Assembly (NCBI GenBank): GCA_031276035.1
Contig: JAISNV010000033.1
Coordinates: forward strand, 4,057-68,056
Origin: Bacteroidales bacterium
GTDB lineage: Bacteria > Bacteroidota > Bacteroidia > Bacteroidales > BM520
DNA: 64,000 bases
Direction of reading: 5' to 3'
Below, one piece after another: positions 1 through 64,000 of this stretch (the stretch's first letter is position 1; each line of letters opens with the position of its first letter). A program made the position numbers and the translations under genes. The notes under the pieces were generated by a model. It ran no database searches. It was not told the origin of the DNA and was given only the letters and a program-made list of their open reading frames with translations.

Positions 1-3000
1 TTGATTTAATGGTAATACTTTTATTTTCCACATATATTCTATCATCAACCGGATTCGGATATATAATAAGTTTTGAACTATTATTATAATCGTCGATTGA
101 TTGGAAATCCAATATTTCCAGCACATTACCAAAATCAGGAATGCCATACCCATAAGCAATATCATGATTAGGATATCTATTCGCAGATTGTTCGACAGCA
201 GCAAGAATTTCAGGCGGAGCAATATTCGAAGCAGCGCCTATAATACATGCCACCATTCCGCAAGTAATCGGGCTTGAAAAAGAAGTACCGGAAGCATAGC
301 CGATATTACCGCCTGATGAAATTACAGACGCATACGACCCGCAGGCAACAACATTAGGTTTAAGATCGCCGGCACCATTAGGTCCGATAGAGCTAAATGA
401 AGCGATTTGTCCGCTAGCATTAACCGCTCCAAGGGTAAGTACTTCAGGCACATCGGAAGGGGTTCCAACCCAAGGCCAGCTTGTTCCATTGGAGTTACCG
501 GCACTGATAGTAACAAAAATACCACGTTCCACAGCCATTTTTGCAGCTATAGAACTAACAGCGGTTTTACCATCCATTTCGGAATACTGATGATCCATGG
601 AAGGATCGTCATAAGTATTGTAACTCAATGAAGAATTAATAATATCTACACCCAGGCTATCTGCCATTTCGGCTCCAATCATCCAGAAATATTCTTCTAT
701 CAAATATTCTGTAGGAGCATCTTCAGTCCTGATTAACGCATAAGAAGCGTTTGGAGCAGTACCAACATAACTTCCATCAATATATCCGCCCATACATGAT
801 AAAACAGAGGTGCCATGATTATGAATTCCAGTTTCATAGACGTTTCTACCGGGTTCAACAACATCAATAGCTAATAATATTTTTTCAGAATCAAATAAAT
901 GAGTAAACCCATCTATAACATCCACATGTTCAAATCCAGAATCCAAAACAGCTATCAATACTCCTTCAGCAGTAAAGCCTTGTTCATGGACAGTAATACC
1001 ATTTAATTGATTAATTTGAGCAAAAGCAGAACCATAATTATAATTCTCATCTATATTCAAAATAGATTCTATAGTTTTTACATTTTCCCATTTCGGATGA
1101 ATATCATGCTTAATACATTTACCTTCCGCAGGCTTTACATAAACTATTTTTTCTACAAAATCCAAATTACCAATAGCTTCAATCATTTCATCCTCAGCAT
1201 AAACAAGAACACTATTAGACCAACGACTGGAAGACCTAACATAAGCACCGGTAGTTTCAACTTCCGATATATAATTCGGATTAACCGGAAAATCATTTTC
1301 AGTTAGAGCAATTCCGAATTTATTACGTCTGTCGATTGCTCGTTGAGATAAATATTTTAAGGGTTCATTAATAGTATATGGAGAGTTATTTTTATCTTTA
1401 AAATGAACGGCATATTGAGGAGCATGTAAAGGAGGATCCGGCAACTCAATTCCACAATAATTTAGAAAAGTATAAAATTCTCCTGCAGATGGAGCAACGT
1501 CAGATTCATATATTATCGGGCCGTCTTCGTATTTAACCACAAACGAACATTCATCATCATGCCACAATCCCGCATGCCAAGAAAGAGCAATATTTGTATT
1601 AACAGGGGCCTCGACCGGAATTTCAGCAAAATATCCATCATCAAAAGTAATATACTCTACATAATCATTGTCAAAAAACATAATAATAGCAGCACCATTC
1701 CATCCGTCACCATATTCATCAGTAAGTTCAAAAATAATATTGCACTTATCACTATAAACAAAATTGCAATAGCTTATCTTTCCATCTGAATCAGTAAGAG
1801 TTAAGGTGAAAGGAATACTAATTGCTCCCGAAGGAGCCGAATTGCTAATACTAACATTAAATTCAGCTTGTTTTACCTGAGAAACAAGAACATCATCCAT
1901 ATTAAAAGTATTGGAATTTATTGTAACATAGGTTGAATTTGAAGACAATACGGCAACAATATTATTAGCTGCCTCATTACCATTATTAATAATATCAACC
2001 AAAATATCTGCAGTTTCACCCGGATCAAACATATTATTGGAATTTCCGGAATAGTCAAGTATTTCAAAAGATTGATATTGCAAATGATGTCCGTATGTAT
2101 TAACAAAAAAGACACAATATATATCATTATCGTCAAATGAAGCTGTTATGCAAAATTTAATACTTGTATTGGCTATGGCATTTTCGCTTAATGTAAAAGT
2201 AAAGGCATTGGTAATAGTTTTAGTTTCATTAGGCAAAAAATTTCCAAATTCAACAAGATTATCAATAATATTAATGTCTTCATTATCTGTTGAAAGTGTT
2301 GCATTAACATTAGTTAATGCTTCCGATGTTTTATTTTTTGCAGTAATATTTAATGTTACAGTTTCACCAGCATTTAATTTACCGTCATTATTTCCCTGCA
2401 AATCGTTAATTTCGACATTTGTTATTTCAATTACATTCATTGAAATAACTGTTTCCAAAGCAGCCGCGAAATCAGGAATACCATATCCGTATGCAATATC
2501 ATGGTTAGGATATCTATTACCGGTTTCATCAACAATATCACGTAAAACTGTCGGATGAATATAAGGATTAGCCTGGATTAGGCAGGCGTACATTCCACAT
2601 GTTATCGGACTTGAGAATGAGGTACCCGAAGCACTGCTGATATTTCCGTTATTTGCATTATAAACAGTAGCATTATTACCTTCCGCCAGGGTATTTGGTT
2701 TAGGAACCCCTGCCCCATTAGGTCCTATCGAACTAAAATATGTGATTTCGCCTGAACTATTTACAGCACCAATAGTTGCCGCATATACAGCATCCGCCGG
2801 AGATGCAACCCAAGGCCAAGTAGTACCATTAGAATTCCCTGCACTTAATGTAACAAAAATACCTTTTTCAACAGCTAACTTTGCGGCGTAAGAAGCTACT
2901 GCAGTTTCTCCATCCATTGATGAATATGTATAATCCATTGAAGAATCATTAAAAGTAGAATAACTTAATGACGAATTTATAATATCAGCGCCAATACTAT

Positions 3001-3850
3001 CCGCAGCTTCTGCACCAACTACCCAATTATAACATTCAATAAGATATTCCGTATTTGTATCTTCTGTTCTAATAAGAGCGTAAGAAGCTTTGGGAGCCGT
3101 TCCAACAAATTGATTGTCGGAACTTGCAGACATACATGATAAAACATTTGTTCCGTGAGCACTAATACTCGATGAATAAATATTTCCATTCGGAATAACT
3201 ACGTCCAAATCAAAAACCAATCTATTTTCAGTAATAATATTACTAAATACATTTAAAGAATTAACATTTCTAAATCCACCATCCAAAACAGCAATCAATA
3301 CTCCATCTCCCGTAAACCCATTCTCATGAACAGGAATACCGTTTATCTGATTAATCTGATTATATCCGGCGCCATAACTATACTCCTCATTAATACTTTT
3401 TGAATCAATCGGCTTTAGCACTTCCTCCATATCAAATTTGTTTGAAAAATTGAATTGCAGATCCCCTTCAAGAGATTTGCCACCATACGACTCCGGACTT
3501 ACATAAATAATTTCACTAACAAAGGATAATTGTTCTATTTGATTAATAGCAGTTTCCGAACAAGAGATCAAAGCACAATTAAGCCATCTACTTGTAAACG
3601 GAACTTCAGCTCCAAGGTTCTTTAATTGTTGAACATATTGAGGATTTACAGGCAAATCTTGCTCATTAATAGTTACTTGGTGTCTATTTCGTCTATCAAT
3701 AGACCTTTGTGATAAAAATTCCTCGGGATTATCAATATTATAGGGAGAATTGCTTTTATCAGCGAAATATACAGCATATTTTTGAGCTGATAAATCAAAA
3801 AAAATTGAAAATAAGAGGATGAACAAAGAAAAATTCAAAAATTTTTTCAT
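1..3850 (-). CDS. Partial secreted protein (C-terminus off-window, more than 1283 aa) with two complete tandem subtilisin-like (peptidase S8) units, intervening beta-rich modules and the start of a T9SS C-terminal sorting domain
   Basis: The ATG is at 3848-3850 and encodes the signal peptide MKKFLNFSLFILLFSIFFDLSAQ. The frame stays open to the window edge, so the ORF track does not list it. Triad 1: D 3281-3283 (VLIAVLDGGF), H 3155-3157 (SAHGTNV), S 2618-2620 (SGTSFSSP). Triad 2: D 941-943 (VLIAVLDSGF), H 815-817 (NHGTSV), S 281-283 (SGTSFSSP). The last residues, LIIYPNPVDDRIYVENKSITIKS, look like the start of a T9SS CTD. Confidence 0.85.
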   Translation of the reverse strand, partial: MKKFLNFSLFILLFSIFFDLSAQKYAVYFADKSNSPYNIDNPEEFLSQRSIDRRNRHQVTINEQDLPVNPQYVQQLKNLGAEVPFTSRWLNCALISCSETAINQIEQLSFVSEIIYVSPESYGGKSLEGDLQFNFSNKFDMEEVLKPIDSKSINEEYSYGAGYNQINQINGIPVHENGFTGDGVLIAVLDGGFRNVNSLNVFSNIITENRLVFDLDVVIPNGNIYSSSISAHGTNVLSCMSASSDNQFVGTAPKASYALIRTEDTNTEYLIECYNWVVGAEAADSIGADIINSSLSYSTFNDSSMDYTYSSMDGETAVASYAAKLAVEKGIFVTLSAGNSNGTTWPWVASPADAVYAATIGAVNSSGEITYFSSIGPNGAGVPKPNTLAEGNNATVYNANNGNISSASGTSFSSPITCGMYACLIQANPYIHPTVLRDIVDETGNRYPNHDIAYGYGIPDFAAALETVISMNVIEITNVEINDLQGNNDGKLNAGETVTLNITAKNKTSEALTNVNATLSTDNEDINIIDNLVEFGNFLPNETKTITNAFTFTLSENAIANTSIKFCITASFDDNDIYCVFFVNTYGHHLQYQSFEILDYSGNSNNMFDPGETADILVDIINNGNEAANNIVAVLSSNSTYVTINSNTFNMDDVLVSQVKQAEFNVSISNSAPSGAISIPFTLTLTDSDGKISYCNFVYSDKCNIIFELTDEYGDGWNGAAIIMFFDNDYVEYITFDDGYFAEIPVEAPVNTNIALSWHAGLWHDDECSFVVKYEDGPIIYESDVAPSAGEFYTFLNYCGIELPDPPLHAPQYAVHFKDKNNSPYTINEPLKYLSQRAIDRRNKFGIALTENDFPVNPNYISEVETTGAYVRSSSRWSNSVLVYAEDEMIEAIGNLDFVEKIVYVKPAEGKCIKHDIHPKWENVKTIESILNIDENYNYGSAFAQINQLNGITVHEQGFTAEGVLIAVLDSGFEHVDVIDGFTHLFDSEKILLAIDVVEPGRNVYETGIHNHGTSVLSCMGGYIDGSYVGTAPNASYALIRTEDAPTEYLIEEYFWMIGAEMADSLGVDIINSSLSYNTYDDPSMDHQYSEMDGKTAVSSIAAKMAVERGIFVTISAGNSNGTSWPWVGTPSDVPEVLTLGAVNASGQIASFSSIGPNGAGDLKPNVVACGSYASVISSGGNIGYASGTSFSSPITCGMVACIIGAASNIAPPEILAAVEQSANRYPNHDIAYGYGIPDFGNVLEILDFQSIDDYNNSSKLIIYPNPVDDRIYVENKSITIKS

Positions 3851-3977
3851 ATAAAAATCAAATTAAATACACATCTAAAGGATTATAATACAATTATTTA
3901 AGCATTATCATAAAATTATCTGATTGACAAATTTAATAAGATAATTAGCAAAATTAATGTATTTTTTCAAAATTGTT

Positions 3978-3985
3978 TATATTTG
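3978..3985 (+). promoter_or_regulatory. Bacteroidetes -7 promoter box for the M16 peptidase gene
   Basis: TATATTTG matches TAnnTTTG and lies about 48 nt upstream of the ATG at 4033. Confidence 0.45.
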
Positions 3986-4032
3986 CACTATATTTTTACA
4001 ATATTTATTCATTACATTAGAAATTAAACAAA

Positions 4033-6720
4033 ATGAGGAAGAATTATTCTTTTAAAATTCAGTATGAAAAATATCGGTTAAAAAACGGTTTGCAAGTCAT
4101 ACTTCATCAAGATAGATCTACACACACAGTAGCTCTTGCCACATTATATCATGTAGGCTCTGCCAAAGAAAAAGTTGGGAAAACAGGGTTTGCCCATCTA
4201 TTTGAACATCTGATGTTTCAAGGATCCGAGAATTTAAAACCTAATGAATTTTTTACTAAGATTAATGATTTAGGCGGAAGTTTTAACGGTGGAACATGGG
4301 AAGATGGTACTATTTATTACGAAATTGTTCCCAATGATTCTTTAGAGAAGGTTTTATGGATGGAAGCCGATAGAATGGGATATTTTATTAATACCGTAAC
4401 ACAGCGGGGTTTATACAGAGAACTGGATATTGTCATAAACGAAAAGCGACAAGTAATTGACAATAAACCATATGGATACACTAATTCTTTAATAAAGAAA
4501 ACTTTATATCCCAAAGGACATCCTTATCACAGCACCGTTATAGGTGAAGTTGAAGATTTAAAGTCAATTACCTTAGATGACATTAAAGAATTCTACAAAA
4601 AATATTATTCACCTAATAATGCTACGTTGGCTATCTGCGGCAACATCGACATAGAAAAAACAAAAACGTTAGTTGAAAAATATTTCGGAGAAATAAGAAA
4701 GCCAAGAATAGCAAAAGATGTTGTCAAAGAAGATTTAACAGCAAAACTTGATAAAAGTTTAAGTTTATACTATGAAGATAAATTCATTAGCATGCCGGAA
4801 CTCCGCGTTGTTTTTCCCGGTGCGAAACTTTATTCTAAAGATGCTTATGCCTTAGATATTCTATGCGATTTAATAGGTGACGGAAAAAGTTCACCTCTAT
4901 ACAAAGAGATAGTATTAAAAGAAAATTTTGCACCTAGCGTAACCATAAACAATCATTTAAGAGAACATGCCGGTGAAATAATTTTCAAAGTTCGTGCTTA
5001 TAGTGATATTCCTCTACAAAAGATTTTTAATTCCATTAATAAAACCATTAATGATTTTGAAAATAATAAAATTAATGACGAAGATATTGCAACAGCTAAG
5101 AATTTAGCAGAAGCAAGATATTATGACGGATTATCTTCCAATCTATATAAAGCTATAAGTCTTGCGGAATCAACCACTTTCGGCGGTTCTCCAAAAATGA
5201 TATATAAAGAATTACAAATGATAAAATCCGTAACAAAAGATGATATTATTAATGTTTATAATAAATACTTTAAAAATAAAAATTATATTGCTACTTGTTT
5301 TGTTCCATTAGGAAAACAGAATCTTGTTCTTGATAATTCTGTTAAGGCAGATATAACTGATTCCCCTATTGAAGAACCGATATCGAAAAAAACAAGCCAT
5401 AAAAACCCTGAACATATTATAAAAAAAACACCTTCAAGAATTGATCGTTCCGCTGAACCGAGATTATCTACACTTCATACATTAAAATTACCAAAAGTAT
5501 GGAGCGTTTATACACGAAATGGTATAAATGTTATGGGAATCGAAGATCAACGTTTACCTATTGTTTATTTCTCAATTGTTATTAAGGCCGGCACTCTCGA
5601 TGATGATATTAACAAACCCGGTATCGCAAATTTAACGACAAGATTGCTTAGAGAAAGTACATCAAAAATGAATTCTGAAGAATTAGAGAGAGCAATACGA
5701 GGAATCGGAGCTAATTTAGTATTTATTGCCAGAAAGGAATGGTGTGTTTTATCAGGGAAATGTGTTAGCAGACATTTTAACAAATTGTTATCAATAGCAG
5801 AAGATATAATCACCAAACCATCATGGAATGAAGATGATTTTAAAAGAATTAAAAGAGACATTATATCAAACTTAAGGCAAGACCAATATAATCCTAATAA
5901 AATCGCATATAATAAATTTTATGAAACAATCTACGGCAACAATCCTATTGCTCTCCCAAACGAAGGTACAATTGAGTCTATTGAGAAAATAGAATTAAAA
6001 GATCTGCAAGAATACTATTCCAAATATTTCTCCCCTACTATAAGTGATTTTATAATAAGCGGTAATATTAAACGGGATACGGTACTTGATTTTATACATG
6101 GATTGGAAAATAATTGGAAACCAATTCAAGTAGATAAAATTTCAAAAGCCATTTATAGCCCTAAAAAACATGATAAAACAATTTATATTAACAATCCGAA
6201 TGCCGAACAGGCAGTACTTTATTTCGGTGAAAAATCTCTTACACGTTTAGATGAAGACTATATTCCTGCAACATTAATAAATTATAAATTAGGTGAAGGC
6301 ACATCAAGCGAATTATTCAAAATATTAAGACTGGAACACGGCTACACTTACGGAATCTACTCCGAATTTGCAGGAAATAAAACTTTCGGAACTTTCATCG
6401 GATGTTCAAATATTAATAACGCCGTAATAGACGAAGCAGTTTCAATTGTCAAGAGAATAATATCCAATTATTCAAAAAATTATACTGCCAAAGATTTAAA
6501 AGACAGCAAAAATGCAATTATCAGAAAATTGAATAGCAGTTATGATACATTAGTTGCTTACCATTCCTTACTAACTGAAATTTCAACATACGAACTGCCT
6601 TTTAACTTTGTTGAGAAAGACATTGCAACTATTAAAAGTGTTACACATAAACAAGCCATAACCCTAATAAAAAAATATTTGAATATAGAAGACATGTTAT
6701 TCTTAATACTAAAAAAATAA
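4033..6720 (+). CDS. Insulinase-family (peptidase M16) zinc metalloprotease, double-length two-unit form
   Basis: The inverted zinc motif HxxEH is present (GFAHLFEHLMFQGSEN), with a downstream EVxxNE-type Glu region (LDIVINEKR). The second half is M16-like but has no HxxEH. Confidence 0.9.
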   Translation: MRKNYSFKIQYEKYRLKNGLQVILHQDRSTHTVALATLYHVGSAKEKVGKTGFAHLFEHLMFQGSENLKPNEFFTKINDLGGSFNGGTWEDGTIYYEIVPNDSLEKVLWMEADRMGYFINTVTQRGLYRELDIVINEKRQVIDNKPYGYTNSLIKKTLYPKGHPYHSTVIGEVEDLKSITLDDIKEFYKKYYSPNNATLAICGNIDIEKTKTLVEKYFGEIRKPRIAKDVVKEDLTAKLDKSLSLYYEDKFISMPELRVVFPGAKLYSKDAYALDILCDLIGDGKSSPLYKEIVLKENFAPSVTINNHLREHAGEIIFKVRAYSDIPLQKIFNSINKTINDFENNKINDEDIATAKNLAEARYYDGLSSNLYKAISLAESTTFGGSPKMIYKELQMIKSVTKDDIINVYNKYFKNKNYIATCFVPLGKQNLVLDNSVKADITDSPIEEPISKKTSHKNPEHIIKKTPSRIDRSAEPRLSTLHTLKLPKVWSVYTRNGINVMGIEDQRLPIVYFSIVIKAGTLDDDINKPGIANLTTRLLRESTSKMNSEELERAIRGIGANLVFIARKEWCVLSGKCVSRHFNKLLSIAEDIITKPSWNEDDFKRIKRDIISNLRQDQYNPNKIAYNKFYETIYGNNPIALPNEGTIESIEKIELKDLQEYYSKYFSPTISDFIISGNIKRDTVLDFIHGLENNWKPIQVDKISKAIYSPKKHDKTIYINNPNAEQAVLYFGEKSLTRLDEDYIPATLINYKLGEGTSSELFKILRLEHGYTYGIYSEFAGNKTFGTFIGCSNINNAVIDEAVSIVKRIISNYSKNYTAKDLKDSKNAIIRKLNSSYDTLVAYHSLLTEISTYELPFNFVEKDIATIKSVTHKQAITLIKKYLNIEDMLFLILKK

Positions 6721-6742
6721 GTTAGTAATTTCAATTTTGATT

Positions 6743-6785
6743 ATCCATAGAATTATTTTTATATAATTTTATGGATATTTTTTTG
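6743..6785 (+). terminator. Rho-independent terminator after the M16 gene
   Basis: The hairpin is ATCCATAGAATTAT / ATAATTTTATGGAT (14 bp, one G-T pair, 6-nt loop), followed by a T run. Confidence 0.6.
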
Positions 6786-6804
6786 TGCATTATAACATAT
6801 TTTA

Positions 6805-6812
6805 TATCTTTG
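6805..6812 (+). promoter_or_regulatory. -7 promoter box for typA
   Basis: TATCTTTG lies 28 nt upstream of the ATG at 6841. Confidence 0.5.
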
Positions 6813-6840
6813 CAAACCGAAATTTAAGAAATAAATTTTT

Positions 6841-8652
6841 ATGCAAAATATTGTAAATGTTGCTATTATCGCACACGTTGATCATGGGAAAACAACTTTA
6901 GTTGACAGGATGCTACATCAAGCAAAACTTTTTAGAGTAAATCAAGAGGTGAAAGACCTAATTCTTGATAATAATGATTTGGAACGTGAACGAGGAATTA
7001 CGATATTGTCGAAAAATGTTTCGGTAAGATATAATGATATAAAAATAAACATCATAGATACTCCCGGTCATAGTGACTTCGGTGGTGAAGTTGAAAGAAT
7101 TTTAAATATGGCAGATGGCGTTCTATTAGTAGTAGATGCTTTTGAAGGTCCGATGCCGCAAACACGGTTCGTTTTGCAAAAAGCTATCGAACTTAATCTA
7201 AAACCAATATTAGTAATTAATAAGGTTGATAAACCTAATTGTAAGCCCGATGAAGTTCAGGAAGCTGTATTTGACTTAATGTTTAATCTTGGTGCCTCGG
7301 AAGAACAATTGGATTTTGATACTGTTTACGGCTCGGCAAAACATGGCTGGATGGGACCGGATTATAAAAACCCGACTTCCGATATTGCATATTTAATGGA
7401 TTCAATCATTAAAAACATTCAACCCAAACCCATACAAGAAGGAAATCTTCAGCTTATGATATCATCACTTGATTATTCTTCATACTTGGGACGAATTGCT
7501 GTAGGAAGATTGAACCGCGGTACAATATGTATGGGACAAGATGTTTCTCTGGTAAAAAGAGACGGCAGTATTGTGAAATCAAAAATAAAAGAACTTTATG
7601 TTTTTGAAGGTTTGGCTAAAGAAAAGATAAAAACGCCTATTGAAGGTGGTGAAATATGTGCATTACTAGGTCCCGAAGGTTTTGACATAGGAGATACTAT
7701 TGCGGATATTGATAACCCGGAACCTTTGAAACCGATCAAGGTGGATGAACCGACTATGAGCATGCTCTTTACAATAAATAATTCACCGTTTTACGGAAGA
7801 GACGGCAAGTATGTAACCTCTCGTAATTTAAGAGAACGTTTGTATAAAGAAGCTGAAAAAAATCTTGCTTTAAGAATTGAAGAGACAAATTCACCCGATT
7901 CATATATTGTATATGGAAGAGGTGTTTTACACTTATCAATTCTTATTGAAACTATGAGACGTGAGGGTTTTGAATTACAAGTCGGTCAGCCTAAGGTTGT
8001 TACCAAGGAAATAGACGGGTCACTATGTGAACCTATTGAGGAGTTGACGATTTTAGTTCCTGAAGATTTTTCCGGAAAAGTTATTGAGCAGGTCACACAA
8101 CGAAAAGGCGAGATTGTTGGCATTGAAACTAAAAACGATAGAATACAATTGGATTTTCATATTCCTTCGAGAGGAATTATAGGATTAAGGAACAATGTTT
8201 TAACCGTTTCCGAAGGAGAAGCAATAATGTCACATCGTTTTAATAGTTTTGAACCTTGGAAAGGTGATATAGGAATAAAACATACAGGTGCAATAATTGC
8301 CAAAGATACCGGCACCGCAATCGCTTATTCCATAAACAAACTTCAAGACAGAGGCAGCTTCTTTATTGAACCGAATGATGATGTTTACGAAGGACAGGTA
8401 ATAGGAGTTCATAGTCATTCTACCGACATTGTTTGTAATGTAACAGTTACAAAAAAGTTGACCAATATGCGGGCTTCCGGTTCCGATGAAAAAACGCACA
8501 TTGCACCGGCAATAAAGATGTCGCTCGAAGAATATATGGAATACATTGGTAATGACGAATATTTGGAGATTACGCCAAAACATTTACGTATAAGAAAGAT
8601 TATTCTTGATCCTAATGAAAGAAAACGGGATGCAATAAAGAATAATAATTAA
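6841..8652 (+). CDS. typA: Translational GTPase TypA/BipA
   Basis: The N-terminus [20 protein letters not shown] (G1) and [14 protein letters not shown] (G3) are present, NKVD is the G4 motif, and the EF-G-like domain order is kept. Length is 603 aa. Confidence 0.95.
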
Positions 8653-8708
8653 ACCGGAATCTCTGTGATAAGCTATTGAAAAGTATAAAATAAAAAAGAA
8701 TTTAGGTC

Positions 8709-9527
8709 TTAACTTTTAATTCTTTTAATCATTTCACGAACAATTTTTTCCATTCTGTTTGCTTCCTTATCGGCTTGGTAAAGAACATCGGCACCGTCGT
8801 TTAAAACGGATGCATCTTCCATTGCAGCTGCATTTGTAATCATAGACATGCCAAAAACTTTCATGCCGCAATGGCGAGCCACAATGACTTCAGGAACTGT
8901 TGACATTCCGACAGCATCAGCACCGACAGTACGGAAGAAGTTAACTTCGGCAATTGTTTCAAACGAAGGACCGGTAACTCCTATATAAACTCCTTGTTTC
9001 AAATCAATACTCTCTCCTCTTGCAACTTCCAATGCTATATTACGCAATTCCTTATCATAGGGAACAGTCATGTCAGGAAATCTCTCACCAAATTCATCAA
9101 GGTTTTTACCTATAAGCGGATTTTGCGTCATACAAATATGATCATTTATAAGCATTATATCTCCTACTCCGAAATTTTTATTAATTCCGCCGGCTGCATT
9201 TGTAACAAACAGATATTTAACTCCAAGAAGTGAAAAAACTCGGACAGGATAAGTAACAACAGTCATCGGATAGCCTTCATAAAAATGAAATCTTCCTTGC
9301 ATAATAACAACATTTACGCCATGAATTTGTCCGAAAATCAAATTCCCTTTGTGCCCAGGAGCTGTTGAAACAGGAAATTCCGGTATATCAGCATAAGGAA
9401 TAACAACCGGATTATCAATATTTTCGCCCAAGCTGTGCAAGCCACTACCAAGAATAATGGCAATATGAGGTTGATAATTTATTTTTGATTTAATGTAGTC
9501 AACAGATTTTTGATATTTGTTATTCAT
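8709..9527 (-). CDS. Purine nucleoside phosphorylase (trimeric PNP/PunA-type, inosine/guanosine family)
   Basis: AIILGSGL, the GRFHFYEG motif, GPSFETIAE, and VGMSTVPEV followed by GMSMITN are all typical of the PNP-I family. Confidence 0.88.
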   Translation of the reverse strand: MNNKYQKSVDYIKSKINYQPHIAIILGSGLHSLGENIDNPVVIPYADIPEFPVSTAPGHKGNLIFGQIHGVNVVIMQGRFHFYEGYPMTVVTYPVRVFSLLGVKYLFVTNAAGGINKNFGVGDIMLINDHICMTQNPLIGKNLDEFGERFPDMTVPYDKELRNIALEVARGESIDLKQGVYIGVTGPSFETIAEVNFFRTVGADAVGMSTVPEVIVARHCGMKVFGMSMITNAAAMEDASVLNDGADVLYQADKEANRMEKIVREMIKRIKS

Positions 9528-9532
9528 AACAA

Positions 9533-10684
9533 TTATTTTTTGTTTTTAATCGGGTTAGCATAAATATTTAGAAAAATTTCTTTCAGTTCATCAAGAGCAA
9601 AATCTTTTCGGCCATAAAATCCCTTTTCCAAAATGTCATTAAATCCTTTATTCATATAATTAATAAAATCTTCCTTTTCACTTAATGAATAATATTCGAA
9701 ATAAGTATCCGAATTATTTATTATATCGTGAGCAATATAATTATTCTTCCATAATTTAAAATTAGCATGTATTCTTTCATCAATAAGGTTTGCTATAAAC
9801 CTGTATTTGTCATTCTTCGTATAACTGTCGGCTTCAACTATTTCGGTTTCGGTAAGTGGTTTAGCAAAAGCAAAATGGATTTTTCCTTTATTCTGTGTTA
9901 GACCTGCAAGAATACTGTTTAAATCTTCATCTTCATGTTTTTCGTACGGACCGCGCCTCGTCAAATATAATTCGAAAGTTTTTAAAAAATCACAAGGTTC
10001 ATATTCATAAGAAACAGCGCAGGGAGTAATATTCAGTTCGAGAAGGTCTTTAACAAAATCTCCGGAACTACTCATATTGAACATTTTAATTACGCCTTGA
10101 TCGGTTTTATCATCTCCATCCTTTGTTCTGCCGTTTCGTTGCGCAATCCATACCGATTGATTCATCTTGGTAATCTGATATCTAATATAACGAGACATTT
10201 TGGAAGAACGATTCCAAAACTCTTTCATATCTTTACCTCTATATGCAATAAAAAGTTTATTGGATTTTGCAATAATCCGAATCATTTCAGACATTAATAA
10301 ATTATCTCCGAAAGTTATGCCGGTTGTATTAAATTTATTTTGAACTAAAATAATCTGCAAAATTCCCGTATCTAAAACTATATCTCTGTGATTACTAATA
10401 AATAAATTAGCTTTTGAATGATCCAAATATTTTATACCGTCGCTGCTTAAACCGGTAGAAGTTTTGCTCATCAGTTGCATAACAACAGGAAACATCACTC
10501 GTCGCTGCATTTGATCGATAGTTTTTATCTGAAGAACTATGTTTTTAATTTTTTCTGCGGGATGATGCGGAAAAACGTATTTAAAAACCTCATAAAGATT
10601 TTTATCCTCAGCTAATTTTTGCATCGCTTCAGGTATTTCTTCATCGAAATACGGTCTAATATCATCAAAATTAATATCTTCCAT
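9533..10684 (-). CDS. Putative glycerolipid/lysophospholipid acyltransferase (PlsC/PlsB-like)
   Basis: ISNHRDIVLD is a motif-I-like block and WIAQRNGRTKDGDD is a motif-III-like block. The start was moved from 10705 to the MEDINF ATG at 10684 because the -7 box (10703-10710) overlaps the longer ORF. The stop lies 5 nt from the PNP start, so the two are probably co-transcribed. Confidence 0.6.
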   Translation of the reverse strand: MEDINFDDIRPYFDEEIPEAMQKLAEDKNLYEVFKYVFPHHPAEKIKNIVLQIKTIDQMQRRVMFPVVMQLMSKTSTGLSSDGIKYLDHSKANLFISNHRDIVLDTGILQIILVQNKFNTTGITFGDNLLMSEMIRIIAKSNKLFIAYRGKDMKEFWNRSSKMSRYIRYQITKMNQSVWIAQRNGRTKDGDDKTDQGVIKMFNMSSSGDFVKDLLELNITPCAVSYEYEPCDFLKTFELYLTRRGPYEKHEDEDLNSILAGLTQNKGKIHFAFAKPLTETEIVEADSYTKNDKYRFIANLIDERIHANFKLWKNNYIAHDIINNSDTYFEYYSLSEKEDFINYMNKGFNDILEKGFYGRKDFALDELKEIFLNIYANPIKNKK

Positions 10685-10702
10685 ACAATCAAATATCAAT
10701 TG

Positions 10703-10710
10703 CAAATATA
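10703..10710 (-). promoter_or_regulatory. -7 promoter box for the acyltransferase-PNP operon
   Basis: The reverse complement is TATATTTG, 19 nt upstream of the ATG at 10684. Confidence 0.45.
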
Positions 10711-10722
10711 GTTGAAATTTAC

Positions 10723-10730
10723 TAATTTTG
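10723..10730 (+). promoter_or_regulatory. -7 promoter box for gpsA
   Basis: TAATTTTG lies 33 nt upstream of the ATG at 10764. Confidence 0.45.
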
Positions 10731-10763
10731 CAATTTATATTTATCCCGTTTATAATCTAAATT

Positions 10764-11765
10764 ATGGAAGAAAATAATGGCAAACCACTAATAGTGATAA
10801 TTGGCGCCGGAACTTTCGGTACGGCATTAGCTAATGCTTTCAGTAAAAATCCGGATATTGTTGTACGACTTTTATCTATCGAAACGGAAGTGGTAGAAAG
10901 TATTAACCAAAAAGGCGTTAATACTGTATACTTTCCAAACATTCAATTATATCCGCAATTAAAAGCTACTACAAATAATAATATACTAAAAAAAGCGTCG
11001 GCAATATTGTTGGCAATTCCCTCATCTGCAATCATTTCATATTTAGACAGTTTAAAAGAATTTATTCCTGACGACGCAATAATTGTTAATTTAGCAAAGG
11101 GTTTCGGCGAAGGAGAAGTTATTATTTCTCAATACATTGCAGAAAATTATATAAATCCGATAGCTGCCATGAAAGGCCCATCATTTGCTATAGAAGTGAT
11201 GAACAACATGCCGACAGGTTATACTTTCGGCACTGAAAATATTCAGAATTACGAAATATTCAAACTTTATGCTCAGCATACCAATATTCGTTTCGATTAT
11301 ACCAATGATATTCTCGGAGTTGAATTACTGAGTATTATGAAGAATATTTATTCAATTATTATCGGTGTTGTTGATGCGCACTATGATTCTGCAAACGTAC
11401 GCTTTTTAGTTTCAACAAAAGTTTTTAACGAATTACGTAAAGCTCTCGTCACATTCGGAGGCTCCGAAGAAACAATTTTTAAATATTGCGGCTATGGTGA
11501 TTTTCTTCTTACGTCTTTAAACGACCTTAGCAGAAACAGAACAATGGGATTGTTTATCGGTAAAGGATTTATCAAGGATCTTGTTTCCGACAACATAGTG
11601 CTTGAAGGAAAGCGTTCTTTAAATATTTTCTATAATGTATTGAAGAAAGACAAAATTGTTGATTTTCCTGAAAACGACTTCCCTATTCTTTTCGAGTTAT
11701 ATAAATTGATGAATAAAGAATACGATCAAAGAAAATTTATCTATAATATTGTAAATGTTTATTGA
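10764..11765 (+). CDS. gpsA: NAD(P)H-dependent glycerol-3-phosphate dehydrogenase
   Basis: IGAGTFGTALANAF forms a Rossmann GxGxxG, NLAKGF and KGPSFA blocks are present, and the length (333 aa) fits. Confidence 0.88.
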   Translation: MEENNGKPLIVIIGAGTFGTALANAFSKNPDIVVRLLSIETEVVESINQKGVNTVYFPNIQLYPQLKATTNNNILKKASAILLAIPSSAIISYLDSLKEFIPDDAIIVNLAKGFGEGEVIISQYIAENYINPIAAMKGPSFAIEVMNNMPTGYTFGTENIQNYEIFKLYAQHTNIRFDYTNDILGVELLSIMKNIYSIIIGVVDAHYDSANVRFLVSTKVFNELRKALVTFGGSEETIFKYCGYGDFLLTSLNDLSRNRTMGLFIGKGFIKDLVSDNIVLEGKRSLNIFYNVLKKDKIVDFPENDFPILFELYKLMNKEYDQRKFIYNIVNVY

Positions 11766-11770
11766 TTATT

Positions 11771-12997
11771 TTATTCTATATATTTAATTTTCAAATCAAT
11801 TTGGTTGGCTAAATTATGATATTTATCATGTAACTTAATAAATTCACTCGAACCGTAAGATTTCCGTCCATCATATTGAGCAAGTTCTTCAGCAGCAAAT
11901 TCTTTTGAAGCAACAATATGTTCATCAAAAACATTTACTAACATTTGGTATATAGTCTTATATACCACTAAAGCTTGATAATAATCATCCCAAAGCTTAA
12001 AGGTATATTCCAAACTGTTATAAAGTTTATTCATAAAATTAAACTCAATTTTATTCTTTATCAAAAAGGGACAAACTACACCACCGTAAACCACTTTGAG
12101 TAATCCAAATAATTGATCCCCATATTCTGCTACTAAATTACCAGGCAATTCCATTGATCTTGTTAATGTTAAACCTACATAATAATCAATATCCGAATAA
12201 TCATTATCTATTAAAAAAGCAGCATACCTTGCTGTTATATTTAAAGCACACAAATACAAAATAAGATGATTACCGCTTGAATCCTTTAGATATTCTTTTT
12301 CTATAGCTAAAGCCGAATTATACAAAATTTTATTAACACTTTCTTTATCATTATTTTTCATAAAATAATTAACAGCATAATCTAAGTATTGATCAAACAT
12401 CTCATCATATACAGAAATATTCTCAATATCGTGTAAAAATTCTTTCAATTTCCAATCGACAGCAATCTCCAAACACTCTTTTGCTTCATCAAGTAACTTT
12501 AAATCAACTGAATACATATGTATTAGATATGCCGCAATATTAATTTTTCTACAATAATAACTATCAATAGTTGTTTCATTATCAGGCATATTTATTTCAA
12601 TAGACAAAAACTTCTTAAAATATTTAATAGAATCGGCTGTTTCTGTAATTACATTAAAAATTCTACCAAGAATGTATGTCAATCTTGATTCACTTTTTTT
12701 GAAAAATATTTCATCAGGGAAAAGAAGGGATGCATCTTCACATAAACACACCGCTTTTTCTCCTAATTCGATCATATCTTTATGCAGATTTCTCTCTTCA
12801 TATAAACAAATAATACATTCATAACAATATACAAGACATATATAAGCAAGTACACCATCCGACTCAAAGGCAATTTCGTTAATTAAATTCTTAACTATTA
12901 CTTCAAGGGACTCTATTTTGTTTATAAATTCAATATCCTTATTTTCGTATATATAATTTATGTTATCTGTGAAATATTTGTATTTATTTATATCCAT
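11771..12997 (-). CDS. Hypothetical acidic helical-repeat protein (module member B')
   Basis: This is a 408-aa ORF with no signal peptide or TM segment, rich in D/E/Y/N/I. It shares blocks with the 389-aa ORF at 14533-15702 (AVDWKLKEF vs LLEWKYYEY; NITARYAAFLIDNDYSD vs ITARNNN..MYAYFLSHNDAY). Confidence 0.75.
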   Translation of the reverse strand: MDINKYKYFTDNINYIYENKDIEFINKIESLEVIVKNLINEIAFESDGVLAYICLVYCYECIICLYEERNLHKDMIELGEKAVCLCEDASLLFPDEIFFKKSESRLTYILGRIFNVITETADSIKYFKKFLSIEINMPDNETTIDSYYCRKINIAAYLIHMYSVDLKLLDEAKECLEIAVDWKLKEFLHDIENISVYDEMFDQYLDYAVNYFMKNNDKESVNKILYNSALAIEKEYLKDSSGNHLILYLCALNITARYAAFLIDNDYSDIDYYVGLTLTRSMELPGNLVAEYGDQLFGLLKVVYGGVVCPFLIKNKIEFNFMNKLYNSLEYTFKLWDDYYQALVVYKTIYQMLVNVFDEHIVASKEFAAEELAQYDGRKSYGSSEFIKLHDKYHNLANQIDLKIKYIE

Positions 12998-13014
12998 GAG
13001 TATTCAGATTTTAA

Positions 13015-14502
13015 TTATTCGCTGTAATTTTCAAATTCTATCATATATTTTTGACCTAGTTTATCCTTTCCTATTAAATCACAGAATTCGCTTGCATCAT
13101 AATAAGCATTCGCCAAATTATCTTTTGCATCTTCATCATCAGGATTCTCATCATATAAATCTAATCTAAGCTGAATCATTTTATCTAAATACTTCAGAGC
13201 ATGTTTCTCTTGGTCAATATTTTGATAAAAATCTCTATAATTTTCATAAACATCATACAGATTATCATAATAATCCTGATCTTCTGTATCATCAATCAGT
13301 TTTTTGTATAAATCTTCACTTATTCCCAAAAACTTTTCTGTATTTTTTCTGTCTTCTTCGTACTTATAATATGTACCGATTAAATAATTACTATAAGCAT
13401 ATGCCGAATTTACCTCCTCTTCTTCATATTCGTCAAAAACATTTTTTGCTTTAGTTTGCATTTCTTTTAAAAGGACTTCATCTACAATGTTTTGAATTGT
13501 TATTTCTTTCGATGATAACATTTTATCTTCTACAAGCATTTCTTTTGCATTATCTAAATCAAAAACAATAAAGAAAATAATTGCATTAATAGAATCCATA
13601 TATTTTTCAATTGCGTCGATATCAGAATCATTTTCTTTAAAATATTTTTCACTCAACTCACAATGTTTTTGCAAATAAAAATATTTTTCGGAATAATTAT
13701 CTTTTTCATCGTAATATTCAATGATTTTTTCATACGCATCGAGAAGATCTTCAGGACCGGAATTCTCCAATTCTCTTTGAATTGCTTCCGAATAGTAATG
13801 AATCGATTTTAACAGATATTGTTCTCGGTTATCCTCCGAACAAACATCGCTTATTTTTAAATAAATATCAGCTAATTTTTCTATATCAATATCATTTGAT
13901 GTTTGGCACATTAAAAGATAAATCGAATAATGTTCTAAAGACTTGATTTTATTATCGTCATTAGAATATACTAATCCAAGATAATAATGTAAGAGAAATA
14001 ACATTATCATAGCATAATCATCTGAATTAAAAGGATATGAATTATATTTGATTTTTACAAATTTAATACCCGACTCAAATATTTTAATAGATTCTTTATA
14101 ATCGTCAAAATAATATCGTATTAATCCGTATTTAAGAAACCAATCATTCATATTATTATAATACAAAGAGTTATCAGCATTAATAAACACTGCTAATTCT
14201 TTCTCCAACTTTCGAAATAAAATTATAATCAGATCTTTAATATTATTTTCATCTTCATCCTCGTCATATAAATCGTATAAGGCATCCGAAACATTATTAA
14301 TAATATAATCGAAAACTTTGTTATTATCAGTATCAATAACAGCAAGTTTTATCATTTTATCAATCAAAGAATTGTCTTTGACTATTTCTTCGGCTAATAT
14401 TTCTGAAATCTCATCACTTTCATCTTCTTCTAAGGATAAAAAATAATTAATAGCTTCTAAATAATTATTATTGTTTAATAAAGAAATTAAATGCTCAGTC
14501 AT
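13015..14502 (-). CDS. Hypothetical acidic TPR-like protein (module member A')
   Basis: This 495-aa ORF aligns end to end with the 518-aa ORF at 15699-17255: MTEHLISLLNNNNYLEA vs MENKLLSLLINNDIQSA; LGLVYSNDDNKIKSL vs LGLAYKETNDKEKSL; DNLANAYYDASEFC vs EDLASAYIDAIDFC. Confidence 0.75.
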   Translation of the reverse strand: MTEHLISLLNNNNYLEAINYFLSLEEDESDEISEILAEEIVKDNSLIDKMIKLAVIDTDNNKVFDYIINNVSDALYDLYDEDEDENNIKDLIIILFRKLEKELAVFINADNSLYYNNMNDWFLKYGLIRYYFDDYKESIKIFESGIKFVKIKYNSYPFNSDDYAMIMLFLLHYYLGLVYSNDDNKIKSLEHYSIYLLMCQTSNDIDIEKLADIYLKISDVCSEDNREQYLLKSIHYYSEAIQRELENSGPEDLLDAYEKIIEYYDEKDNYSEKYFYLQKHCELSEKYFKENDSDIDAIEKYMDSINAIIFFIVFDLDNAKEMLVEDKMLSSKEITIQNIVDEVLLKEMQTKAKNVFDEYEEEEVNSAYAYSNYLIGTYYKYEEDRKNTEKFLGISEDLYKKLIDDTEDQDYYDNLYDVYENYRDFYQNIDQEKHALKYLDKMIQLRLDLYDENPDDEDAKDNLANAYYDASEFCDLIGKDKLGQKYMIEFENYSE

Positions 14503-14532
14503 AATTCGATTAAAGTTTTGTTGTGTTAGAAA

Positions 14533-15702
14533 TTAAAGTTTGCATTCAACAAAGAAAGCAATACTATTAAAGTAGTTAACCAATTTAATATAATAACAAT
14601 CGTTATCTTTGATTCTTCCGGCAGCGAAATCAATTTTTTCCTTTTTATACACCTCACTACCTTTAATATCTTCGGCATAAATCTTAGGAATTTCTATATA
14701 CAAATCTACAATTTTTTTTCGCGGATGCTTTTTTAAATCTAAAAATGCTAATGTATCATTTATACTTTTTTGAAATGATCTTAAAAATTCATAATCAAGT
14801 CCGAAAGCTTCATTCATAGCAAAAGCAATAATAGCATACAGCTCTCCGAATATTGTCAAGCAATCTTCTTGATAATCACGAACTCCGGGAGTTAATTGTC
14901 CTGAAAGTTTAAAACATTTTATACTTGTATTATAAAACTCATTACGATAAGCATCATTATGGGATAAGAAATAGGCATACATAATATTACTACGCAACTG
15001 AATCAGTAATGATAAAGGATTATTGTTTCTCGCAGTAATATCTATCCTTTCGAGTCCTTTTGTCATAATTAATTTGCCTCTTGCGAATAAATTTTCAGAA
15101 GGGTAGACTTTATATATCGTTGTCACTATTTCATCTATTTCTTTTGCAGTTTCTTTATCATCAACATCAAAAGAATATTCATAATATTTCCACTCCAATA
15201 AAGAATCTAAAAAATTATACGCGCTGGGATAATCTCTTAAACCATAATATGCTAAGTATTTGTTTTTCATAAGCAAGCATATATCATTTACATTTTGCTT
15301 ATTGTACTTTATATCGGTTCCGAAAATATAATTATTGTAAACATCCAAATATTTTAATGCATCATTATATTTATTTTCGACACAAAATAAAACACCTAAT
15401 TCTTTTGCACAATCGGCACGATTTTTCAACAATTCAGGCTCATCTTTATAAATTGTAAGATAATCATTACATAAGGCATAGGCTTTTTCATAATATTCCT
15501 TGTATATTTTATTATCTTCCGGATCTGCTTTCTGTGCCGTTTGTTGATACATATAAATTAAGTCCAGTGCCGACTTCAAATCATTATTTTTTGCGAGGAT
15601 ATCAACAGTTATACCTGCCAAACCATTAAAAAAATCCATATCGTAAGAAAAGATTTCCTTTTCAAAGTTTTTAATATTATCTGAATTTATGTCTTCGTTC
15701 AT
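14533..15702 (-). CDS. Hypothetical acidic helical-repeat protein (module member B)
   Basis: This is a 389-aa ORF. Its start overlaps the stop of the upstream gene by 4 nt (15699-15702), which suggests translational coupling. A TPR-like segment is AKELGVLFCVENKYNDALKYLDV. Confidence 0.75.
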   Translation of the reverse strand: MNEDINSDNIKNFEKEIFSYDMDFFNGLAGITVDILAKNNDLKSALDLIYMYQQTAQKADPEDNKIYKEYYEKAYALCNDYLTIYKDEPELLKNRADCAKELGVLFCVENKYNDALKYLDVYNNYIFGTDIKYNKQNVNDICLLMKNKYLAYYGLRDYPSAYNFLDSLLEWKYYEYSFDVDDKETAKEIDEIVTTIYKVYPSENLFARGKLIMTKGLERIDITARNNNPLSLLIQLRSNIMYAYFLSHNDAYRNEFYNTSIKCFKLSGQLTPGVRDYQEDCLTIFGELYAIIAFAMNEAFGLDYEFLRSFQKSINDTLAFLDLKKHPRKKIVDLYIEIPKIYAEDIKGSEVYKKEKIDFAAGRIKDNDCYYIKLVNYFNSIAFFVECKL

Positions 15703-17255
15703 TGCATATCATTTTTAAATTCTTCATATTCTTCACTGAGCATTTCCGTCATGGCCATAAGATTATATTTCTTGCAAAAATCTATTGCATCAATATATGC
15801 AGAGGCAAGGTCTTCAATCAAAAATTCGTCGGTATAATCTTCTTCCAACATAGATGTCTTAATTTCTATCATTTCAGTAACCGCTTCATAAATAGCCTCA
15901 AAATTATCATTCACATTACCGTTTTCGGCATAGATGTTTCTCTTGCATGCTAATAAGATATACAGTTTATCGAGATAGTCAACATCATTAGCTTCATCTT
16001 TTAAATATTCTCTAATTATATCCTCACATTGAGAAAGATAAATCAGTGCTTTTTGAAAATCTTTATGAGAATAATTATATTTTCCCAAGAGTAAGTTAGT
16101 ATCAATGAATCCTAATGAAATATCATTATCATCATATTTAACATATAGAGACTTTACATTATTATAATATTCCAACAAATAATCATAAATTTTGTTTTCG
16201 TCCAATGGAACTTTAATCTTTTCACTATACGTCTTACTTTCTTCATGGTACATTTCGATTCTTCTTTCCTCAAACAAATCCTGATTCAAAATTAAAAAGT
16301 TACAGAAATCGTAACCTGCAGACATATAATGAACCATTGTATAGATATTGGTAGAATCTATCTGAAGATCTTTAGTTGAAAAATCGAATTTTAATTTTAG
16401 AATAACATATTGGTGCGTATAGTCACTGTTCGAACCGTAATAACTTGCCAGCTCATCAAGAACTTCTTGAATATTATCAACAACAGGCTGAACGCCTTTA
16501 TTATTAGCGTTTTTATTATAAAAATTATAATAAGCTGTTAATGCGTTAAATAAATAATAATCTTTATTTTCTTCTGCACAAACAACGGCAATACTTTTAT
16601 ATACAAAAGCTAAATCCAAATCTAATTCATCATTATCGGAATAATTTTTACTGTTTTCCAAATTATGCAGATAGGGTAAAAAATTATAGAGAGATTTTTC
16701 TTTATCATTCGTTTCTTTATATGCTAAACCGAGATTGAAATATATAAGATATAATGACGATAAAAGCGTTTCATTGTCTTCAATATTCAAATATTTCACA
16801 CAAAGCTTCTTCGCGGTTTCCCATTGTTTTATTGCCTCGATATTATCATTGAAGATAAAACTATATCTGCCGAATTCTATATGCCAATTAACAATATCGT
16901 CTCTATAATAATTTTCATCGGATTTATATAATTTATACAGAGGTTCATCCAATCCTTTGTACAAATTTAGGATAGAAGTTTTTATAATATATGTTTCTTC
17001 GTCATCAATATAAGCATTAATTAATGCTGCGCAGAAGTCGAAAAGTACTTTGAGTATGACATTTATTTCATCAGCAGTATCAACTTCCGTCATCTTTATT
17101 ACATTATCAATAATATCGTCATTTTTTGTTTCGATAAGATATTGGGTAATATTTTGTAATTCATTAGTGAGGTCGTCATTACTTAAGCTCATAAATAATT
17201 CTGCTGCCGATTGAATATCATTATTAATCAACAGTGAAAGAAGTTTGTTTTCCAT
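15699..17255 (-). CDS. Hypothetical acidic TPR-like protein (module member A)
   Basis: This 518-aa ORF starts 12 nt after the thyA stop. It is a paralogue of 13015-14502. Confidence 0.75.
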   Translation of the reverse strand: MENKLLSLLINNDIQSAAELFMSLSNDDLTNELQNITQYLIETKNDDIIDNVIKMTEVDTADEINVILKVLFDFCAALINAYIDDEETYIIKTSILNLYKGLDEPLYKLYKSDENYYRDDIVNWHIEFGRYSFIFNDNIEAIKQWETAKKLCVKYLNIEDNETLLSSLYLIYFNLGLAYKETNDKEKSLYNFLPYLHNLENSKNYSDNDELDLDLAFVYKSIAVVCAEENKDYYLFNALTAYYNFYNKNANNKGVQPVVDNIQEVLDELASYYGSNSDYTHQYVILKLKFDFSTKDLQIDSTNIYTMVHYMSAGYDFCNFLILNQDLFEERRIEMYHEESKTYSEKIKVPLDENKIYDYLLEYYNNVKSLYVKYDDNDISLGFIDTNLLLGKYNYSHKDFQKALIYLSQCEDIIREYLKDEANDVDYLDKLYILLACKRNIYAENGNVNDNFEAIYEAVTEMIEIKTSMLEEDYTDEFLIEDLASAYIDAIDFCKKYNLMAMTEMLSEEYEEFKNDMQ

Positions 17256-17267
17256 AATGTTATCTGA

Positions 17268-18062
17268 TTATTTTGAAACGGCGGCTTTAATATGCGGATG
17301 TGCTTGATAATCTTGCAAGGTGAAATCTTCGTATGTGAAATCGAAGATTGATTTTACATCTTTGTTAAGTATCATTTTCGGAAGTATGTAAGGTTCGCGT
17401 ACAAGTTGTAATTCTGCTTGTTCTATATGGTTGTTATAAATATGAGCATCTCCAAGTGTGTGAATAAATTCTCCGGGTTCATAACCGGTAACTTGCGCCA
17501 TCATCAAAAGGAGCAGAGCATAAGAAGCGATATTGAAAGGTATTCCTAAAAACACGTCACAACTACGTTGGTAGAGCATACACGACAGTTTGTTGTTTGC
17601 AACATAAAATTGGAAGAGTATATGGCAAGGCGGAAGCGCCATTTTATCAAGATCACCGACATTCCAGGCAGAAACTATGTGCCTTCTTGAATTAGGATTA
17701 TTTTTCAATGAATTAACTACTTCTGTAATCTGGTCAATAATCCTTCCGTCGGAAGATTGCCAAGATCGCCATTGTGCACCGTATATTCTACCTAAATTCC
17801 CGTTTTCATCTGCCCATTCGTCCCAGATTGAAACTCCATGATCTTTTAAGTATTTGGTATTTGTGTCACCATTAAGAAACCAAAGGAGTTCATATATAAT
17901 AGATTTCAGGTGAAGTTTTTTTGTTGTCAGAAGAGGAAATCCTTCGGAAAGATCAAAACGCATTTGATGGCCGAACACGCTAATAGTTCCGGTACCGGTT
18001 CTATCATCTTTCACAACACCATCGGAAAGAATTCTACTTAATAAATCTAAATACTGTTTCAT
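17268..18062 (-). CDS. thyA: Thymidylate synthase (ThyA type)
   Basis: [36 protein letters not shown] (catalytic Cys) and DAHIYNNH are present. Length is 264 aa. Confidence 0.97.
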
Positions 18063-18146
18063 ATAAAAATATGTTTAATCGTTTATTTGGCGCCAATATG
18101 AATATTTTGTATATCATATCGGGCTTAATATTTTATTTTAAATAAA

Positions 18147-19697
18147 TTACCCTAATAACATTCCCATGATTATTGATGATAGCAAAGCTGTTACAGCAGC
18201 AGTAAACAAAGCCAACATGCCGAACTTAGCAAGTACGTAACGTTTATTTGGAGCTAAAGAACCGATACCACCTATTTGAATTCCAATGGAGCTGAAGTTA
18301 GCGAATCCGCAAAGTAAATAAATTGCCATTACAGTTCCTTTAACTGATAATGAGCCAGACGCAATCATTCCTTGCAAAGCGCCATAACCAACAAACTCAT
18401 TAACAATAGTTTTTATTCCTAATAATTGTGCCAATTCAAGTACATCTCCCGATGGAACGCCAATGAGCCACATCAAAGGAGAAAGTGCATATCCTAATAA
18501 AAATTCCAGAGAAAATTTTTGATAAGGAGTATTGGCACCAATCCAAGTATTAAGAGTTGTCCAGTCGCCAATTTTTCCGAAAGTAAAATTAATAAATGCT
18601 ATCAATGCTATGAATACCAGAAGCATTGTAGCAACGTTTACAGCGAGTTTCATTCCTTCTATAGCGCCGCCTGCAATAACATCAAGGGTATTGGTTTTCT
18701 TCTCTTCTTTTTCAATTTTAACAACTTCCGAAGGATCGGTATTGGCAGGGAAAATAATTCTACCGATTACAACGGCCGCCGGCGCAGCCATCACTGATGC
18801 AGCAAGAAGATGTTTGGCAAAAGCAACTTGTAAAACCGGATCATTTCCTCCAAGCAGCGCAATATAGGAAGCCAAAATACCTCCGGACATTGTTGCCATA
18901 CCTCCTACCATTACCATAAATATTTCAGCATCTTTGGCATTAGGAAGATAATGCTTGACAATCAAGGGCGCTTCGGTTTGTCCGAGAAAAATATTTCCTG
19001 CCAAAGACAAGCTTTCAACTCCGGTTAATCCCATTATTTTTGAAAAGAACCATCCCAGCCATTTTACAACAACTTGTATAATTCCCCAATGAAATAACAA
19101 ACTGGTTATTGCGGAGAAAAATACAATAGTAGGCAAAACATTAAATGCAAAGACATAACCAATAGATTCACCCATCAATCCTCCCATCAAAAACTTCATA
19201 CCTTCGGCTGCGGAGCGATTTACATAAACGAATATTTTTCCGAAGAATTCAAAGATTGTAGCAACAAAAGGAACATACAGAATACAAATTGCTATTATTA
19301 TCTGGAATGCGAGAGCACTAAAAATATATTTCCATTTTATAGCTTTCCTGTCTCTGCTCAACAACCAACAAATAAATAGAATGACTACAATACCGAGTAT
19401 AGCTCTTAACACACCTTTGAAAGTTATATTAGGTTTTAAGGAACTAATAGTATCATATAATTTATTGTTAGAATCAACCTGAATAGAATCATCAGCAGGC
19501 TTTACGACCATTACCTTAGTGGTATCGGCTTCATCCGAAATTTCGGCAGAAACGCCAAGCACTCCATGAGATTGTTGTGCAAAAATATTAGCATTTTCAC
19601 TATTTGTAAACATTCCTATAAACACTGCAAGTACGCAAATGGCAGCTATAACATAAGAAAGTTTTTTTAAGAAAGGTTTTTTTAGTATTTTCATCAT
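18147..19697 (-). CDS. Concentrative nucleoside transporter (NupC/CNT family) with an N-terminal extension
   Basis: The protein has multiple TM segments, and GNIFLGQTEAPLIVKHYL and the GFANFSSIGIQIGG motifs are typical of NupC. Its start overlaps the upstream stop by 4 nt. Confidence 0.88.
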   Translation of the reverse strand: MMKILKKPFLKKLSYVIAAICVLAVFIGMFTNSENANIFAQQSHGVLGVSAEISDEADTTKVMVVKPADDSIQVDSNNKLYDTISSLKPNITFKGVLRAILGIVVILFICWLLSRDRKAIKWKYIFSALAFQIIIAICILYVPFVATIFEFFGKIFVYVNRSAAEGMKFLMGGLMGESIGYVFAFNVLPTIVFFSAITSLLFHWGIIQVVVKWLGWFFSKIMGLTGVESLSLAGNIFLGQTEAPLIVKHYLPNAKDAEIFMVMVGGMATMSGGILASYIALLGGNDPVLQVAFAKHLLAASVMAAPAAVVIGRIIFPANTDPSEVVKIEKEEKKTNTLDVIAGGAIEGMKLAVNVATMLLVFIALIAFINFTFGKIGDWTTLNTWIGANTPYQKFSLEFLLGYALSPLMWLIGVPSGDVLELAQLLGIKTIVNEFVGYGALQGMIASGSLSVKGTVMAIYLLCGFANFSSIGIQIGGIGSLAPNKRYVLAKFGMLALFTAAVTALLSSIIMGMLLG

Positions 19698-20317
19698 AAT
19701 TTTTTATTTCTAGCATCTCTTAATTTTGCAGCATATTTATAATTTTCATTTTTCAAAGCCAAGTCAAGGCGAATATTTATCTCTTCTAAAGATAATTTCG
19801 ATAATTTTTCAGCATTACCAAATTCATCAACAATAATATCATCTGTTCTATCATTTGTAGATAAACCTGCAGTATCATCAGAAAAAAGAATCTTATTAAT
19901 AAAACCCTTGGGTAATTCCGAAGCAACTTCCTCCAATACAATATCTTCACAAAAAATATCGGCATGATATTTAAATGCAATAATTAACGCATCTGAAGGA
20001 CGAGCCTGTTCAATTATTAATTGGTTTCCATCCTTATCAAAAAAATACATATAGCAGTAAAATAATCCGTATTCATACTTATGAATATAGACATAGTCTA
20101 ATTTACAGAAAGATTTTTGAACAAATTCGCAGAAAGAATCATATATATCCGGACGGATATTTCTATTTCCATTAATTACCAAATTGATATTTTCAGCCGC
20201 TTGTATAGTAATTGTAATAGGAAGTTCTCTTTCGCCCGAAAACTCTTTTAATATTAAAATAGCAGCATCATCGGATTTATCACTTGAAATTATCTCTTTA
20301 AATACTAAACGAATCAT
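19694..20317 (-). CDS. Bifunctional nuclease family protein (DUF151/BFN) with a C-terminal UVR motif
   Basis: MIRLVFKEI..DAAILILKE..ERELPITI is BFN-like, and the C-terminal LEEINIRLDLALKNENYKYAAKLRDARNKK is UVR-like. The start was moved from 20368 to 20317 because the -7 box at 20347-20354 lies inside the longer ORF. Confidence 0.7.
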   Translation of the reverse strand: MIRLVFKEIISSDKSDDAAILILKEFSGERELPITITIQAAENINLVINGNRNIRPDIYDSFCEFVQKSFCKLDYVYIHKYEYGLFYCYMYFFDKDGNQLIIEQARPSDALIIAFKYHADIFCEDIVLEEVASELPKGFINKILFSDDTAGLSTNDRTDDIIVDEFGNAEKLSKLSLEEINIRLDLALKNENYKYAAKLRDARNKKL

Positions 20318-20346
20318 TAAAATTTTATAAAAAATATTAGCAAACG

Positions 20347-20354
20347 CAAATTTA
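20347..20354 (-). promoter_or_regulatory. -7 promoter box for the nuclease-nupC-thyA-ABA'B' operon
   Basis: The reverse complement is TAAATTTG, 30 nt upstream of the ATG at 20317. Confidence 0.45.
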
Positions 20355-20394
20355 AAAAAAATCTTCAATATTTCTTTAGTTAGATATTTTTATT

Positions 20395-20402
20395 TATTTT
20401 TG
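20395..20402 (+). promoter_or_regulatory. -7 promoter box for the C10 peptidase gene
   Basis: TATTTTTG lies about 62 nt upstream of the ATG at 20465. Confidence 0.4.
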
Positions 20403-20464
20403 CCAATTATTGTAATTTATAATCAAATTATAATCATTATTAATTTATTAAATTAAAAAGTATT

Positions 20465-22315
20465 ATGAAAAAATTTCTACTTATTACACTTATTCTTTTT
20501 CTCGGTACAACTGCTTTTTCACAAGCAATTGACATCAATTCTGCTAAATACTATGCACAACAATGGTTAAATATTGCAAATAATGAATCTGCAGAAGATT
20601 TAATTTGCGTTTACACTCATTCTAATGGTGAAAAATCACAAGATTATTTTTATATTTTCAACAGTAATGCAAACAAAACATTTATAATTGTTTCCGCTGA
20701 TGAAAGAGTTTTACCAATTTTAGGATATTCTGACGAAGGATGTTTTGATACAAATAATTTTCCTCCCAATATGAAAGCATGGTTAGATGGTTATGCCGCT
20801 GAAATGGATTATATCTTTTCTTTAGATAATATTGAAAAACATCCTGAATGGCAAAGCATTTCGGAAGGCAATATAAATAAAGGAACAGATGCTGTTGAAC
20901 CATTAATAAATTTACATTGGGATCAATCGCCACATTACAATGCACTTTGCCCCGGCAATAGTGTTACTGGATGTGTTGCTACCGCTATGGCAATGATAAT
21001 GAAATACTGGAACCATCCTGTAAAAGGATATGGCCAATCTTCATATTATCATTCAACTTATGGTATTTTATCTGCTAATTACGATACAACATTTTATCAA
21101 TGGGATCAAATGCCAATTCAGGTTACTTCTCCGAATATTGCCGTTGCAACTCTTATGTATCATTGTGGAGTTAGTGTCCGTATGCAATATGATCCGAGCG
21201 CAAGCGGTGCATATACTACAGATGTAGTTTATGCTTTAAAAACATATTTTGGTTATCAAAGTCAGTGTACTCATAAAAATAAAGAAGACTATTCAATCAC
21301 TGATTGGGAAAATATGATGAGAGCAGAACTGGATCTGGGAAGACCAATGCAATATCACGGCAGCGATGTATCATATGGTGGGCATTCATTTAATTTAGAC
21401 GGATATAATGATAATAACCAATTTCATTTCAATTGGGGTTGGAGTGGTAGCGGAAACGGATATTTCACAATATCTAATCTCAATGTAGGTTGGTATCAAT
21501 TTAACTCCAATCAGGGCGTTGTAATGAATATTGAACCTAATTGGGATATAATTTGTAATGAGGCTCAAAATTTAGTTGGAAATATTAACGGTTCCACCGT
21601 AACACTTACATGGGATGCTCCTGAAGAAAGCGATCTTACTTTAGAAGAATATGAAATTTATAAAGACGGTATAAAAATTGGAACAACAACAGAAACTTCT
21701 TTCACAGAGGAAAATATTAGTTTCGGAGAATATGAATATTGTATTAATGCCGTTTACGATAATGGATGTGTATCACCATATAAAGTTTGTACAACTATCA
21801 ACAGTACGGCTTGTTTACCTCCTGCTGATTTGCAAGCTATTGCGGATAATTCAACAGTAAATTTATCTTGGACTGCCCCCGCGAATTCTCCAAACTTAGA
21901 CGTTTATAAAATTTATCGTTTAGATGAATTTATCGGAGAAACAATTGAAACCGAATATACCGACGAAGATCTTGATAATGGTAATTATGAATATTGCGTA
22001 ATTGCTATTTATAATGAAATATATGAATCCGATGAGATTTGCGATGATGTTACTGTATTTACAGTAGGTATTATTAACAATAATAATGAAATAAAAATCT
22101 ATCCGAATCCCGCAAGTGATTATATAAATATTGAAGCTGAAAATATTACAGAAATTTCAATAATTGACATAAGTGGAAAAACTGTAAAAAACATACAAAC
22201 AAAAAGTAATCAAATCACAATTACCACAAGTGAACTCTTAGATGGTATTTATTTCCTTAAAATTACCTTTGAAGATAATAAATCTGTTTACAATAAATTT
22301 ATTATAAATAATTAG
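20465..22315 (+). CDS. Peptidase C10 (streptopain/SpeB-like cysteine protease) with an N-terminal Spi-type propeptide, two FN3-like domains and a T9SS C-terminal sorting domain
   Basis: A signal peptide is present. The catalytic Cys sits in NSVTGCVATAMAMIMKYW (TGT at 20972-20974) and the His in YGGHSFNLDGY. TLTWDAPE and NLSWTAPAN mark the FN3-like repeats. The C-terminus KIYPNPASDYINIE...GIYFLKI is a T9SS CTD. Confidence 0.9.
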   Translation: MKKFLLITLILFLGTTAFSQAIDINSAKYYAQQWLNIANNESAEDLICVYTHSNGEKSQDYFYIFNSNANKTFIIVSADERVLPILGYSDEGCFDTNNFPPNMKAWLDGYAAEMDYIFSLDNIEKHPEWQSISEGNINKGTDAVEPLINLHWDQSPHYNALCPGNSVTGCVATAMAMIMKYWNHPVKGYGQSSYYHSTYGILSANYDTTFYQWDQMPIQVTSPNIAVATLMYHCGVSVRMQYDPSASGAYTTDVVYALKTYFGYQSQCTHKNKEDYSITDWENMMRAELDLGRPMQYHGSDVSYGGHSFNLDGYNDNNQFHFNWGWSGSGNGYFTISNLNVGWYQFNSNQGVVMNIEPNWDIICNEAQNLVGNINGSTVTLTWDAPEESDLTLEEYEIYKDGIKIGTTTETSFTEENISFGEYEYCINAVYDNGCVSPYKVCTTINSTACLPPADLQAIADNSTVNLSWTAPANSPNLDVYKIYRLDEFIGETIETEYTDEDLDNGNYEYCVIAIYNEIYESDEICDDVTVFTVGIINNNNEIKIYPNPASDYINIEAENITEISIIDISGKTVKNIQTKSNQITITTSELLDGIYFLKITFEDNKSVYNKFIINN

Positions 22316-22340
22316 TGTTAATATCTTTTTGTTCCTAAAT

Positions 22341-22386
22341 TAATCCCTTAAAGGAGAAAATAATCAATTTCTTCTTTAAGGGATTA
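22341..22386. terminator. Bidirectional hairpin between convergent genes
   Basis: TAATCCCTTAAAG (22341-22353) pairs with CTTTAAGGGATTA (22374-22386), giving a 13-bp stem and a 20-nt loop. Confidence 0.5.
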
Positions 22387-22401
22387 TAATTTATATGGAG
22401 T

Positions 22402-22806
22402 TTAATTTGCGAAATTAAAATTTAACTCTGAAGGAAAAAACGGTGGACTATAAGTTTGACTATTATACCCTCCTTGATTTGTTCTCACTTCCAATAAAAA
22501 CTCTTTATCTGCAGGTACTTGAACTGTAACTTCACCACAAAATGGACCTCCTACAAAGCCATACAAATTAACTGTGTAAACTTGATCTGCAACTGCAGAT
22601 ATCCATGGATCATCACCACTTGATAGTTCTGTCGGCCATTTAAAAGTAAGTGTTGCTTGACTTGACGACGAAGAACACACCGAAATTTTTATAGTGTGTG
22701 ACCTTACCACTGTTTTAGTTTCTTCTGTCCCACTCAATCCGGCAGCAAAAACAGAAGTTGAAATTAATAGCATTGTTAAAAATGCATACAAATTGTTTTT
22801 TTTCAT
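22402..22806 (-). CDS. Small secreted protein of unknown function (134 aa)
   Basis: The signal peptide is MKKNNLYAFLTMLLISTSVFAA. The mature part is about 110 aa, beta-rich by composition, and contains 2 Cys. Confidence 0.7.
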   Translation of the reverse strand: MKKNNLYAFLTMLLISTSVFAAGLSGTEETKTVVRSHTIKISVCSSSSSQATLTFKWPTELSSGDDPWISAVADQVYTVNLYGFVGGPFCGEVTVQVPADKEFLLEVRTNQGGYNSQTYSPPFFPSELNFNFAN

Positions 22807-22882
22807 AATCTAATTTTAAGTTAATAAATTTATTGTTTGTATTAAAAATATAATTAAATTTTTAATCTAATTATCCAACTGT

Positions 22883-23275
22883 TTATGGGATCCGACCATC
22901 TAATTGCCTGTTGGGCATACCATAATAACTAACTGTGTGTATCTCTTCCGAATATTCAACATAAATATTAGTTTGTACTGGCAACCACCATATTGGATTA
23001 ATTGTTTGTCGTTGATATATAGTTACACCATCCTTTATACCATCAACAGTAGTTATAATATAACTAGAAATATTTTCCGTTGCCCCTACCCATTCTACTT
23101 TTACTGACACCACAGAATTGGGCTCATGTGTAATATCCGGAAAATCTTCAACATAAGTATAAAAAGAAGACGAAGATGTAGGTAGTGTTATTTGCCCAAA
23201 TATTGTTATTGAGGTAAATAGCATAAATGAAAATATTCCCCAAACTTTAAATTTTTTCATAAATAATCGTTTCAT
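22883..23275 (-). CDS. Small secreted protein of unknown function (about 125-130 aa)
   Basis: The likely start is MKRLFMKKFKVWGIFSFMLFTSITIFGQ, at 23275 or 23260. The longer ORF-track start at 23299 would overlap the upstream gene. Confidence 0.65.
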   Translation of the reverse strand: MKRLFMKKFKVWGIFSFMLFTSITIFGQITLPTSSSSFYTYVEDFPDITHEPNSVVSVKVEWVGATENISSYIITTVDGIKDGVTIYQRQTINPIWWLPVQTNIYVEYSEEIHTVSYYGMPNRQLDGRIP

Positions 23276-23285
23276 AAAAAATACT

Positions 23286-23612
23286 TTACCTAAAATCAAA
23301 TGTTACATTTTGTACGGCACTGGTAAAACTCTGTTGAGCATATCTTCCTGAATCTGTCATTACAATAACTGTGACAATTACAGAATTAGCATCTACCCAA
23401 AAATAGTCGCTTCCTACATGTGCTCCGTAATTGAGATCACCATACTTAACTTCGATTTCTTTTATTTGAAGGAGTTCTTTACCTATAGGGTTAAGCGCAT
23501 ACTTTACATTAACAGTTGCTGTAGTTATCTCCGGACATATTATTGTTACATTTGTTGCAACGTAATTTTGTCCGTAAACTACACTTGAAATCATAAATAA
23601 TATTAGAAACAC
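23286..23612 (-). CDS. Small secreted protein of unknown function; start codon uncertain
   Basis: The ORF-track start is GTG at 23610-23612. The in-frame upstream codons ATT-ATA-AAA-AGA-TTT-AAG-ACT-TTA-TTA would supply a typical basic n-region (IIKRFKTLL), but there is no ATG before the in-frame stop at 23685-23687. Confidence 0.6.
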   Translation of the reverse strand: MFLILFMISSVVYGQNYVATNVTIICPEITTATVNVKYALNPIGKELLQIKEIEVKYGDLNYGAHVGSDYFWVDANSVIVTVIVMTDSGRYAQQSFTSAVQNVTFDFR

Positions 23613-23671
23613 TAATAAAGTCTTAAATCTTTTTATAATTTTATTTTTTAATGAATAATTAATTGTCGTAA

Positions 23672-23687
23672 CAAAATTACAAAACTA
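23672..23687 (-). promoter_or_regulatory. Two adjacent -7 box candidates for the small secreted protein genes
   Basis: The reverse complements are TAATTTTG (23672-23679) and TAGTTTTG (23680-23687). Confidence 0.35.
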
Positions 23688-24222
23688 TAAACGACTTTGG
23701 AGTGTTTTTTATAAAGCATAGTCTTAATTACAGGCAAATGTTTTTAAAAGGTAGGCTAACATTATCAAATACTTATGTGATATTTTTCATAAAACACAAA
23801 AATACTATCATTTCTTTTGTTAAAAATTAATCCTCAAACCTTAATGAATCTTAAAGAATAAAATTTAAATGAAATATTTAATACTAATTTATGAAACAAT
23901 AAAAACTTACCGCTTACATATAAAAATTTTATTAAAAATAATTGTTTATTATTTCCAAGTAACAATTAAGTTAGATCGGCAATTTTAGTAGAATAATATC
24001 ATCCCTATCTTTTTTCAATCATAAAGTTCATTTAAATACCTAAAAACCAAAATTGCACACTGAAAAAATTGTTTTTAAATGTTCATTTTGATTCTTAATC
24101 GTAGGTAATTGCTTAATTGTCGTTTGATTGGTGAGAGTATTTTCCGCAAATAAACGTTTCTAAAAGCCTCGACTTCAATGAATATTTTTCGATACCTAAT
24201 TTAACGTAGTTAATGTAAGGCA

Positions 24223-24334
<112 letters not shown>

Positions 24335-24360
24335 TTTCATTTTTCAGCGTTTTAATTTAA

Positions 24361-24394
24361 ACCGGGCAGGTTGCAAGAACCTGTCCGGTTTTTT
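24361..24394. terminator. Rho-independent terminator directly after the minus-strand three-gene cassette, structurally bidirectional
   Basis: ACCGGGCAGGT (24361-24371) pairs with ACCTGTCCGGT (24379-24389), an 11-bp stem with one G-T pair and a 7-nt loop. A T5 run follows on the plus strand and TTTAAATTAAAA on the minus strand. The cassette stop codon is at 24399-24401. Confidence 0.7.
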
Positions 24395-24398
24395 GGTA

Positions 24399-24722
24399 TT
24401 AAAATTTTTTCAGCCTGGTTTTTGTCTCCTCAATTGTTTCATCATCTTTTTTGAAAAGAATATCCACACATTTATCTTCAACTTTTTTATAGCCAGAGAC
24501 TACTCCATTTTCTATTTTTTTATAACCCGAAACGGCTCCGTTTTCAATCAGTTTATAGCCTGCAACGATTCCATTTTCTATGAGTTTGTTTGCTCTTATT
24601 ATACGTTTAGTCATTTCAATCTCCTTTTTATTATTGTTATTATTATTGGATTGTGCTCTGATTTCACCCATTACCGTCAATCCTGCGGCAATGGCTAATG
24701 CCAAAATTAATTTTACTTTCAT
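24399..24722 (-). CDS. Small secreted protein with an Asn-rich linker and three tandem 11-residue repeats (K-[KL]-I-E-N-G-x-V-[AS]-G-Y)
   Basis: The start was moved to the ATG at 24720-24722 (MKVKLILALAIAAGLTVMGEIRAQ signal peptide, AGAGG 8 nt upstream), because the ORF-track start at 24848 overlaps the upstream gene. The three 33-nt DNA repeat units span 24489-24587. Confidence 0.7.
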   Translation of the reverse strand: MKVKLILALAIAAGLTVMGEIRAQSNNNNNNKKEIEMTKRIIRANKLIENGIVAGYKLIENGAVSGYKKIENGVVSGYKKVEDKCVDILFKKDDETIEETKTRLKKF

Positions 24723-24735
24723 TTTGACCTCTTTT

Positions 24736-25851
24736 TTATAATGTTTTAAAATCGCTTGGGTCTTTGAATATATTTCCTTTTGCCAATACCGTTCCGAAAA
24801 CATCCGGATATGCTTTGAATTGACGTACCGAAGTGCCGCCAAAACCATTTGTTAGTGCCTTTTTACGACCATCTTTGTAAGTAAAGGTACCTTGCGGTTT
24901 GTCCCAATTTAGTGTGCAAACCGGTGTGCTTGGAACCTCTCCTGTAACTCCCCAAACAGTTGCTCCGATGGCATTGGCGGTAAATTCGAGAATACCTGCT
25001 TCTACTTCCATCGTAATTTTGTAATGCATTGGCATAAAAGCACCCAACGCAGGTAAAAACGCCCATTCACTATGTTCAATATTAAAATTGCCGACCGGAA
25101 AAGATTGTTTTTCTTCAGTCAGATTAAGAACCATATCTTTAATTCCCATCTTCATTTCGTACATACTGCCAAAAACCTCATCAAAGTGAAACCACATCCA
25201 ATCTTCCCAACCACCAATTTCAGCAGCTGAAGAATCGACTGCAATATACCGTTCACGAACTCCGGCTCCTTTAATGTTGATTTTTTTACCGTCGATTGTT
25301 AAAGTGCCTTCCACCACTCCCGACCAGTTATAGCCATAGGCAATACTGTGCGGAGTGAGATATGAGGGTTCTTCTTTACCGTACCAAAGCGGGCAACCTT
25401 TTCCATAATGAACAAATTCGGCTTTGATTCCCTTTGCTTTGTCCTCAACGTTGTAATGCCAACTGTTGTCATCTTTACAGATTAAGTTAAAATCACCAAG
25501 TTGCACCAATACCTCTTTGTCTGTTTTGCTCACTTTATGTGAACCGCCAGGTAATACAGTTCTGCCAGTGACACCAACTTCCGGAAAATCTGCAAGTTTG
25601 TAAATGGAACCCGGGACTTGAATAACTTTTCCGGTTTTCCAGCTACATTCAATATTCCACATATCCACACCTTCGTGTGCAAGAATAAGTAGCGCTGTCC
25701 CAAACCAATAGGTATTGCCGTCGTCTCCGTATGCCACAAACGAACACAACCAGTCTAAGAATCCTCTTTCCTCGCCACCTTGCGGTATTCCGCGTGCTTC
25801 TGTTTCCAAAGTAACCTCAGGGCTACTTACTACTTTCACTTTTTTAATCAT
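24736..25851 (-). CDS. Hypothetical 371-aa W/G-rich, probably beta-rich protein; possibly an AttH/CrtC-like lipocalin-fold enzyme (weak)
   Basis: There is no signal peptide. GNTYWFGTALLILAHEG and GGWEDWMWFHFDE faintly recall the AttH/CrtC hydratase family, but this is not verifiable by eye. Confidence 0.5.
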   Translation of the reverse strand: MIKKVKVVSSPEVTLETEARGIPQGGEERGFLDWLCSFVAYGDDGNTYWFGTALLILAHEGVDMWNIECSWKTGKVIQVPGSIYKLADFPEVGVTGRTVLPGGSHKVSKTDKEVLVQLGDFNLICKDDNSWHYNVEDKAKGIKAEFVHYGKGCPLWYGKEEPSYLTPHSIAYGYNWSGVVEGTLTIDGKKINIKGAGVRERYIAVDSSAAEIGGWEDWMWFHFDEVFGSMYEMKMGIKDMVLNLTEEKQSFPVGNFNIEHSEWAFLPALGAFMPMHYKITMEVEAGILEFTANAIGATVWGVTGEVPSTPVCTLNWDKPQGTFTYKDGRKKALTNGFGGTSVRQFKAYPDVFGTVLAKGNIFKDPSDFKTL

Positions 25852-25864
25852 TTTAATCTCCTTT

Positions 25865-27175
25865 CTAATTATAATTTTTTGATAAATAATTTTTTTGATA
25901 TCGTTCTGCGTGCCAGCGCCCTGTTTTTTGTGTCACATCTTTCTTTGTGAAAAATGGTTTTATTCCTTCAGTTTTATAGATAATTTTCAATTCATCCAAA
26001 AAAGAAAGAAATGTTTTAATATATTTCTCGCCATCAATATTTTGAATGATTGAAACGCAAAATTTCCCACCCGCACAAATCATATCCAAACTAATTCCAG
26101 TTTCGCCGCCGAGGAGAAACACTGCATCAACAAAATCGTTGCATTCCCCAAAATCAAACCTGCCTAAATAACTCACAACATAAGTATTGATAGTCATTGT
26201 GTCGAAAAACGACATGAACACTTTTTTTTCGTCAAAACTGTTCATAGTGTCCAATTTGTCGCTCAAATCAATAAACGAATTGGCGACGGCTCTTACATAA
26301 TTCGACTCTCGCTGCTCCGTTAATGCCCGCCGCATGTCAAAGCAAACCTTCCTGATTTCAGCTGTTTTATCAGTGGCACAAAATGGCAAATAGATACTTC
26401 TGACACAATTTTTATGTGTGTTGGGTAGTTCGAGTTCCTGCCGCATATCGGCTGCAACACTCGTTACAATAGGCTTGTCTATATCCTCATTATTTAATAC
26501 AATGGACTTCGAAAATAAGTACGACAGCAACACAACCGGTGTAGCTTCGACACTTTTTGCAAAATCAATAAACGCCTTTTCGTCAATTTCAATGTCTTGG
26601 CGACTGCGGTCAGGTCTTTGGTGTGCGCACTCGGGCAAAGCAAATCCATCGCGAATAACTGTAGGTGGCACAAAATCATCAACGGTATATTTTTGCTCAA
26701 ACGGTTCGAATGTTTCGCCGTCTAACATTGTGGAGTCAGACTTCCGAATATGTTCTGCCTTAAATTTCTTATTTTTGGCAATGCAGAAATAATAATAAAT
26801 TAATGTTTCGATAAAAGGTTGAATCCCACGTCCATCGCAAATGGCGTGGTGAAACGATACATAAATGTGTGTGCCGTCGTACGAAACCTCAATCAAATGA
26901 TAACCTGCCGCCATACTTCCAAGCCGGTTAAACCTTTTTTTGCGAACAATCATCGAAATATCCGTGTTGTCTGCAAGATAAAAATCACCGTTTTTTTCAA
27001 CCAGTTTTCCGGCAAAGTACGGATACCTTTTAATTGTTTGGGTTAATGCACGAGTAAGGTAGCAACCCCAGACTTCTTCTTTGATTATCACATCAATAAT
27101 GGTACTATTCATCCCATTTGCACGATAACAAAACGGTTGTCCTGACCTTATTTTTTGCGCTTTAATTTTTTTCAT
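25865..27175 (-). CDS. Stand-alone condensation/CAT-superfamily acyltransferase with an HHxxxDG motif
   Basis: VSFHHAICDGRG is encoded at 26831-26851 (reverse complement CAC CAC GCC ATT TGC GAT GGA). The 436-aa length matches a free-standing NRPS-C / PapA5 / WS-DGAT-like domain. No adjacent carrier protein or adenylation gene is present. Confidence 0.65.
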   Translation of the reverse strand: MKKIKAQKIRSGQPFCYRANGMNSTIIDVIIKEEVWGCYLTRALTQTIKRYPYFAGKLVEKNGDFYLADNTDISMIVRKKRFNRLGSMAAGYHLIEVSYDGTHIYVSFHHAICDGRGIQPFIETLIYYYFCIAKNKKFKAEHIRKSDSTMLDGETFEPFEQKYTVDDFVPPTVIRDGFALPECAHQRPDRSRQDIEIDEKAFIDFAKSVEATPVVLLSYLFSKSIVLNNEDIDKPIVTSVAADMRQELELPNTHKNCVRSIYLPFCATDKTAEIRKVCFDMRRALTEQRESNYVRAVANSFIDLSDKLDTMNSFDEKKVFMSFFDTMTINTYVVSYLGRFDFGECNDFVDAVFLLGGETGISLDMICAGGKFCVSIIQNIDGEKYIKTFLSFLDELKIIYKTEGIKPFFTKKDVTQKTGRWHAERYQKNYLSKNYN

Positions 27176-27197
27176 TATGAAAATATTTTTTACACTG

Positions 27198-27205
27198 CAA
27201 AATTA
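27198..27205 (-). promoter_or_regulatory. -7 promoter box for the acyltransferase cassette
   Basis: The reverse complement is TAATTTTG, 23 nt upstream of the ATG at 27175. Confidence 0.45.
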
Positions 27206-27344
27206 TATCGGCTTTTGGATTTTCAAAAGGGCAAAAATTCGACAAAATTGGGATATTAGCAGAATATATAGAAATATATTGGTAAATAATACCTTTAAAA
27301 TAGCCCATAAGTCTAATCACAATATTTTTTAATTGAAAAATATG

Positions 27345-27352
27345 TACCTTTG
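27345..27352 (+). promoter_or_regulatory. -7 promoter box for the divergent AraC gene
   Basis: TACCTTTG lies 17 nt upstream of the ATG at 27369 and falls inside the longer ORF-track version. Confidence 0.45.
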
Positions 27353-27368
27353 TCGAAAATATTTTGAT

Positions 27369-28250
27369 ATGATAAAAGAAATTACGCCGCTTACGTGGCA
27401 AACAAATTTTAAAAGCAATATAGATTTTGACATTCAGTCTATTGAAGAAGATTTTATGTTGTTCGACAATGTGAAAGTGTTTCCTGCATTTGCTTACCCG
27501 TTCAAGGTTGACGTCACAACATTTATCATTTGCACCAAAGGTACGGCACGCGGAAAAATCGGATTAAAATCGTATGAAACTACTGCACCTTGTATGATTA
27601 CATTACTTGCTGACGAAATTCTACAACACGAATATATCAGCGATGATTTTGAAGGCCATTTTATTGTCATGTCGAAACGAATGACGGACAACCTGTTGCC
27701 GGATATTCAGGAACGCTTGCCTGTTGCGCTTTCGGTACGTCAAAATCCGTCTATACTTCTCAATGAAGACGATTTGAATTTGTTGAAAGGCTATTACTAT
27801 ATGCTGAAAAGAGTAGTTGAAATGATTGAAAATCCTCACCGTAAAAACATTGTGCAGCATTTAATGATCGCTTTTTATTATCATTCGAATTCGGGATTGC
27901 GTAAAACTCAGCAACAAGAGAGCCTGCCTACAAAACAAAATGAATATGTAGAGCGTTTTCTGACGCTTGCTGAAAAGTACTACAAGTTAGAACGACAAGT
28001 GGGATTTTATGCCGAAAAATTACATATCACGCCCAAATATCTGTCGCAAATAATCAAGACAAATACTGGCAAATCGGCAAATGATTGGATTGACGATTAT
28101 GTTATGCTCGAGGCAAAAGCGCTTTTGAAATCGTCAAAGCTGACTATCCAACAAATCAGTGACGAATTCAACTTTGCCGACCAATCTATTTTTGGTAAGT
28201 ATTTTAAACGGATTGAAGGCGTATCACCAAAAGAATACAGAGGAATGTAA
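27369..28250 (+). CDS. AraC-family transcriptional regulator (Bacteroides type)
   Basis: The C-terminal double HTH is FYAEKLHITPKYLSQIIKTNTGKSANDWIDDYVMLEAKALL...IQQISDEFNFADQSIFGKYFKRIEGVSPKEYR. Confidence 0.88.
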   Translation: MIKEITPLTWQTNFKSNIDFDIQSIEEDFMLFDNVKVFPAFAYPFKVDVTTFIICTKGTARGKIGLKSYETTAPCMITLLADEILQHEYISDDFEGHFIVMSKRMTDNLLPDIQERLPVALSVRQNPSILLNEDDLNLLKGYYYMLKRVVEMIENPHRKNIVQHLMIAFYYHSNSGLRKTQQQESLPTKQNEYVERFLTLAEKYYKLERQVGFYAEKLHITPKYLSQIIKTNTGKSANDWIDDYVMLEAKALLKSSKLTIQQISDEFNFADQSIFGKYFKRIEGVSPKEYRGM

Positions 28251-28502
28251 ATATCAAATGAGCAAACTCCAAATAACATTTTTTTATTTGTGTTAAGTCA
28301 TGTACAGAGTGATTGATTAAATCTCACTTTGCATTTATAGTTGAAGTGTTTTGCGGTTTTCCTTCATAACAATTGTTGATATTATTTCTACTGTTCGCGT
28401 TTCTTCTCAACAATTAAATCGGTGCAGACTTGGTTTGTTGAAGCATTTTTTAGGGTGATTTCGCAAAACCAATGAATACCACGCCAATAGCTTATTCCCA
28501 GC

Positions 28503-28521
28503 AAAGCCTGCAGGCTTTTTT
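28503..28521 (+). terminator. Candidate short terminator hairpin
   Basis: AAGCCTGCAGGCTT is a 14-bp palindrome followed by a T run. It lies about 250 nt downstream of the AraC stop, so it is unclear which gene it serves. Confidence 0.3.
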
Positions 28522-28563
28522 ACTGATTTTGTTTAGTGCTTCAGCTTTGGTTTGTTTTGGGGT

Positions 28564-29949
28564 TTATTTGCCGATACAGAATCTGCCAAATATCTCACCA
28601 AGAATATCTTCGGAAGATATTTCTCCTGTTATACTTCCTAAATGATATAGGGCATTTCTTAAATCAATAGCTATTAAATCTGTCGGAACCTTGTTGCTGA
28701 ATGATTCTTTTACGGAAAGTATAGAGTCTAATGCTTTCAGCATGGCCTCGTAATGCCTTGTATTAGTTACTATTGTAGTTCCAGAAATCTTTTTTTGTTC
28801 TACGTAATCGCAAATTTGTTCGGTTATCAAATTAATATTCTCACGTCTTTTAGCGGAAATAAATATTGTATCTAAATCGACTAAAGTTTTAAACCATTTT
28901 GGCAACTCATTCACTTCATCAACTTTGTTTCCAACTAATATCCACTTCTTTGATTTATCTTCAAGATGTTCTGAAAATTCTTTAAGTTCATTTAAAACTT
29001 CCAATTCATCTGTATTACTTAAATCTATTATATGCAAAATTATTTCAGCATTGTTGATTTTTTCAAATGTCCTTTCAATTCCGATCGATTCAATTGTATC
29101 GGTAGTTTTATGCAAACCCGCCGTATCAATAAACCTGAACAAATAACCGTTAATGTTAACAACATCTTCAATAGCATCGCGTGTAGTTCCGGGAATATCG
29201 GAAACAATTGCTTTTTCTTCGTTTAATAAGATATTTAAAAGTGTTGATTTTCCGGCATTAGGCTTTCCGATAATTGCAACGGGGATACCATTCTTCAAGA
29301 CATTTCCCAATTCGAAAGATTTTATCAAGGAATCTAATTCATATTCTATTGTATTTATCAACAGAAACATATCTTCACGATTAGCAAATTCAACATCTTC
29401 TTCACTAAAATCCAATTCAAGTTCAAGTAATGACGATAAAGTAATCATTTTATCTCTTAATTCTTTTATTGAAGATGAATAACCGCCGCGTAAATGTTTT
29501 ATTGCAATATCATGAGCTTGTTTATTTTCTGAAAGTATGAGGTCTGCAACCGCTTCAGATTGGGCAAGATCCAGTTTATTGTTTTTATATGCTCTAAATG
29601 TAAACTCACCAGGCAGAGCTACTCTCGCACCGTTTGATACCAAACTTTCTAATATCTTTTGCTGAATGTAGATTGAACCATGACAATATATCTCTATCAT
29701 ATCTTCACCCGTATAACTTTTTGGTGCCCGGAACATACAAATCATCACTTCATCAAGTATTTCTTCATTGTAGAATATTGTTCCGAACTGCATTGTTGCA
29801 TGTTTCAAAACTTTATCATTCGCCGGATGAAATATTTTAGAAACGATATTCAACGATTCTTCACCGCTAAGTCTTAACACGGCAATTGCACCGTTTCCCT
29901 GAGGAGAAGAAATGGCACAAATCGTATCGGAATTTAAATAATCAAACAT
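28564..29949 (-). CDS. mnmE: tRNA modification GTPase MnmE (TrmE)
   Basis: DTICAISSPQGNGAIAVLRLSG, GKPNAGKSTLLN, DTAG and the C-terminal FCIGK are present. The start was moved to MFDYLN (29949) because the ORF-track start at 30006 overlaps the upstream gene. Confidence 0.93.
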   Translation of the reverse strand: MFDYLNSDTICAISSPQGNGAIAVLRLSGEESLNIVSKIFHPANDKVLKHATMQFGTIFYNEEILDEVMICMFRAPKSYTGEDMIEIYCHGSIYIQQKILESLVSNGARVALPGEFTFRAYKNNKLDLAQSEAVADLILSENKQAHDIAIKHLRGGYSSSIKELRDKMITLSSLLELELDFSEEDVEFANREDMFLLINTIEYELDSLIKSFELGNVLKNGIPVAIIGKPNAGKSTLLNILLNEEKAIVSDIPGTTRDAIEDVVNINGYLFRFIDTAGLHKTTDTIESIGIERTFEKINNAEIILHIIDLSNTDELEVLNELKEFSEHLEDKSKKWILVGNKVDEVNELPKWFKTLVDLDTIFISAKRRENINLITEQICDYVEQKKISGTTIVTNTRHYEAMLKALDSILSVKESFSNKVPTDLIAIDLRNALYHLGSITGEISSEDILGEIFGRFCIGK

Positions 29950-29959
29950 AGTTATATAT

Positions 29960-31423
29960 TTATTTATCAACAAATTCAAAAGCACCAATATCCGGGGCAT
30001 CATCACTTATTCGCGAATTACCGTCAAAATCGCTGGTAATATTCAATGCAGGAGATTCATTAACAACAGACAACGAACCATTATTAACAGCAGGAGATAT
30101 AATAGAATCTAATCTATAGTTGAGCAAATACTTATCTTTAAATATCGGATCTTCATTTCTAATACAATCAGTAAAATAATCTGAAAATTTATCATATTCA
30201 GCATTTGAAATTTTCACAAGTGAGTTTTCTATCTTAATCTGATTATTAGTCGGAGCGCTTTCCAATATTCCTATATTAAATTCATTATCACGACTTCCAT
30301 AAATAATACAATTTCCGAAATAACCATCCAATTCACCATAATAATACGTATTTCCACTTAGATAAAAATTACTTAAGTAAACAGAAGACACGTCGCTCCT
30401 TCCTTTATAGTAATTTGCAAAAGTACAATTACGAAAATCATACTGTCCGCCCATAGACAGATACGCGAGCTGACCCTTACAGGAACTGAAAACACAATTA
30501 GCGGCATAAATCGCATAATTCATTGAAAAAATTCCTGCACTCGACATATTATGTATTTCTACATTATTCAATATCAAAGCATTATTCATCGGTTCATCAA
30601 GTGTTTGTACATGAATACCAACCAATCCGTTTTTTATTACTGCATGATGAAATTCATTATTTTCACTTCCTTCATTAATCCATATCTTTTCCCATTGTCC
30701 GGGAATAGAATCATACCAAGATTCCAATCTATCTCCTTCAAAAACGACTTTATCATCGGCCGTACCTAAGACTTTAATTGTTCCGCCTTTATAAACCCAA
30801 ATACCGCCGTTTGAGTGGAAATGCACGTGAGTTCCGGCTTCTATAATTAGCGTTCCCGTTGAATCGACAACAGCATAACCGTAAACTACGTAAGGCTTTT
30901 GGGAATTCCAGACAACAACATTATTAGAATCGGCAACAATTTTATAAGAGGGCAATCCTTCGCGGAAAGTATCGGCAATAATATAGTTTGCATCTTGTCC
31001 CCAAGCAAGTAATTTAACATATTGTCGCGATTTTTCCAAACTGAAACAAATCGAATCTTCGACAATCAAAGGTGAATTGACATTATTAGGGTCAATTCTA
31101 ACTTGAGCAAATATATAAATACTATCATTCGGTTCTATTTGAACATCTTCAAAAGCATATCCGGAAACGCCATTAACATTAATATTATATTGCGATTGCT
31201 GTCCGCCGGCTACATGAATATTAGAAATTATAATATAATCATCCGTGTTATTATACACTTTTAAAGTGCGCATAGAAGAACCTTGCGTTGTAAAAACAGT
31301 ATCAAACATTAAAGTATCGGCAGAAAACTTTAATTCGGCATCGCGAATATAACCGGCATTATCACATGAAAATAATGCAAATAAAGAAATTGAAAAAAGT
31401 AAGGGAATAAGTCTTTTATACAT
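29960..31423 (-). CDS. Lipoprotein, probably with right-handed parallel beta-helix repeats
   Basis: The lipobox is LFALFSC. Repeated N/G-rich beta-helix-like turns are present, and the C-terminal DAPDIGAFEF is common in pectate-lyase-fold proteins. Confidence 0.5.
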   Translation of the reverse strand: MYKRLIPLLFSISLFALFSCDNAGYIRDAELKFSADTLMFDTVFTTQGSSMRTLKVYNNTDDYIIISNIHVAGGQQSQYNINVNGVSGYAFEDVQIEPNDSIYIFAQVRIDPNNVNSPLIVEDSICFSLEKSRQYVKLLAWGQDANYIIADTFREGLPSYKIVADSNNVVVWNSQKPYVVYGYAVVDSTGTLIIEAGTHVHFHSNGGIWVYKGGTIKVLGTADDKVVFEGDRLESWYDSIPGQWEKIWINEGSENNEFHHAVIKNGLVGIHVQTLDEPMNNALILNNVEIHNMSSAGIFSMNYAIYAANCVFSSCKGQLAYLSMGGQYDFRNCTFANYYKGRSDVSSVYLSNFYLSGNTYYYGELDGYFGNCIIYGSRDNEFNIGILESAPTNNQIKIENSLVKISNAEYDKFSDYFTDCIRNEDPIFKDKYLLNYRLDSIISPAVNNGSLSVVNESPALNITSDFDGNSRISDDAPDIGAFEFVDK

Positions 31424-31442
31424 CGTTTTTAATTATAAAATG

Positions 31443-31450
31443 CAAATTTA
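31443..31450 (-). promoter_or_regulatory. -7 promoter box for the lipoprotein-mnmE operon
   Basis: The reverse complement is TAAATTTG, 20 nt upstream of the ATG at 31423. Confidence 0.45.
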
Positions 31451-31639
31451 ATTATTTCTTTTTGATAACGTTGTTATGGCGGTAATAATTGTCCGGTAAG
31501 TCTGTTCATAATAAGTTTGAAGTTACATTGAATACTTGTATGTTTTACAGTCACAATATTTCCATACATCATGTTACTTATCAGTATTTATCACAAATAA
31601 TTATTTTTGTTAAAACCATTGTCATATCCGAAAAATTTG

Positions 31640-31647
31640 TATCTTTG
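31640..31647 (+). promoter_or_regulatory. -7 promoter box for tRNA-Arg
   Basis: TATCTTTG lies 14 nt upstream of the mature tRNA 5' end. Confidence 0.5.
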
Positions 31648-31660
31648 CACTCCGAAAATC

Positions 31661-31735
31661 GGTTCCGTAGCTCAGTCGGATTAGAGCAACAGCCTTCTAA
31701 GCTGTGGGTCGCGCGTTCGAGTCGCGCCGGAATCA
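31661..31735 (+). tRNA. tRNA-Arg (anticodon TCT)
   Basis: The cloverleaf was folded by hand: acceptor GGTTCCG/CGGAATC, D stem GCTC/GAGC, anticodon stem ACAGC/GCTGT with loop CTTCTAA, and T arm GCGCG-TTCGAGT-CGCGC. CCA is not encoded. Confidence 0.92.
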
Positions 31736-31743
31736 CAAACCAA

Positions 31744-31770
31744 AAGGCTGTCATACAAAGACAGCTTTTT
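31744..31770 (+). terminator. Rho-independent terminator after tRNA-Arg
   Basis: AAGGCTGTC pairs with GACAGCTTT (7-nt loop), followed by a T run. Confidence 0.6.
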
Positions 31771-31788
31771 GCATTTTATGCCGTAACT

Positions 31789-32562
31789 ATGAATCCTGAA
31801 ACCGCTACAATCTTAGAAAAATATCAAAAATATTTTGAGAATCCTGAATTTATTGAAAACGACCCGATTTCAATTCCTCATAAATTTTCAAAAAAAGAAG
31901 ATATAGAAATCGCCGGATTCTTATCTGCAACAATTGCATGGGGTAATCGAAAAGCAATAATCAATAGTTGCAACAATATGATTGAAAGAATGGACTATGC
32001 TCCTTACGATTTTATCATCAATGCAAATAATAGGGATATTTCTGTTCTGAACGGATTTTATTACAGGACTTTTCAAGAATGTGACATTTTTTACTTTATT
32101 CAATCGTTGAGTAATATATACAGGAACCGCGCAGGAATGGAAGAAATTTTCCTAAAAGGATATAATTCTTCTGATACTGATAAGATTAAGCACGCTATAT
32201 CCTATTTCCGTGAAGTTTTTTTTGAGACTGAATTTCCTCAAAGAGTTACAAAACATGTTGCAAATCCGATGAAAGGTGCTGCGGCAAAACGTATCAATAT
32301 GTTTTTACGCTGGATGGTAAGAAGTAATGATAAAGGCATCGATTTTGGAATCTGGAAAAATATTTCCCCTGCCGATTTGATTATTCCTTTGGATGTGCAT
32401 GTAGGAAATACGGCAAGAGAACTCGGACTATTTAACAGTAATGCCAATAATTGGAATGCTGCCGAAATAGTTACAAACGAACTAAAAACTCTTGATAATA
32501 ATGATCCCGTAAAATATGATTTCGCACTTTTCGGTATCAGCAATTCAAAAATCATTTTGTAG
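31789..32562 (+). CDS. TIGR02757/DUF2400-family protein
   Basis: The start was reset to MNPETATILEKY because the ORF-track version (31489) runs through the tRNA. DPISIPHKF..EIAGFLSATIAWGNRK and the PLDVHV blocks are typical of this family. Confidence 0.7.
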   Translation: MNPETATILEKYQKYFENPEFIENDPISIPHKFSKKEDIEIAGFLSATIAWGNRKAIINSCNNMIERMDYAPYDFIINANNRDISVLNGFYYRTFQECDIFYFIQSLSNIYRNRAGMEEIFLKGYNSSDTDKIKHAISYFREVFFETEFPQRVTKHVANPMKGAAAKRINMFLRWMVRSNDKGIDFGIWKNISPADLIIPLDVHVGNTARELGLFNSNANNWNAAEIVTNELKTLDNNDPVKYDFALFGISNSKIIL

Positions 32563-33186
32563 ATGAGTGAAAAAGAATATAAAATCTTTTTTTCAAAAAT
32601 CATTGACATCAATGATCTTTCGATGTTTCTTGCAGAAGAAGATTGGGAGTATTTAAGTAAATTCAATAATAAGATTGTTAAATCGCGATCCGCAACTGCA
32701 AGATATTTAATAAGAAAATATCTTCAGGAAAATTTCCCTGATAACTATGCAGAATTTCGTATAGACTTAGAAAGCGGAAATAAACCTTTTTTTGAGAATA
32801 CTGATACGTTACATTTCAGCATAAGTCATTCCGCCGAGATAGTTACAGTTTTATTTTCCAAGTCCAAGTGCGGAGTAGATATTGAAATAATAAAAAGCTA
32901 TCGTAAAGATATTGCCGAAAAATTCTTTCATAAAAAAGAATTTGAATATTTGGAATCAATTACGGACACAAAGAATCAGTCCGAAGAGTTTTATCGGATA
33001 TGGACAGTAAAAGAAGCTTTCCAAAAACTTAACGGCGAAGGAATTTTCGGCGGATTATCAAGTTTTTACGTAGACGAAAAGTGGCAAATAATAAATAAAT
33101 ATGATATAATAGAGGATGTTACGATTATATCCGAAAAGAAATTATTTGATAATAATTTGTATTATTGTACATCAATAATTACTTAA
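32563..33186 (+). CDS. 4'-phosphopantetheinyl transferase (Sfp type)
   Basis: FSISHSAEIVTVLFSKSKCGVDIE and WTVKEAFQKLNGEG are the PPTase motifs. The ATG directly abuts the upstream TAG. Confidence 0.8.
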   Translation: MSEKEYKIFFSKIIDINDLSMFLAEEDWEYLSKFNNKIVKSRSATARYLIRKYLQENFPDNYAEFRIDLESGNKPFFENTDTLHFSISHSAEIVTVLFSKSKCGVDIEIIKSYRKDIAEKFFHKKEFEYLESITDTKNQSEEFYRIWTVKEAFQKLNGEGIFGGLSSFYVDEKWQIINKYDIIEDVTIISEKKLFDNNLYYCTSIIT

Positions 33187-33297
33187 AATTCGAGATTTGT
33201 AAATCCACATCAAAGTATATTTATTCATTATTTTAAATAACCGATAAGATTACAAATTATCAAGATTTACATAATTAATTTAAATAAGCAAATTTCC

Positions 33298-34509
33298 TTA
33301 TTTATTATGCATCATCTCTTTAATCGCTTCCGCCAATCTTTTTATTCCTTCTTCAGCAGTTGATTTATCAGAATAAGAAAAATTAATTCTCATAGTATTT
33401 CTTCCACTGCCATCGCAGAAGAATGTATAACCTTGAACAAAAGCTACCTTCTTTTCTATAGCTTTAAAAAACAATTCGTCGGAATCAATATATTCCGGCA
33501 GCGTTACCAAAAGGAATAATCCGCCTTCAGGATGAGTCCAGCTAACTCCTTTAGGAAAATATTTTTCAAAACAACGTATGATATTATTCCTTTTATCTCT
33601 GTATTCATCTACAATTTTACCGATATTTTTATTGAATAAACCTTTGTGCAAATACAATCCGGCAATTTTTTGAAGAAAGGCCGAAGTACATAAATCGGCA
33701 GTTTGTTTAGCCTGAACGAATTTCTCCAAAACATCTGCATTAGCAATAATCCAACCGAGGCGAAATCCGGGGCAGAATGATTTTGAAAATGTTCCCAATG
33801 TAATAACCAAACCTTGGTCATCTAAAGCATACAGCATTGTTTGCGGCTCTCCGTCGAAACGAATTTCTCTGTACGGACTATCTTCAACAACTAATATTTG
33901 ATATTTTTGAGCAATAGCAATAATTTCCTTTCTGCGAGAAACCGGCATTGTTATTCCTGCAGGATTCTGAAAATCAGGAATCAAATAAATAAACTTCGGA
34001 GCTTTACCTTTATTTTTAAGTTCTATGATTTGTCTTTCCAATTCTTCGGCATTCATTCCATATTTATCAGGTTTTATTCCGATAAATTGTGCACCGTAAA
34101 CCTTAAACGCATTTAAACCGCCAAGATATGAAGGAAGTTCGCAAATAATAATATCACCCGGATTAATAAAAATTTTCCCAAGTAAATCCAAAGACTGTTG
34201 CGAGGCAGTAGTAATTACAAAATTATCACGAGTAACCTTACAACCTTCCTCTGTATATCTTTTCACTAGTTCATCTCTTAAAAGGTTATCACCTTCGGTG
34301 GTTCCGTATTGCAAAGCAGCGGCGCCGTCATTCATAATTACCTCATCGGATATCTTTTTAATATCATCATAAGGAAAAGAAGTAGGAGAAGGTAATCCGC
34401 CCGCAAAAGAAATAATATCCGGTTGCTGAGTAAGTTTCAAACACTCGCGGATTGCAGAGCGTTCCATGCGTTTTGCTTCATTCGAAAATAAATTATCAAT
34501 ATTTATCAT
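33298..34509 (-). CDS. PLP-dependent aminotransferase, class I/II (ARO8/LysN-like)
   Basis: FAGGLPSP, the NPAG motif, and GTFSKSFCPGFRLGW (PLP Lys) are present. Confidence 0.85.
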   Translation of the reverse strand: MINIDNLFSNEAKRMERSAIRECLKLTQQPDIISFAGGLPSPTSFPYDDIKKISDEVIMNDGAAALQYGTTEGDNLLRDELVKRYTEEGCKVTRDNFVITTASQQSLDLLGKIFINPGDIIICELPSYLGGLNAFKVYGAQFIGIKPDKYGMNAEELERQIIELKNKGKAPKFIYLIPDFQNPAGITMPVSRRKEIIAIAQKYQILVVEDSPYREIRFDGEPQTMLYALDDQGLVITLGTFSKSFCPGFRLGWIIANADVLEKFVQAKQTADLCTSAFLQKIAGLYLHKGLFNKNIGKIVDEYRDKRNNIIRCFEKYFPKGVSWTHPEGGLFLLVTLPEYIDSDELFFKAIEKKVAFVQGYTFFCDGSGRNTMRINFSYSDKSTAEEGIKRLAEAIKEMMHNK

Positions 34510-34527
34510 AATTTTAGAAATTTTCTA

Positions 34528-34535
34528 CAAAGTTA
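34528..34535 (-). promoter_or_regulatory. -7 promoter box for the aminotransferase gene
   Basis: The reverse complement is TAACTTTG, 19 nt upstream of the ATG at 34509. Confidence 0.45.
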
Positions 34536-34559
34536 CAATTTTTTATTTGAAATAATAAT

Positions 34560-34567
34560 TATCTTTG
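34560..34567 (+). promoter_or_regulatory. -7 promoter box for ilvE
   Basis: TATCTTTG lies 26 nt upstream of the ATG at 34594. Confidence 0.45.
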
Positions 34568-34593
34568 CTTTTTAAACCTTAAAATTAGATATA

Positions 34594-35607
34594 ATGAATA
34601 TTGAATGGGGAAACCTGCCTTTTGGTTATTACAAAACCGACTATAACATCAGATGTTACTATAGAAATGGTAAATGGGGAGAGTTAGAAGTCTCATCATC
34701 AGAGTATATTCCTATGCATATGGCAGCAACTGCCTTACATTACGGCCAAGAAGCATTTGAAGGATTAAAAGCTTTCAAAGGCAAAGACGGTCGCATCAGA
34801 ATTTTTCGCTGGGATGAAAATTGGAAACGCTTAAACAATTCTGCCGAAGGTATAATGATGCCAAAAATTTCTAAAGAACTTTTCGGCGAAGCTATTAAAA
34901 AAGTCATAAAATTAAACGAAGAATATGTACCGCCTTACGGAACGGGAGCTTCTTTATATTTACGTCCTTTATTAATAGGTACCGGTGCACAAGTAGGTGT
35001 TAAACCGGCAGTAGAATATTGTTTGATAATTTTTGTAACTCCGGTCGGACCATATTTTAAGCAAGGTTTCAAACCTGTAAAGGTTCAGTTGGTCAGAGAT
35101 TACGACAGAGCCGCTCCTTTGGGCACAGGTCACATTAAAGTTGGCGGAAACTATGCCGCAAGCTTACGCGCTTCTGAAAGAGCACATGCTGAAGGCTATT
35201 CAACAGTACTATTCTTAGATGCTAAAGAGAAAAAATATATTGACGAAGCCGGTCCTGCAAACTTTTTCGGAATTAAAAACAATACCTATATAACTCCAGA
35301 TTCGGTTTCGATTTTACCTTCAATTACCAATATGAGTTTGAGAATTATTGCCGAGGATCTCGGGTTAAAAGTTGAACGCAGACATGTTGCTGTTGATGAG
35401 TTAGGTACATTTGACGAAGCCGGTGCTTGTGGAACCGCTGCAGTTATCTCACCTATCGGTGAAATTTTCGATAGAAGCAATAACGTTACTTTTGTTCTCA
35501 GCAAAGACGGCAACCCCGGTCCGATAAGCACAAAATTATATGAAAGATTATTAGCTATACAAAACGGTGATTACGAAGATACCCATGGCTGGATAGACTT
35601 TGTTTAA
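34594..35607 (+). CDS. ilvE: Branched-chain amino acid aminotransferase (class IV)
   Basis: HYGQEAFEGLKAF, LYLRPLLIG, KVGGNYAASL and GACGTAAVISPI are present. Confidence 0.9.
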   Translation: MNIEWGNLPFGYYKTDYNIRCYYRNGKWGELEVSSSEYIPMHMAATALHYGQEAFEGLKAFKGKDGRIRIFRWDENWKRLNNSAEGIMMPKISKELFGEAIKKVIKLNEEYVPPYGTGASLYLRPLLIGTGAQVGVKPAVEYCLIIFVTPVGPYFKQGFKPVKVQLVRDYDRAAPLGTGHIKVGGNYAASLRASERAHAEGYSTVLFLDAKEKKYIDEAGPANFFGIKNNTYITPDSVSILPSITNMSLRIIAEDLGLKVERRHVAVDELGTFDEAGACGTAAVISPIGEIFDRSNNVTFVLSKDGNPGPISTKLYERLLAIQNGDYEDTHGWIDFV

Positions 35608-35628
35608 TACTAATTTTATTAATATACT

Positions 35629-36096
35629 ATGGAAAAATTTGATTATACATTAATCCCTAAAGTCGGCATCGGCAAAATTAAATTCGGTACAACTCTCGAA
35701 GAAATAATCAAGATTCTTGGCGAAGCCGATGAGATGGAAGAGTTCAATGATGAAGACTTTTTCAATACAACTTTATTAACTTATTCCGATTTAGAAATCG
35801 ATTTATTTTTTGAAGGACAGGATAACCTCGTTTTCTCTGCAATAGGAGTTGATAATAACGAAGCTACGCTTTTCGACAAAAAGATCTTCGAAATGAGTGA
35901 AGATGAATTAATTAAACTCATGAAGAAGAATGGTTTCAATGAAGTTGATATCAATATTGATGAGGAATATGACGAAAAATGTGTTTCTTTTGAAGATGCA
36001 AGTTTCGATTTTTATTTTGATAACGAAGGAAAGTTAATTTCCGTAAATTTTGGGGTCTTAGTTTCCGAAGACGGCGAAATTATTGATATTGAGTAA
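35629..36096 (+). CDS. Hypothetical small acidic cytoplasmic protein
   Basis: This is a 155-aa ORF with no recognisable motif. Confidence 0.6.
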   Translation: MEKFDYTLIPKVGIGKIKFGTTLEEIIKILGEADEMEEFNDEDFFNTTLLTYSDLEIDLFFEGQDNLVFSAIGVDNNEATLFDKKIFEMSEDELIKLMKKNGFNEVDINIDEEYDEKCVSFEDASFDFYFDNEGKLISVNFGVLVSEDGEIIDIE

Positions 36097-36099
36097 ATT

Positions 36100-37005
36100 T
36101 TATAAATCGTTAAACGGGTGATATTTATCGACAGCATCGCGAAGATGCTGTTTATCTATGTGTGTATATATTTCCGTAGTAAGAATAGATTCGTGTCCCA
36201 ACATATCTTGTACAATTCTTATATCCGCTCCTCTTTGTATCATGTGAGTTGCAAATGAATGTCTAAATGTATGAGGACTAACATTTTTCTTTATCCCCGC
36301 TTTATCTGTGAGTTCTTTGACAATGATAAAAATCATTTCGCGAGACAATTTTCCACCTCCCCTATTCAGGAATAAAATGTCTTCGGCATTTTTTACAGGT
36401 GAAATATGAATTCTATAATTATCAAAATAAAGATTGATTTGTTTTAGTGCCGTTTTGCCAAGCGGCACTAATCTTTCTTTATTACCTTTTCCCTTAACTT
36501 TGATAAACATCGAATCTTTATCGATATCCGAAATTCTAAGATTTATCAATTCTGAAACTCTAAGCCCGCAACTGTATAACATTTCAATAATCGCTTTATT
36601 TCTTTGTCCGTTCGGATTACTCAAATCAATACTATCAATAATTTTATTTATATCTTCCAAATTCAAAACATCAGGAAGTTTTCTATCCTGTTGCGGCAAC
36701 TCTATCATATCCATAGGGCTTTCTTGAACTAATTTTTCAAGTCGCAAATACTTAAAAAAAGACCTGAGAGAAGAAATAATTCGCGATTGCGTTCTTTTAC
36801 TCTTCTTTTCTTCATTAACAATAATCAGGTATTCCGAAATAATGTTCGAATCAATATCGCGTATATTTATTTCACTGTATTTCTCATTAATGAATTGCAG
36901 GAAAAATCTGATATCTCTCAAATAGCTTTCGATAGTATTATCGGAAAAAGATCTTTCGATTTTAAGATAAGAAGAATAGCTGTTGAAGTATTGTTGAGTA
37001 TTCAT
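36100..37005 (-). CDS. xerD: Site-specific tyrosine recombinase XerD
   Basis: The N-terminal SAM-like domain (YLKIERSFSDNTIESYLRDIRFF), GLRVSEL, HTFRHSFATHM and LGHESILTTEIYTH (R-H-R-Y) are present. Confidence 0.85.
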   Translation of the reverse strand: MNTQQYFNSYSSYLKIERSFSDNTIESYLRDIRFFLQFINEKYSEINIRDIDSNIISEYLIIVNEEKKSKRTQSRIISSLRSFFKYLRLEKLVQESPMDMIELPQQDRKLPDVLNLEDINKIIDSIDLSNPNGQRNKAIIEMLYSCGLRVSELINLRISDIDKDSMFIKVKGKGNKERLVPLGKTALKQINLYFDNYRIHISPVKNAEDILFLNRGGGKLSREMIFIIVKELTDKAGIKKNVSPHTFRHSFATHMIQRGADIRIVQDMLGHESILTTEIYTHIDKQHLRDAVDKYHPFNDL

Positions 37006-37011
37006 AAGGAT

Positions 37012-37040
37012 AAAAAATTAAAGGCTACCTAAGTAGCCTT
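37012..37040 (-). terminator. Rho-independent terminator after tRNA-Leu
   Basis: AAGGCTAC-CTAA-GTAGCCTT forms an 8-bp stem, and on the minus strand TAATTTTTTA follows it. Confidence 0.6.
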
Positions 37041-37049
37041 TAGTGTTAG

Positions 37050-37134
37050 TACCCGGGGTGGGACTTGAACCCACACGCCTGCAATAGGCAAGGGATTTTA
37101 AGTCCCTCGTGTCTACCAATTCCACCACCTGGGC
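37050..37134 (-). tRNA. tRNA-Leu (anticodon TAA), class II with a long variable arm
   Basis: The reverse complement reads GCCCAGGTGGTGGAATTGGTAGACACGAGGGACTTAAAATCCCTTGCCTATTGCAGGCGTGTGGGTTCAAGTCCCACCCCGGGTA. The anticodon loop is CTTAAAA. As I fold it, the acceptor stem has a G1-U72 pair and an A5/C68 mismatch. Confidence 0.85.
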
Positions 37135-37144
37135 GCCCTTGGTT

Positions 37145-37171
37145 AAAAAAAGAGTCTCCGAATGAGACTTT
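37145..37171 (-). terminator. Terminator-like hairpin between tRNA-Gly and tRNA-Leu
   Basis: On the minus strand, AAGTCTC-ATTCG-GAGACTCT is followed by T7. Confidence 0.5.
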
Positions 37172-37178
37172 CTTTTTG

Positions 37179-37251
37179 AGCGGAAGACGAGACTCGAACT
37201 CGCGACCCTAACCTTGGCAAGGTTATGCTCTACCAACTGAGCTACTTCCGC
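37179..37251 (-). tRNA. tRNA-Gly (anticodon GCC)
   Basis: The reverse complement reads GCGGAAGTAGCTCAGTTGGTAGAGCATAACCTTGCCAAGGTTAGGGTCGCGAGTTCGAGTCTCGTCTTCCGCT. The anticodon loop is TTGCCAA. Confidence 0.92.
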
Positions 37252-37282
37252 AAAGCATGCAAAACTTTCCATTTTTGCGTTG

Positions 37283-37290
37283 CAAAGATA
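37283..37290 (-). promoter_or_regulatory. -7 promoter box for the tRNA-Gly/tRNA-Leu unit
   Basis: The reverse complement is TATCTTTG, about 32 nt upstream of the tRNA-Gly 5' end. Confidence 0.4.
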
Positions 37291-37639
37291 CTACTTTTTT
37301 TGAAAAAATGATTTTTTTGAAATATTTTTTTTCTGAAATATTTTTATTTAATTACTTATAATAATTTGTTGTTGATTTTCATGTTTTTCTCTAATTGAAA
37401 AAACGAAAAAGTATTATGCAAGTGAAATTAGAATAAATTAAATCCATAATATTTTTGATATAATATCCTTTGGAAAACAAAAATTTTTAATAACACAATT
37501 ACTTTAGACTTAGAAAATTCAACTCAACTTAGAAAGTAATCCTTAAATAATTTATCGGTTCTTATGCAATATCTATTTTATTTCAAAATTAAGTTGATAA
37601 TTTATTAAATATTCTATTTTAATTTTTCTCAATTTTTAC

Positions 37640-37647
37640 TACATTTG
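37640..37647 (+). promoter_or_regulatory. -7 promoter box for gatE-gatD
   Basis: TACATTTG lies 37 nt upstream of the ATG at 37685. Confidence 0.45.
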
Positions 37648-37684
37648 CAATCTTCAAATTAAAAACAACAAAAGTTTACATTTA

Positions 37685-39649
37685 ATGAAAAAAAACTTTG
37701 ATCCCCTAAAAAACTATGAAGCAACAAAAGAAAAAGTAGGTTATGTTCCTCGTAAAGAAGCAACTCAAGCCACATACGACAGAATCGGCTTCATGTCTGG
37801 ACTGGAAGTTCACCAGCAATTAAAAACAAAGAAAAAACTATTTTGTAATTGTCCGGCAGGTATTTATAACGATAATTCACATTTTGATGCCGAAGTTGTC
37901 CGCCACATGCGTCCTACATTAAGCGAACTCGGCGAATACGACGGAACAGCTCTAATGGAATTTAAAACTAAGAAAACCATCATATACAAGTTGAAAAACG
38001 AAACAACTTGTACTTACGAAGTTGACGACACTCCCCCATTTCCTATAAATCGTGAAGCTTTGGATATTGCTATCGAAATATCATTACTTTCTAAGTTGAA
38101 TATTGTTGGTGAAGTACATATTACTCGTAAACAATATCTTGACGGAAGTATCCCGACAGGATTTCAAAGAACTGCAATAATCGGTGTTGAAGGTGAAATT
38201 CCTATCAAAAATAAAATGATAAGATTAATTCAACTTAGTATTGAGGAAGATTCTTGTCGTGAGATTTCTGATATTGGTCATGTTCGCGAATACAAAACAG
38301 ACAGATTGGGAATGCCGTTGATTGAAACTGTTACTTATCCCGATATGGTAAATCCGGATGAAGTTAAAGAAGCTTGCGACTACATCAGGTTTTTAAACAG
38401 GTCAACCAACAAAGTTAGAACAGGAATAGGCGCCGGCCGTGAAGATGTTAATGTTAGTTGCAAAGGTGGAACAAGAGTTGAAATAAAAGGTGTTGCCCAT
38501 ACTAAATTAATTCCGGAACTTACTCATAATGAATGTTTCCGTCAATGGTCGCTATTACAAATAAGAGAAATTCTCAATAAAAGAATTAAAATTGGCGACT
38601 GGAAAATGTCTTCAAAAAAACTGAATTTCTTTGATTATGATTTTGTAAATCCGGCTATAATTGAAGCAAACAACAGAAAAAACAAATTTATCGCAGTAAA
38701 TCTTCCTGAATTTAAAGGTGTTTTATCACACTTCACTCAACCGGATAAATGTTTTGTAAATGAATTGTCCGACAGGTTGAAAGTTATTGCCTGCATTGAA
38801 AAACCGAATATCATAACTTCGGAAGACATTCACAATCCTGAAGATAAAAAGATTTTTACTCAAATATCCGAATTATTAAATTCCGGAGAAAACGATGCAC
38901 AGGTTATTTTCTGGGCGCCTGAAGAAGACATAGCCACTGCTCTGGATGTTATCGACGAAAGATGTAAAATGGCTTTTAAAGGAGTTCCGAATGAAACTCG
39001 GAAATATTTATTAGACGGAACAACAATCTTCGAAAGAGTTCTTCCCGGTGCCGACAGAATGTATCCGGATACCGACTCCGCTCCTATTCCATTGGATAAC
39101 CAACATTTGGAGAAACTACAAGCAAATTTACCAAACGACATATATGAGCGTACAGGTCAATTGGTTAAATGGAATGCTCCTGAAGATACATTCACTTTCA
39201 TACATGTTAAAAATTTATTTCCGGTTATTGAAAAAATTACAAATAAATTGAATTTCGATCCGAAATTTATTTCGTGTTTTATGGGGCATCGTTTAAAATT
39301 TATTGAAGGACATTATTCTACAAAGGATTTTGATTACAACAGAATTTTCGATATGTTCGAATACATCAATAAAAACAAGCTTGAAAAGGAAATAGCATAT
39401 AAGATATTACCCGTTTTATATCAGCATCCGCAAATGGACTTCGATTCGATACTTACAACTATCAATTTCAAAAAATTGAAATCAGAAAATATTGTATCGA
39501 ATATTTCTATGTTGAAAAAGAAATATGATGAAATCGGAAGAATTAAAACGAATGATGCCAAAAATAATTGGATTATGGGTCAATTAAATAATTTAGCCGT
39601 AGGTAATATTTCAATGAATGAATTAAATAATATTGTAAATGGAAATTAA
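37685..39649 (+). CDS. gatE: Archaeal-type Glu-tRNA(Gln) amidotransferase subunit E (GatE-like)
   Basis: GLEVHQQLKTKKKLFCNCP, VRHMRPTLSELGEYD, CTYEVDDTPPFPIN, RKQYLDGSIPTGFQRTAIIG, DRLGMPLIETVTYPDM and REDVNVSCKGGTRVEIKGV match the GatE layout, including the AspRS-like insertion. The C-terminus carries a YqeY-like tail. Confidence 0.85.
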   Translation: MKKNFDPLKNYEATKEKVGYVPRKEATQATYDRIGFMSGLEVHQQLKTKKKLFCNCPAGIYNDNSHFDAEVVRHMRPTLSELGEYDGTALMEFKTKKTIIYKLKNETTCTYEVDDTPPFPINREALDIAIEISLLSKLNIVGEVHITRKQYLDGSIPTGFQRTAIIGVEGEIPIKNKMIRLIQLSIEEDSCREISDIGHVREYKTDRLGMPLIETVTYPDMVNPDEVKEACDYIRFLNRSTNKVRTGIGAGREDVNVSCKGGTRVEIKGVAHTKLIPELTHNECFRQWSLLQIREILNKRIKIGDWKMSSKKLNFFDYDFVNPAIIEANNRKNKFIAVNLPEFKGVLSHFTQPDKCFVNELSDRLKVIACIEKPNIITSEDIHNPEDKKIFTQISELLNSGENDAQVIFWAPEEDIATALDVIDERCKMAFKGVPNETRKYLLDGTTIFERVLPGADRMYPDTDSAPIPLDNQHLEKLQANLPNDIYERTGQLVKWNAPEDTFTFIHVKNLFPVIEKITNKLNFDPKFISCFMGHRLKFIEGHYSTKDFDYNRIFDMFEYINKNKLEKEIAYKILPVLYQHPQMDFDSILTTINFKKLKSENIVSNISMLKKKYDEIGRIKTNDAKNNWIMGQLNNLAVGNISMNELNNIVNGN

Positions 39650-41036
39650 TATGGATAACGAATTTTTTCAAGGGTATAAAGGACAAGCATTAGAAATTTT
39701 AAAAAAATATAATACACGAGTATGGGGGCAGGCTGAAATTGCAACCACAAGAGGAAATTTTAAAGGTACGGTTTTACCGAGAGCGAGCAATTACGATGAT
39801 AAACATATTGTGATTAAAATTAGTACCGGCTACAATATTGGGATTGATGTAGATACTATTACCGACATGAAGGAAACAGGTTATAATAAAGCCAATTATA
39901 AGATTCCTGAAAAAGAATTTCCTGTAACTCCCGGTTTACCAAATGTTAAATTAATCGGTACCGGCGGAACTATTGCTTCACGTCTTGATTATCGTACGGG
40001 AGCTGTAATTCCTGCATTCTCCCCCGGTGAATTATACGGTGCGGTTCCCGAATTAGCCGAAATTTGTAATCTTGAAACCGAAAAAGTTTTCGCTGTTTTC
40101 AGTGAAAACATGGGACCTACACAATATATTGCACTTGCAAAAGCAATAGGCAAAGAAATTGAACGCGGAGTTGACGGAATTGTCATTGGTCACGGCACAG
40201 ATACAATGCATCATACCGGCGCAGCGCTTACCTTTATGGTACAAAATCCACCGGTTCCTATAGTACTTGTAGGCTCGCAACGTTCCAGCGACAGACCAAG
40301 CTCCGATGCGGCTCTGAATTTGATGCACGCTATGACTGCTGCCGGACACGGCAATATTGCGGAAGTTATGGTTTGTATGTTCGGACCTACTTCCGATGAA
40401 TACGGCTTACTTCATAAAGGCACAAGAGTAAGAAAAATGCATTCTTCTTACCGTTCTACTTTCAGAACTATCGGCGATACTCCTCTTGCAACCGTTACCA
40501 GAAAAGGCGTTACTCCAATAAAAAAAGATTATAAGCCACGTAAAAAAGATAAAGATGTAACAATTCTGCCGTATTTCTCAGATAAAGTAACTATGCTTTA
40601 TTATTACACCGGCATGAAACCAGATACCATTGATTTACTTGTAGATGCAGGTTACAAAGGAATTGTTTTTGTCGGAACGGGATTGGGGCATGTTAATAAA
40701 GAACTTTATCCTGCAATTGAGCGCGCACAAGCTAAAGGCGTTCATATGTATATGACTTTGCAAACTATTTGGGGATACGTTCAAATGTTTGTTTATGATA
40801 CCGGTAGAGATATGATGGCTAAAGGAATCATCCCTTGCGGAAATATGCTTCCTGAAGTTGCATATATCAAACTCGGTTGGGCGCTAGGACAAACTGATGA
40901 TCCCGAAGAAGTAAAAAGATTGATGCTCACTCCTATCAACGACGAAATCACTGAAAGAGAGCCCTATAACGGATATATTGTGCTTCAAGGCGGTGTTCCG
41001 GAAGTTGACGAGTTTTTAGCTCAAACACATAAATAG
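39639..41036 (+). CDS. gatD: Archaeal-type Glu-tRNA(Gln) amidotransferase subunit D (GatD-like, asparaginase-domain glutaminase)
   Basis: IGTGGTIASRLDYRTGAV (Thr nucleophile), GHGTDTMHHTGAAL, GSQRSSDRPSSDAALNL, VRKMHSS, GTGLGH and MLPEVAYIKLGWALGQTDD are present. The first ATG overlaps the gatE stop by 11 nt, and an alternative ATG lies at 39651. Confidence 0.88.
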   Translation: MEINMDNEFFQGYKGQALEILKKYNTRVWGQAEIATTRGNFKGTVLPRASNYDDKHIVIKISTGYNIGIDVDTITDMKETGYNKANYKIPEKEFPVTPGLPNVKLIGTGGTIASRLDYRTGAVIPAFSPGELYGAVPELAEICNLETEKVFAVFSENMGPTQYIALAKAIGKEIERGVDGIVIGHGTDTMHHTGAALTFMVQNPPVPIVLVGSQRSSDRPSSDAALNLMHAMTAAGHGNIAEVMVCMFGPTSDEYGLLHKGTRVRKMHSSYRSTFRTIGDTPLATVTRKGVTPIKKDYKPRKKDKDVTILPYFSDKVTMLYYYTGMKPDTIDLLVDAGYKGIVFVGTGLGHVNKELYPAIERAQAKGVHMYMTLQTIWGYVQMFVYDTGRDMMAKGIIPCGNMLPEVAYIKLGWALGQTDDPEEVKRLMLTPINDEITEREPYNGYIVLQGGVPEVDEFLAQTHK

Positions 41037-41059
41037 AGATTATTTAAACAATTGTTTTT

Positions 41060-41812
41060 ATGCTTATTTCTGCTGTTATCATCACAAAGAACGAAGAAAG
41101 AAACATTGAAAGATGTATAAAATCTTTATTGAAGGTTGCTGATGAAATAGTTATTGTTGATTCGTTTTCTGATGACAAAACAAAAGAAATTTGCTTAAAA
41201 TACGATGTAAAGTTTGAATGCAACTGCTGGATTGGTTATGCCGAACAAAAGAATTATGCTAATTTATTGGCTTCAAATGATATGATTTTATCTATTGATG
41301 CCGATGAAGAACTTTCTGAAGAACTGCAGAAATCAATTCTTCAAATTAAATCTTCGGAAAACTATAATTATGTTTTCAAATTCAAAAGATTAAACAATTA
41401 TTGTGGAAAATGGATAAAACACGGCGCTTGGTATCCGGATATGAAAGTTAGAATTTTTAACAGGAAAACAACTTTTTGGGAAGACACCAAAGTTCATGAA
41501 ATATTAAATTATGGTGATACAAAAGTTGTTTTCCTAAAAGGAGATTTACTTCATTATCCTTTTTTATCCATCGAAGAACATATTAAAAGTACAAACAATT
41601 ATTCCACACTACATGCACAATATGCATTTGAACGAAACAAAAAGAAAACATATTTTTCTTATTTGTTGAGTGCCATTTGGAAATTCTTCTCTGATTATCT
41701 TTTCAAATGCGGATTCTTAGACGGATTTTACGGTTTTACAATATATAAAATTACTGTTTTGGACAGATATTTAAGATATGCAAAACTAAAAAGATTAAGA
41801 ATAAGAAAATAG
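41060..41812 (+). CDS. Glycosyltransferase family 2 protein
   Basis: ISAVIITKNEERNIERCIKSL, VDSFSDDKT and SIDADE (DxD) are present. Confidence 0.82.
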   Translation: MLISAVIITKNEERNIERCIKSLLKVADEIVIVDSFSDDKTKEICLKYDVKFECNCWIGYAEQKNYANLLASNDMILSIDADEELSEELQKSILQIKSSENYNYVFKFKRLNNYCGKWIKHGAWYPDMKVRIFNRKTTFWEDTKVHEILNYGDTKVVFLKGDLLHYPFLSIEEHIKSTNNYSTLHAQYAFERNKKKTYFSYLLSAIWKFFSDYLFKCGFLDGFYGFTIYKITVLDRYLRYAKLKRLRIRK

Positions 41813-42027
41813 ATAAAGTAAATAAAACTAATGAATTTAATTTGTGAATCATTCACCAATTTAAGTTTATACTTTATCAAAAATATTACAGATAAAATTT
41901 TTCTAATTGATTTATTTCCGAATTGATTTATTCTCTAATTGGCAAAAAATGGATAGCAATGTTATAATATTTTTTTCAATACTTCCATTCCGAACTCAAA
42001 TTCATTGTCTTTCTGCAAAATATATAG

Positions 42028-42061
42028 TTTGGTATAGACACAAAACAGTATCTATACCAAA
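42028..42061 (-). terminator. Hairpin directly after the gyrB stop
   Basis: TTTGGTATAGA (42028-42038) pairs with TCTATACCAAA (42051-42061), an 11-bp stem. On the minus strand TATATATTTTG follows it. Confidence 0.55.
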
Positions 42062-42064
42062 TAC

Positions 42065-44065
<2,001 letters not shown>

Positions 44066-44082
44066 TTATAATAATTAAGTAG

Positions 44083-44090
44083 CAAAATTA
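44083..44090 (-). promoter_or_regulatory. -7 promoter box for gyrB
   Basis: The reverse complement is TAATTTTG, 27 nt upstream of the ATG at 44056. Confidence 0.45.
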
Positions 44091-44142
44091 CAAAAAATTT
44101 TGCAATTATACAAGTTTTTTTTCGATAAACTTTTCAACAATT

Positions 44143-45927
44143 TTATAGTGAAAACGTCACTCCCAACATCACATTTGCAGGATATTCCGGATATAGCTGG
44201 TATATATAAAGTTTATTCTTGTAATGTAATAAGTTATTGAGATTTAACCAAAGGTCTATACCTGTTTTTATTTTATAGTTACAGGTTAATCCTAAGTCAT
44301 AAATAAGAGGAATATCAATTAATTCTTTTGAATCAGACATCACATTAACATCTTTAATGCCACCAAGCAAGGCAAATTGAGCGGAAAAAGATAATTTCTT
44401 ATTCGGCAGGACATATTTTGCAAGTGCGTAAACTTCAAAAGCAGGCATATTATAAGCATATTGTATTTGTTCCGTATCATTCAATTCAATAATATTATAT
44501 TTCCCTTGAAAGTTAATAAAAAGACTTCGCCAATAATCTAAGGTAAGATCAGCGGATATCGAGACTTTCCTTAAGTTTGCAAAATTCACATCAAAATCTG
44601 TTAAGTAAAAAGGTATATTTCCTTCGTAACTATCAAGAGCGTTACGACTCGCTGAAAAAATCGGCAAATTATCATATTGAATAATTTGAACACCGGCAGA
44701 GAAATTTATATACTTTCCGAATCTCGTATCAAAAACCCCATATAAGTTATACTTCTCATTCGTAATGTATTGAAAATCCGCATTGGAATTATTCTGATAA
44801 AGAGCTGTTGCCGGTGCTATATATTTACAAAGATCGTATAATAACATCATATTATTTCTGTATGACTCTCCCTTAATTCCTATTCGCAATGAAAATGCTT
44901 CCGGGACTATTGTTGTTTTTATTTCGGCAACAGGATGAATATTTGCCTTAAACTTATTATCCGCAGTAGTATTGTCATTAAAGAAATTAGCATTCAAACC
45001 TAATTTTAATGCAAAAGCTCCAATGTGTAATGAATATGAAGGTTCAATAGAAAAAATATAGTTATTAAATTTTTCCAAATGATATCCAAAATCAACAGTA
45101 CTAAAATTATAATTGGCAAGAAATTTAATACTCCAATCTTCCTTTTTACTTTTTCTAAAAAGTTTTGAATAATAATTGAAATTTACCGGCAAGTTAATTG
45201 AATGGCTTTTAAACTCATTACCTGCCTGAAAACCTGTATAGTTCAATAAAACACTATAATCTGTTTTTGTTGTTTTAATATTTGATAAACTTATTTCACC
45301 GCCATAAGTATGAAGTTTTTCTTTAGTTAAATTATCTTCCTTATTATACATCTCTTCTACATCAGAAAAATCAGATTTAGAAACGCCATAATAATTAAAC
45401 ATATTATGAGAATAAAATCCTCTTGCCTGCAATTCATTATTATTGAATTTTATTTTACCGTAAATATCAAAGTCAGTGTCGCTAAAGCTGTTATCATAAA
45501 CATCCTGCATTTGTCGCCACGCCGAATTATGTTTTACATGAAAACCGCCTCCGAGTTTTTTGTTATCAGACGAATTAACATAAACATCCGCATAAGGTTC
45601 TATATTTGAACCGAAACCGAATTTTCCGTAAAAAATATGCTTTTTCACATTCAAACTCTCCCTTCTCGGATCAAGCGGATCCAATCCGAAAGTTTTATGT
45701 CTCGGCAAATTTGTCAACTGAGACGAAATATTGTAATTGATTTTTTCTTTTTCTAATTCGATATTAACGTACTCGGGATTAATATTAATTTTGTTAGCAT
45801 CCGAAACCGAAGGCTCGTAAGGTGCAACAACATTAATTTGCTCATCATACTGCGGAGTCTGAGCTTTTATATTAAATGAAATTGCCATAACAATAAAAAC
45901 GGCAATAAATATATTTACTTTCTTCAT
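44143..45927 (-). CDS. Putative outer-membrane beta-barrel protein (putative-porin-like)
   Basis: The signal peptide is MKKVNIFIAVFIVMAISFNIKAQ. Alternating hydrophobic strand patterns run throughout and aromatic/Gly-rich turns are present. The gene is co-oriented 23 nt downstream of the TPR gene. Confidence 0.5.
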   Translation of the reverse strand: MKKVNIFIAVFIVMAISFNIKAQTPQYDEQINVVAPYEPSVSDANKININPEYVNIELEKEKINYNISSQLTNLPRHKTFGLDPLDPRRESLNVKKHIFYGKFGFGSNIEPYADVYVNSSDNKKLGGGFHVKHNSAWRQMQDVYDNSFSDTDFDIYGKIKFNNNELQARGFYSHNMFNYYGVSKSDFSDVEEMYNKEDNLTKEKLHTYGGEISLSNIKTTKTDYSVLLNYTGFQAGNEFKSHSINLPVNFNYYSKLFRKSKKEDWSIKFLANYNFSTVDFGYHLEKFNNYIFSIEPSYSLHIGAFALKLGLNANFFNDNTTADNKFKANIHPVAEIKTTIVPEAFSLRIGIKGESYRNNMMLLYDLCKYIAPATALYQNNSNADFQYITNEKYNLYGVFDTRFGKYINFSAGVQIIQYDNLPIFSASRNALDSYEGNIPFYLTDFDVNFANLRKVSISADLTLDYWRSLFINFQGKYNIIELNDTEQIQYAYNMPAFEVYALAKYVLPNKKLSFSAQFALLGGIKDVNVMSDSKELIDIPLIYDLGLTCNYKIKTGIDLWLNLNNLLHYKNKLYIYQLYPEYPANVMLGVTFSL

Positions 45928-45950
45928 TTCTAATTATTAACTGTTAATTA

Positions 45951-48947
45951 TTAATTGTCTATTGCTTCGAGTTTTGCACGCGCTTCTTCCTTCAGATCTT
46001 CACCTGCATAATTATCAATAATACTTTGATAAGTTTGTTTAGCTTGGAAAATATTATCGGTTTTTACATAAATATCGCCCAAAAGAATGAAACCGCGGGC
46101 AACCCAATAATCATAATTACCGAAATTATTTATCAAATCAAAAGCCTCTTTTTCAGCTTTTTGATAATTTGAATTCATATAAGTTATAAAAGCACAAAAA
46201 TATTTAGCTTCGGCGCCGGTTTCATTTTTATATTTATCTGCAAGAGCGCTAAACGAAATATACGCATCACTGAATAATCCTAATCCGTATTGTGCAATTG
46301 CAATATTGAGCTCAGCTTCCTCCAAAATATTTTCGTCCGAATCGGGAATTGCCCTAACAAGTTTAGCAGTTGGAAGTAATTTGTTGTATTCCGCCAACTC
46401 GTTGTAAGAACGCATTAGTCCGATATTTGCCTCATTTGCAACATAATCATATTCCGTATTTTTAGCTATCTCCTCATAAGTTGCGGCAGCACTACGAAAA
46501 TCTTCATTATGAAAATAAATTTTCGCCGACTGCATTTTTGCGTTTTCGCTATATAGGGAATTGGGGAAGTCGGCAGCGGTTTGATAGTATCTCAATGCGT
46601 TATCATAATCATTTTCCATAAAGAAACATTCGCCCATATAATAATAAACAATTGGAACAAATGCGCCATCCGGAAAATTAACAAGATAGTTATTAAGCAA
46701 TCTTTTCGCATCCGTATATTTTGCGGCGGCAAACATATTTTGAGCACTGGCAAAATTCATAGAATCGGCTTCTGTAACCGTAACTTTAATTCTTGCTGAA
46801 TTAGTAACAAAATCCATGTACTCATCTACTTTGTTAAGCTCAACATAAATATTCCTCAAACTTGCCAAACTTTCGTTAGCTTCTAAGGTTCCAGAGTATG
46901 AAACAACAATATCTTTGAGATAAGAAATTGCTTCATCATACTCCTTTTCAGCATAATAAAGCAATCCTATTTTTTGTTTCGATTTAATAGCATAAGGACT
47001 TCTCGGGTATTCACTAACTACTTGTTTATAAGTATTTATCGCACTTGCATTTTCATCTAAAAGAGTGTATGTATTAGCTAATTCGAAAATAGCGCTGCTG
47101 CGGTAAGTAGTATTAACGGGCATTTTAAATATTTCCTTCAAAGCGCTTTCTTTTCCTCTAAGATTTCCTGTAGCACCAAGGGCTAATGCTTTGTAATAAT
47201 AAGCATAATCTATATTTCCGGCATTAGTCTTAATAGCTTGGTCATACGATTGAATAGCTTGAGAATATTTATTTTGAATGAAATAACAATCTCCTATTCG
47301 GTTCCACGCATCACTTAAAATATTTTTATCGGAATGAGTACGGGAATTAATAAACTTTCTAAAATAAGTTTCTGCGGATGCATAATCTTTCAATTTGAAA
47401 TAAGAATATCCGAGTGCATAATTAGAATAATTATATTCGGCATAATCATAAGCTTCCGGACTGGCAAGAAATTCTTTATATAAAGGAATTGCATTGTTAA
47501 ACTGCAACAATCTGAAATAACTTTCAGCTATCCAGAAAGTTGAAAACGCCTTCAAACTTTTGTCGAGAGCATATTTTTGAGATTCCTTTAAAAGTTTTGC
47601 AGCTTCGGCATAATTACGGGCATTAAATAAATCAATTCCGTTAGAAAAAGTTATTTTTTGATGAGCCAATTTTAACTCTGGAGTCATCACTTCAATATTT
47701 TCTATTGTTGACAACGCATTTTTGTAATTCTTTGTAGAAAGAAATAATTTTGCAAGAAAAGAATTTGCCTCATCAATTTTTGGCGATTTCGGATTTTCTT
47801 CTATATAATTTTGAAGAATACTGATGCCGTCATTATACGGATCAAAACCGGTTTCATAGATAATACCTACATAATTAAATAAAGCTTTTTCCTTAACATC
47901 CTTATTGAAATCCATTTTTGCAGCTTCCCTGAAAGAAGTTGCCGCAAAATTTTTATTATTTAATTTTAAATTACAAATTCCGACATGATATAGCGCATTT
48001 TGTTTCAGCACATCATTTGAGCTAGCGGCTTTTTCAAAGTATGGAAGCGCCTTATCAAATTCATCAAGCATAAAATACGAATACGCAATTTTATAATTAT
48101 CCTCTCTTTCAAATCTTTGATTATTTTTCAGGAAATATTCCAAAGCATTTTCATATTCATTCAGTTGGAAATATGAATTTGCAAGTATCAAATTATTTTC
48201 GGCAATATCCTTTTTATTTCCTTTCTCCAGATTCATTTTTTTTGAATAAGAAATTACCTCATCATATTTTCCTTGTTCATATAATATTCTTAAAATAAAT
48301 TGTTTTGAACTTTCTCCGAACTCACTATCGGTTTCCAGACTTCTAAACGCTTGCAAAGCAGATTCATAATTAGCTTGTTCAAAAGAAATTTGAGCATAAT
48401 AATAAGTTGCCGCCTTGCTGTATTTTCCGTTGGTATCCTTTATTTCATAAAATGCAGTAGCTGCCTTATCAACTTTATTCGTTTTCAAATAAGAATAACC
48501 CGTTTGATAAAAATATTCTTGCTTTTCATCCTCATTTAATCGAAACAACTCAACTTTCTCATAAGAATCGAGAGCCGCTTTATAAGATTTCTTATCAAAA
48601 TAAAGTTTTGCCAGTTCAAATCGGGCATTAGGCAGGTAATAACTCTCCGAATAAGTATTGATAAACTCCAATAAGTATTTTTCTGCAAAATCATATTCGC
48701 CCAAAATTTTATTGGATATTGCTAATCCATAAACTACGAGAGCCTTCTCTTGAAAATATTCGAGTTCATTTTCAATATAAAGTTCATTGAAAATCTTATT
48801 TGCAGCAACATAATTCTCCGCATTAAACATTTCCTGAGCTTGCGAAAGTTTTGGATTTTTTTGGATTGTTCCGGAATATTTTTGTGCAAATGATTGATTA
48901 AAAATAAACATCATGCACATTGACAAAATAATATATTTTAGTTTCAT
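45951..48947 (-). CDS. Large secreted tetratricopeptide-repeat protein (998 aa)
   Basis: A signal peptide (MCMMFIFNQSFAQ) is present, followed by many 34-residue TPR units with the A/Y/F-x-x-A pattern (for example AKLYFDKKSYKAALDSYEKV). Confidence 0.8.
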   Translation of the reverse strand: MKLKYIILSMCMMFIFNQSFAQKYSGTIQKNPKLSQAQEMFNAENYVAANKIFNELYIENELEYFQEKALVVYGLAISNKILGEYDFAEKYLLEFINTYSESYYLPNARFELAKLYFDKKSYKAALDSYEKVELFRLNEDEKQEYFYQTGYSYLKTNKVDKAATAFYEIKDTNGKYSKAATYYYAQISFEQANYESALQAFRSLETDSEFGESSKQFILRILYEQGKYDEVISYSKKMNLEKGNKKDIAENNLILANSYFQLNEYENALEYFLKNNQRFEREDNYKIAYSYFMLDEFDKALPYFEKAASSNDVLKQNALYHVGICNLKLNNKNFAATSFREAAKMDFNKDVKEKALFNYVGIIYETGFDPYNDGISILQNYIEENPKSPKIDEANSFLAKLFLSTKNYKNALSTIENIEVMTPELKLAHQKITFSNGIDLFNARNYAEAAKLLKESQKYALDKSLKAFSTFWIAESYFRLLQFNNAIPLYKEFLASPEAYDYAEYNYSNYALGYSYFKLKDYASAETYFRKFINSRTHSDKNILSDAWNRIGDCYFIQNKYSQAIQSYDQAIKTNAGNIDYAYYYKALALGATGNLRGKESALKEIFKMPVNTTYRSSAIFELANTYTLLDENASAINTYKQVVSEYPRSPYAIKSKQKIGLLYYAEKEYDEAISYLKDIVVSYSGTLEANESLASLRNIYVELNKVDEYMDFVTNSARIKVTVTEADSMNFASAQNMFAAAKYTDAKRLLNNYLVNFPDGAFVPIVYYYMGECFFMENDYDNALRYYQTAADFPNSLYSENAKMQSAKIYFHNEDFRSAAATYEEIAKNTEYDYVANEANIGLMRSYNELAEYNKLLPTAKLVRAIPDSDENILEEAELNIAIAQYGLGLFSDAYISFSALADKYKNETGAEAKYFCAFITYMNSNYQKAEKEAFDLINNFGNYDYWVARGFILLGDIYVKTDNIFQAKQTYQSIIDNYAGEDLKEEARAKLEAIDN

Positions 48948-48975
48948 ACGAATATTATTACATATGTATTAACTG

Positions 48976-48983
48976 CAAAAATA
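48976..48983 (-). promoter_or_regulatory. -7 promoter box for the TPR-porin operon
   Basis: The reverse complement is TATTTTTG, 29 nt upstream of the ATG at 48947. Confidence 0.45.
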
Positions 48984-49211
48984 AAAAATTATTGTTGAAG
49001 ATCACACCAGATAATCAATGAGTAATTAACAAGTTATGAATATACAGAGAATAAACACAAGCGTGACTATCAACAACTTATCCTTTTGCGTGGAATATTG
49101 TTTTAAAGAATTTATCTTTTGAAAAAAATTTATACATATAAAATCATCTGGTTTTAATAAAATGCATATTGCTTTTTTAAGTTCAAAGATATTTAAGAAA
49201 AATACTTTTAA

Positions 49212-50093
49212 TTAAATCTTTTGATATTCTTTCGGAGTAAATCCCGTATGTTGTTTGAAATAAAAACTAAAATGCGACTGAGATGAAAAATTCAAGTCGT
49301 AACTTATTTGCTGTATACTTAGTTTACCGGACATCAACATTTCTTTTGCTTTTGCAATAGTATAATTTTTAATCCAATCCGACGGATGTTGCCCAGTTTG
49401 CTTATAAATCAGAGATGAAAAATATTTTGGAGTTAAACAAGCTTTATCTGCATAAAATTTTATATTTCGTTCTCTTCGATAATTCGTTTCTAAATCGCTG
49501 ATAAACTTTTTAAATACAACTTCTTTATGAGGAGCATCTTTGTTTTGGTGTTCTTTGTTCAATAGATGACTGCACAAACCGTAAAACATTATATTAAGAT
49601 ATGCACGAACGATTTGAGGAGTAAAAACATTACTTTTGTCGCGAATAACCCTTCTTATCGTTTTAAATATAGAAACAATTTCTTTCATTTGTTTAGGCGG
49701 TAATTCTACAATCTGCGACTTACTTAGAATGGTGCGCATACCAATGACTTTAGAATTATCGCCAAGATCAAAAACACCATCTTTTATAAACATTATTTCG
49801 ATTTTGATATCATCGCTAACTTCTAATACTTGAAACATCCTATCTGCGTATAATATCATAAAAGTATTCTCGGTAATTGAATAAATTTTATTTCCCAATT
49901 GAATTTTTATTAATCCCTTGACGCAACACAAAGATAATAAAGCATTTATCTTTACATAAATATTTTTATGAATATTAAATTTATTTATTGGTTCAGAATA
50001 ATTGTTAAATACGAGAAATTTTCCAGGTAACACATCAAATCCGGGTAAATCGTAAAGACTTGCAATATCGATATTTATAATTTCATTCTCCAT
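49212..50093 (-). CDS. AraC-family transcriptional regulator
   Basis: The C-terminal HTH is FYADKACLTPKYFSSLIYKQTGQHPSDWIKNY...IQQISYDLNFSSQSHFSFYFKQHTGFTPKEY. Confidence 0.88.
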   Translation of the reverse strand: MENEIINIDIASLYDLPGFDVLPGKFLVFNNYSEPINKFNIHKNIYVKINALLSLCCVKGLIKIQLGNKIYSITENTFMILYADRMFQVLEVSDDIKIEIMFIKDGVFDLGDNSKVIGMRTILSKSQIVELPPKQMKEIVSIFKTIRRVIRDKSNVFTPQIVRAYLNIMFYGLCSHLLNKEHQNKDAPHKEVVFKKFISDLETNYRRERNIKFYADKACLTPKYFSSLIYKQTGQHPSDWIKNYTIAKAKEMLMSGKLSIQQISYDLNFSSQSHFSFYFKQHTGFTPKEYQKI

Positions 50094-50115
50094 AATTTAT
50101 TTAATAAAAATTTCA

Positions 50116-50123
50116 CAAAAGTA
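50116..50123 (-). promoter_or_regulatory. -7 promoter box for the AraC gene
   Basis: The reverse complement is TACTTTTG, 23 nt upstream of the ATG at 50093. Confidence 0.45.
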
Positions 50124-50197
50124 ATACTTTTTTATAAAAAACGACTTTTATGACATTTTATCCAACTTTTATAAAAAAAACGAAAATTTCTTCCTCA

Positions 50198-50205
50198 TAT
50201 CTTTG
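50198..50205 (+). promoter_or_regulatory. -7 promoter box for the DUF5686-like gene
   Basis: TATCTTTG is present. It sits too close to the ORF-track start at 50220, so the ATG at 50283 is favoured. Confidence 0.45.
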
Positions 50206-50282
50206 CAAAAGTATATATTATGCTATTTAATCTAAGATTAGATATTAATATAATTCGAATTAAAACATTCATAATAAAACAA

Positions 50283-52865
50283 ATGGGAAACCTAAGGTGT
50301 GAAAATATAAAAGAAAAAACTTCTATACGAAAGTCTTTTTATCTCATTTCAATCATTTCATTTTTAATAAACATTGTTGCATACTCGCAAACTATTGATG
50401 TTTCGGGAATTATCAAAGACTCAGCTACTTTGGAACCGATTAGCTTTGCAAACATCGTTTTTACCGGAACAAATATCGGTACTTGCTCAAATCTCGATGG
50501 AAGTTTCAACCTTAAAAATACGGCCGAAGCAACATCATTAACCGTTTCATTATTAGGATATCAGCAAACAGTGATTAATCTTACAGAAAATTATACGACA
50601 AATTTGGAAATTAAGCTCCCGATAGAAAGTGTTCAACTCGACGAATTCGTTATTACTGATAAAAAGAAGGTTTCATATTCAAAAAAGGATAATCCTGCGA
50701 TAGATTTTATGAGAGAAGTAATTGAAAGAAGAAAAGACAATAATATAGAATCTAAACCGTATTATCAAGTTGAACGTTATGAGAAATTTACTACATCCTT
50801 AAGTAATTTCGACAGCATCGGAAAGGTATTTCAAAGATTTAATTTTTTAAAAAGCAATATCGACACTTCGGCAATTGACGGCAAACCTATATTAACTTTA
50901 GCAATTAAAGAAACTGCTACGGATATTTATTACAGAAAAATGCCAAATACAAAGAAGGAAATCGACAAGGCGCAACGCTCCGAAGGAATCGGTAAAGATT
51001 TGGATGAAAGCATTAATTATAATATACAAGAATTATTCCGCGGGATCAATCTCTACGATAACAACATAAAACTCCTGCAATATTATTTCATCAGTCCACT
51101 ATCCTCTTCAATGGCTTTATCGTTTTACAAATATTATATTGTTGATACTCTTACTATTGATGGCATCGAATGTATGGAAATGGCATTCTTTCCGTATAAT
51201 CATCAAAGTATGGGATTTATCGGTACACTATATATAACTCTCGATGGAAATTATTCTTTGAAAAAAGCAGATTTAGTTGTTCCGGAGAAAATCAATTTGA
51301 ATTTTGCCAAAAACTTACACATCTCACAGACTTTCGAGCAGTTAAATGACAATATTTCGGTTTTAATAGAAGAGAATTTATACGTGAATATGTATCTGTT
51401 TAGGAATATTCCAGAAGTTCAGATAAATCAATTCCGGACGTATAAAAATTATAATTTCGAAAGTTTTGATAATACTATTTTTAATATTTCACAACAAAAT
51501 TCATTTACATCAGATAATAAGTTAATTATGTCTGATGAATTTTGGACAAATATACGACCGGTTCCATTAAAACAAAAAGAACTCGGAGTTAAAAAACTTT
51601 TTACGCAAATTCAAGAAATTCCTCTTTACAAAACAGTTGTAAGAATCAGCGATTTTATTTCTTCAGGATACTTTTTGACAGGAGGAAGCAGGGATAAAAG
51701 CATGTTTGATATTGGTCCGCTGCCGAGTATTTTCTCAATAAACGACATTGAAGGATGCAGGTTTAAGCTTGGCATAATGACAACGGCAAATTTAAACAGC
51801 AATGTTTTTGTAAGCGGTTATGCGGCTTATGGTATCAGGGATAATAAATTCAAGTACGGCGGAACTTTATCTTATTCTTTTGATAAAAAGAACTACCATC
51901 CTCTGGAATTCCCGCGTAATAATTTAACCCTAACATATAACTATGATCTGTTTACATTAGGTTCGGTTTTCAGTGATTTTCAAAAAGATGATTTTTTAAT
52001 TTCTTGGAAAGTCGGCGATCCTATTACAAAAGCATCTTATATCCGCACGATTTCAATAGGATATGAAAAAGATTTCAGTAGAGATTTCAATTTCAGGGTT
52101 ACTTTGAAAAATCAAGTTGATACGCCTACAGGTAGTTTGATTTACAGACTAAATTCGGAGGATCCTATATCAAACATTAATCTTTTGAGAACAACCGAAC
52201 TCGGTTTACACCTTAAATATACAATTGGCGCTACGCCGTATAACGGATTAAATTCCGCCATGAATTTATCGAAAGATGTTGTTGAGTTTACACTCTCCCA
52301 TTATATAGGAATCCAAGGACTTTTCGGCGGACAATATCATTATGAACATACGGAAATAGCTTTTAAGAAAAGTATCAATTTGGCTGCATTCGGATATCTT
52401 AATGCTCACATAAAAGCCGGAATGGTCTGGACACCGGTTCCGTTTCCACTATTAATTTTCCCAAACGCCACACAATCGGTTATCATGCAGTCTGATGCTT
52501 TCAACACAATGAATGCTCTTGAGTTTGTTATGGATAAACATTTAAGCGTTAATTTAACCTATCATCTAAACGGCCTTATTTTTAACCGCATTCCGTATTT
52601 TAATTTTTTAAAACTCAGAGAAGTTGTTTCTTTCAACGGTGTTTGGGGTGCATTATCAGACAAGAACAATCCCGACATTTCTTCCGGTTTATTTATATTA
52701 CCCGAAGGAACAAGTGCAATAGGAAAAGTTCCATTTATGGAAATGAGTTTCGGTATAGAAAACATCTTCAAGGTATTTAGAATCGATTACGTTCATCGTC
52801 TAACATACAATAACGGTACAAAACACAGAGGCGGAGTAAGGTTCACTTTCGGAATAAACTTTTGA
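50283..52865 (+). CDS. Carboxypeptidase-regulatory-like domain protein (DUF5686-type, probably outer-membrane associated)
   Basis: A signal-like segment (FYLISIISFLINIVAYSQ) precedes IDVSGIIKDSATLEPISFANIVFTGTNIGTCSNLDGSFNLK, a CarboxypepD_reg fold motif. The long C-terminal region is beta-rich. Confidence 0.65.
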   Translation: MGNLRCENIKEKTSIRKSFYLISIISFLINIVAYSQTIDVSGIIKDSATLEPISFANIVFTGTNIGTCSNLDGSFNLKNTAEATSLTVSLLGYQQTVINLTENYTTNLEIKLPIESVQLDEFVITDKKKVSYSKKDNPAIDFMREVIERRKDNNIESKPYYQVERYEKFTTSLSNFDSIGKVFQRFNFLKSNIDTSAIDGKPILTLAIKETATDIYYRKMPNTKKEIDKAQRSEGIGKDLDESINYNIQELFRGINLYDNNIKLLQYYFISPLSSSMALSFYKYYIVDTLTIDGIECMEMAFFPYNHQSMGFIGTLYITLDGNYSLKKADLVVPEKINLNFAKNLHISQTFEQLNDNISVLIEENLYVNMYLFRNIPEVQINQFRTYKNYNFESFDNTIFNISQQNSFTSDNKLIMSDEFWTNIRPVPLKQKELGVKKLFTQIQEIPLYKTVVRISDFISSGYFLTGGSRDKSMFDIGPLPSIFSINDIEGCRFKLGIMTTANLNSNVFVSGYAAYGIRDNKFKYGGTLSYSFDKKNYHPLEFPRNNLTLTYNYDLFTLGSVFSDFQKDDFLISWKVGDPITKASYIRTISIGYEKDFSRDFNFRVTLKNQVDTPTGSLIYRLNSEDPISNINLLRTTELGLHLKYTIGATPYNGLNSAMNLSKDVVEFTLSHYIGIQGLFGGQYHYEHTEIAFKKSINLAAFGYLNAHIKAGMVWTPVPFPLLIFPNATQSVIMQSDAFNTMNALEFVMDKHLSVNLTYHLNGLIFNRIPYFNFLKLREVVSFNGVWGALSDKNNPDISSGLFILPEGTSAIGKVPFMEMSFGIENIFKVFRIDYVHRLTYNNGTKHRGGVRFTFGINF

Positions 52866-53058
52866 TTAGTTGGCTATTGACAATCGGCAACCGCAATTCG
52901 TAATTAGCAATCAATAATCCTAAAATAAAATTTTTCGGATATTTAAATTTCACAATATAGAATCCAAAATACATAAGGGCTGATTCAACTTTTCAGTCAA
53001 ATCTTTATTGTAATCCGTTAAATTTTCCTAATAACAATATTTCATATTAAAATAATAT

Positions 53059-53066
53059 TATTTTTG
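53059..53066 (+). promoter_or_regulatory. -7 promoter box for the efflux operon
   Basis: TATTTTTG lies 58 nt upstream of the ATG at 53125. Confidence 0.4.
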
Positions 53067-53124
53067 CGTTTTAAATTTAGTTTTTAAATCTGAATTTAAA
53101 ATTTTAATTTAAATTTAAGTTAAA

Positions 53125-53751
53125 ATGGAAAAACAAAAACAAACAACGGAAGAGCAAATTCTTGAAGCTGCTGAAAAAGTTTTTTTGGAAAAAGGTTTTA
53201 ACAACACTAAAATCAGCGATATTGCAAAATCAGCAGGAGCAAATAATGCACTTATCAATTATTATTTCCGTTCGAAAGAAAATCTTTTCAACAAAGTGCT
53301 TACCAACAAAATCGAATTTTTAGCGAATGCTATGGAATATGTTTTGGATCAGGATTTATCTTTTGAAGATATGATTAAGCACTTTAGCGAAGCGCAATTC
53401 GATTTTTTCAAAGAAAATGAAGCATTATTGAGGTTTATATTTAATGAGATATTACCTAATGAGTCGAGAATAAATATGTTCAGACAAAACATTATTCCTG
53501 TTGTATTACAAGCCAGTGCGCAATTAGACAAACGTTTGCAAGAAGAAATTACGGCAGGTCGTGTGCGGAATATCAAAATGTTCGATTTATTATATACAAT
53601 GATTTCATTAAATATACTTTGTTTTGTAATAAGACCGATAATTATGGGAACCGGAGAAGATGAAAACTCCATTACCGAACACTTCTCTCAAGTTATGGAA
53701 AATAGAAAAGAAAAGAACGTTGAAATAATAATGAGTTATTTAAAGATTTAG
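53125..53751 (+). CDS. TetR/AcrR-family transcriptional regulator
   Basis: The N-terminal HTH is ILEAAEKVFLEKGFNNTKISDIAKSAGANNALINYYFRSKENLF. Confidence 0.9.
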   Translation: MEKQKQTTEEQILEAAEKVFLEKGFNNTKISDIAKSAGANNALINYYFRSKENLFNKVLTNKIEFLANAMEYVLDQDLSFEDMIKHFSEAQFDFFKENEALLRFIFNEILPNESRINMFRQNIIPVVLQASAQLDKRLQEEITAGRVRNIKMFDLLYTMISLNILCFVIRPIIMGTGEDENSITEHFSQVMENRKEKNVEIIMSYLKI

Positions 53752-53754
53752 TTT

Positions 53755-55029
53755 ATGATGAAGAAAATATTTTTTTCAATATTAATTTGTGGTTTTGCAG
53801 TCTCATTGCAAGGACAATTAACTTTGGAATATTGTCATGAAAGAGCAAAAGCAAATTATCCGTTAATTAAACAATATGATTTAATTGAACAATCAAAAAA
53901 GTATAATATTGCTCAAATAAACAAGTCTTATATACCACAACTATCTTTGAACGGTAAAGTTACATGGCAATCGGATGTTACGGAATTTCCCGAAGAATTT
54001 TCGGATATGTTGGAACAAATGAATGTGTCAATAGACTTTCCCGGGCAGGATCAATATAATTTTGCTTTGGAATTGAGGCAAACAATCTGGGACGGTGGCG
54101 CAACCGGCACACAGAAAAAGATTATCAATTCTCAAAATGAAATTGAAAAATATAATCTGGAAGTAAATATGTATGCACTAACGGATCAAATTAATCAGCT
54201 TTATTTTTCTATTTTGTTAATTGACGAACAAATGCGTCAGAATACGCTTTTAAAACAAGAATTGGAACGAAACTACAACTTAGTAAGTACTTATATTAAA
54301 AATGGTGTTGCCCAACAATCGGATTTGGATGAGATAAAAGTTGAAATGCTTTCGGCCGAACAACGTGATACCGAAATGAAAACGTCTAAAAAAACTTTCA
54401 AGAAAATGCTTAGCGCTTTTATCGCAGAAGAAATTACTGATAATATTGTTTTAGAAAAACCTAAGGCGGAACTCAGCATAAGCGAAACAATAAATCGTCC
54501 GGAATTGAAACTTTACGATTCGCAAATCCAATTATATGAAACCCGAAGTAAACAATTGTGGAGCAACGGAATGCCGCGTATCGCACTTTTTGCACAAGGA
54601 GCTTACGGAAATCCCGGACTTAACATGTTTGAAAGCGGATTTACTCCATATTTTATAGGCGGTGTACAACTTTCTTGGAATTTCGGCGGACTATATACTA
54701 ATAATGATGAAAAGAAAACTTTCAATCTGCAAAAGCAACAAACTGAAGTTCAAAGAGAAGTATTTCTTTTCAATTTAAAACAAAAATTAGTTCAACAAGA
54801 TAGTGAAATAGAAAAACTTCAAAACTTACTTGAAAATGATGACGAAATTATTCGTTTACGTGAAGATATTCAGAAAACTGCGGAAGTAAAAGTTGAAAAC
54901 GGCACAATGAATGTAAATGATTTACTTCAATATATAAATACTACCAGTATTGCACGACAAAATAAAGCTTACCATGAAATACAGTTATTAATGGCTATTT
55001 GGCAAAGACAATCAATAGTTAATAATTAA
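53755..55029 (+). CDS. TolC-family outer-membrane efflux protein
   Basis: A signal peptide is present, followed by LTLEYCHERAKANYPLIKQ and two coiled-coil/beta repeats. Length is 424 aa. Confidence 0.85.
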   Translation: MMKKIFFSILICGFAVSLQGQLTLEYCHERAKANYPLIKQYDLIEQSKKYNIAQINKSYIPQLSLNGKVTWQSDVTEFPEEFSDMLEQMNVSIDFPGQDQYNFALELRQTIWDGGATGTQKKIINSQNEIEKYNLEVNMYALTDQINQLYFSILLIDEQMRQNTLLKQELERNYNLVSTYIKNGVAQQSDLDEIKVEMLSAEQRDTEMKTSKKTFKKMLSAFIAEEITDNIVLEKPKAELSISETINRPELKLYDSQIQLYETRSKQLWSNGMPRIALFAQGAYGNPGLNMFESGFTPYFIGGVQLSWNFGGLYTNNDEKKTFNLQKQQTEVQREVFLFNLKQKLVQQDSEIEKLQNLLENDDEIIRLREDIQKTAEVKVENGTMNVNDLLQYINTTSIARQNKAYHEIQLLMAIWQRQSIVNN

Positions 55030-55109
55030 CTGTATGGAATATAAGAGATTCCGAAACCAAAATTCATAAAGTATTTTCAATTTTTCTAATAATAATTTAA
55101 CAAAAAAAT

Positions 55110-56027
55110 ATGATAAAAGAATTTAATTTAACAATTGCAAAATTTGTAATGGTATGTTTTATAATAATGCCGTTATATTCATGCCAGCGTAATGGAGTAC
55201 ATTATGATGCCTCAGGAACTTTTGAAACAACGGAGATTATTGTTTCTTCGGAAGCAACGGGAAAGATTCTGTATTTGGATATTAACGAAGGAGATGAAGT
55301 AACTGAAAATCAATTACTAGGAGTTATAGACACAACCCAATTATATCTTTCTAAGTTGCAATTGCAAAGCAATATTAAAGCAGCTAAGACCCGCAAAACA
55401 AATGTAAATACGCAAATTGCAGTTTTTGAAGAACAATTGTCAACAGCAAAAAAGGAAAAACAACGTATTGAAAAACTTCTTGAAGCAAACGCTGCTAACA
55501 GTAAAGATTTAGACGACATAAACGCACAAATCGCTTTGCTTGACAAACAAATTGCGGCTCAACGTTCATCAATGGTAAGAGGAAATATGAGTATTAATGA
55601 GGAGAGCAGTGCATTGGAAATTCAAATTGCGCAATTGGACGACCATCTGGAAAAATCTTATATTATCAGTCCTATAAACGGAATTGTTTTAGTAAAATAC
55701 TCTGAAAAAGGTGAAATGGCAACACAAGGAAAAGCACTTTTTAAAGTTGCAAACACAAATGAAATGATCCTCAGGGCTTATGTAAGTGCCGGTCAGTTCA
55801 CAGAATTGAAATTAGGACAGGAAGTCAAGGTATTCGCCGATTTCGGAGATAAAGGTACAAAAGAATATAACGGCGTCCTGACTTGGATTTCCGAAAAAGC
55901 CGAATTTACTCCGAAAACAGTACAAACCCGCGATGAAAGATCGAATCTGGTTTACGCGGTAAAAATAGCAGTAAAGAACGACGGGTACCTGAAAATTGGA
56001 ATGTACGCAGGCGTGAATTTTAATTAA
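55110..56027 (+). CDS. HlyD-family periplasmic adaptor (membrane fusion protein)
   Basis: An N-terminal anchor, a lipoyl-like hairpin (GKILYLDINEGDEVTENQLLGVID), a coiled coil and a beta-barrel C-terminus are present. Confidence 0.85.
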   Translation: MIKEFNLTIAKFVMVCFIIMPLYSCQRNGVHYDASGTFETTEIIVSSEATGKILYLDINEGDEVTENQLLGVIDTTQLYLSKLQLQSNIKAAKTRKTNVNTQIAVFEEQLSTAKKEKQRIEKLLEANAANSKDLDDINAQIALLDKQIAAQRSSMVRGNMSINEESSALEIQIAQLDDHLEKSYIISPINGIVLVKYSEKGEMATQGKALFKVANTNEMILRAYVSAGQFTELKLGQEVKVFADFGDKGTKEYNGVLTWISEKAEFTPKTVQTRDERSNLVYAVKIAVKNDGYLKIGMYAGVNFN

Positions 56028-56038
56028 TTGTTAATTTC

Positions 56039-56956
56039 ATGATTGAAACTATCAACATTTCAAAAAGATATAAAAAAGTTCAAGCTTTAAAAGGCATTAC
56101 TTTCGAAGTTAACGAAGGAGAAATTTTCGGGATAATCGGTCCCGATGGTGCGGGTAAAACCACTCTGTTTCGTATTCTCACGACTTTGCTTCTCGCTGAT
56201 GAAGGTACTGCAATCGTCGATGGCTTGGATGTTGTAAAAGATTACGAGGAAATTCGCTTACGTGTTGGATATATGCCGGGTAGATTTTCTTTATATCAGG
56301 ATTTGACGGTAGAAGAGAATTTGAATTTTTACGCAAGGATTTTCAATACAACTATTCAAGAAAATTACGAATTGGTTAAAGACATTTATCAACATCTCGA
56401 ACCTTTTAAAGGAAGGCGTGCCGGCGCTTTATCAGGCGGTATGAAACAAAAACTTGCATTATGCTGTGCCCTGATTCATCGTCCGACAATTTTGTTTTTA
56501 GACGAGCCTACAACCGGAATAGATCCTGTTTCAAGAAAAGAATTATGGCAAATGCTACGAAGATTGAAAGATCAAAGAATTACAATTATCGTATCAACAC
56601 CTTACATGGACGAAGCGAGTTTATGTGATAGAATCGCACTAATTCAACAAGGAGTTTTTCTGAAAATAAATACGCCCGCAAATATTGTAAAAGATTTCGA
56701 AGGCACGCTTTGGAGTGTCTCCGCCGATAATATGTCAAAACTATTACAAGACCTGCGACAACACAATGGAATAATAACCGTGTATGCTTTCGGCGATACC
56801 CATCACATTACCGTTGATAGTAAGAAAATCACAATTGACGGAATAAAAGCAGATTTAGAAAGTTTAGGATATAACGAAATAGAGGTGAAAGAGATTGAAG
56901 CCGGAATTGAAGATTGCTTTATGGCACTTGTTCCGAGAGAGACAAATGAAAATTAA
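56039..56956 (+). CDS. ABC transporter ATP-binding protein (ABC-2/YbhF-like, first copy)
   Basis: Walker A is GPDGAGKTT, the signature is LSGGMKQK, and Walker B is ILFLDEPTTGID. Confidence 0.92.
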   Translation: MIETINISKRYKKVQALKGITFEVNEGEIFGIIGPDGAGKTTLFRILTTLLLADEGTAIVDGLDVVKDYEEIRLRVGYMPGRFSLYQDLTVEENLNFYARIFNTTIQENYELVKDIYQHLEPFKGRRAGALSGGMKQKLALCCALIHRPTILFLDEPTTGIDPVSRKELWQMLRRLKDQRITIIVSTPYMDEASLCDRIALIQQGVFLKINTPANIVKDFEGTLWSVSADNMSKLLQDLRQHNGIITVYAFGDTHHITVDSKKITIDGIKADLESLGYNEIEVKEIEAGIEDCFMALVPRETNEN

Positions 56957-57067
56957 TCGTTAATAACGAATGAAATATGTTAGTTTAAAACTATTTAATA
57001 TTAAGACTGTTAATCAACTCAGTAAAGACTTCAAAAGATTAATCAAATATGTATTTTAATTATTAAA

Positions 57068-57835
57068 ATGAAAGTTTCAAAAAACAATTATCAATTGTCA
57101 ATCCATGCAAGCGAATTGACAAAGATCTTCGGTAGTTTTACTGCTGTTGATAAAATTTCTTTTGAGGTTGAAAAAGGCGAGATTTTCGGTTTTCTGGGAG
57201 CAAACGGCGCCGGAAAAACTACTGCTATGCGCATGCTTTGCGGACTTAGTAAACCGACATCGGGAGAAGCTTCTGTAGCCGGATTTAATATTAGAACACA
57301 ATCCGAAGATATTAAGAAAAATATAGGATATATGAGCCAAAAATTTGCATTGTATGAAAACTTAAAAGTATGGGAGAATATTCGTCTTTATGCCGGAATA
57401 TACGGATTGAAAGGAAAAGAAATCAGTAAAAGTACTGATGAAATGTTGGCTCGGTTAGGTTTTGAAAGCGAAAAAAACACACTCGTAAAAGAACTTCCGC
57501 TCGGATGGAAACAGAAGCTGGCTTTCTCTGTATCAATCATACATAGTCCGCAAATTGTTTTTCTGGATGAACCCACCGGCGGCGTTGATCCTGTAACACG
57601 CCGGCAATTCTGGGAATTGATATACCAGGCTGCCGACAAAGGAATTACTGTTTTTGTAACCACTCATTATATGGACGAAGCGGAATATTGCAAAAGAATA
57701 TCTATTATGGTTGACGGTCGTATCGAAGCTCTTGACACACCGAAAAGATTAAAACAAAACTTTAATGCAAACAGCATGGACGAGGTTTTTCAAGAACTGG
57801 CAAGAAAATCTAAATATATTGACAGTTTAAGTTAA
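57068..57835 (+). CDS. ABC transporter ATP-binding protein (ABC-2/YbhF-like, second copy)
   Basis: Walker A is GANGAGKTT, the signature-like block is LPLGWKQK, and Walker B is IVFLDEPTGGVD. Confidence 0.92.
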   Translation: MKVSKNNYQLSIHASELTKIFGSFTAVDKISFEVEKGEIFGFLGANGAGKTTAMRMLCGLSKPTSGEASVAGFNIRTQSEDIKKNIGYMSQKFALYENLKVWENIRLYAGIYGLKGKEISKSTDEMLARLGFESEKNTLVKELPLGWKQKLAFSVSIIHSPQIVFLDEPTGGVDPVTRRQFWELIYQAADKGITVFVTTHYMDEAEYCKRISIMVDGRIEALDTPKRLKQNFNANSMDEVFQELARKSKYIDSLS

Positions 57836-57993
57836 TAACAGTAATAATGTAAATTGCAAAATTTGAAATAAACTAACATGTAAATTTTGAAGATTATGTA
57901 ATTATGTAATTCCGTATATATGAATATTTCTATCGAAAAATATAATTCTCTGATGTTGAAATTACATAAAACCGGAGTGATACCAAAGACCAA

Positions 57994-59124
57994 TTGAAAT
58001 TTATGAAAAACAGAAAAATAGCGGCGTTTGGAACCTTTGTACGAAAAGAATTTCTGCATATTTTCAGAGATATGTGGACTACGCTTATTTTGTTGTTACT
58101 ACCAATTTTGATGACAATTCTTATCGGTTTCGGAATTTCAACTGAGATAAAAAATGCGTCGGTAGCAATAATGGATACTTCGCAGGATGTAGCAACTCAA
58201 GGCATAATCAACAAATTATCCACCAGCGAATATTTCAATATTACTCATTATGTTAATACGGAAGAAGAAATCGAAGATTTATTTAAGAGAAATAAAATAG
58301 GAATGGCTGTTATTTTCAGTGAAAGATTCTACGAAAATATGCTTCATACGGGAGAAGCGCAGGTTTTAATTCTTGCAGACGCAACCGACCCTAATACCGC
58401 CAGCACCCTAAGCACATACGCATCTATGTTAATCGCATCATATCAAACAGATATAAATAAAAACCTGGGAAATATGCCGTATCAAATTACTCCGGAAATA
58501 CAATTGCTCTACAATCCGAGTATGAAAGGTTCCTACAGTACAACTCCGGGCGTATTGGGATTAGTATTAATTCTAATTTGTGCCATGATGACATCCGTTT
58601 CTATTGTAAAGGAAAAACAGGTAGGAACAATGGAAATACTATTGGTTTCGCCACTAAAACCAATGACCATTATTGTTGCAAAAACAATCCCCTACTTCAC
58701 AATTTCATTCATCAATTTAGCAACAATTCTATTGCTGTCGTACTTTGCATTAGGAGTACCTATTGTCGGCAACTTTGCTTTATTAATCGGCGTTTGTGTA
58801 TTATATATTATTGTGTCATTAGCTTTCGGATTGCTGATTTCTACCGTTGTTTCCTCACAATTAGTCGCCATGCTTATCTCAGGTTTAGTTTTGATGATGC
58901 CCGTTATGATGCTTTCCGGATTGATTTTTCCCGTTGATAATATGCCTTTGGTTTTACAATGGGTTTCGCATATTGTCCCCGCAAAATGGTTTATCATGGC
59001 AGTAAAAAGTGTAATGATTAAAGGCGCCGGATTCAAAGCAATTTACGTTGAGTTTTCAATCTTGCTTGGAATGGCGATTTTATTACTGACGATCAGTATT
59101 AAAAAATTTAAGAATCGATTATAA
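57994..59124 (+). CDS. ABC-2 type transporter permease (YbhS/YbhR-like)
   Basis: One N-terminal TM segment and a large loop are followed by 5 C-terminal TM segments. The EKEKQVGTMEILLVSP-like motif is present as VKEKQVGTMEILLVSP. Confidence 0.88.
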   Translation: MKFMKNRKIAAFGTFVRKEFLHIFRDMWTTLILLLLPILMTILIGFGISTEIKNASVAIMDTSQDVATQGIINKLSTSEYFNITHYVNTEEEIEDLFKRNKIGMAVIFSERFYENMLHTGEAQVLILADATDPNTASTLSTYASMLIASYQTDINKNLGNMPYQITPEIQLLYNPSMKGSYSTTPGVLGLVLILICAMMTSVSIVKEKQVGTMEILLVSPLKPMTIIVAKTIPYFTISFINLATILLLSYFALGVPIVGNFALLIGVCVLYIIVSLAFGLLISTVVSSQLVAMLISGLVLMMPVMMLSGLIFPVDNMPLVLQWVSHIVPAKWFIMAVKSVMIKGAGFKAIYVEFSILLGMAILLLTISIKKFKNRL

Positions 59125-59281
59125 ACAAATAGTAAAATATTATAAATCCTAATTTTGATAATTAAAAATAAAAAATAAAATCATATTATATTTCCGGTTA
59201 TAAAAACAGATAAAAATCTATGAAATTTATTAATAAATATTATATCAAAACCACCTAATAGCACGAATTTAATTATTATCT

Positions 59282-60394
59282 ATGTTAAAATATCTTTTAG
59301 AAAAGGAATTTAAGCTGTTTTTTCGAAACAAATTCTTGCCGAATCTTGTGATTTTCCTACCATTTATTGCATTGGCGGTTTTTCCATTAGTGGCAAACTT
59401 AGATATTAGAAATCTTTCGGTTGCGGTTGTTGATCATGATAAAAGTCCGTACTCAAGACAATTAACAGATAAAATTTTATCATCAACATATTTCAAATTC
59501 TCCGGAAGTTTTGACAACTATAATAATGCTTTGGAAAGTGTTGAAAACGACAAGGCCGATTTAATTCTCGAAATTCCATTAAATTTTGAAAAAAATCTTG
59601 TCAAAGACGGGAATACACAAGTTTTCATTGCAATAAACGCCGTTGACGGAGTAAAAGGTGGAATGGGAAGTTCATATCTTACAGGCATAATATCCGATTT
59701 CAATCAAAACATTCAAACAGAATGGATTCAACCATCATCACGATTATCAATACCGCAAATAGATATCCGTCCTGTATATCTTTATAATCCGACATTACAA
59801 TACATCTATTTTATGATTCCGGCGATTATTGTCATGATTATGGCTATGTTATGCGGTTTTCTCCCCGCTCTTAATATCGTTGAAGAAAAGGAAAACGGCA
59901 CAATTGAGCAAATAAACGTTACTCCTGTAAGAAAATCTACATTCATATTATCAAAATTAATCCCATATTGGATAATCGGATTTGTTGTAATAAATATATG
60001 CATCGGTGTATCATGGCTTTTCTACGGATTTCTACCTAAAGGTTCAATTCTTACAATTTACTTGTTTTCAATAATATTTATCTTTACATTCTGCGGAATG
60101 GGTCTGGTTGTATCTAATTATGCCAATACAATTCAGCAGGCAATGTTTATCATGTTTTTCTTTATCACAACATTTATTTTCTTGAGTGGACTTTTCACTC
60201 CGTTTACAAACATGCCGCAATGGACACAAACACTCGGAGTAATCAGTCCGCTGAAATATATAATCGAAGTAACACGAATGGTTTATCTCAAAGGTGCAGT
60301 ATTTATGGAGATGATTCCACAATTTGTCTCGCTTTTAGTATTAGCTATTCTCTTTAACGGCTGGGCAATATTGAGTTATAAAAAGAGAGCATAA
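59282..60394 (+). CDS. ABC-2 type transporter permease (YbhS/YbhR-like)
   Basis: The topology matches the preceding permease, and the VEEKENGTIEQINVTP motif is present. Confidence 0.88.
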   Translation: MLKYLLEKEFKLFFRNKFLPNLVIFLPFIALAVFPLVANLDIRNLSVAVVDHDKSPYSRQLTDKILSSTYFKFSGSFDNYNNALESVENDKADLILEIPLNFEKNLVKDGNTQVFIAINAVDGVKGGMGSSYLTGIISDFNQNIQTEWIQPSSRLSIPQIDIRPVYLYNPTLQYIYFMIPAIIVMIMAMLCGFLPALNIVEEKENGTIEQINVTPVRKSTFILSKLIPYWIIGFVVINICIGVSWLFYGFLPKGSILTIYLFSIIFIFTFCGMGLVVSNYANTIQQAMFIMFFFITTFIFLSGLFTPFTNMPQWTQTLGVISPLKYIIEVTRMVYLKGAVFMEMIPQFVSLLVLAILFNGWAILSYKKRA

Positions 60395-60470
60395 CCGACT
60401 TAATAATTGAAGAAAGATAATTAGCTCGTAATTTTTGATTTTTTATAATCCGGTCAACAAAACATTTTTT

Positions 60471-60478
60471 TATTTTTG
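60471..60478 (+). promoter_or_regulatory. -7 promoter box for the MBL hydrolase gene
   Basis: TATTTTTG lies 24 nt upstream of the ATG at 60503. Confidence 0.45.
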
Positions 60479-60502
60479 TATTTAATTTTAAACTGAATAA
60501 TA

Positions 60503-61363
60503 ATGAAAATGCGTACTTTTTTAATTACAATAATTAATTTATTGATTATAAACAATTTATTCTCACAAGAAAATCTAAATGTTTATACCTACAAATTCGG
60601 TGACATGCAGGTTAGTTTGCTTCAAGAAATTTCCAAGTATGATAAACCTACTGTTTTAATCGGTTTGACAGATGAAATCTTAAATGAATGCGCTCCTGAC
60701 GATACAATTCCGGGTGCGGTGAATGCATTTTTTTTGCAAGCAAATGGAAAGAATATTCTCATAGATTCCGGTTACGGTACAAAACTTTTTGATAATCTGA
60801 AGTTTTTAGGAATCGGAGCCGAAGATATTGATATAGTATTATTGACACATCTTCACGGCGACCATATTTCCGGAATGATGAAAAACGGTCGTAAATCTTT
60901 TCCGAATGCGGATGTTTATCTTTCACAGCGCGAACACGACTACTGGTTAAAAGAAACGGAGGATGAACGCTCTCACGCAATGTTATCAGAATATAAAGAC
61001 CGTCTGCACACTCTTCATCCTAATAAATTAGGAGAAAAGGCCAAAGACTTTCTTCCGGGAATTCAGGCTTATGAAGCTTACGGACATACTCCCGGGCATA
61101 CGGTTTATCTCTTTACATCTTCCGAGAAACAATTTCTGATTATTGGTGATGTGATTAATGTTGCTGCCATACAATTTCCATATCCGAATATTCCCGCAAT
61201 TTACGACAAAAATGCCGAAGAGGCTTCAGCTACTAAAGTTATTGTGCTTGATTTTGCGTCAAAACACAATATTCCAATTGCCGGAATGCACATTTCTTAC
61301 CCGGGCATGGGAAATGTTACAAAAAATAATAAAGGCGGTTTCATCTTCAAACCAATGAAATAA
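60503..61363 (+). CDS. Secreted MBL-fold metallo-hydrolase
   Basis: A signal peptide is present, along with the HxHxDH motif (LLTHLHGDHISG) and a downstream GHTPGH. Confidence 0.85.
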   Translation: MKMRTFLITIINLLIINNLFSQENLNVYTYKFGDMQVSLLQEISKYDKPTVLIGLTDEILNECAPDDTIPGAVNAFFLQANGKNILIDSGYGTKLFDNLKFLGIGAEDIDIVLLTHLHGDHISGMMKNGRKSFPNADVYLSQREHDYWLKETEDERSHAMLSEYKDRLHTLHPNKLGEKAKDFLPGIQAYEAYGHTPGHTVYLFTSSEKQFLIIGDVINVAAIQFPYPNIPAIYDKNAEEASATKVIVLDFASKHNIPIAGMHISYPGMGNVTKNNKGGFIFKPMK

Positions 61364-61391
61364 TCTTAATAAATGAATTTCGTATCAAACT

Positions 61392-61399
61392 TACATTTG
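61392..61399 (+). promoter_or_regulatory. -7 promoter box for the DUF2141 gene
   Basis: TACATTTG lies 39 nt upstream of the ATG at 61439. Confidence 0.4.
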
Positions 61400-61438
61400 A
61401 TTTACATTTCCTGATTTTTAACTGTAAACTATTCTGTT

Positions 61439-61858
61439 ATGAAAAAAATTACATTAACATTAGTAATAACATTATTCGCCTTATCTTCCTTAGCGCAGAA
61501 GAACATTGACATTAATATTACAGGAATTGATGAGATAAAAGGTCAGATTGTTGTTCTTGTTTTTGATAATCCCGATAATTTCCCAAAGGATCAGAAACTT
61601 GCCAAATTTTTTAATTTTCCGGTAACAAGTAAAGAAATGACTGTTTGCGTAAAAGATCTTCAAGTACAGAATTATGCTATTTTTATTTATCACGACAAAG
61701 ACAACAACGGTAAATGTAATCAAAATTTCATAGGTATGCCTACGGAAAAGATTGGATTTTCAAACAACATTCGTCCTAAACTCAAGGCTCCGAAATTCAA
61801 TGAAGCAAAAGTTGACACAGAAACAAATGAAATTAGTGTCGAATTGTATAAAATGTGA
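61439..61858 (+). CDS. DUF2141-family secreted protein
   Basis: A signal peptide is present, along with GQIVVLVFDNPDNFP and HDKDNNGKCNQNFIGMPTEKIGFSNN, which are typical of DUF2141. Confidence 0.7.
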   Translation: MKKITLTLVITLFALSSLAQKNIDINITGIDEIKGQIVVLVFDNPDNFPKDQKLAKFFNFPVTSKEMTVCVKDLQVQNYAIFIYHDKDNNGKCNQNFIGMPTEKIGFSNNIRPKLKAPKFNEAKVDTETNEISVELYKM

Positions 61859-61859
61859 T

Positions 61860-61905
61860 AAAGATAATAAATTTATTTGTCATGACAAATAAATTTATTA
61901 TCTTT
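61860..61905. promoter_or_regulatory. 46-bp perfect palindrome overlapping the DUF169-MarR promoter (candidate MarR operator; may also act as a hairpin after the DUF2141 gene)
   Basis: AAAGATAATAAATTTATTTGTC AT GACAAATAAATTTATTATCTTT. All 23 pairs were checked base by base. It starts 2 nt after the DUF2141 stop and overlaps the -7 box at 61899-61906. Confidence 0.6.
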
Positions 61906-61906
61906 G
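61899..61906 (+). promoter_or_regulatory. -7 promoter box for the DUF169-MarR operon
   Basis: TATCTTTG lies 25 nt upstream of the ATG at 61932. Confidence 0.45.
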
Positions 61907-61931
61907 CGATGTTAATCAAAAAAGATAAAGT

Positions 61932-62648
61932 ATGAACCAAAAACAATTTGTTGAATATTATCGTAAAGGATTCGGCGATAAGGCAGAATTGCCATTAGCA
62001 TTTTGGTATTCCGATAAAGCAATTGCAGAGCCGATTGAACATAAAGGTTGCTATATAGGCGCAATGCAAGCAGCACGATATGGCGAAATTTTAAGTAGTA
62101 AAGCCGAAAACATTTCCTGCCCCGGCGGAAGATTATGGTCTGGTTTCGTTCCGCAACGTCCTAATTTGCCACATTTTATCTCTGTAATTGAACGTTACAA
62201 AAAAGATGAAGAGTTAGCTGCAGAATTTCTTAATAGTTTTCCGCGAGAAGAGCAAGCCGGAAAATGTATCAATTTTGCAAGAATTGATAAAATTGATTCT
62301 TTCGACAACTTAGAAGGTATTATTTTCTTCGCAACACCCGACATTCTTTCGGGTTTGGTTTCATGGTGTATGTTCGATACAAACGACGCAAATGCCGTGA
62401 GTGCTCCTTTCGGTTCCGGATGCAGCTCCATAATTACTCAAGTTCTTCAAGAAAATAGAAATGGCGGAAAACAAACATTTATAGGAATGTTTGACCCATC
62501 GGCACGACTGAGTGTTGAGGAAAATATTTTAACTTACTCTATTCCAATTGAACGATTTAAAGAAATGTGCGGAACAATGACGGAAACATTTCTGATTATG
62601 GAAACCAAAGATTGGAAAAAAGTTAAAGAACGTATTAATCATGAATGA
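61932..62648 (+). CDS. DUF169-like protein (COG2043)
   Basis: The size (238 aa) and the Cys-containing blocks (HKGCYIGAM, ISCPGG, GSGCSS) resemble DUF169. This is a motif-level guess only. Confidence 0.5.
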   Translation: MNQKQFVEYYRKGFGDKAELPLAFWYSDKAIAEPIEHKGCYIGAMQAARYGEILSSKAENISCPGGRLWSGFVPQRPNLPHFISVIERYKKDEELAAEFLNSFPREEQAGKCINFARIDKIDSFDNLEGIIFFATPDILSGLVSWCMFDTNDANAVSAPFGSGCSSIITQVLQENRNGGKQTFIGMFDPSARLSVEENILTYSIPIERFKEMCGTMTETFLIMETKDWKKVKERINHE

Positions 62649-63093
62649 TCTTGATAAAATTGTTAACCATCGTTTAGCAACTGTTTCTCTTCTTTCGCGA
62701 AGATTGGTTTTCAGGATAATTGCAGAATCTGGAGTTGATATTACTCCCGAGCAATGGACATTATTGTATTATTTATGGAAAGAAAACGGACAATCAATCG
62801 GTGAGCTGTCAAAAGCTACTCAAAAAGATTTTGCCAATGTAACCCGAATTGTTGAAAAACTCATTGAGCATGGCTATGTAAAAAAGGAAAGAGATGTAAA
62901 TGATAACCGGAGTTTTCGCATTTTTATCCTTCCGAAAGCTAATGAGATAAAAAATGATATAAAGAAAGTACAGGAAAAAATGCAGGATATTTCATTAAAT
63001 GGAATAAATGATGACGAACAAATATTTATAATGCAGATTCTTGATAAGATGGAGAAAAATATTTTGAAACAATTAACAAGCGATAATAAATAA
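62641..63093 (+). CDS. MarR-family transcriptional regulator
   Basis: The winged helix is ITPEQWTLLYYLWKENGQSIGELSKATQKDFANVTRIVEKLIEHGYVKKERDVNDNRSFRIFILPKA. The start overlaps the upstream stop by 8 nt. Confidence 0.88.
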   Translation: MNDLDKIVNHRLATVSLLSRRLVFRIIAESGVDITPEQWTLLYYLWKENGQSIGELSKATQKDFANVTRIVEKLIEHGYVKKERDVNDNRSFRIFILPKANEIKNDIKKVQEKMQDISLNGINDDEQIFIMQILDKMEKNILKQLTSDNK

Positions 63094-63195
63094 ATGAATT
63101 AATATTCAATGTAATAAACTTTATCAATTCATTCAGTTTTATTGGTTTGCACCAAAACAATTTCAATATTTCAAAACATATCGCCTCAAAAAATA

Positions 63196-64000
63196 TTATT
63201 TCCTTCGAAACTCCAATGGTGTCATTCCAACATGTTCTTTAAAAAACTTTCCGAAGAAAGATTGATTTGGAAAGTTTAATTCATCCGAAATCTGTAATAC
63301 CGTTAAATCCGTAGATTTCAAGAGCATTTTAACTTCAATAATAATTGCCTGGTGTATCCAAAACAAAACCGTTTTTCCCGTAACTTCTTTTATTATTGAT
63401 GATAAATATTTTGGAGTTATACAAAGTTTATCCGCATAAAAAGCAACAGTTCTATCTTGTTTATAATTAACTCTCAACAATTTAAAGAAATCAGTGGTAA
63501 TTTCTTCCGCACGTGAAGAAGGAGAAGGCAATGCTCCTACCCTCATATTATAAAGTCCGATCATTTCTAAAAGCATTGTATAAAGAATTCCTTTAACAAT
63601 TTCCACGCGGTAAGGTTGTTCGAACTGGTTGTGTTGCTTTACGATCAAAGCATAATATTCAATCAAATCCTCCATCGCATCCTTCGGCACTTCCATACAT
63701 GGCAAATGTCCGAAATTCATCATAGTATAAAAATCTCGCGGCAAAGGGAGTCCGGCAATAAAATCAACAGAAACAAACAACTTTTCAATAAAAAAGTCGT
63801 CGGATTTATCTATAATTGTAATAACCTGATTCGGCATAATGGCAATAATAGTATTGGGTTTCAGATCATATTCCCGAAAATTTATCCTAAGTTTCGCACT
63901 TCCTCTTAAACATAATCCCAAGACAATTCCGGAAAACATAAATGGGTCGTTGAACAAAATTTTTTGAGAAATCAAATTATTATTATCCGGCAGAATGAAA
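63196..64000 (-). CDS. AraC-family transcriptional regulator; N-terminus probably beyond the window edge
   Basis: The C-terminal HTH is FYADKLCITPKYLSSIIKEVTGKTVLFWIHQAII...LQISDELNFPNQSFFGKFFKEHVGMTPLEFR. The ORF-track start is a TTG at 63975, but the frame stays open to 64000, and alignment to the 293-aa paralogue suggests about 30 more residues. Confidence 0.8.
   Translation of the reverse strand, partial: FILPDNNNLISQKILFNDPFMFSGIVLGLCLRGSAKLRINFREYDLKPNTIIAIMPNQVITIIDKSDDFFIEKLFVSVDFIAGLPLPRDFYTMMNFGHLPCMEVPKDAMEDLIEYYALIVKQHNQFEQPYRVEIVKGILYTMLLEMIGLYNMRVGALPSPSSRAEEITTDFFKLLRVNYKQDRTVAFYADKLCITPKYLSSIIKEVTGKTVLFWIHQAIIIEVKMLLKSTDLTVLQISDELNFPNQSFFGKFFKEHVGMTPLEFRRK

Follow-up and report, generated by a model that had tools for sequence, protein, structure and literature searches.

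GatDE has been described as a signature restricted to Archaea (PMC2330236; PMC2811023; PMC9499178), and reviews invoke this supposed restriction, together with co-evolution with archaeal tRNA(Gln), as the reason that archaea never gained a GlnRS. The locus analyzed here, located in a 64,000-nucleotide stretch of a Bacteroidales genome (the window), raises the question of whether a bacterium carries genuine archaeal-type GatE and GatD and, if so, where this pair came from and what it does. Both genes are on the plus strand, with the gatE open reading frame at 37685..39649 (654 aa) and the longest gatD open reading frame at 39639..41036 (465 aa), which are exactly the coordinates and lengths given in a preliminary description of this DNA.

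That description recognized both proteins from their motifs, and comparison with family models at the NCBI equivalog cut-offs for GatE and GatD agrees with this assignment. Specifically, GatE scores 464.6 bits against NF003107 (cut-off 456), a narrow margin obtained over a colinear match of residues 28-650, and 403.3 bits against TIGR00134 (cut-off 319.55), whereas its score against the best GatB model, 124.5, is far below the cut-off of 338. GatD scores 495.5 bits against NF003217 (cut-off 310) and 495 bits against TIGR02153 (cut-off 324), and contains the Pfam domains GatD_N (PF18195, residues 35-74), Asparaginase and Asparaginase_C. Both proteins align end to end with the solved archaeal subunits (E values of 7.5e-83 for GatE against PDB 2D6F_C, 2.1e-82 against 1ZQ1_C, and 2.9e-114 for GatD against 2D6F_A). 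An AF2 model of GatE (pLDDT 90.3) also has the solved GatE chains 1ZQ1_C and 2D6F_C/D as its top structural matches in Foldseek, with TM values of 0.80-0.84. Profile colinearity and this model together indicate a cradle with an AspRS-like insertion, a helical domain and a YqeY-like tail; by Pfam alone no GAD insertion domain is detected in GatE and the GatB_Yqey tail is sub-threshold (22.9 vs 27). The subunits and their domain order are the same as in archaeal GatDE from M. thermautotrophicus (2D6F, with tRNA(Gln)) and P. abyssi (1ZQ1), with 45.5% identity to the M. thermautotrophicus protein for GatD and 34.4% for GatE.

All of the motifs quoted in the preliminary description are present in both proteins. 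In GatE, the active-site motif GLEVHQQL (37799..37822, plus strand; residues 39-46) contains E41 and H43, LFCNCPAG occupies residues 52-59, and the segment IEEDSCRE ... DRLGMPLIE (38240..38326, plus strand; residues 186-193 and 206-214) holds E187 and E214. Mapping onto 2D6F_C equates H43, E187 and E214 with M. thermautotrophicus His15, Glu157 and Glu184, which are Mg2+ ligands of the kinase site (PMC2330236), and E41, H43, E187 and E214 are invariant across 48 bacterial and Asgard GatE sequences. In GatD, which contains GTGGTIAS (residues 107-114), HGTDTM (residues 185-190), SQRSSDRPSSDA (residues 213-224) and MLPEVAYIKLGWALGQTDD (residues 403-421), residues T111, T187, D188 and K266 correspond in the alignment to T101, T177, D178 and K254 of the M. 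thermautotrophicus protein. The loss of catalytic residues on proper alignment, a possibility raised earlier, is therefore not observed, as every mapped one is identical to its M. thermautotrophicus counterpart in both subunits.

The two proteins also differ from the related GatB and asparaginase families. GatB of the bacterial GatCAB enzyme (S. aureus 3IP4, 2G5I) is a paralogue of GatE that has the same cradle fold (Foldseek TM ~0.7) and the same kinase/transamidase chemistry; however, the GatE analyzed here lacks both the 3-10 turn insertion and the KxGKxK tail motif of GatB, and its partner is an asparaginase-type GatD rather than an amidase-type GatA plus GatC. Likewise, the GatD core (~100-440) shares its fold, Thr nucleophile and Thr-Asp-Lys triad with type I L-asparaginases (5OT0, 4Q0M, 1WLS), and the protein scores 372 bits against TIGR00519. 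In contrast to these asparaginases, GatD carries an additional domain, GatD_N, has GatE as its partner and falls into a separate clade in 60/60 replicates.

When the distribution of the pair was analyzed, more than 120 Bacteroidota GatE clusters (90% identity) were found to share at least 65% identity with the query, with additional orthologues in Clostridia, Calditrichota, Neomarinimicrobiota, Spirochaetota, Desulfobacterota, Planctomycetota and Gemmatimonadota. Overall, at least eight bacterial phyla contain adjacent gatE-gatD pairs or orthologues of GatD/GatE, and cultured carriers include several Clostridium isolates such as Clostridium rhizosphaerae and C. culturomicium. All sequences named at their source are labelled GatD or GatE by NCBI or JGI, and most of the listed clusters are nameless. 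Thus, the earlier claim that a Bacteroidota genome encodes genuine archaeal-type GatE and GatD holds, but the pair is not unique to this locus. It belongs to a widespread bacterial clade already annotated by automated pipelines, the very situation in which the preliminary description conceded that its finding would lose its value. The locus is ordinary, and it is the clade itself that appears to be unstudied. We found no report of bacterial GatDE in the open-access literature, which continues to place the enzyme in archaea alone. As automated annotation already names these genes, what is missing is recognition and experiment, not discovery at this locus. An archaea-only distribution of GatDE is not upheld by this Bacteroidota host and the orthologues in other phyla, and is contradicted by the presence of a selected, conserved clade across many of them. 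Distribution is nevertheless a non-molecular criterion that leaves membership in the enzyme family unaffected. The cultured Clostridium carriers also allow study of how GatDE handles bacterial tRNA(Gln) and of GatCAB/GlnRS replacement.

Gene order within the clade is largely uniform. In the GTDB scan, gatD comes immediately after gatE in 16/16 complete loci, and the same holds for L018, where a bacterial tmRNA lies beside gatE, for L019, where the two genes form a natural GatE-GatD fusion, and for L020; adjacency was seen at every locus examined except L021. Since L020 is an Asgard contig (Candidatus Sigynarchaeota, with Promethearchaeota relatives) that encodes a 648-aa GatE and then a 464-aa GatD, similar in size and order to the present pair, the E-then-D arrangement is not peculiar to bacteria. 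The gatD gene of L021 adjoins asnA, and L015 has a free paralogue of asparaginase close by.

Judging from sequence, we consider it probable that the pair, native to this host, works as a tRNA-dependent amidotransferase of the GatDE type and is part of an old bacterial clade, most likely derived from an archaeal transfer. By homology, two GatE subunits would bind a GatD dimer, and GatE would bind Glu-tRNA(Gln) and phosphorylate the glutamate side chain with ATP/Mg2+ via H43, E187 and E214. GatD would hydrolyse Gln or Asn with nucleophile T111 and the triad T187-D188-K266, and the ammonia released would reach GatE, where it would turn the activated intermediate into Gln-tRNA(Gln).

There are several differences from archaeal GatDE, in addition to the bacterial host, in the parts of GatE that read the tRNA and at its N-terminus. 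The clade-specific N-terminal extension (37685..37798, plus strand; residues 1-38) places 38 residues before GLEVHQQL, vs 10 in M. thermautotrophicus, ~17 in P. abyssi and 23 in the Asgard GatE. Instead of the ~35 extra residues initially claimed, the surplus amounts to ~15-28 residues according to which protein is compared, with ~25 for the NCBIfam profile and ~21-28 for archaeal GatDE. It has the conserved pattern N-Y-x-x-T-x-x-[KR]-[VI]-G-Y-x-P-[RL]-K and is predicted to be ordered, with helices at 7-18 and 28-34 (pLDDT ~96 in the AF2 model). The extension is kept across the compact bacterial clade, is shorter in Asgard GatE and is absent from the Spirochaete locus L015 and from M. thermautotrophicus. 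[quoted passage not shown] This loop has the length and basic character of GatE-type loops; it reads GKVRTGIGA[GA]R[EQ]D in the compact bacterial clade and KV[RK][RK]GLG[VT][TI]RQD in archaea, such that RTGIGAG stands in place of [RK][RK]GLG[VT][TI]. Finally, the tail-domain motif on the D-loop side of the tRNA, WIMGQLNNLAVGNIS (39569..39613, plus strand), has a bacterial-clade form, W-x-M-G-x-L-x-x-x-A-x-G-N-I, vs MGxVMKxxRGKIDGK in Asgard sequences. Within it M631, G632 and G640 are invariant in the 48 bacterial and Asgard sequences. The tail here is without KxGKxK, and the Asgard tails are Lys-rich, in a comparison that covers bacterial and Asgard sequences. Because the loop and the tail motif both differ from their archaeal forms, substrate specificity is not simply transferable by homology.

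The first base pair read by archaeal GatDE is A1-U72, and that of bacterial tRNA(Gln) is normally U1-A72 (PMC2330236; PMC2811023). We tentatively suggest that GatDE of many bacteria, in at least eight phyla and of ancient archaeal origin, may have become re-tuned to the bacterial form of tRNA(Gln) and may provide most or all Gln-tRNA(Gln) in place of GatCAB and/or GlnRS. The N-terminal extension, altered loop and altered tail would then adapt GatE to U1-A72 instead of A1-U72, and such re-tuning, if true, would overturn the view that only archaea have GatDE and would make a natural experiment for testing whether GatDE and archaeal tRNA(Gln) co-evolved as proposed. Less likely still is that the same chemistry serves a retargeted substrate, either another misacylated tRNA such as Asp-tRNA(Asn) or a non-translational tRNA-dependent amidation, beside GlnRS and/or GatCAB. 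This would fit with both tRNA-reading elements and the GatE N-terminus being clade-specific, and with the asnA and asparaginase contexts of L021 and L015. GlnRS is present in cultured Bacteroidia and in many Clostridia, which may make a second route to Gln-tRNA dispensable. However, the loop at the first base pair retains GatE length and basic character, no conserved neighbour indicates another pathway, the L021 and L015 contexts were each seen only once, in divergent lineages, and the archaeal enzyme acts strictly as a Glu-AdT (PMC2811023).

The origin of the clade was analyzed with neighbour-joining trees of 50%-identity cluster representatives and, for GatD, with asparaginase outgroups, explicit bipartitions and 60 bootstrap replicates. 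Bacterial GatE is monophyletic in 100/100 bootstraps and ~32% identical to any archaeal GatE (Asgard 31-34%, Euryarchaeota 32%). Asgard GatE is thus no closer than euryarchaeal GatE, and the idea that GatE points to a specific donor lineage was rejected. Asgard GatE also has a detectable GAD domain. In the asparaginase-rooted GatD tree, bacterial GatD falls inside the archaeal GatD diversity in 60/60 replicates, and archaea without the bacteria are monophyletic in 0/60. This nesting favors the inter-domain transfer that the preliminary description had offered as an explanation. Bacterial GatD groups with Asgard GatD, the closest named archaeal GatD at ~48% identity, in 39/60 replicates, which is moderate support. 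The bacterial subtree departs from organismal phylogeny, with Calditrichales among Clostridium and Eubacteriales beside Bacteroidota. Most likely, gatE and gatD were already neighbours when they passed as a module from archaea to bacteria in a single transfer, and the module later spread between bacterial phyla. The N-terminal extension of GatE and the particular forms of the two tRNA-reading elements would be later acquisitions of the clade.

It is quite improbable that the bacterial clade is instead a vertical relic of LUCA, lost from most bacteria, with no transfer from archaea. Sheppard and Soll did propose GatDE in LUCA (as cited in PMC9499178), and the monophyly of bacterial GatE, its equal distance from Asgard and euryarchaeal GatE and the deep divergence within bacteria (down to 39% GatE identity) are congruent with such a relic. 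The nested position of GatD in every replicate, the patchy distribution, a clade tree at odds with bacterial phylogeny and a GatD that is ~70-74% identical between bacterial phyla all argue against it.

A further alternative is a decaying, non-functional remnant of an old transfer, for which nothing at this locus speaks and for which only the degenerate GatE motif of the distant relative L021 could be cited. This is very improbable given that both frames are intact, the catalytic residues are all kept and dN/dS is low, at 0.08 for GatE (vs L001) and 0.044 for GatD as compared to 0.033 for GyrB and 0.056 for BCAT. GatD is also 90% identical to its L002 orthologue and is the most conserved syntenic gene in that comparison. 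These sequence comparisons indicate that gatE-gatD is under strong purifying selection.

The surroundings of the pair are those of a Bacteroidota chromosome, with a T9SS sorting domain, a SusC-like protein, XerD and GyrB all encoded in the window. As described earlier, the pair sits between tRNA genes, tRNA-Leu(taa) at 37049-37134 and tRNA-Gly(gcc) at 37178-37251, both on the minus strand upstream of gatE, and a GT2-type gene at 41060-41812 downstream of gatD. The order BCAT, c6, xerD, tRNA-Gly/Leu, gatE, gatD, GT2 is common to three Bacteroidales genomes, the other two being from an Odoribacter sp. and another Bacteroidales MAG, and gatE-gatD-GT2 is also found on an independent Logan assembly. 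The tRNA-Gly/tRNA-Leu pair precedes gatE in L001 and L002 as well; these tRNAs are syntenic neighbours without a functional link to gatE-gatD. The Bacteroidetes-type promoter box reported earlier is present as TACATTTG (TAnnTTTG, Bacteroidota-type -7; 37640-37647, plus strand), 45 nt 5' of the gatE ATG, and is kept as TACATTTG at -45 in L001 and as TATATTTG at -46 in L002. Across the window, TAnnTTTG occurs within 100 nt upstream of 16/43 ORFs vs ~4 expected from background density. The GC3 values of the two genes (0.281 and 0.295) are close to the window mean of 0.278, and their codon usage ranks 4 and 9 of 43 in typicality, so that composition gives no signal of a recent horizontal transfer. 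The gene pair is thus native to a genuine Bacteroidota chromosome. Archaeal contamination or a chimeric contig, suggested by nothing except the unusual taxonomic pairing and already thought unlikely in the preliminary description, is scarcely credible in view of the Bacteroidota markers, the recurrent gene order, the independent assembly, typical GC, GC3 and codon usage, and the conserved promoter box.

Searches for further elements around the pair gave null results. The 433-nt spacer upstream of gatE contains only a sub-threshold chance match to a regulatory RNA, a sigma-70 scan was at background (24 found vs 21.4 expected), and none of six Firmicutes loci has a T-box leader before gatE, the sole match of that search being an unrelated lysine riboswitch in L017. 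No tRNA-Gln accompanies gatE-gatD in any of 24 loci, no gene other than gatE and gatD is conserved in this neighbourhood across phyla (in 10 loci the genes on either side have no connection with translation), and glnS, gatCAB and gltX were not found on the window or its reachable contig extensions. In regards to the junction of the two genes, the 11-nt overlap noted previously is true only for the longest gatD frame. The L001 and L002 orthologues start GatD with M-D/A-N-..-F-Q-G-Y, which corresponds to the second ATG here at 39651, 1 nt beyond the gatE stop TAA (39647-39649). The overlap is therefore probably a longest-ORF artefact, with gatD from the conserved start predicted to occupy 39651..41036 (plus strand, 461 aa). 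Both genes would be transcribed from the Bacteroidota-type promoter and translationally coupled across this 1-nt spacer.

The identification of the two genes as gatE and gatD is correct, and the original observation is confirmed. Both open reading frames lie on the same (plus) strand where the preliminary description had placed them, at 37685..39649 (654 aa) and 39639..41036 (465 aa), and every motif that it quoted occurs at the expected position. Scoring against NCBI curated models places the first product above the cut-offs for GatE (NF003107, 464.6 bits, cut-off 456; TIGR00134, 403.3, cut-off 319.55; residues 28-650 spanned), with GatB models scoring far under theirs, and the second well above those for GatD (NF003217, 495.5 bits, cut-off 310; TIGR02153, 495, cut-off 324). 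By Pfam, GatD contains GatD_N, Asparaginase and Asparaginase_C. GatE contains GatB_N; its tail-domain match falls below threshold, and a sequence search detects no GAD insertion domain in it. The closest solved relatives of both proteins are the two archaeal GatDE structures, 2D6F (chain C for GatE, E 7.5e-83; chain A for GatD, E 2.9e-114) and 1ZQ1 (chain C, E 2.1e-82; chain A, E 3.3e-113). We mapped the residues given as essential in reviews (PMC2330236) and found that none is missing upon alignment. Specifically, GatD T111, T187, D188 and K266 correspond to T101, T177, D178 and K254 of Methanothermobacter thermautotrophicus, and GatE E41, H43, E187 and E214 to its E13, H15, E157 and E184; the GatE residues are also invariant in an alignment of 48 bacterial and Asgard GatE sequences. 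A confident AlphaFold2 model of GatE (pLDDT 90.3, pTM 0.86), for which this alignment served as input, best matches GatE of 1ZQ1 (TM 0.84) and 2D6F (0.80-0.81); GatB chains come next with ~0.7.

The special status that had been given to the pair does not hold, as these proteins belong to a widespread, already annotated bacterial clade. A GatE search saturates, with the best 120 clusters (90% identity) all 65-84% identical to the window protein. Most of these 120 are without a name; the named members are all Bacteroidales, Marinilabiliales, Odoribacter or Bacteroidota, and are labelled GatE by NCBI or JGI. A scan of GTDB with one genome per species, whose counts are a lower bound since its patterns derive from the single window sequence, recovered the pair from cultured Clostridium species, Eubacteriales, Calditrichota, Neomarinimicrobiota, Spirochaetota and Desulfatiglandaceae, with gatD directly following gatE in 16 of 16 complete loci. 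GatDE carriers include Clostridium rhizosphaerae (NZ_JAESWC01), C. culturomicium (NZ_CCXK01), Clostridiales oral taxon 876 F0540, Odoribacter sp. (JAJDHA01) and Phycisphaerales MAGs. The genes flanking the pair differ between phyla and have no relation to translation. In a deeper lineage (P0121, L018) the neighbouring genes and a tmRNA gene adjoining gatE mark it as bacterial, and its named relatives belong to Phycisphaerae/Planctomycetota and Gemmatimonas; this tmRNA gene (L018:7554-7903, tag ANTQFAMAA) directly precedes gatE and is encoded on the other strand. There is also a natural single-polypeptide GatE-GatD fusion of 943 aa (L019:9301-12132) on a high-GC, bacterial-looking contig. The window's pair is an ordinary member of a large, database-annotated bacterial GatDE clade and has been inherited vertically.

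Several individual loci have features of their own. The GatE part of the fusion (~residues 1-480) keeps the catalytic motifs and apparently is missing the helical/tail domain, and its GatD part shares 55% identity with the window GatD. Locus L021 (3671-5623 and 8001-10657) codes for a divergent GatE-like protein that lacks the GLE(V/I)HQQ motif and reads AAVVIRQPL instead; two genes, squalene-cyclase-like and radical SAM, separate it from gatD, which lies directly upstream of asnA coding for asparagine synthetase A. A Spirochaete locus contains a free-standing type I asparaginase paralogue of 359 aa without a GatD_N domain (L015:7938-9017), two genes upstream of gatE-gatD.

In regards to origin, when representatives at 50% identity are searched exhaustively, the identity of GatD relatives declines from 57% to ~45%. 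Neighbour-joining places all named bacterial GatDs together in a compact clade, the sisters of which are, in order, deeper bacterial lineages, a small group containing a Sigynarchaeota (Asgard) sequence and the large archaeal radiation. The bacterial GatEs are likewise monophyletic (100 of 100 replicates). Within the bacterial clade the topology departs from bacterial phylogeny, and GatD identity between bacterial phyla is ~70-74%. This pattern favours one old archaea-to-bacteria transfer that would have been followed by spread among bacterial phyla. The less probable alternative on these simple trees, that the bacterial clade is a relic from LUCA, would fit the finding that bacterial GatE is equally far from Asgard and euryarchaeal GatE (31-34% identity). 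However, with three archaeal type I asparaginases as the outgroup for GatD (60 replicates), archaea without bacteria were monophyletic in none of the replicates, while GatD as a whole was monophyletic in all 60 and a group of bacteria plus Asgard was recovered in 39. The inter-domain transfer offered in the preliminary description is therefore favoured by the GatD tree, although GatE does not pin down the donor lineage. A Sigynarchaeota contig (L020), whose GatE is placed firmly among Asgard sequences, carries gatE (648 aa) and then gatD (464 aa) adjacent to each other, so the E-then-D module was probably inherited from the donor rather than invented in bacteria.

The window itself is by gene content an ordinary Bacteroidota chromosome, as had been proposed, with genes for a T9SS sorting-domain protein, a SusC-like protein, a PorW-like TPR protein, TypA, MnmE, ThyA, XerD and GyrB. 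The GC level is flat across the locus, GC3 is 0.281 for gatE and 0.295 for gatD (window mean 0.278), and among 43 window ORFs the two genes rank 4 and 9 in typicality of codon usage, so that codon usage and GC3, which had been proposed as checks, look native. The order BCAT, c6, xerD, tRNA-Gly/Leu, gatE, gatD, GT2 is common to the window, Odoribacter sp. (L001) and another Bacteroidales MAG (L002), and the gatE-gatD-GT2 junctions recur in an independent assembly. Relative to Odoribacter sp., GatE has a dN/dS of 0.08 and GatD one of 0.044, close to those of BCAT (0.056) and GyrB (0.033), values that are approximate as dS is near saturation; relative to the more distant L002, GatD is 90% identical, the highest conservation among the syntenic genes. 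These observations together rule out archaeal contamination, a chimeric contig and gene decay.

The putative Bacteroidetes-type promoter box that had been noted, TACATTTG, is present 45 nt before the gatE ATG, occurs also at -45 in Odoribacter sp. and has the form TATATTTG at -46 in L002. Of the 43 window ORFs, 16 have TAnnTTTG in the 100 nt before their start where ~4 are expected from background density. This approximately four-fold enrichment, with most boxes lying 22-45 nt ahead of the start codon, is the pattern expected of Bacteroidota sigma-A promoters with short leaders. The conserved box and this enrichment support a native Bacteroidota promoter. In Odoribacter sp. two minus-strand ORFs (~630 aa; L001 ~5600-10000), which neither the window nor L002 has, lie between tRNA-Gly/Leu and gatE, and the box is kept despite this insertion. 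The AT-rich spacer upstream of gatE is 433 nt in the window versus 177 nt in L002; it contains no recognizable regulatory RNA, and a short imperfect direct repeat within it, ttttttgaaa(a/t)at..ttttt (three copies, 37290-37350), matches no Rfam family. The reported 11-nt overlap of the two genes is probably a longest-ORF artefact, as GatD orthologues start MDNEFFQGY or MANDLFQGY, which in the window matches the second ATG (39651; 461 aa), 1 nt past the gatE stop. Junctions across the clade are overlaps of -1, -4 and -8 nt or gaps of +1 and, in locus L003, +17 nt, and these short distances indicate that gatE-gatD translational coupling, as predicted from them, is general. The sole plus-strand terminator-like site in the gatE-gatD stretch falls within gatE coding sequence (38985-39003), with none downstream of gatD before 42062, past the end of the GT2 gene.

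By homology, GatE would bind Glu-tRNA(Gln) and phosphorylate its gamma-carboxyl with ATP/Mg2+, GatD would hydrolyse Gln or Asn, and the ammonia would travel via an internal tunnel to GatE to yield Gln-tRNA(Gln). Neither the window nor reachable contig extensions contain genes for GlnRS, GatCAB, non-discriminating GluRS or tRNA(Gln), and the examined loci have no T-box or linked tRNA hinting at the substrate. Archaeal GatDE recognizes the A1-U72 pair and D-loop of tRNA(Gln) (PMC2330236, PMC9499178), and GatE has a short basic loop in place of the bacterial GatB 3-10 turn that reads U1-A72, as well as a tail motif of its own (PMC2811023). The window loop is GatE-like in length; however, its clade reads GKVRTGIGA[GA]R[EQ]D where archaea have KV[RK][RK]GLG[VT][TI]RQD, and the tail reads W-x-M-G-x-L-x-x-x-A-x-G-N-I in contrast to the Lys-rich MGxVMKxxRGKIDGK of Asgard. 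The N-terminal extension of GatE is real but smaller than the ~35 residues claimed, with 38 residues preceding GLEVHQQL as compared with 10 in M. thermautotrophicus, ~17 in P. abyssi and 23 in an Asgard GatE; its motif is conserved throughout the compact bacterial clade and AlphaFold2 predicts it as ordered helices. These three clade-specific changes, all in or near tRNA-contacting parts of GatE, may reflect adaptation to a bacterial tRNA. We found no report of bacterial GatDE in a search of the open-access literature. The existence of this clade contradicts the distribution of GatDE given in textbooks; the clade has sequence features of its own and includes cultured carriers.

Elsewhere in the window, four consecutive minus-strand ORFs (11771-17255; 408, 495, 389 and 518 aa) without an NCBIfam match occupy the lowest-GC stretch (0.265-0.276 versus ~0.33), and could represent an island or a surface/polysaccharide locus. 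The ~2.4 kb that separate a T9SS-tailed protein gene from the following gene (22316-24735, low GC of 0.279) are devoid of any ORF of at least 150 aa. Finally, two ABC ATPase and two ABC-2 permease genes at 56039-60394, adjoined by an HlyD-type adaptor gene, match separate parts of the model for RbbA, a ribosome-associated ATPase/transporter; the model is a single polypeptide whereas these genes are separate, and the arrangement looks like a split version of the RbbA architecture.
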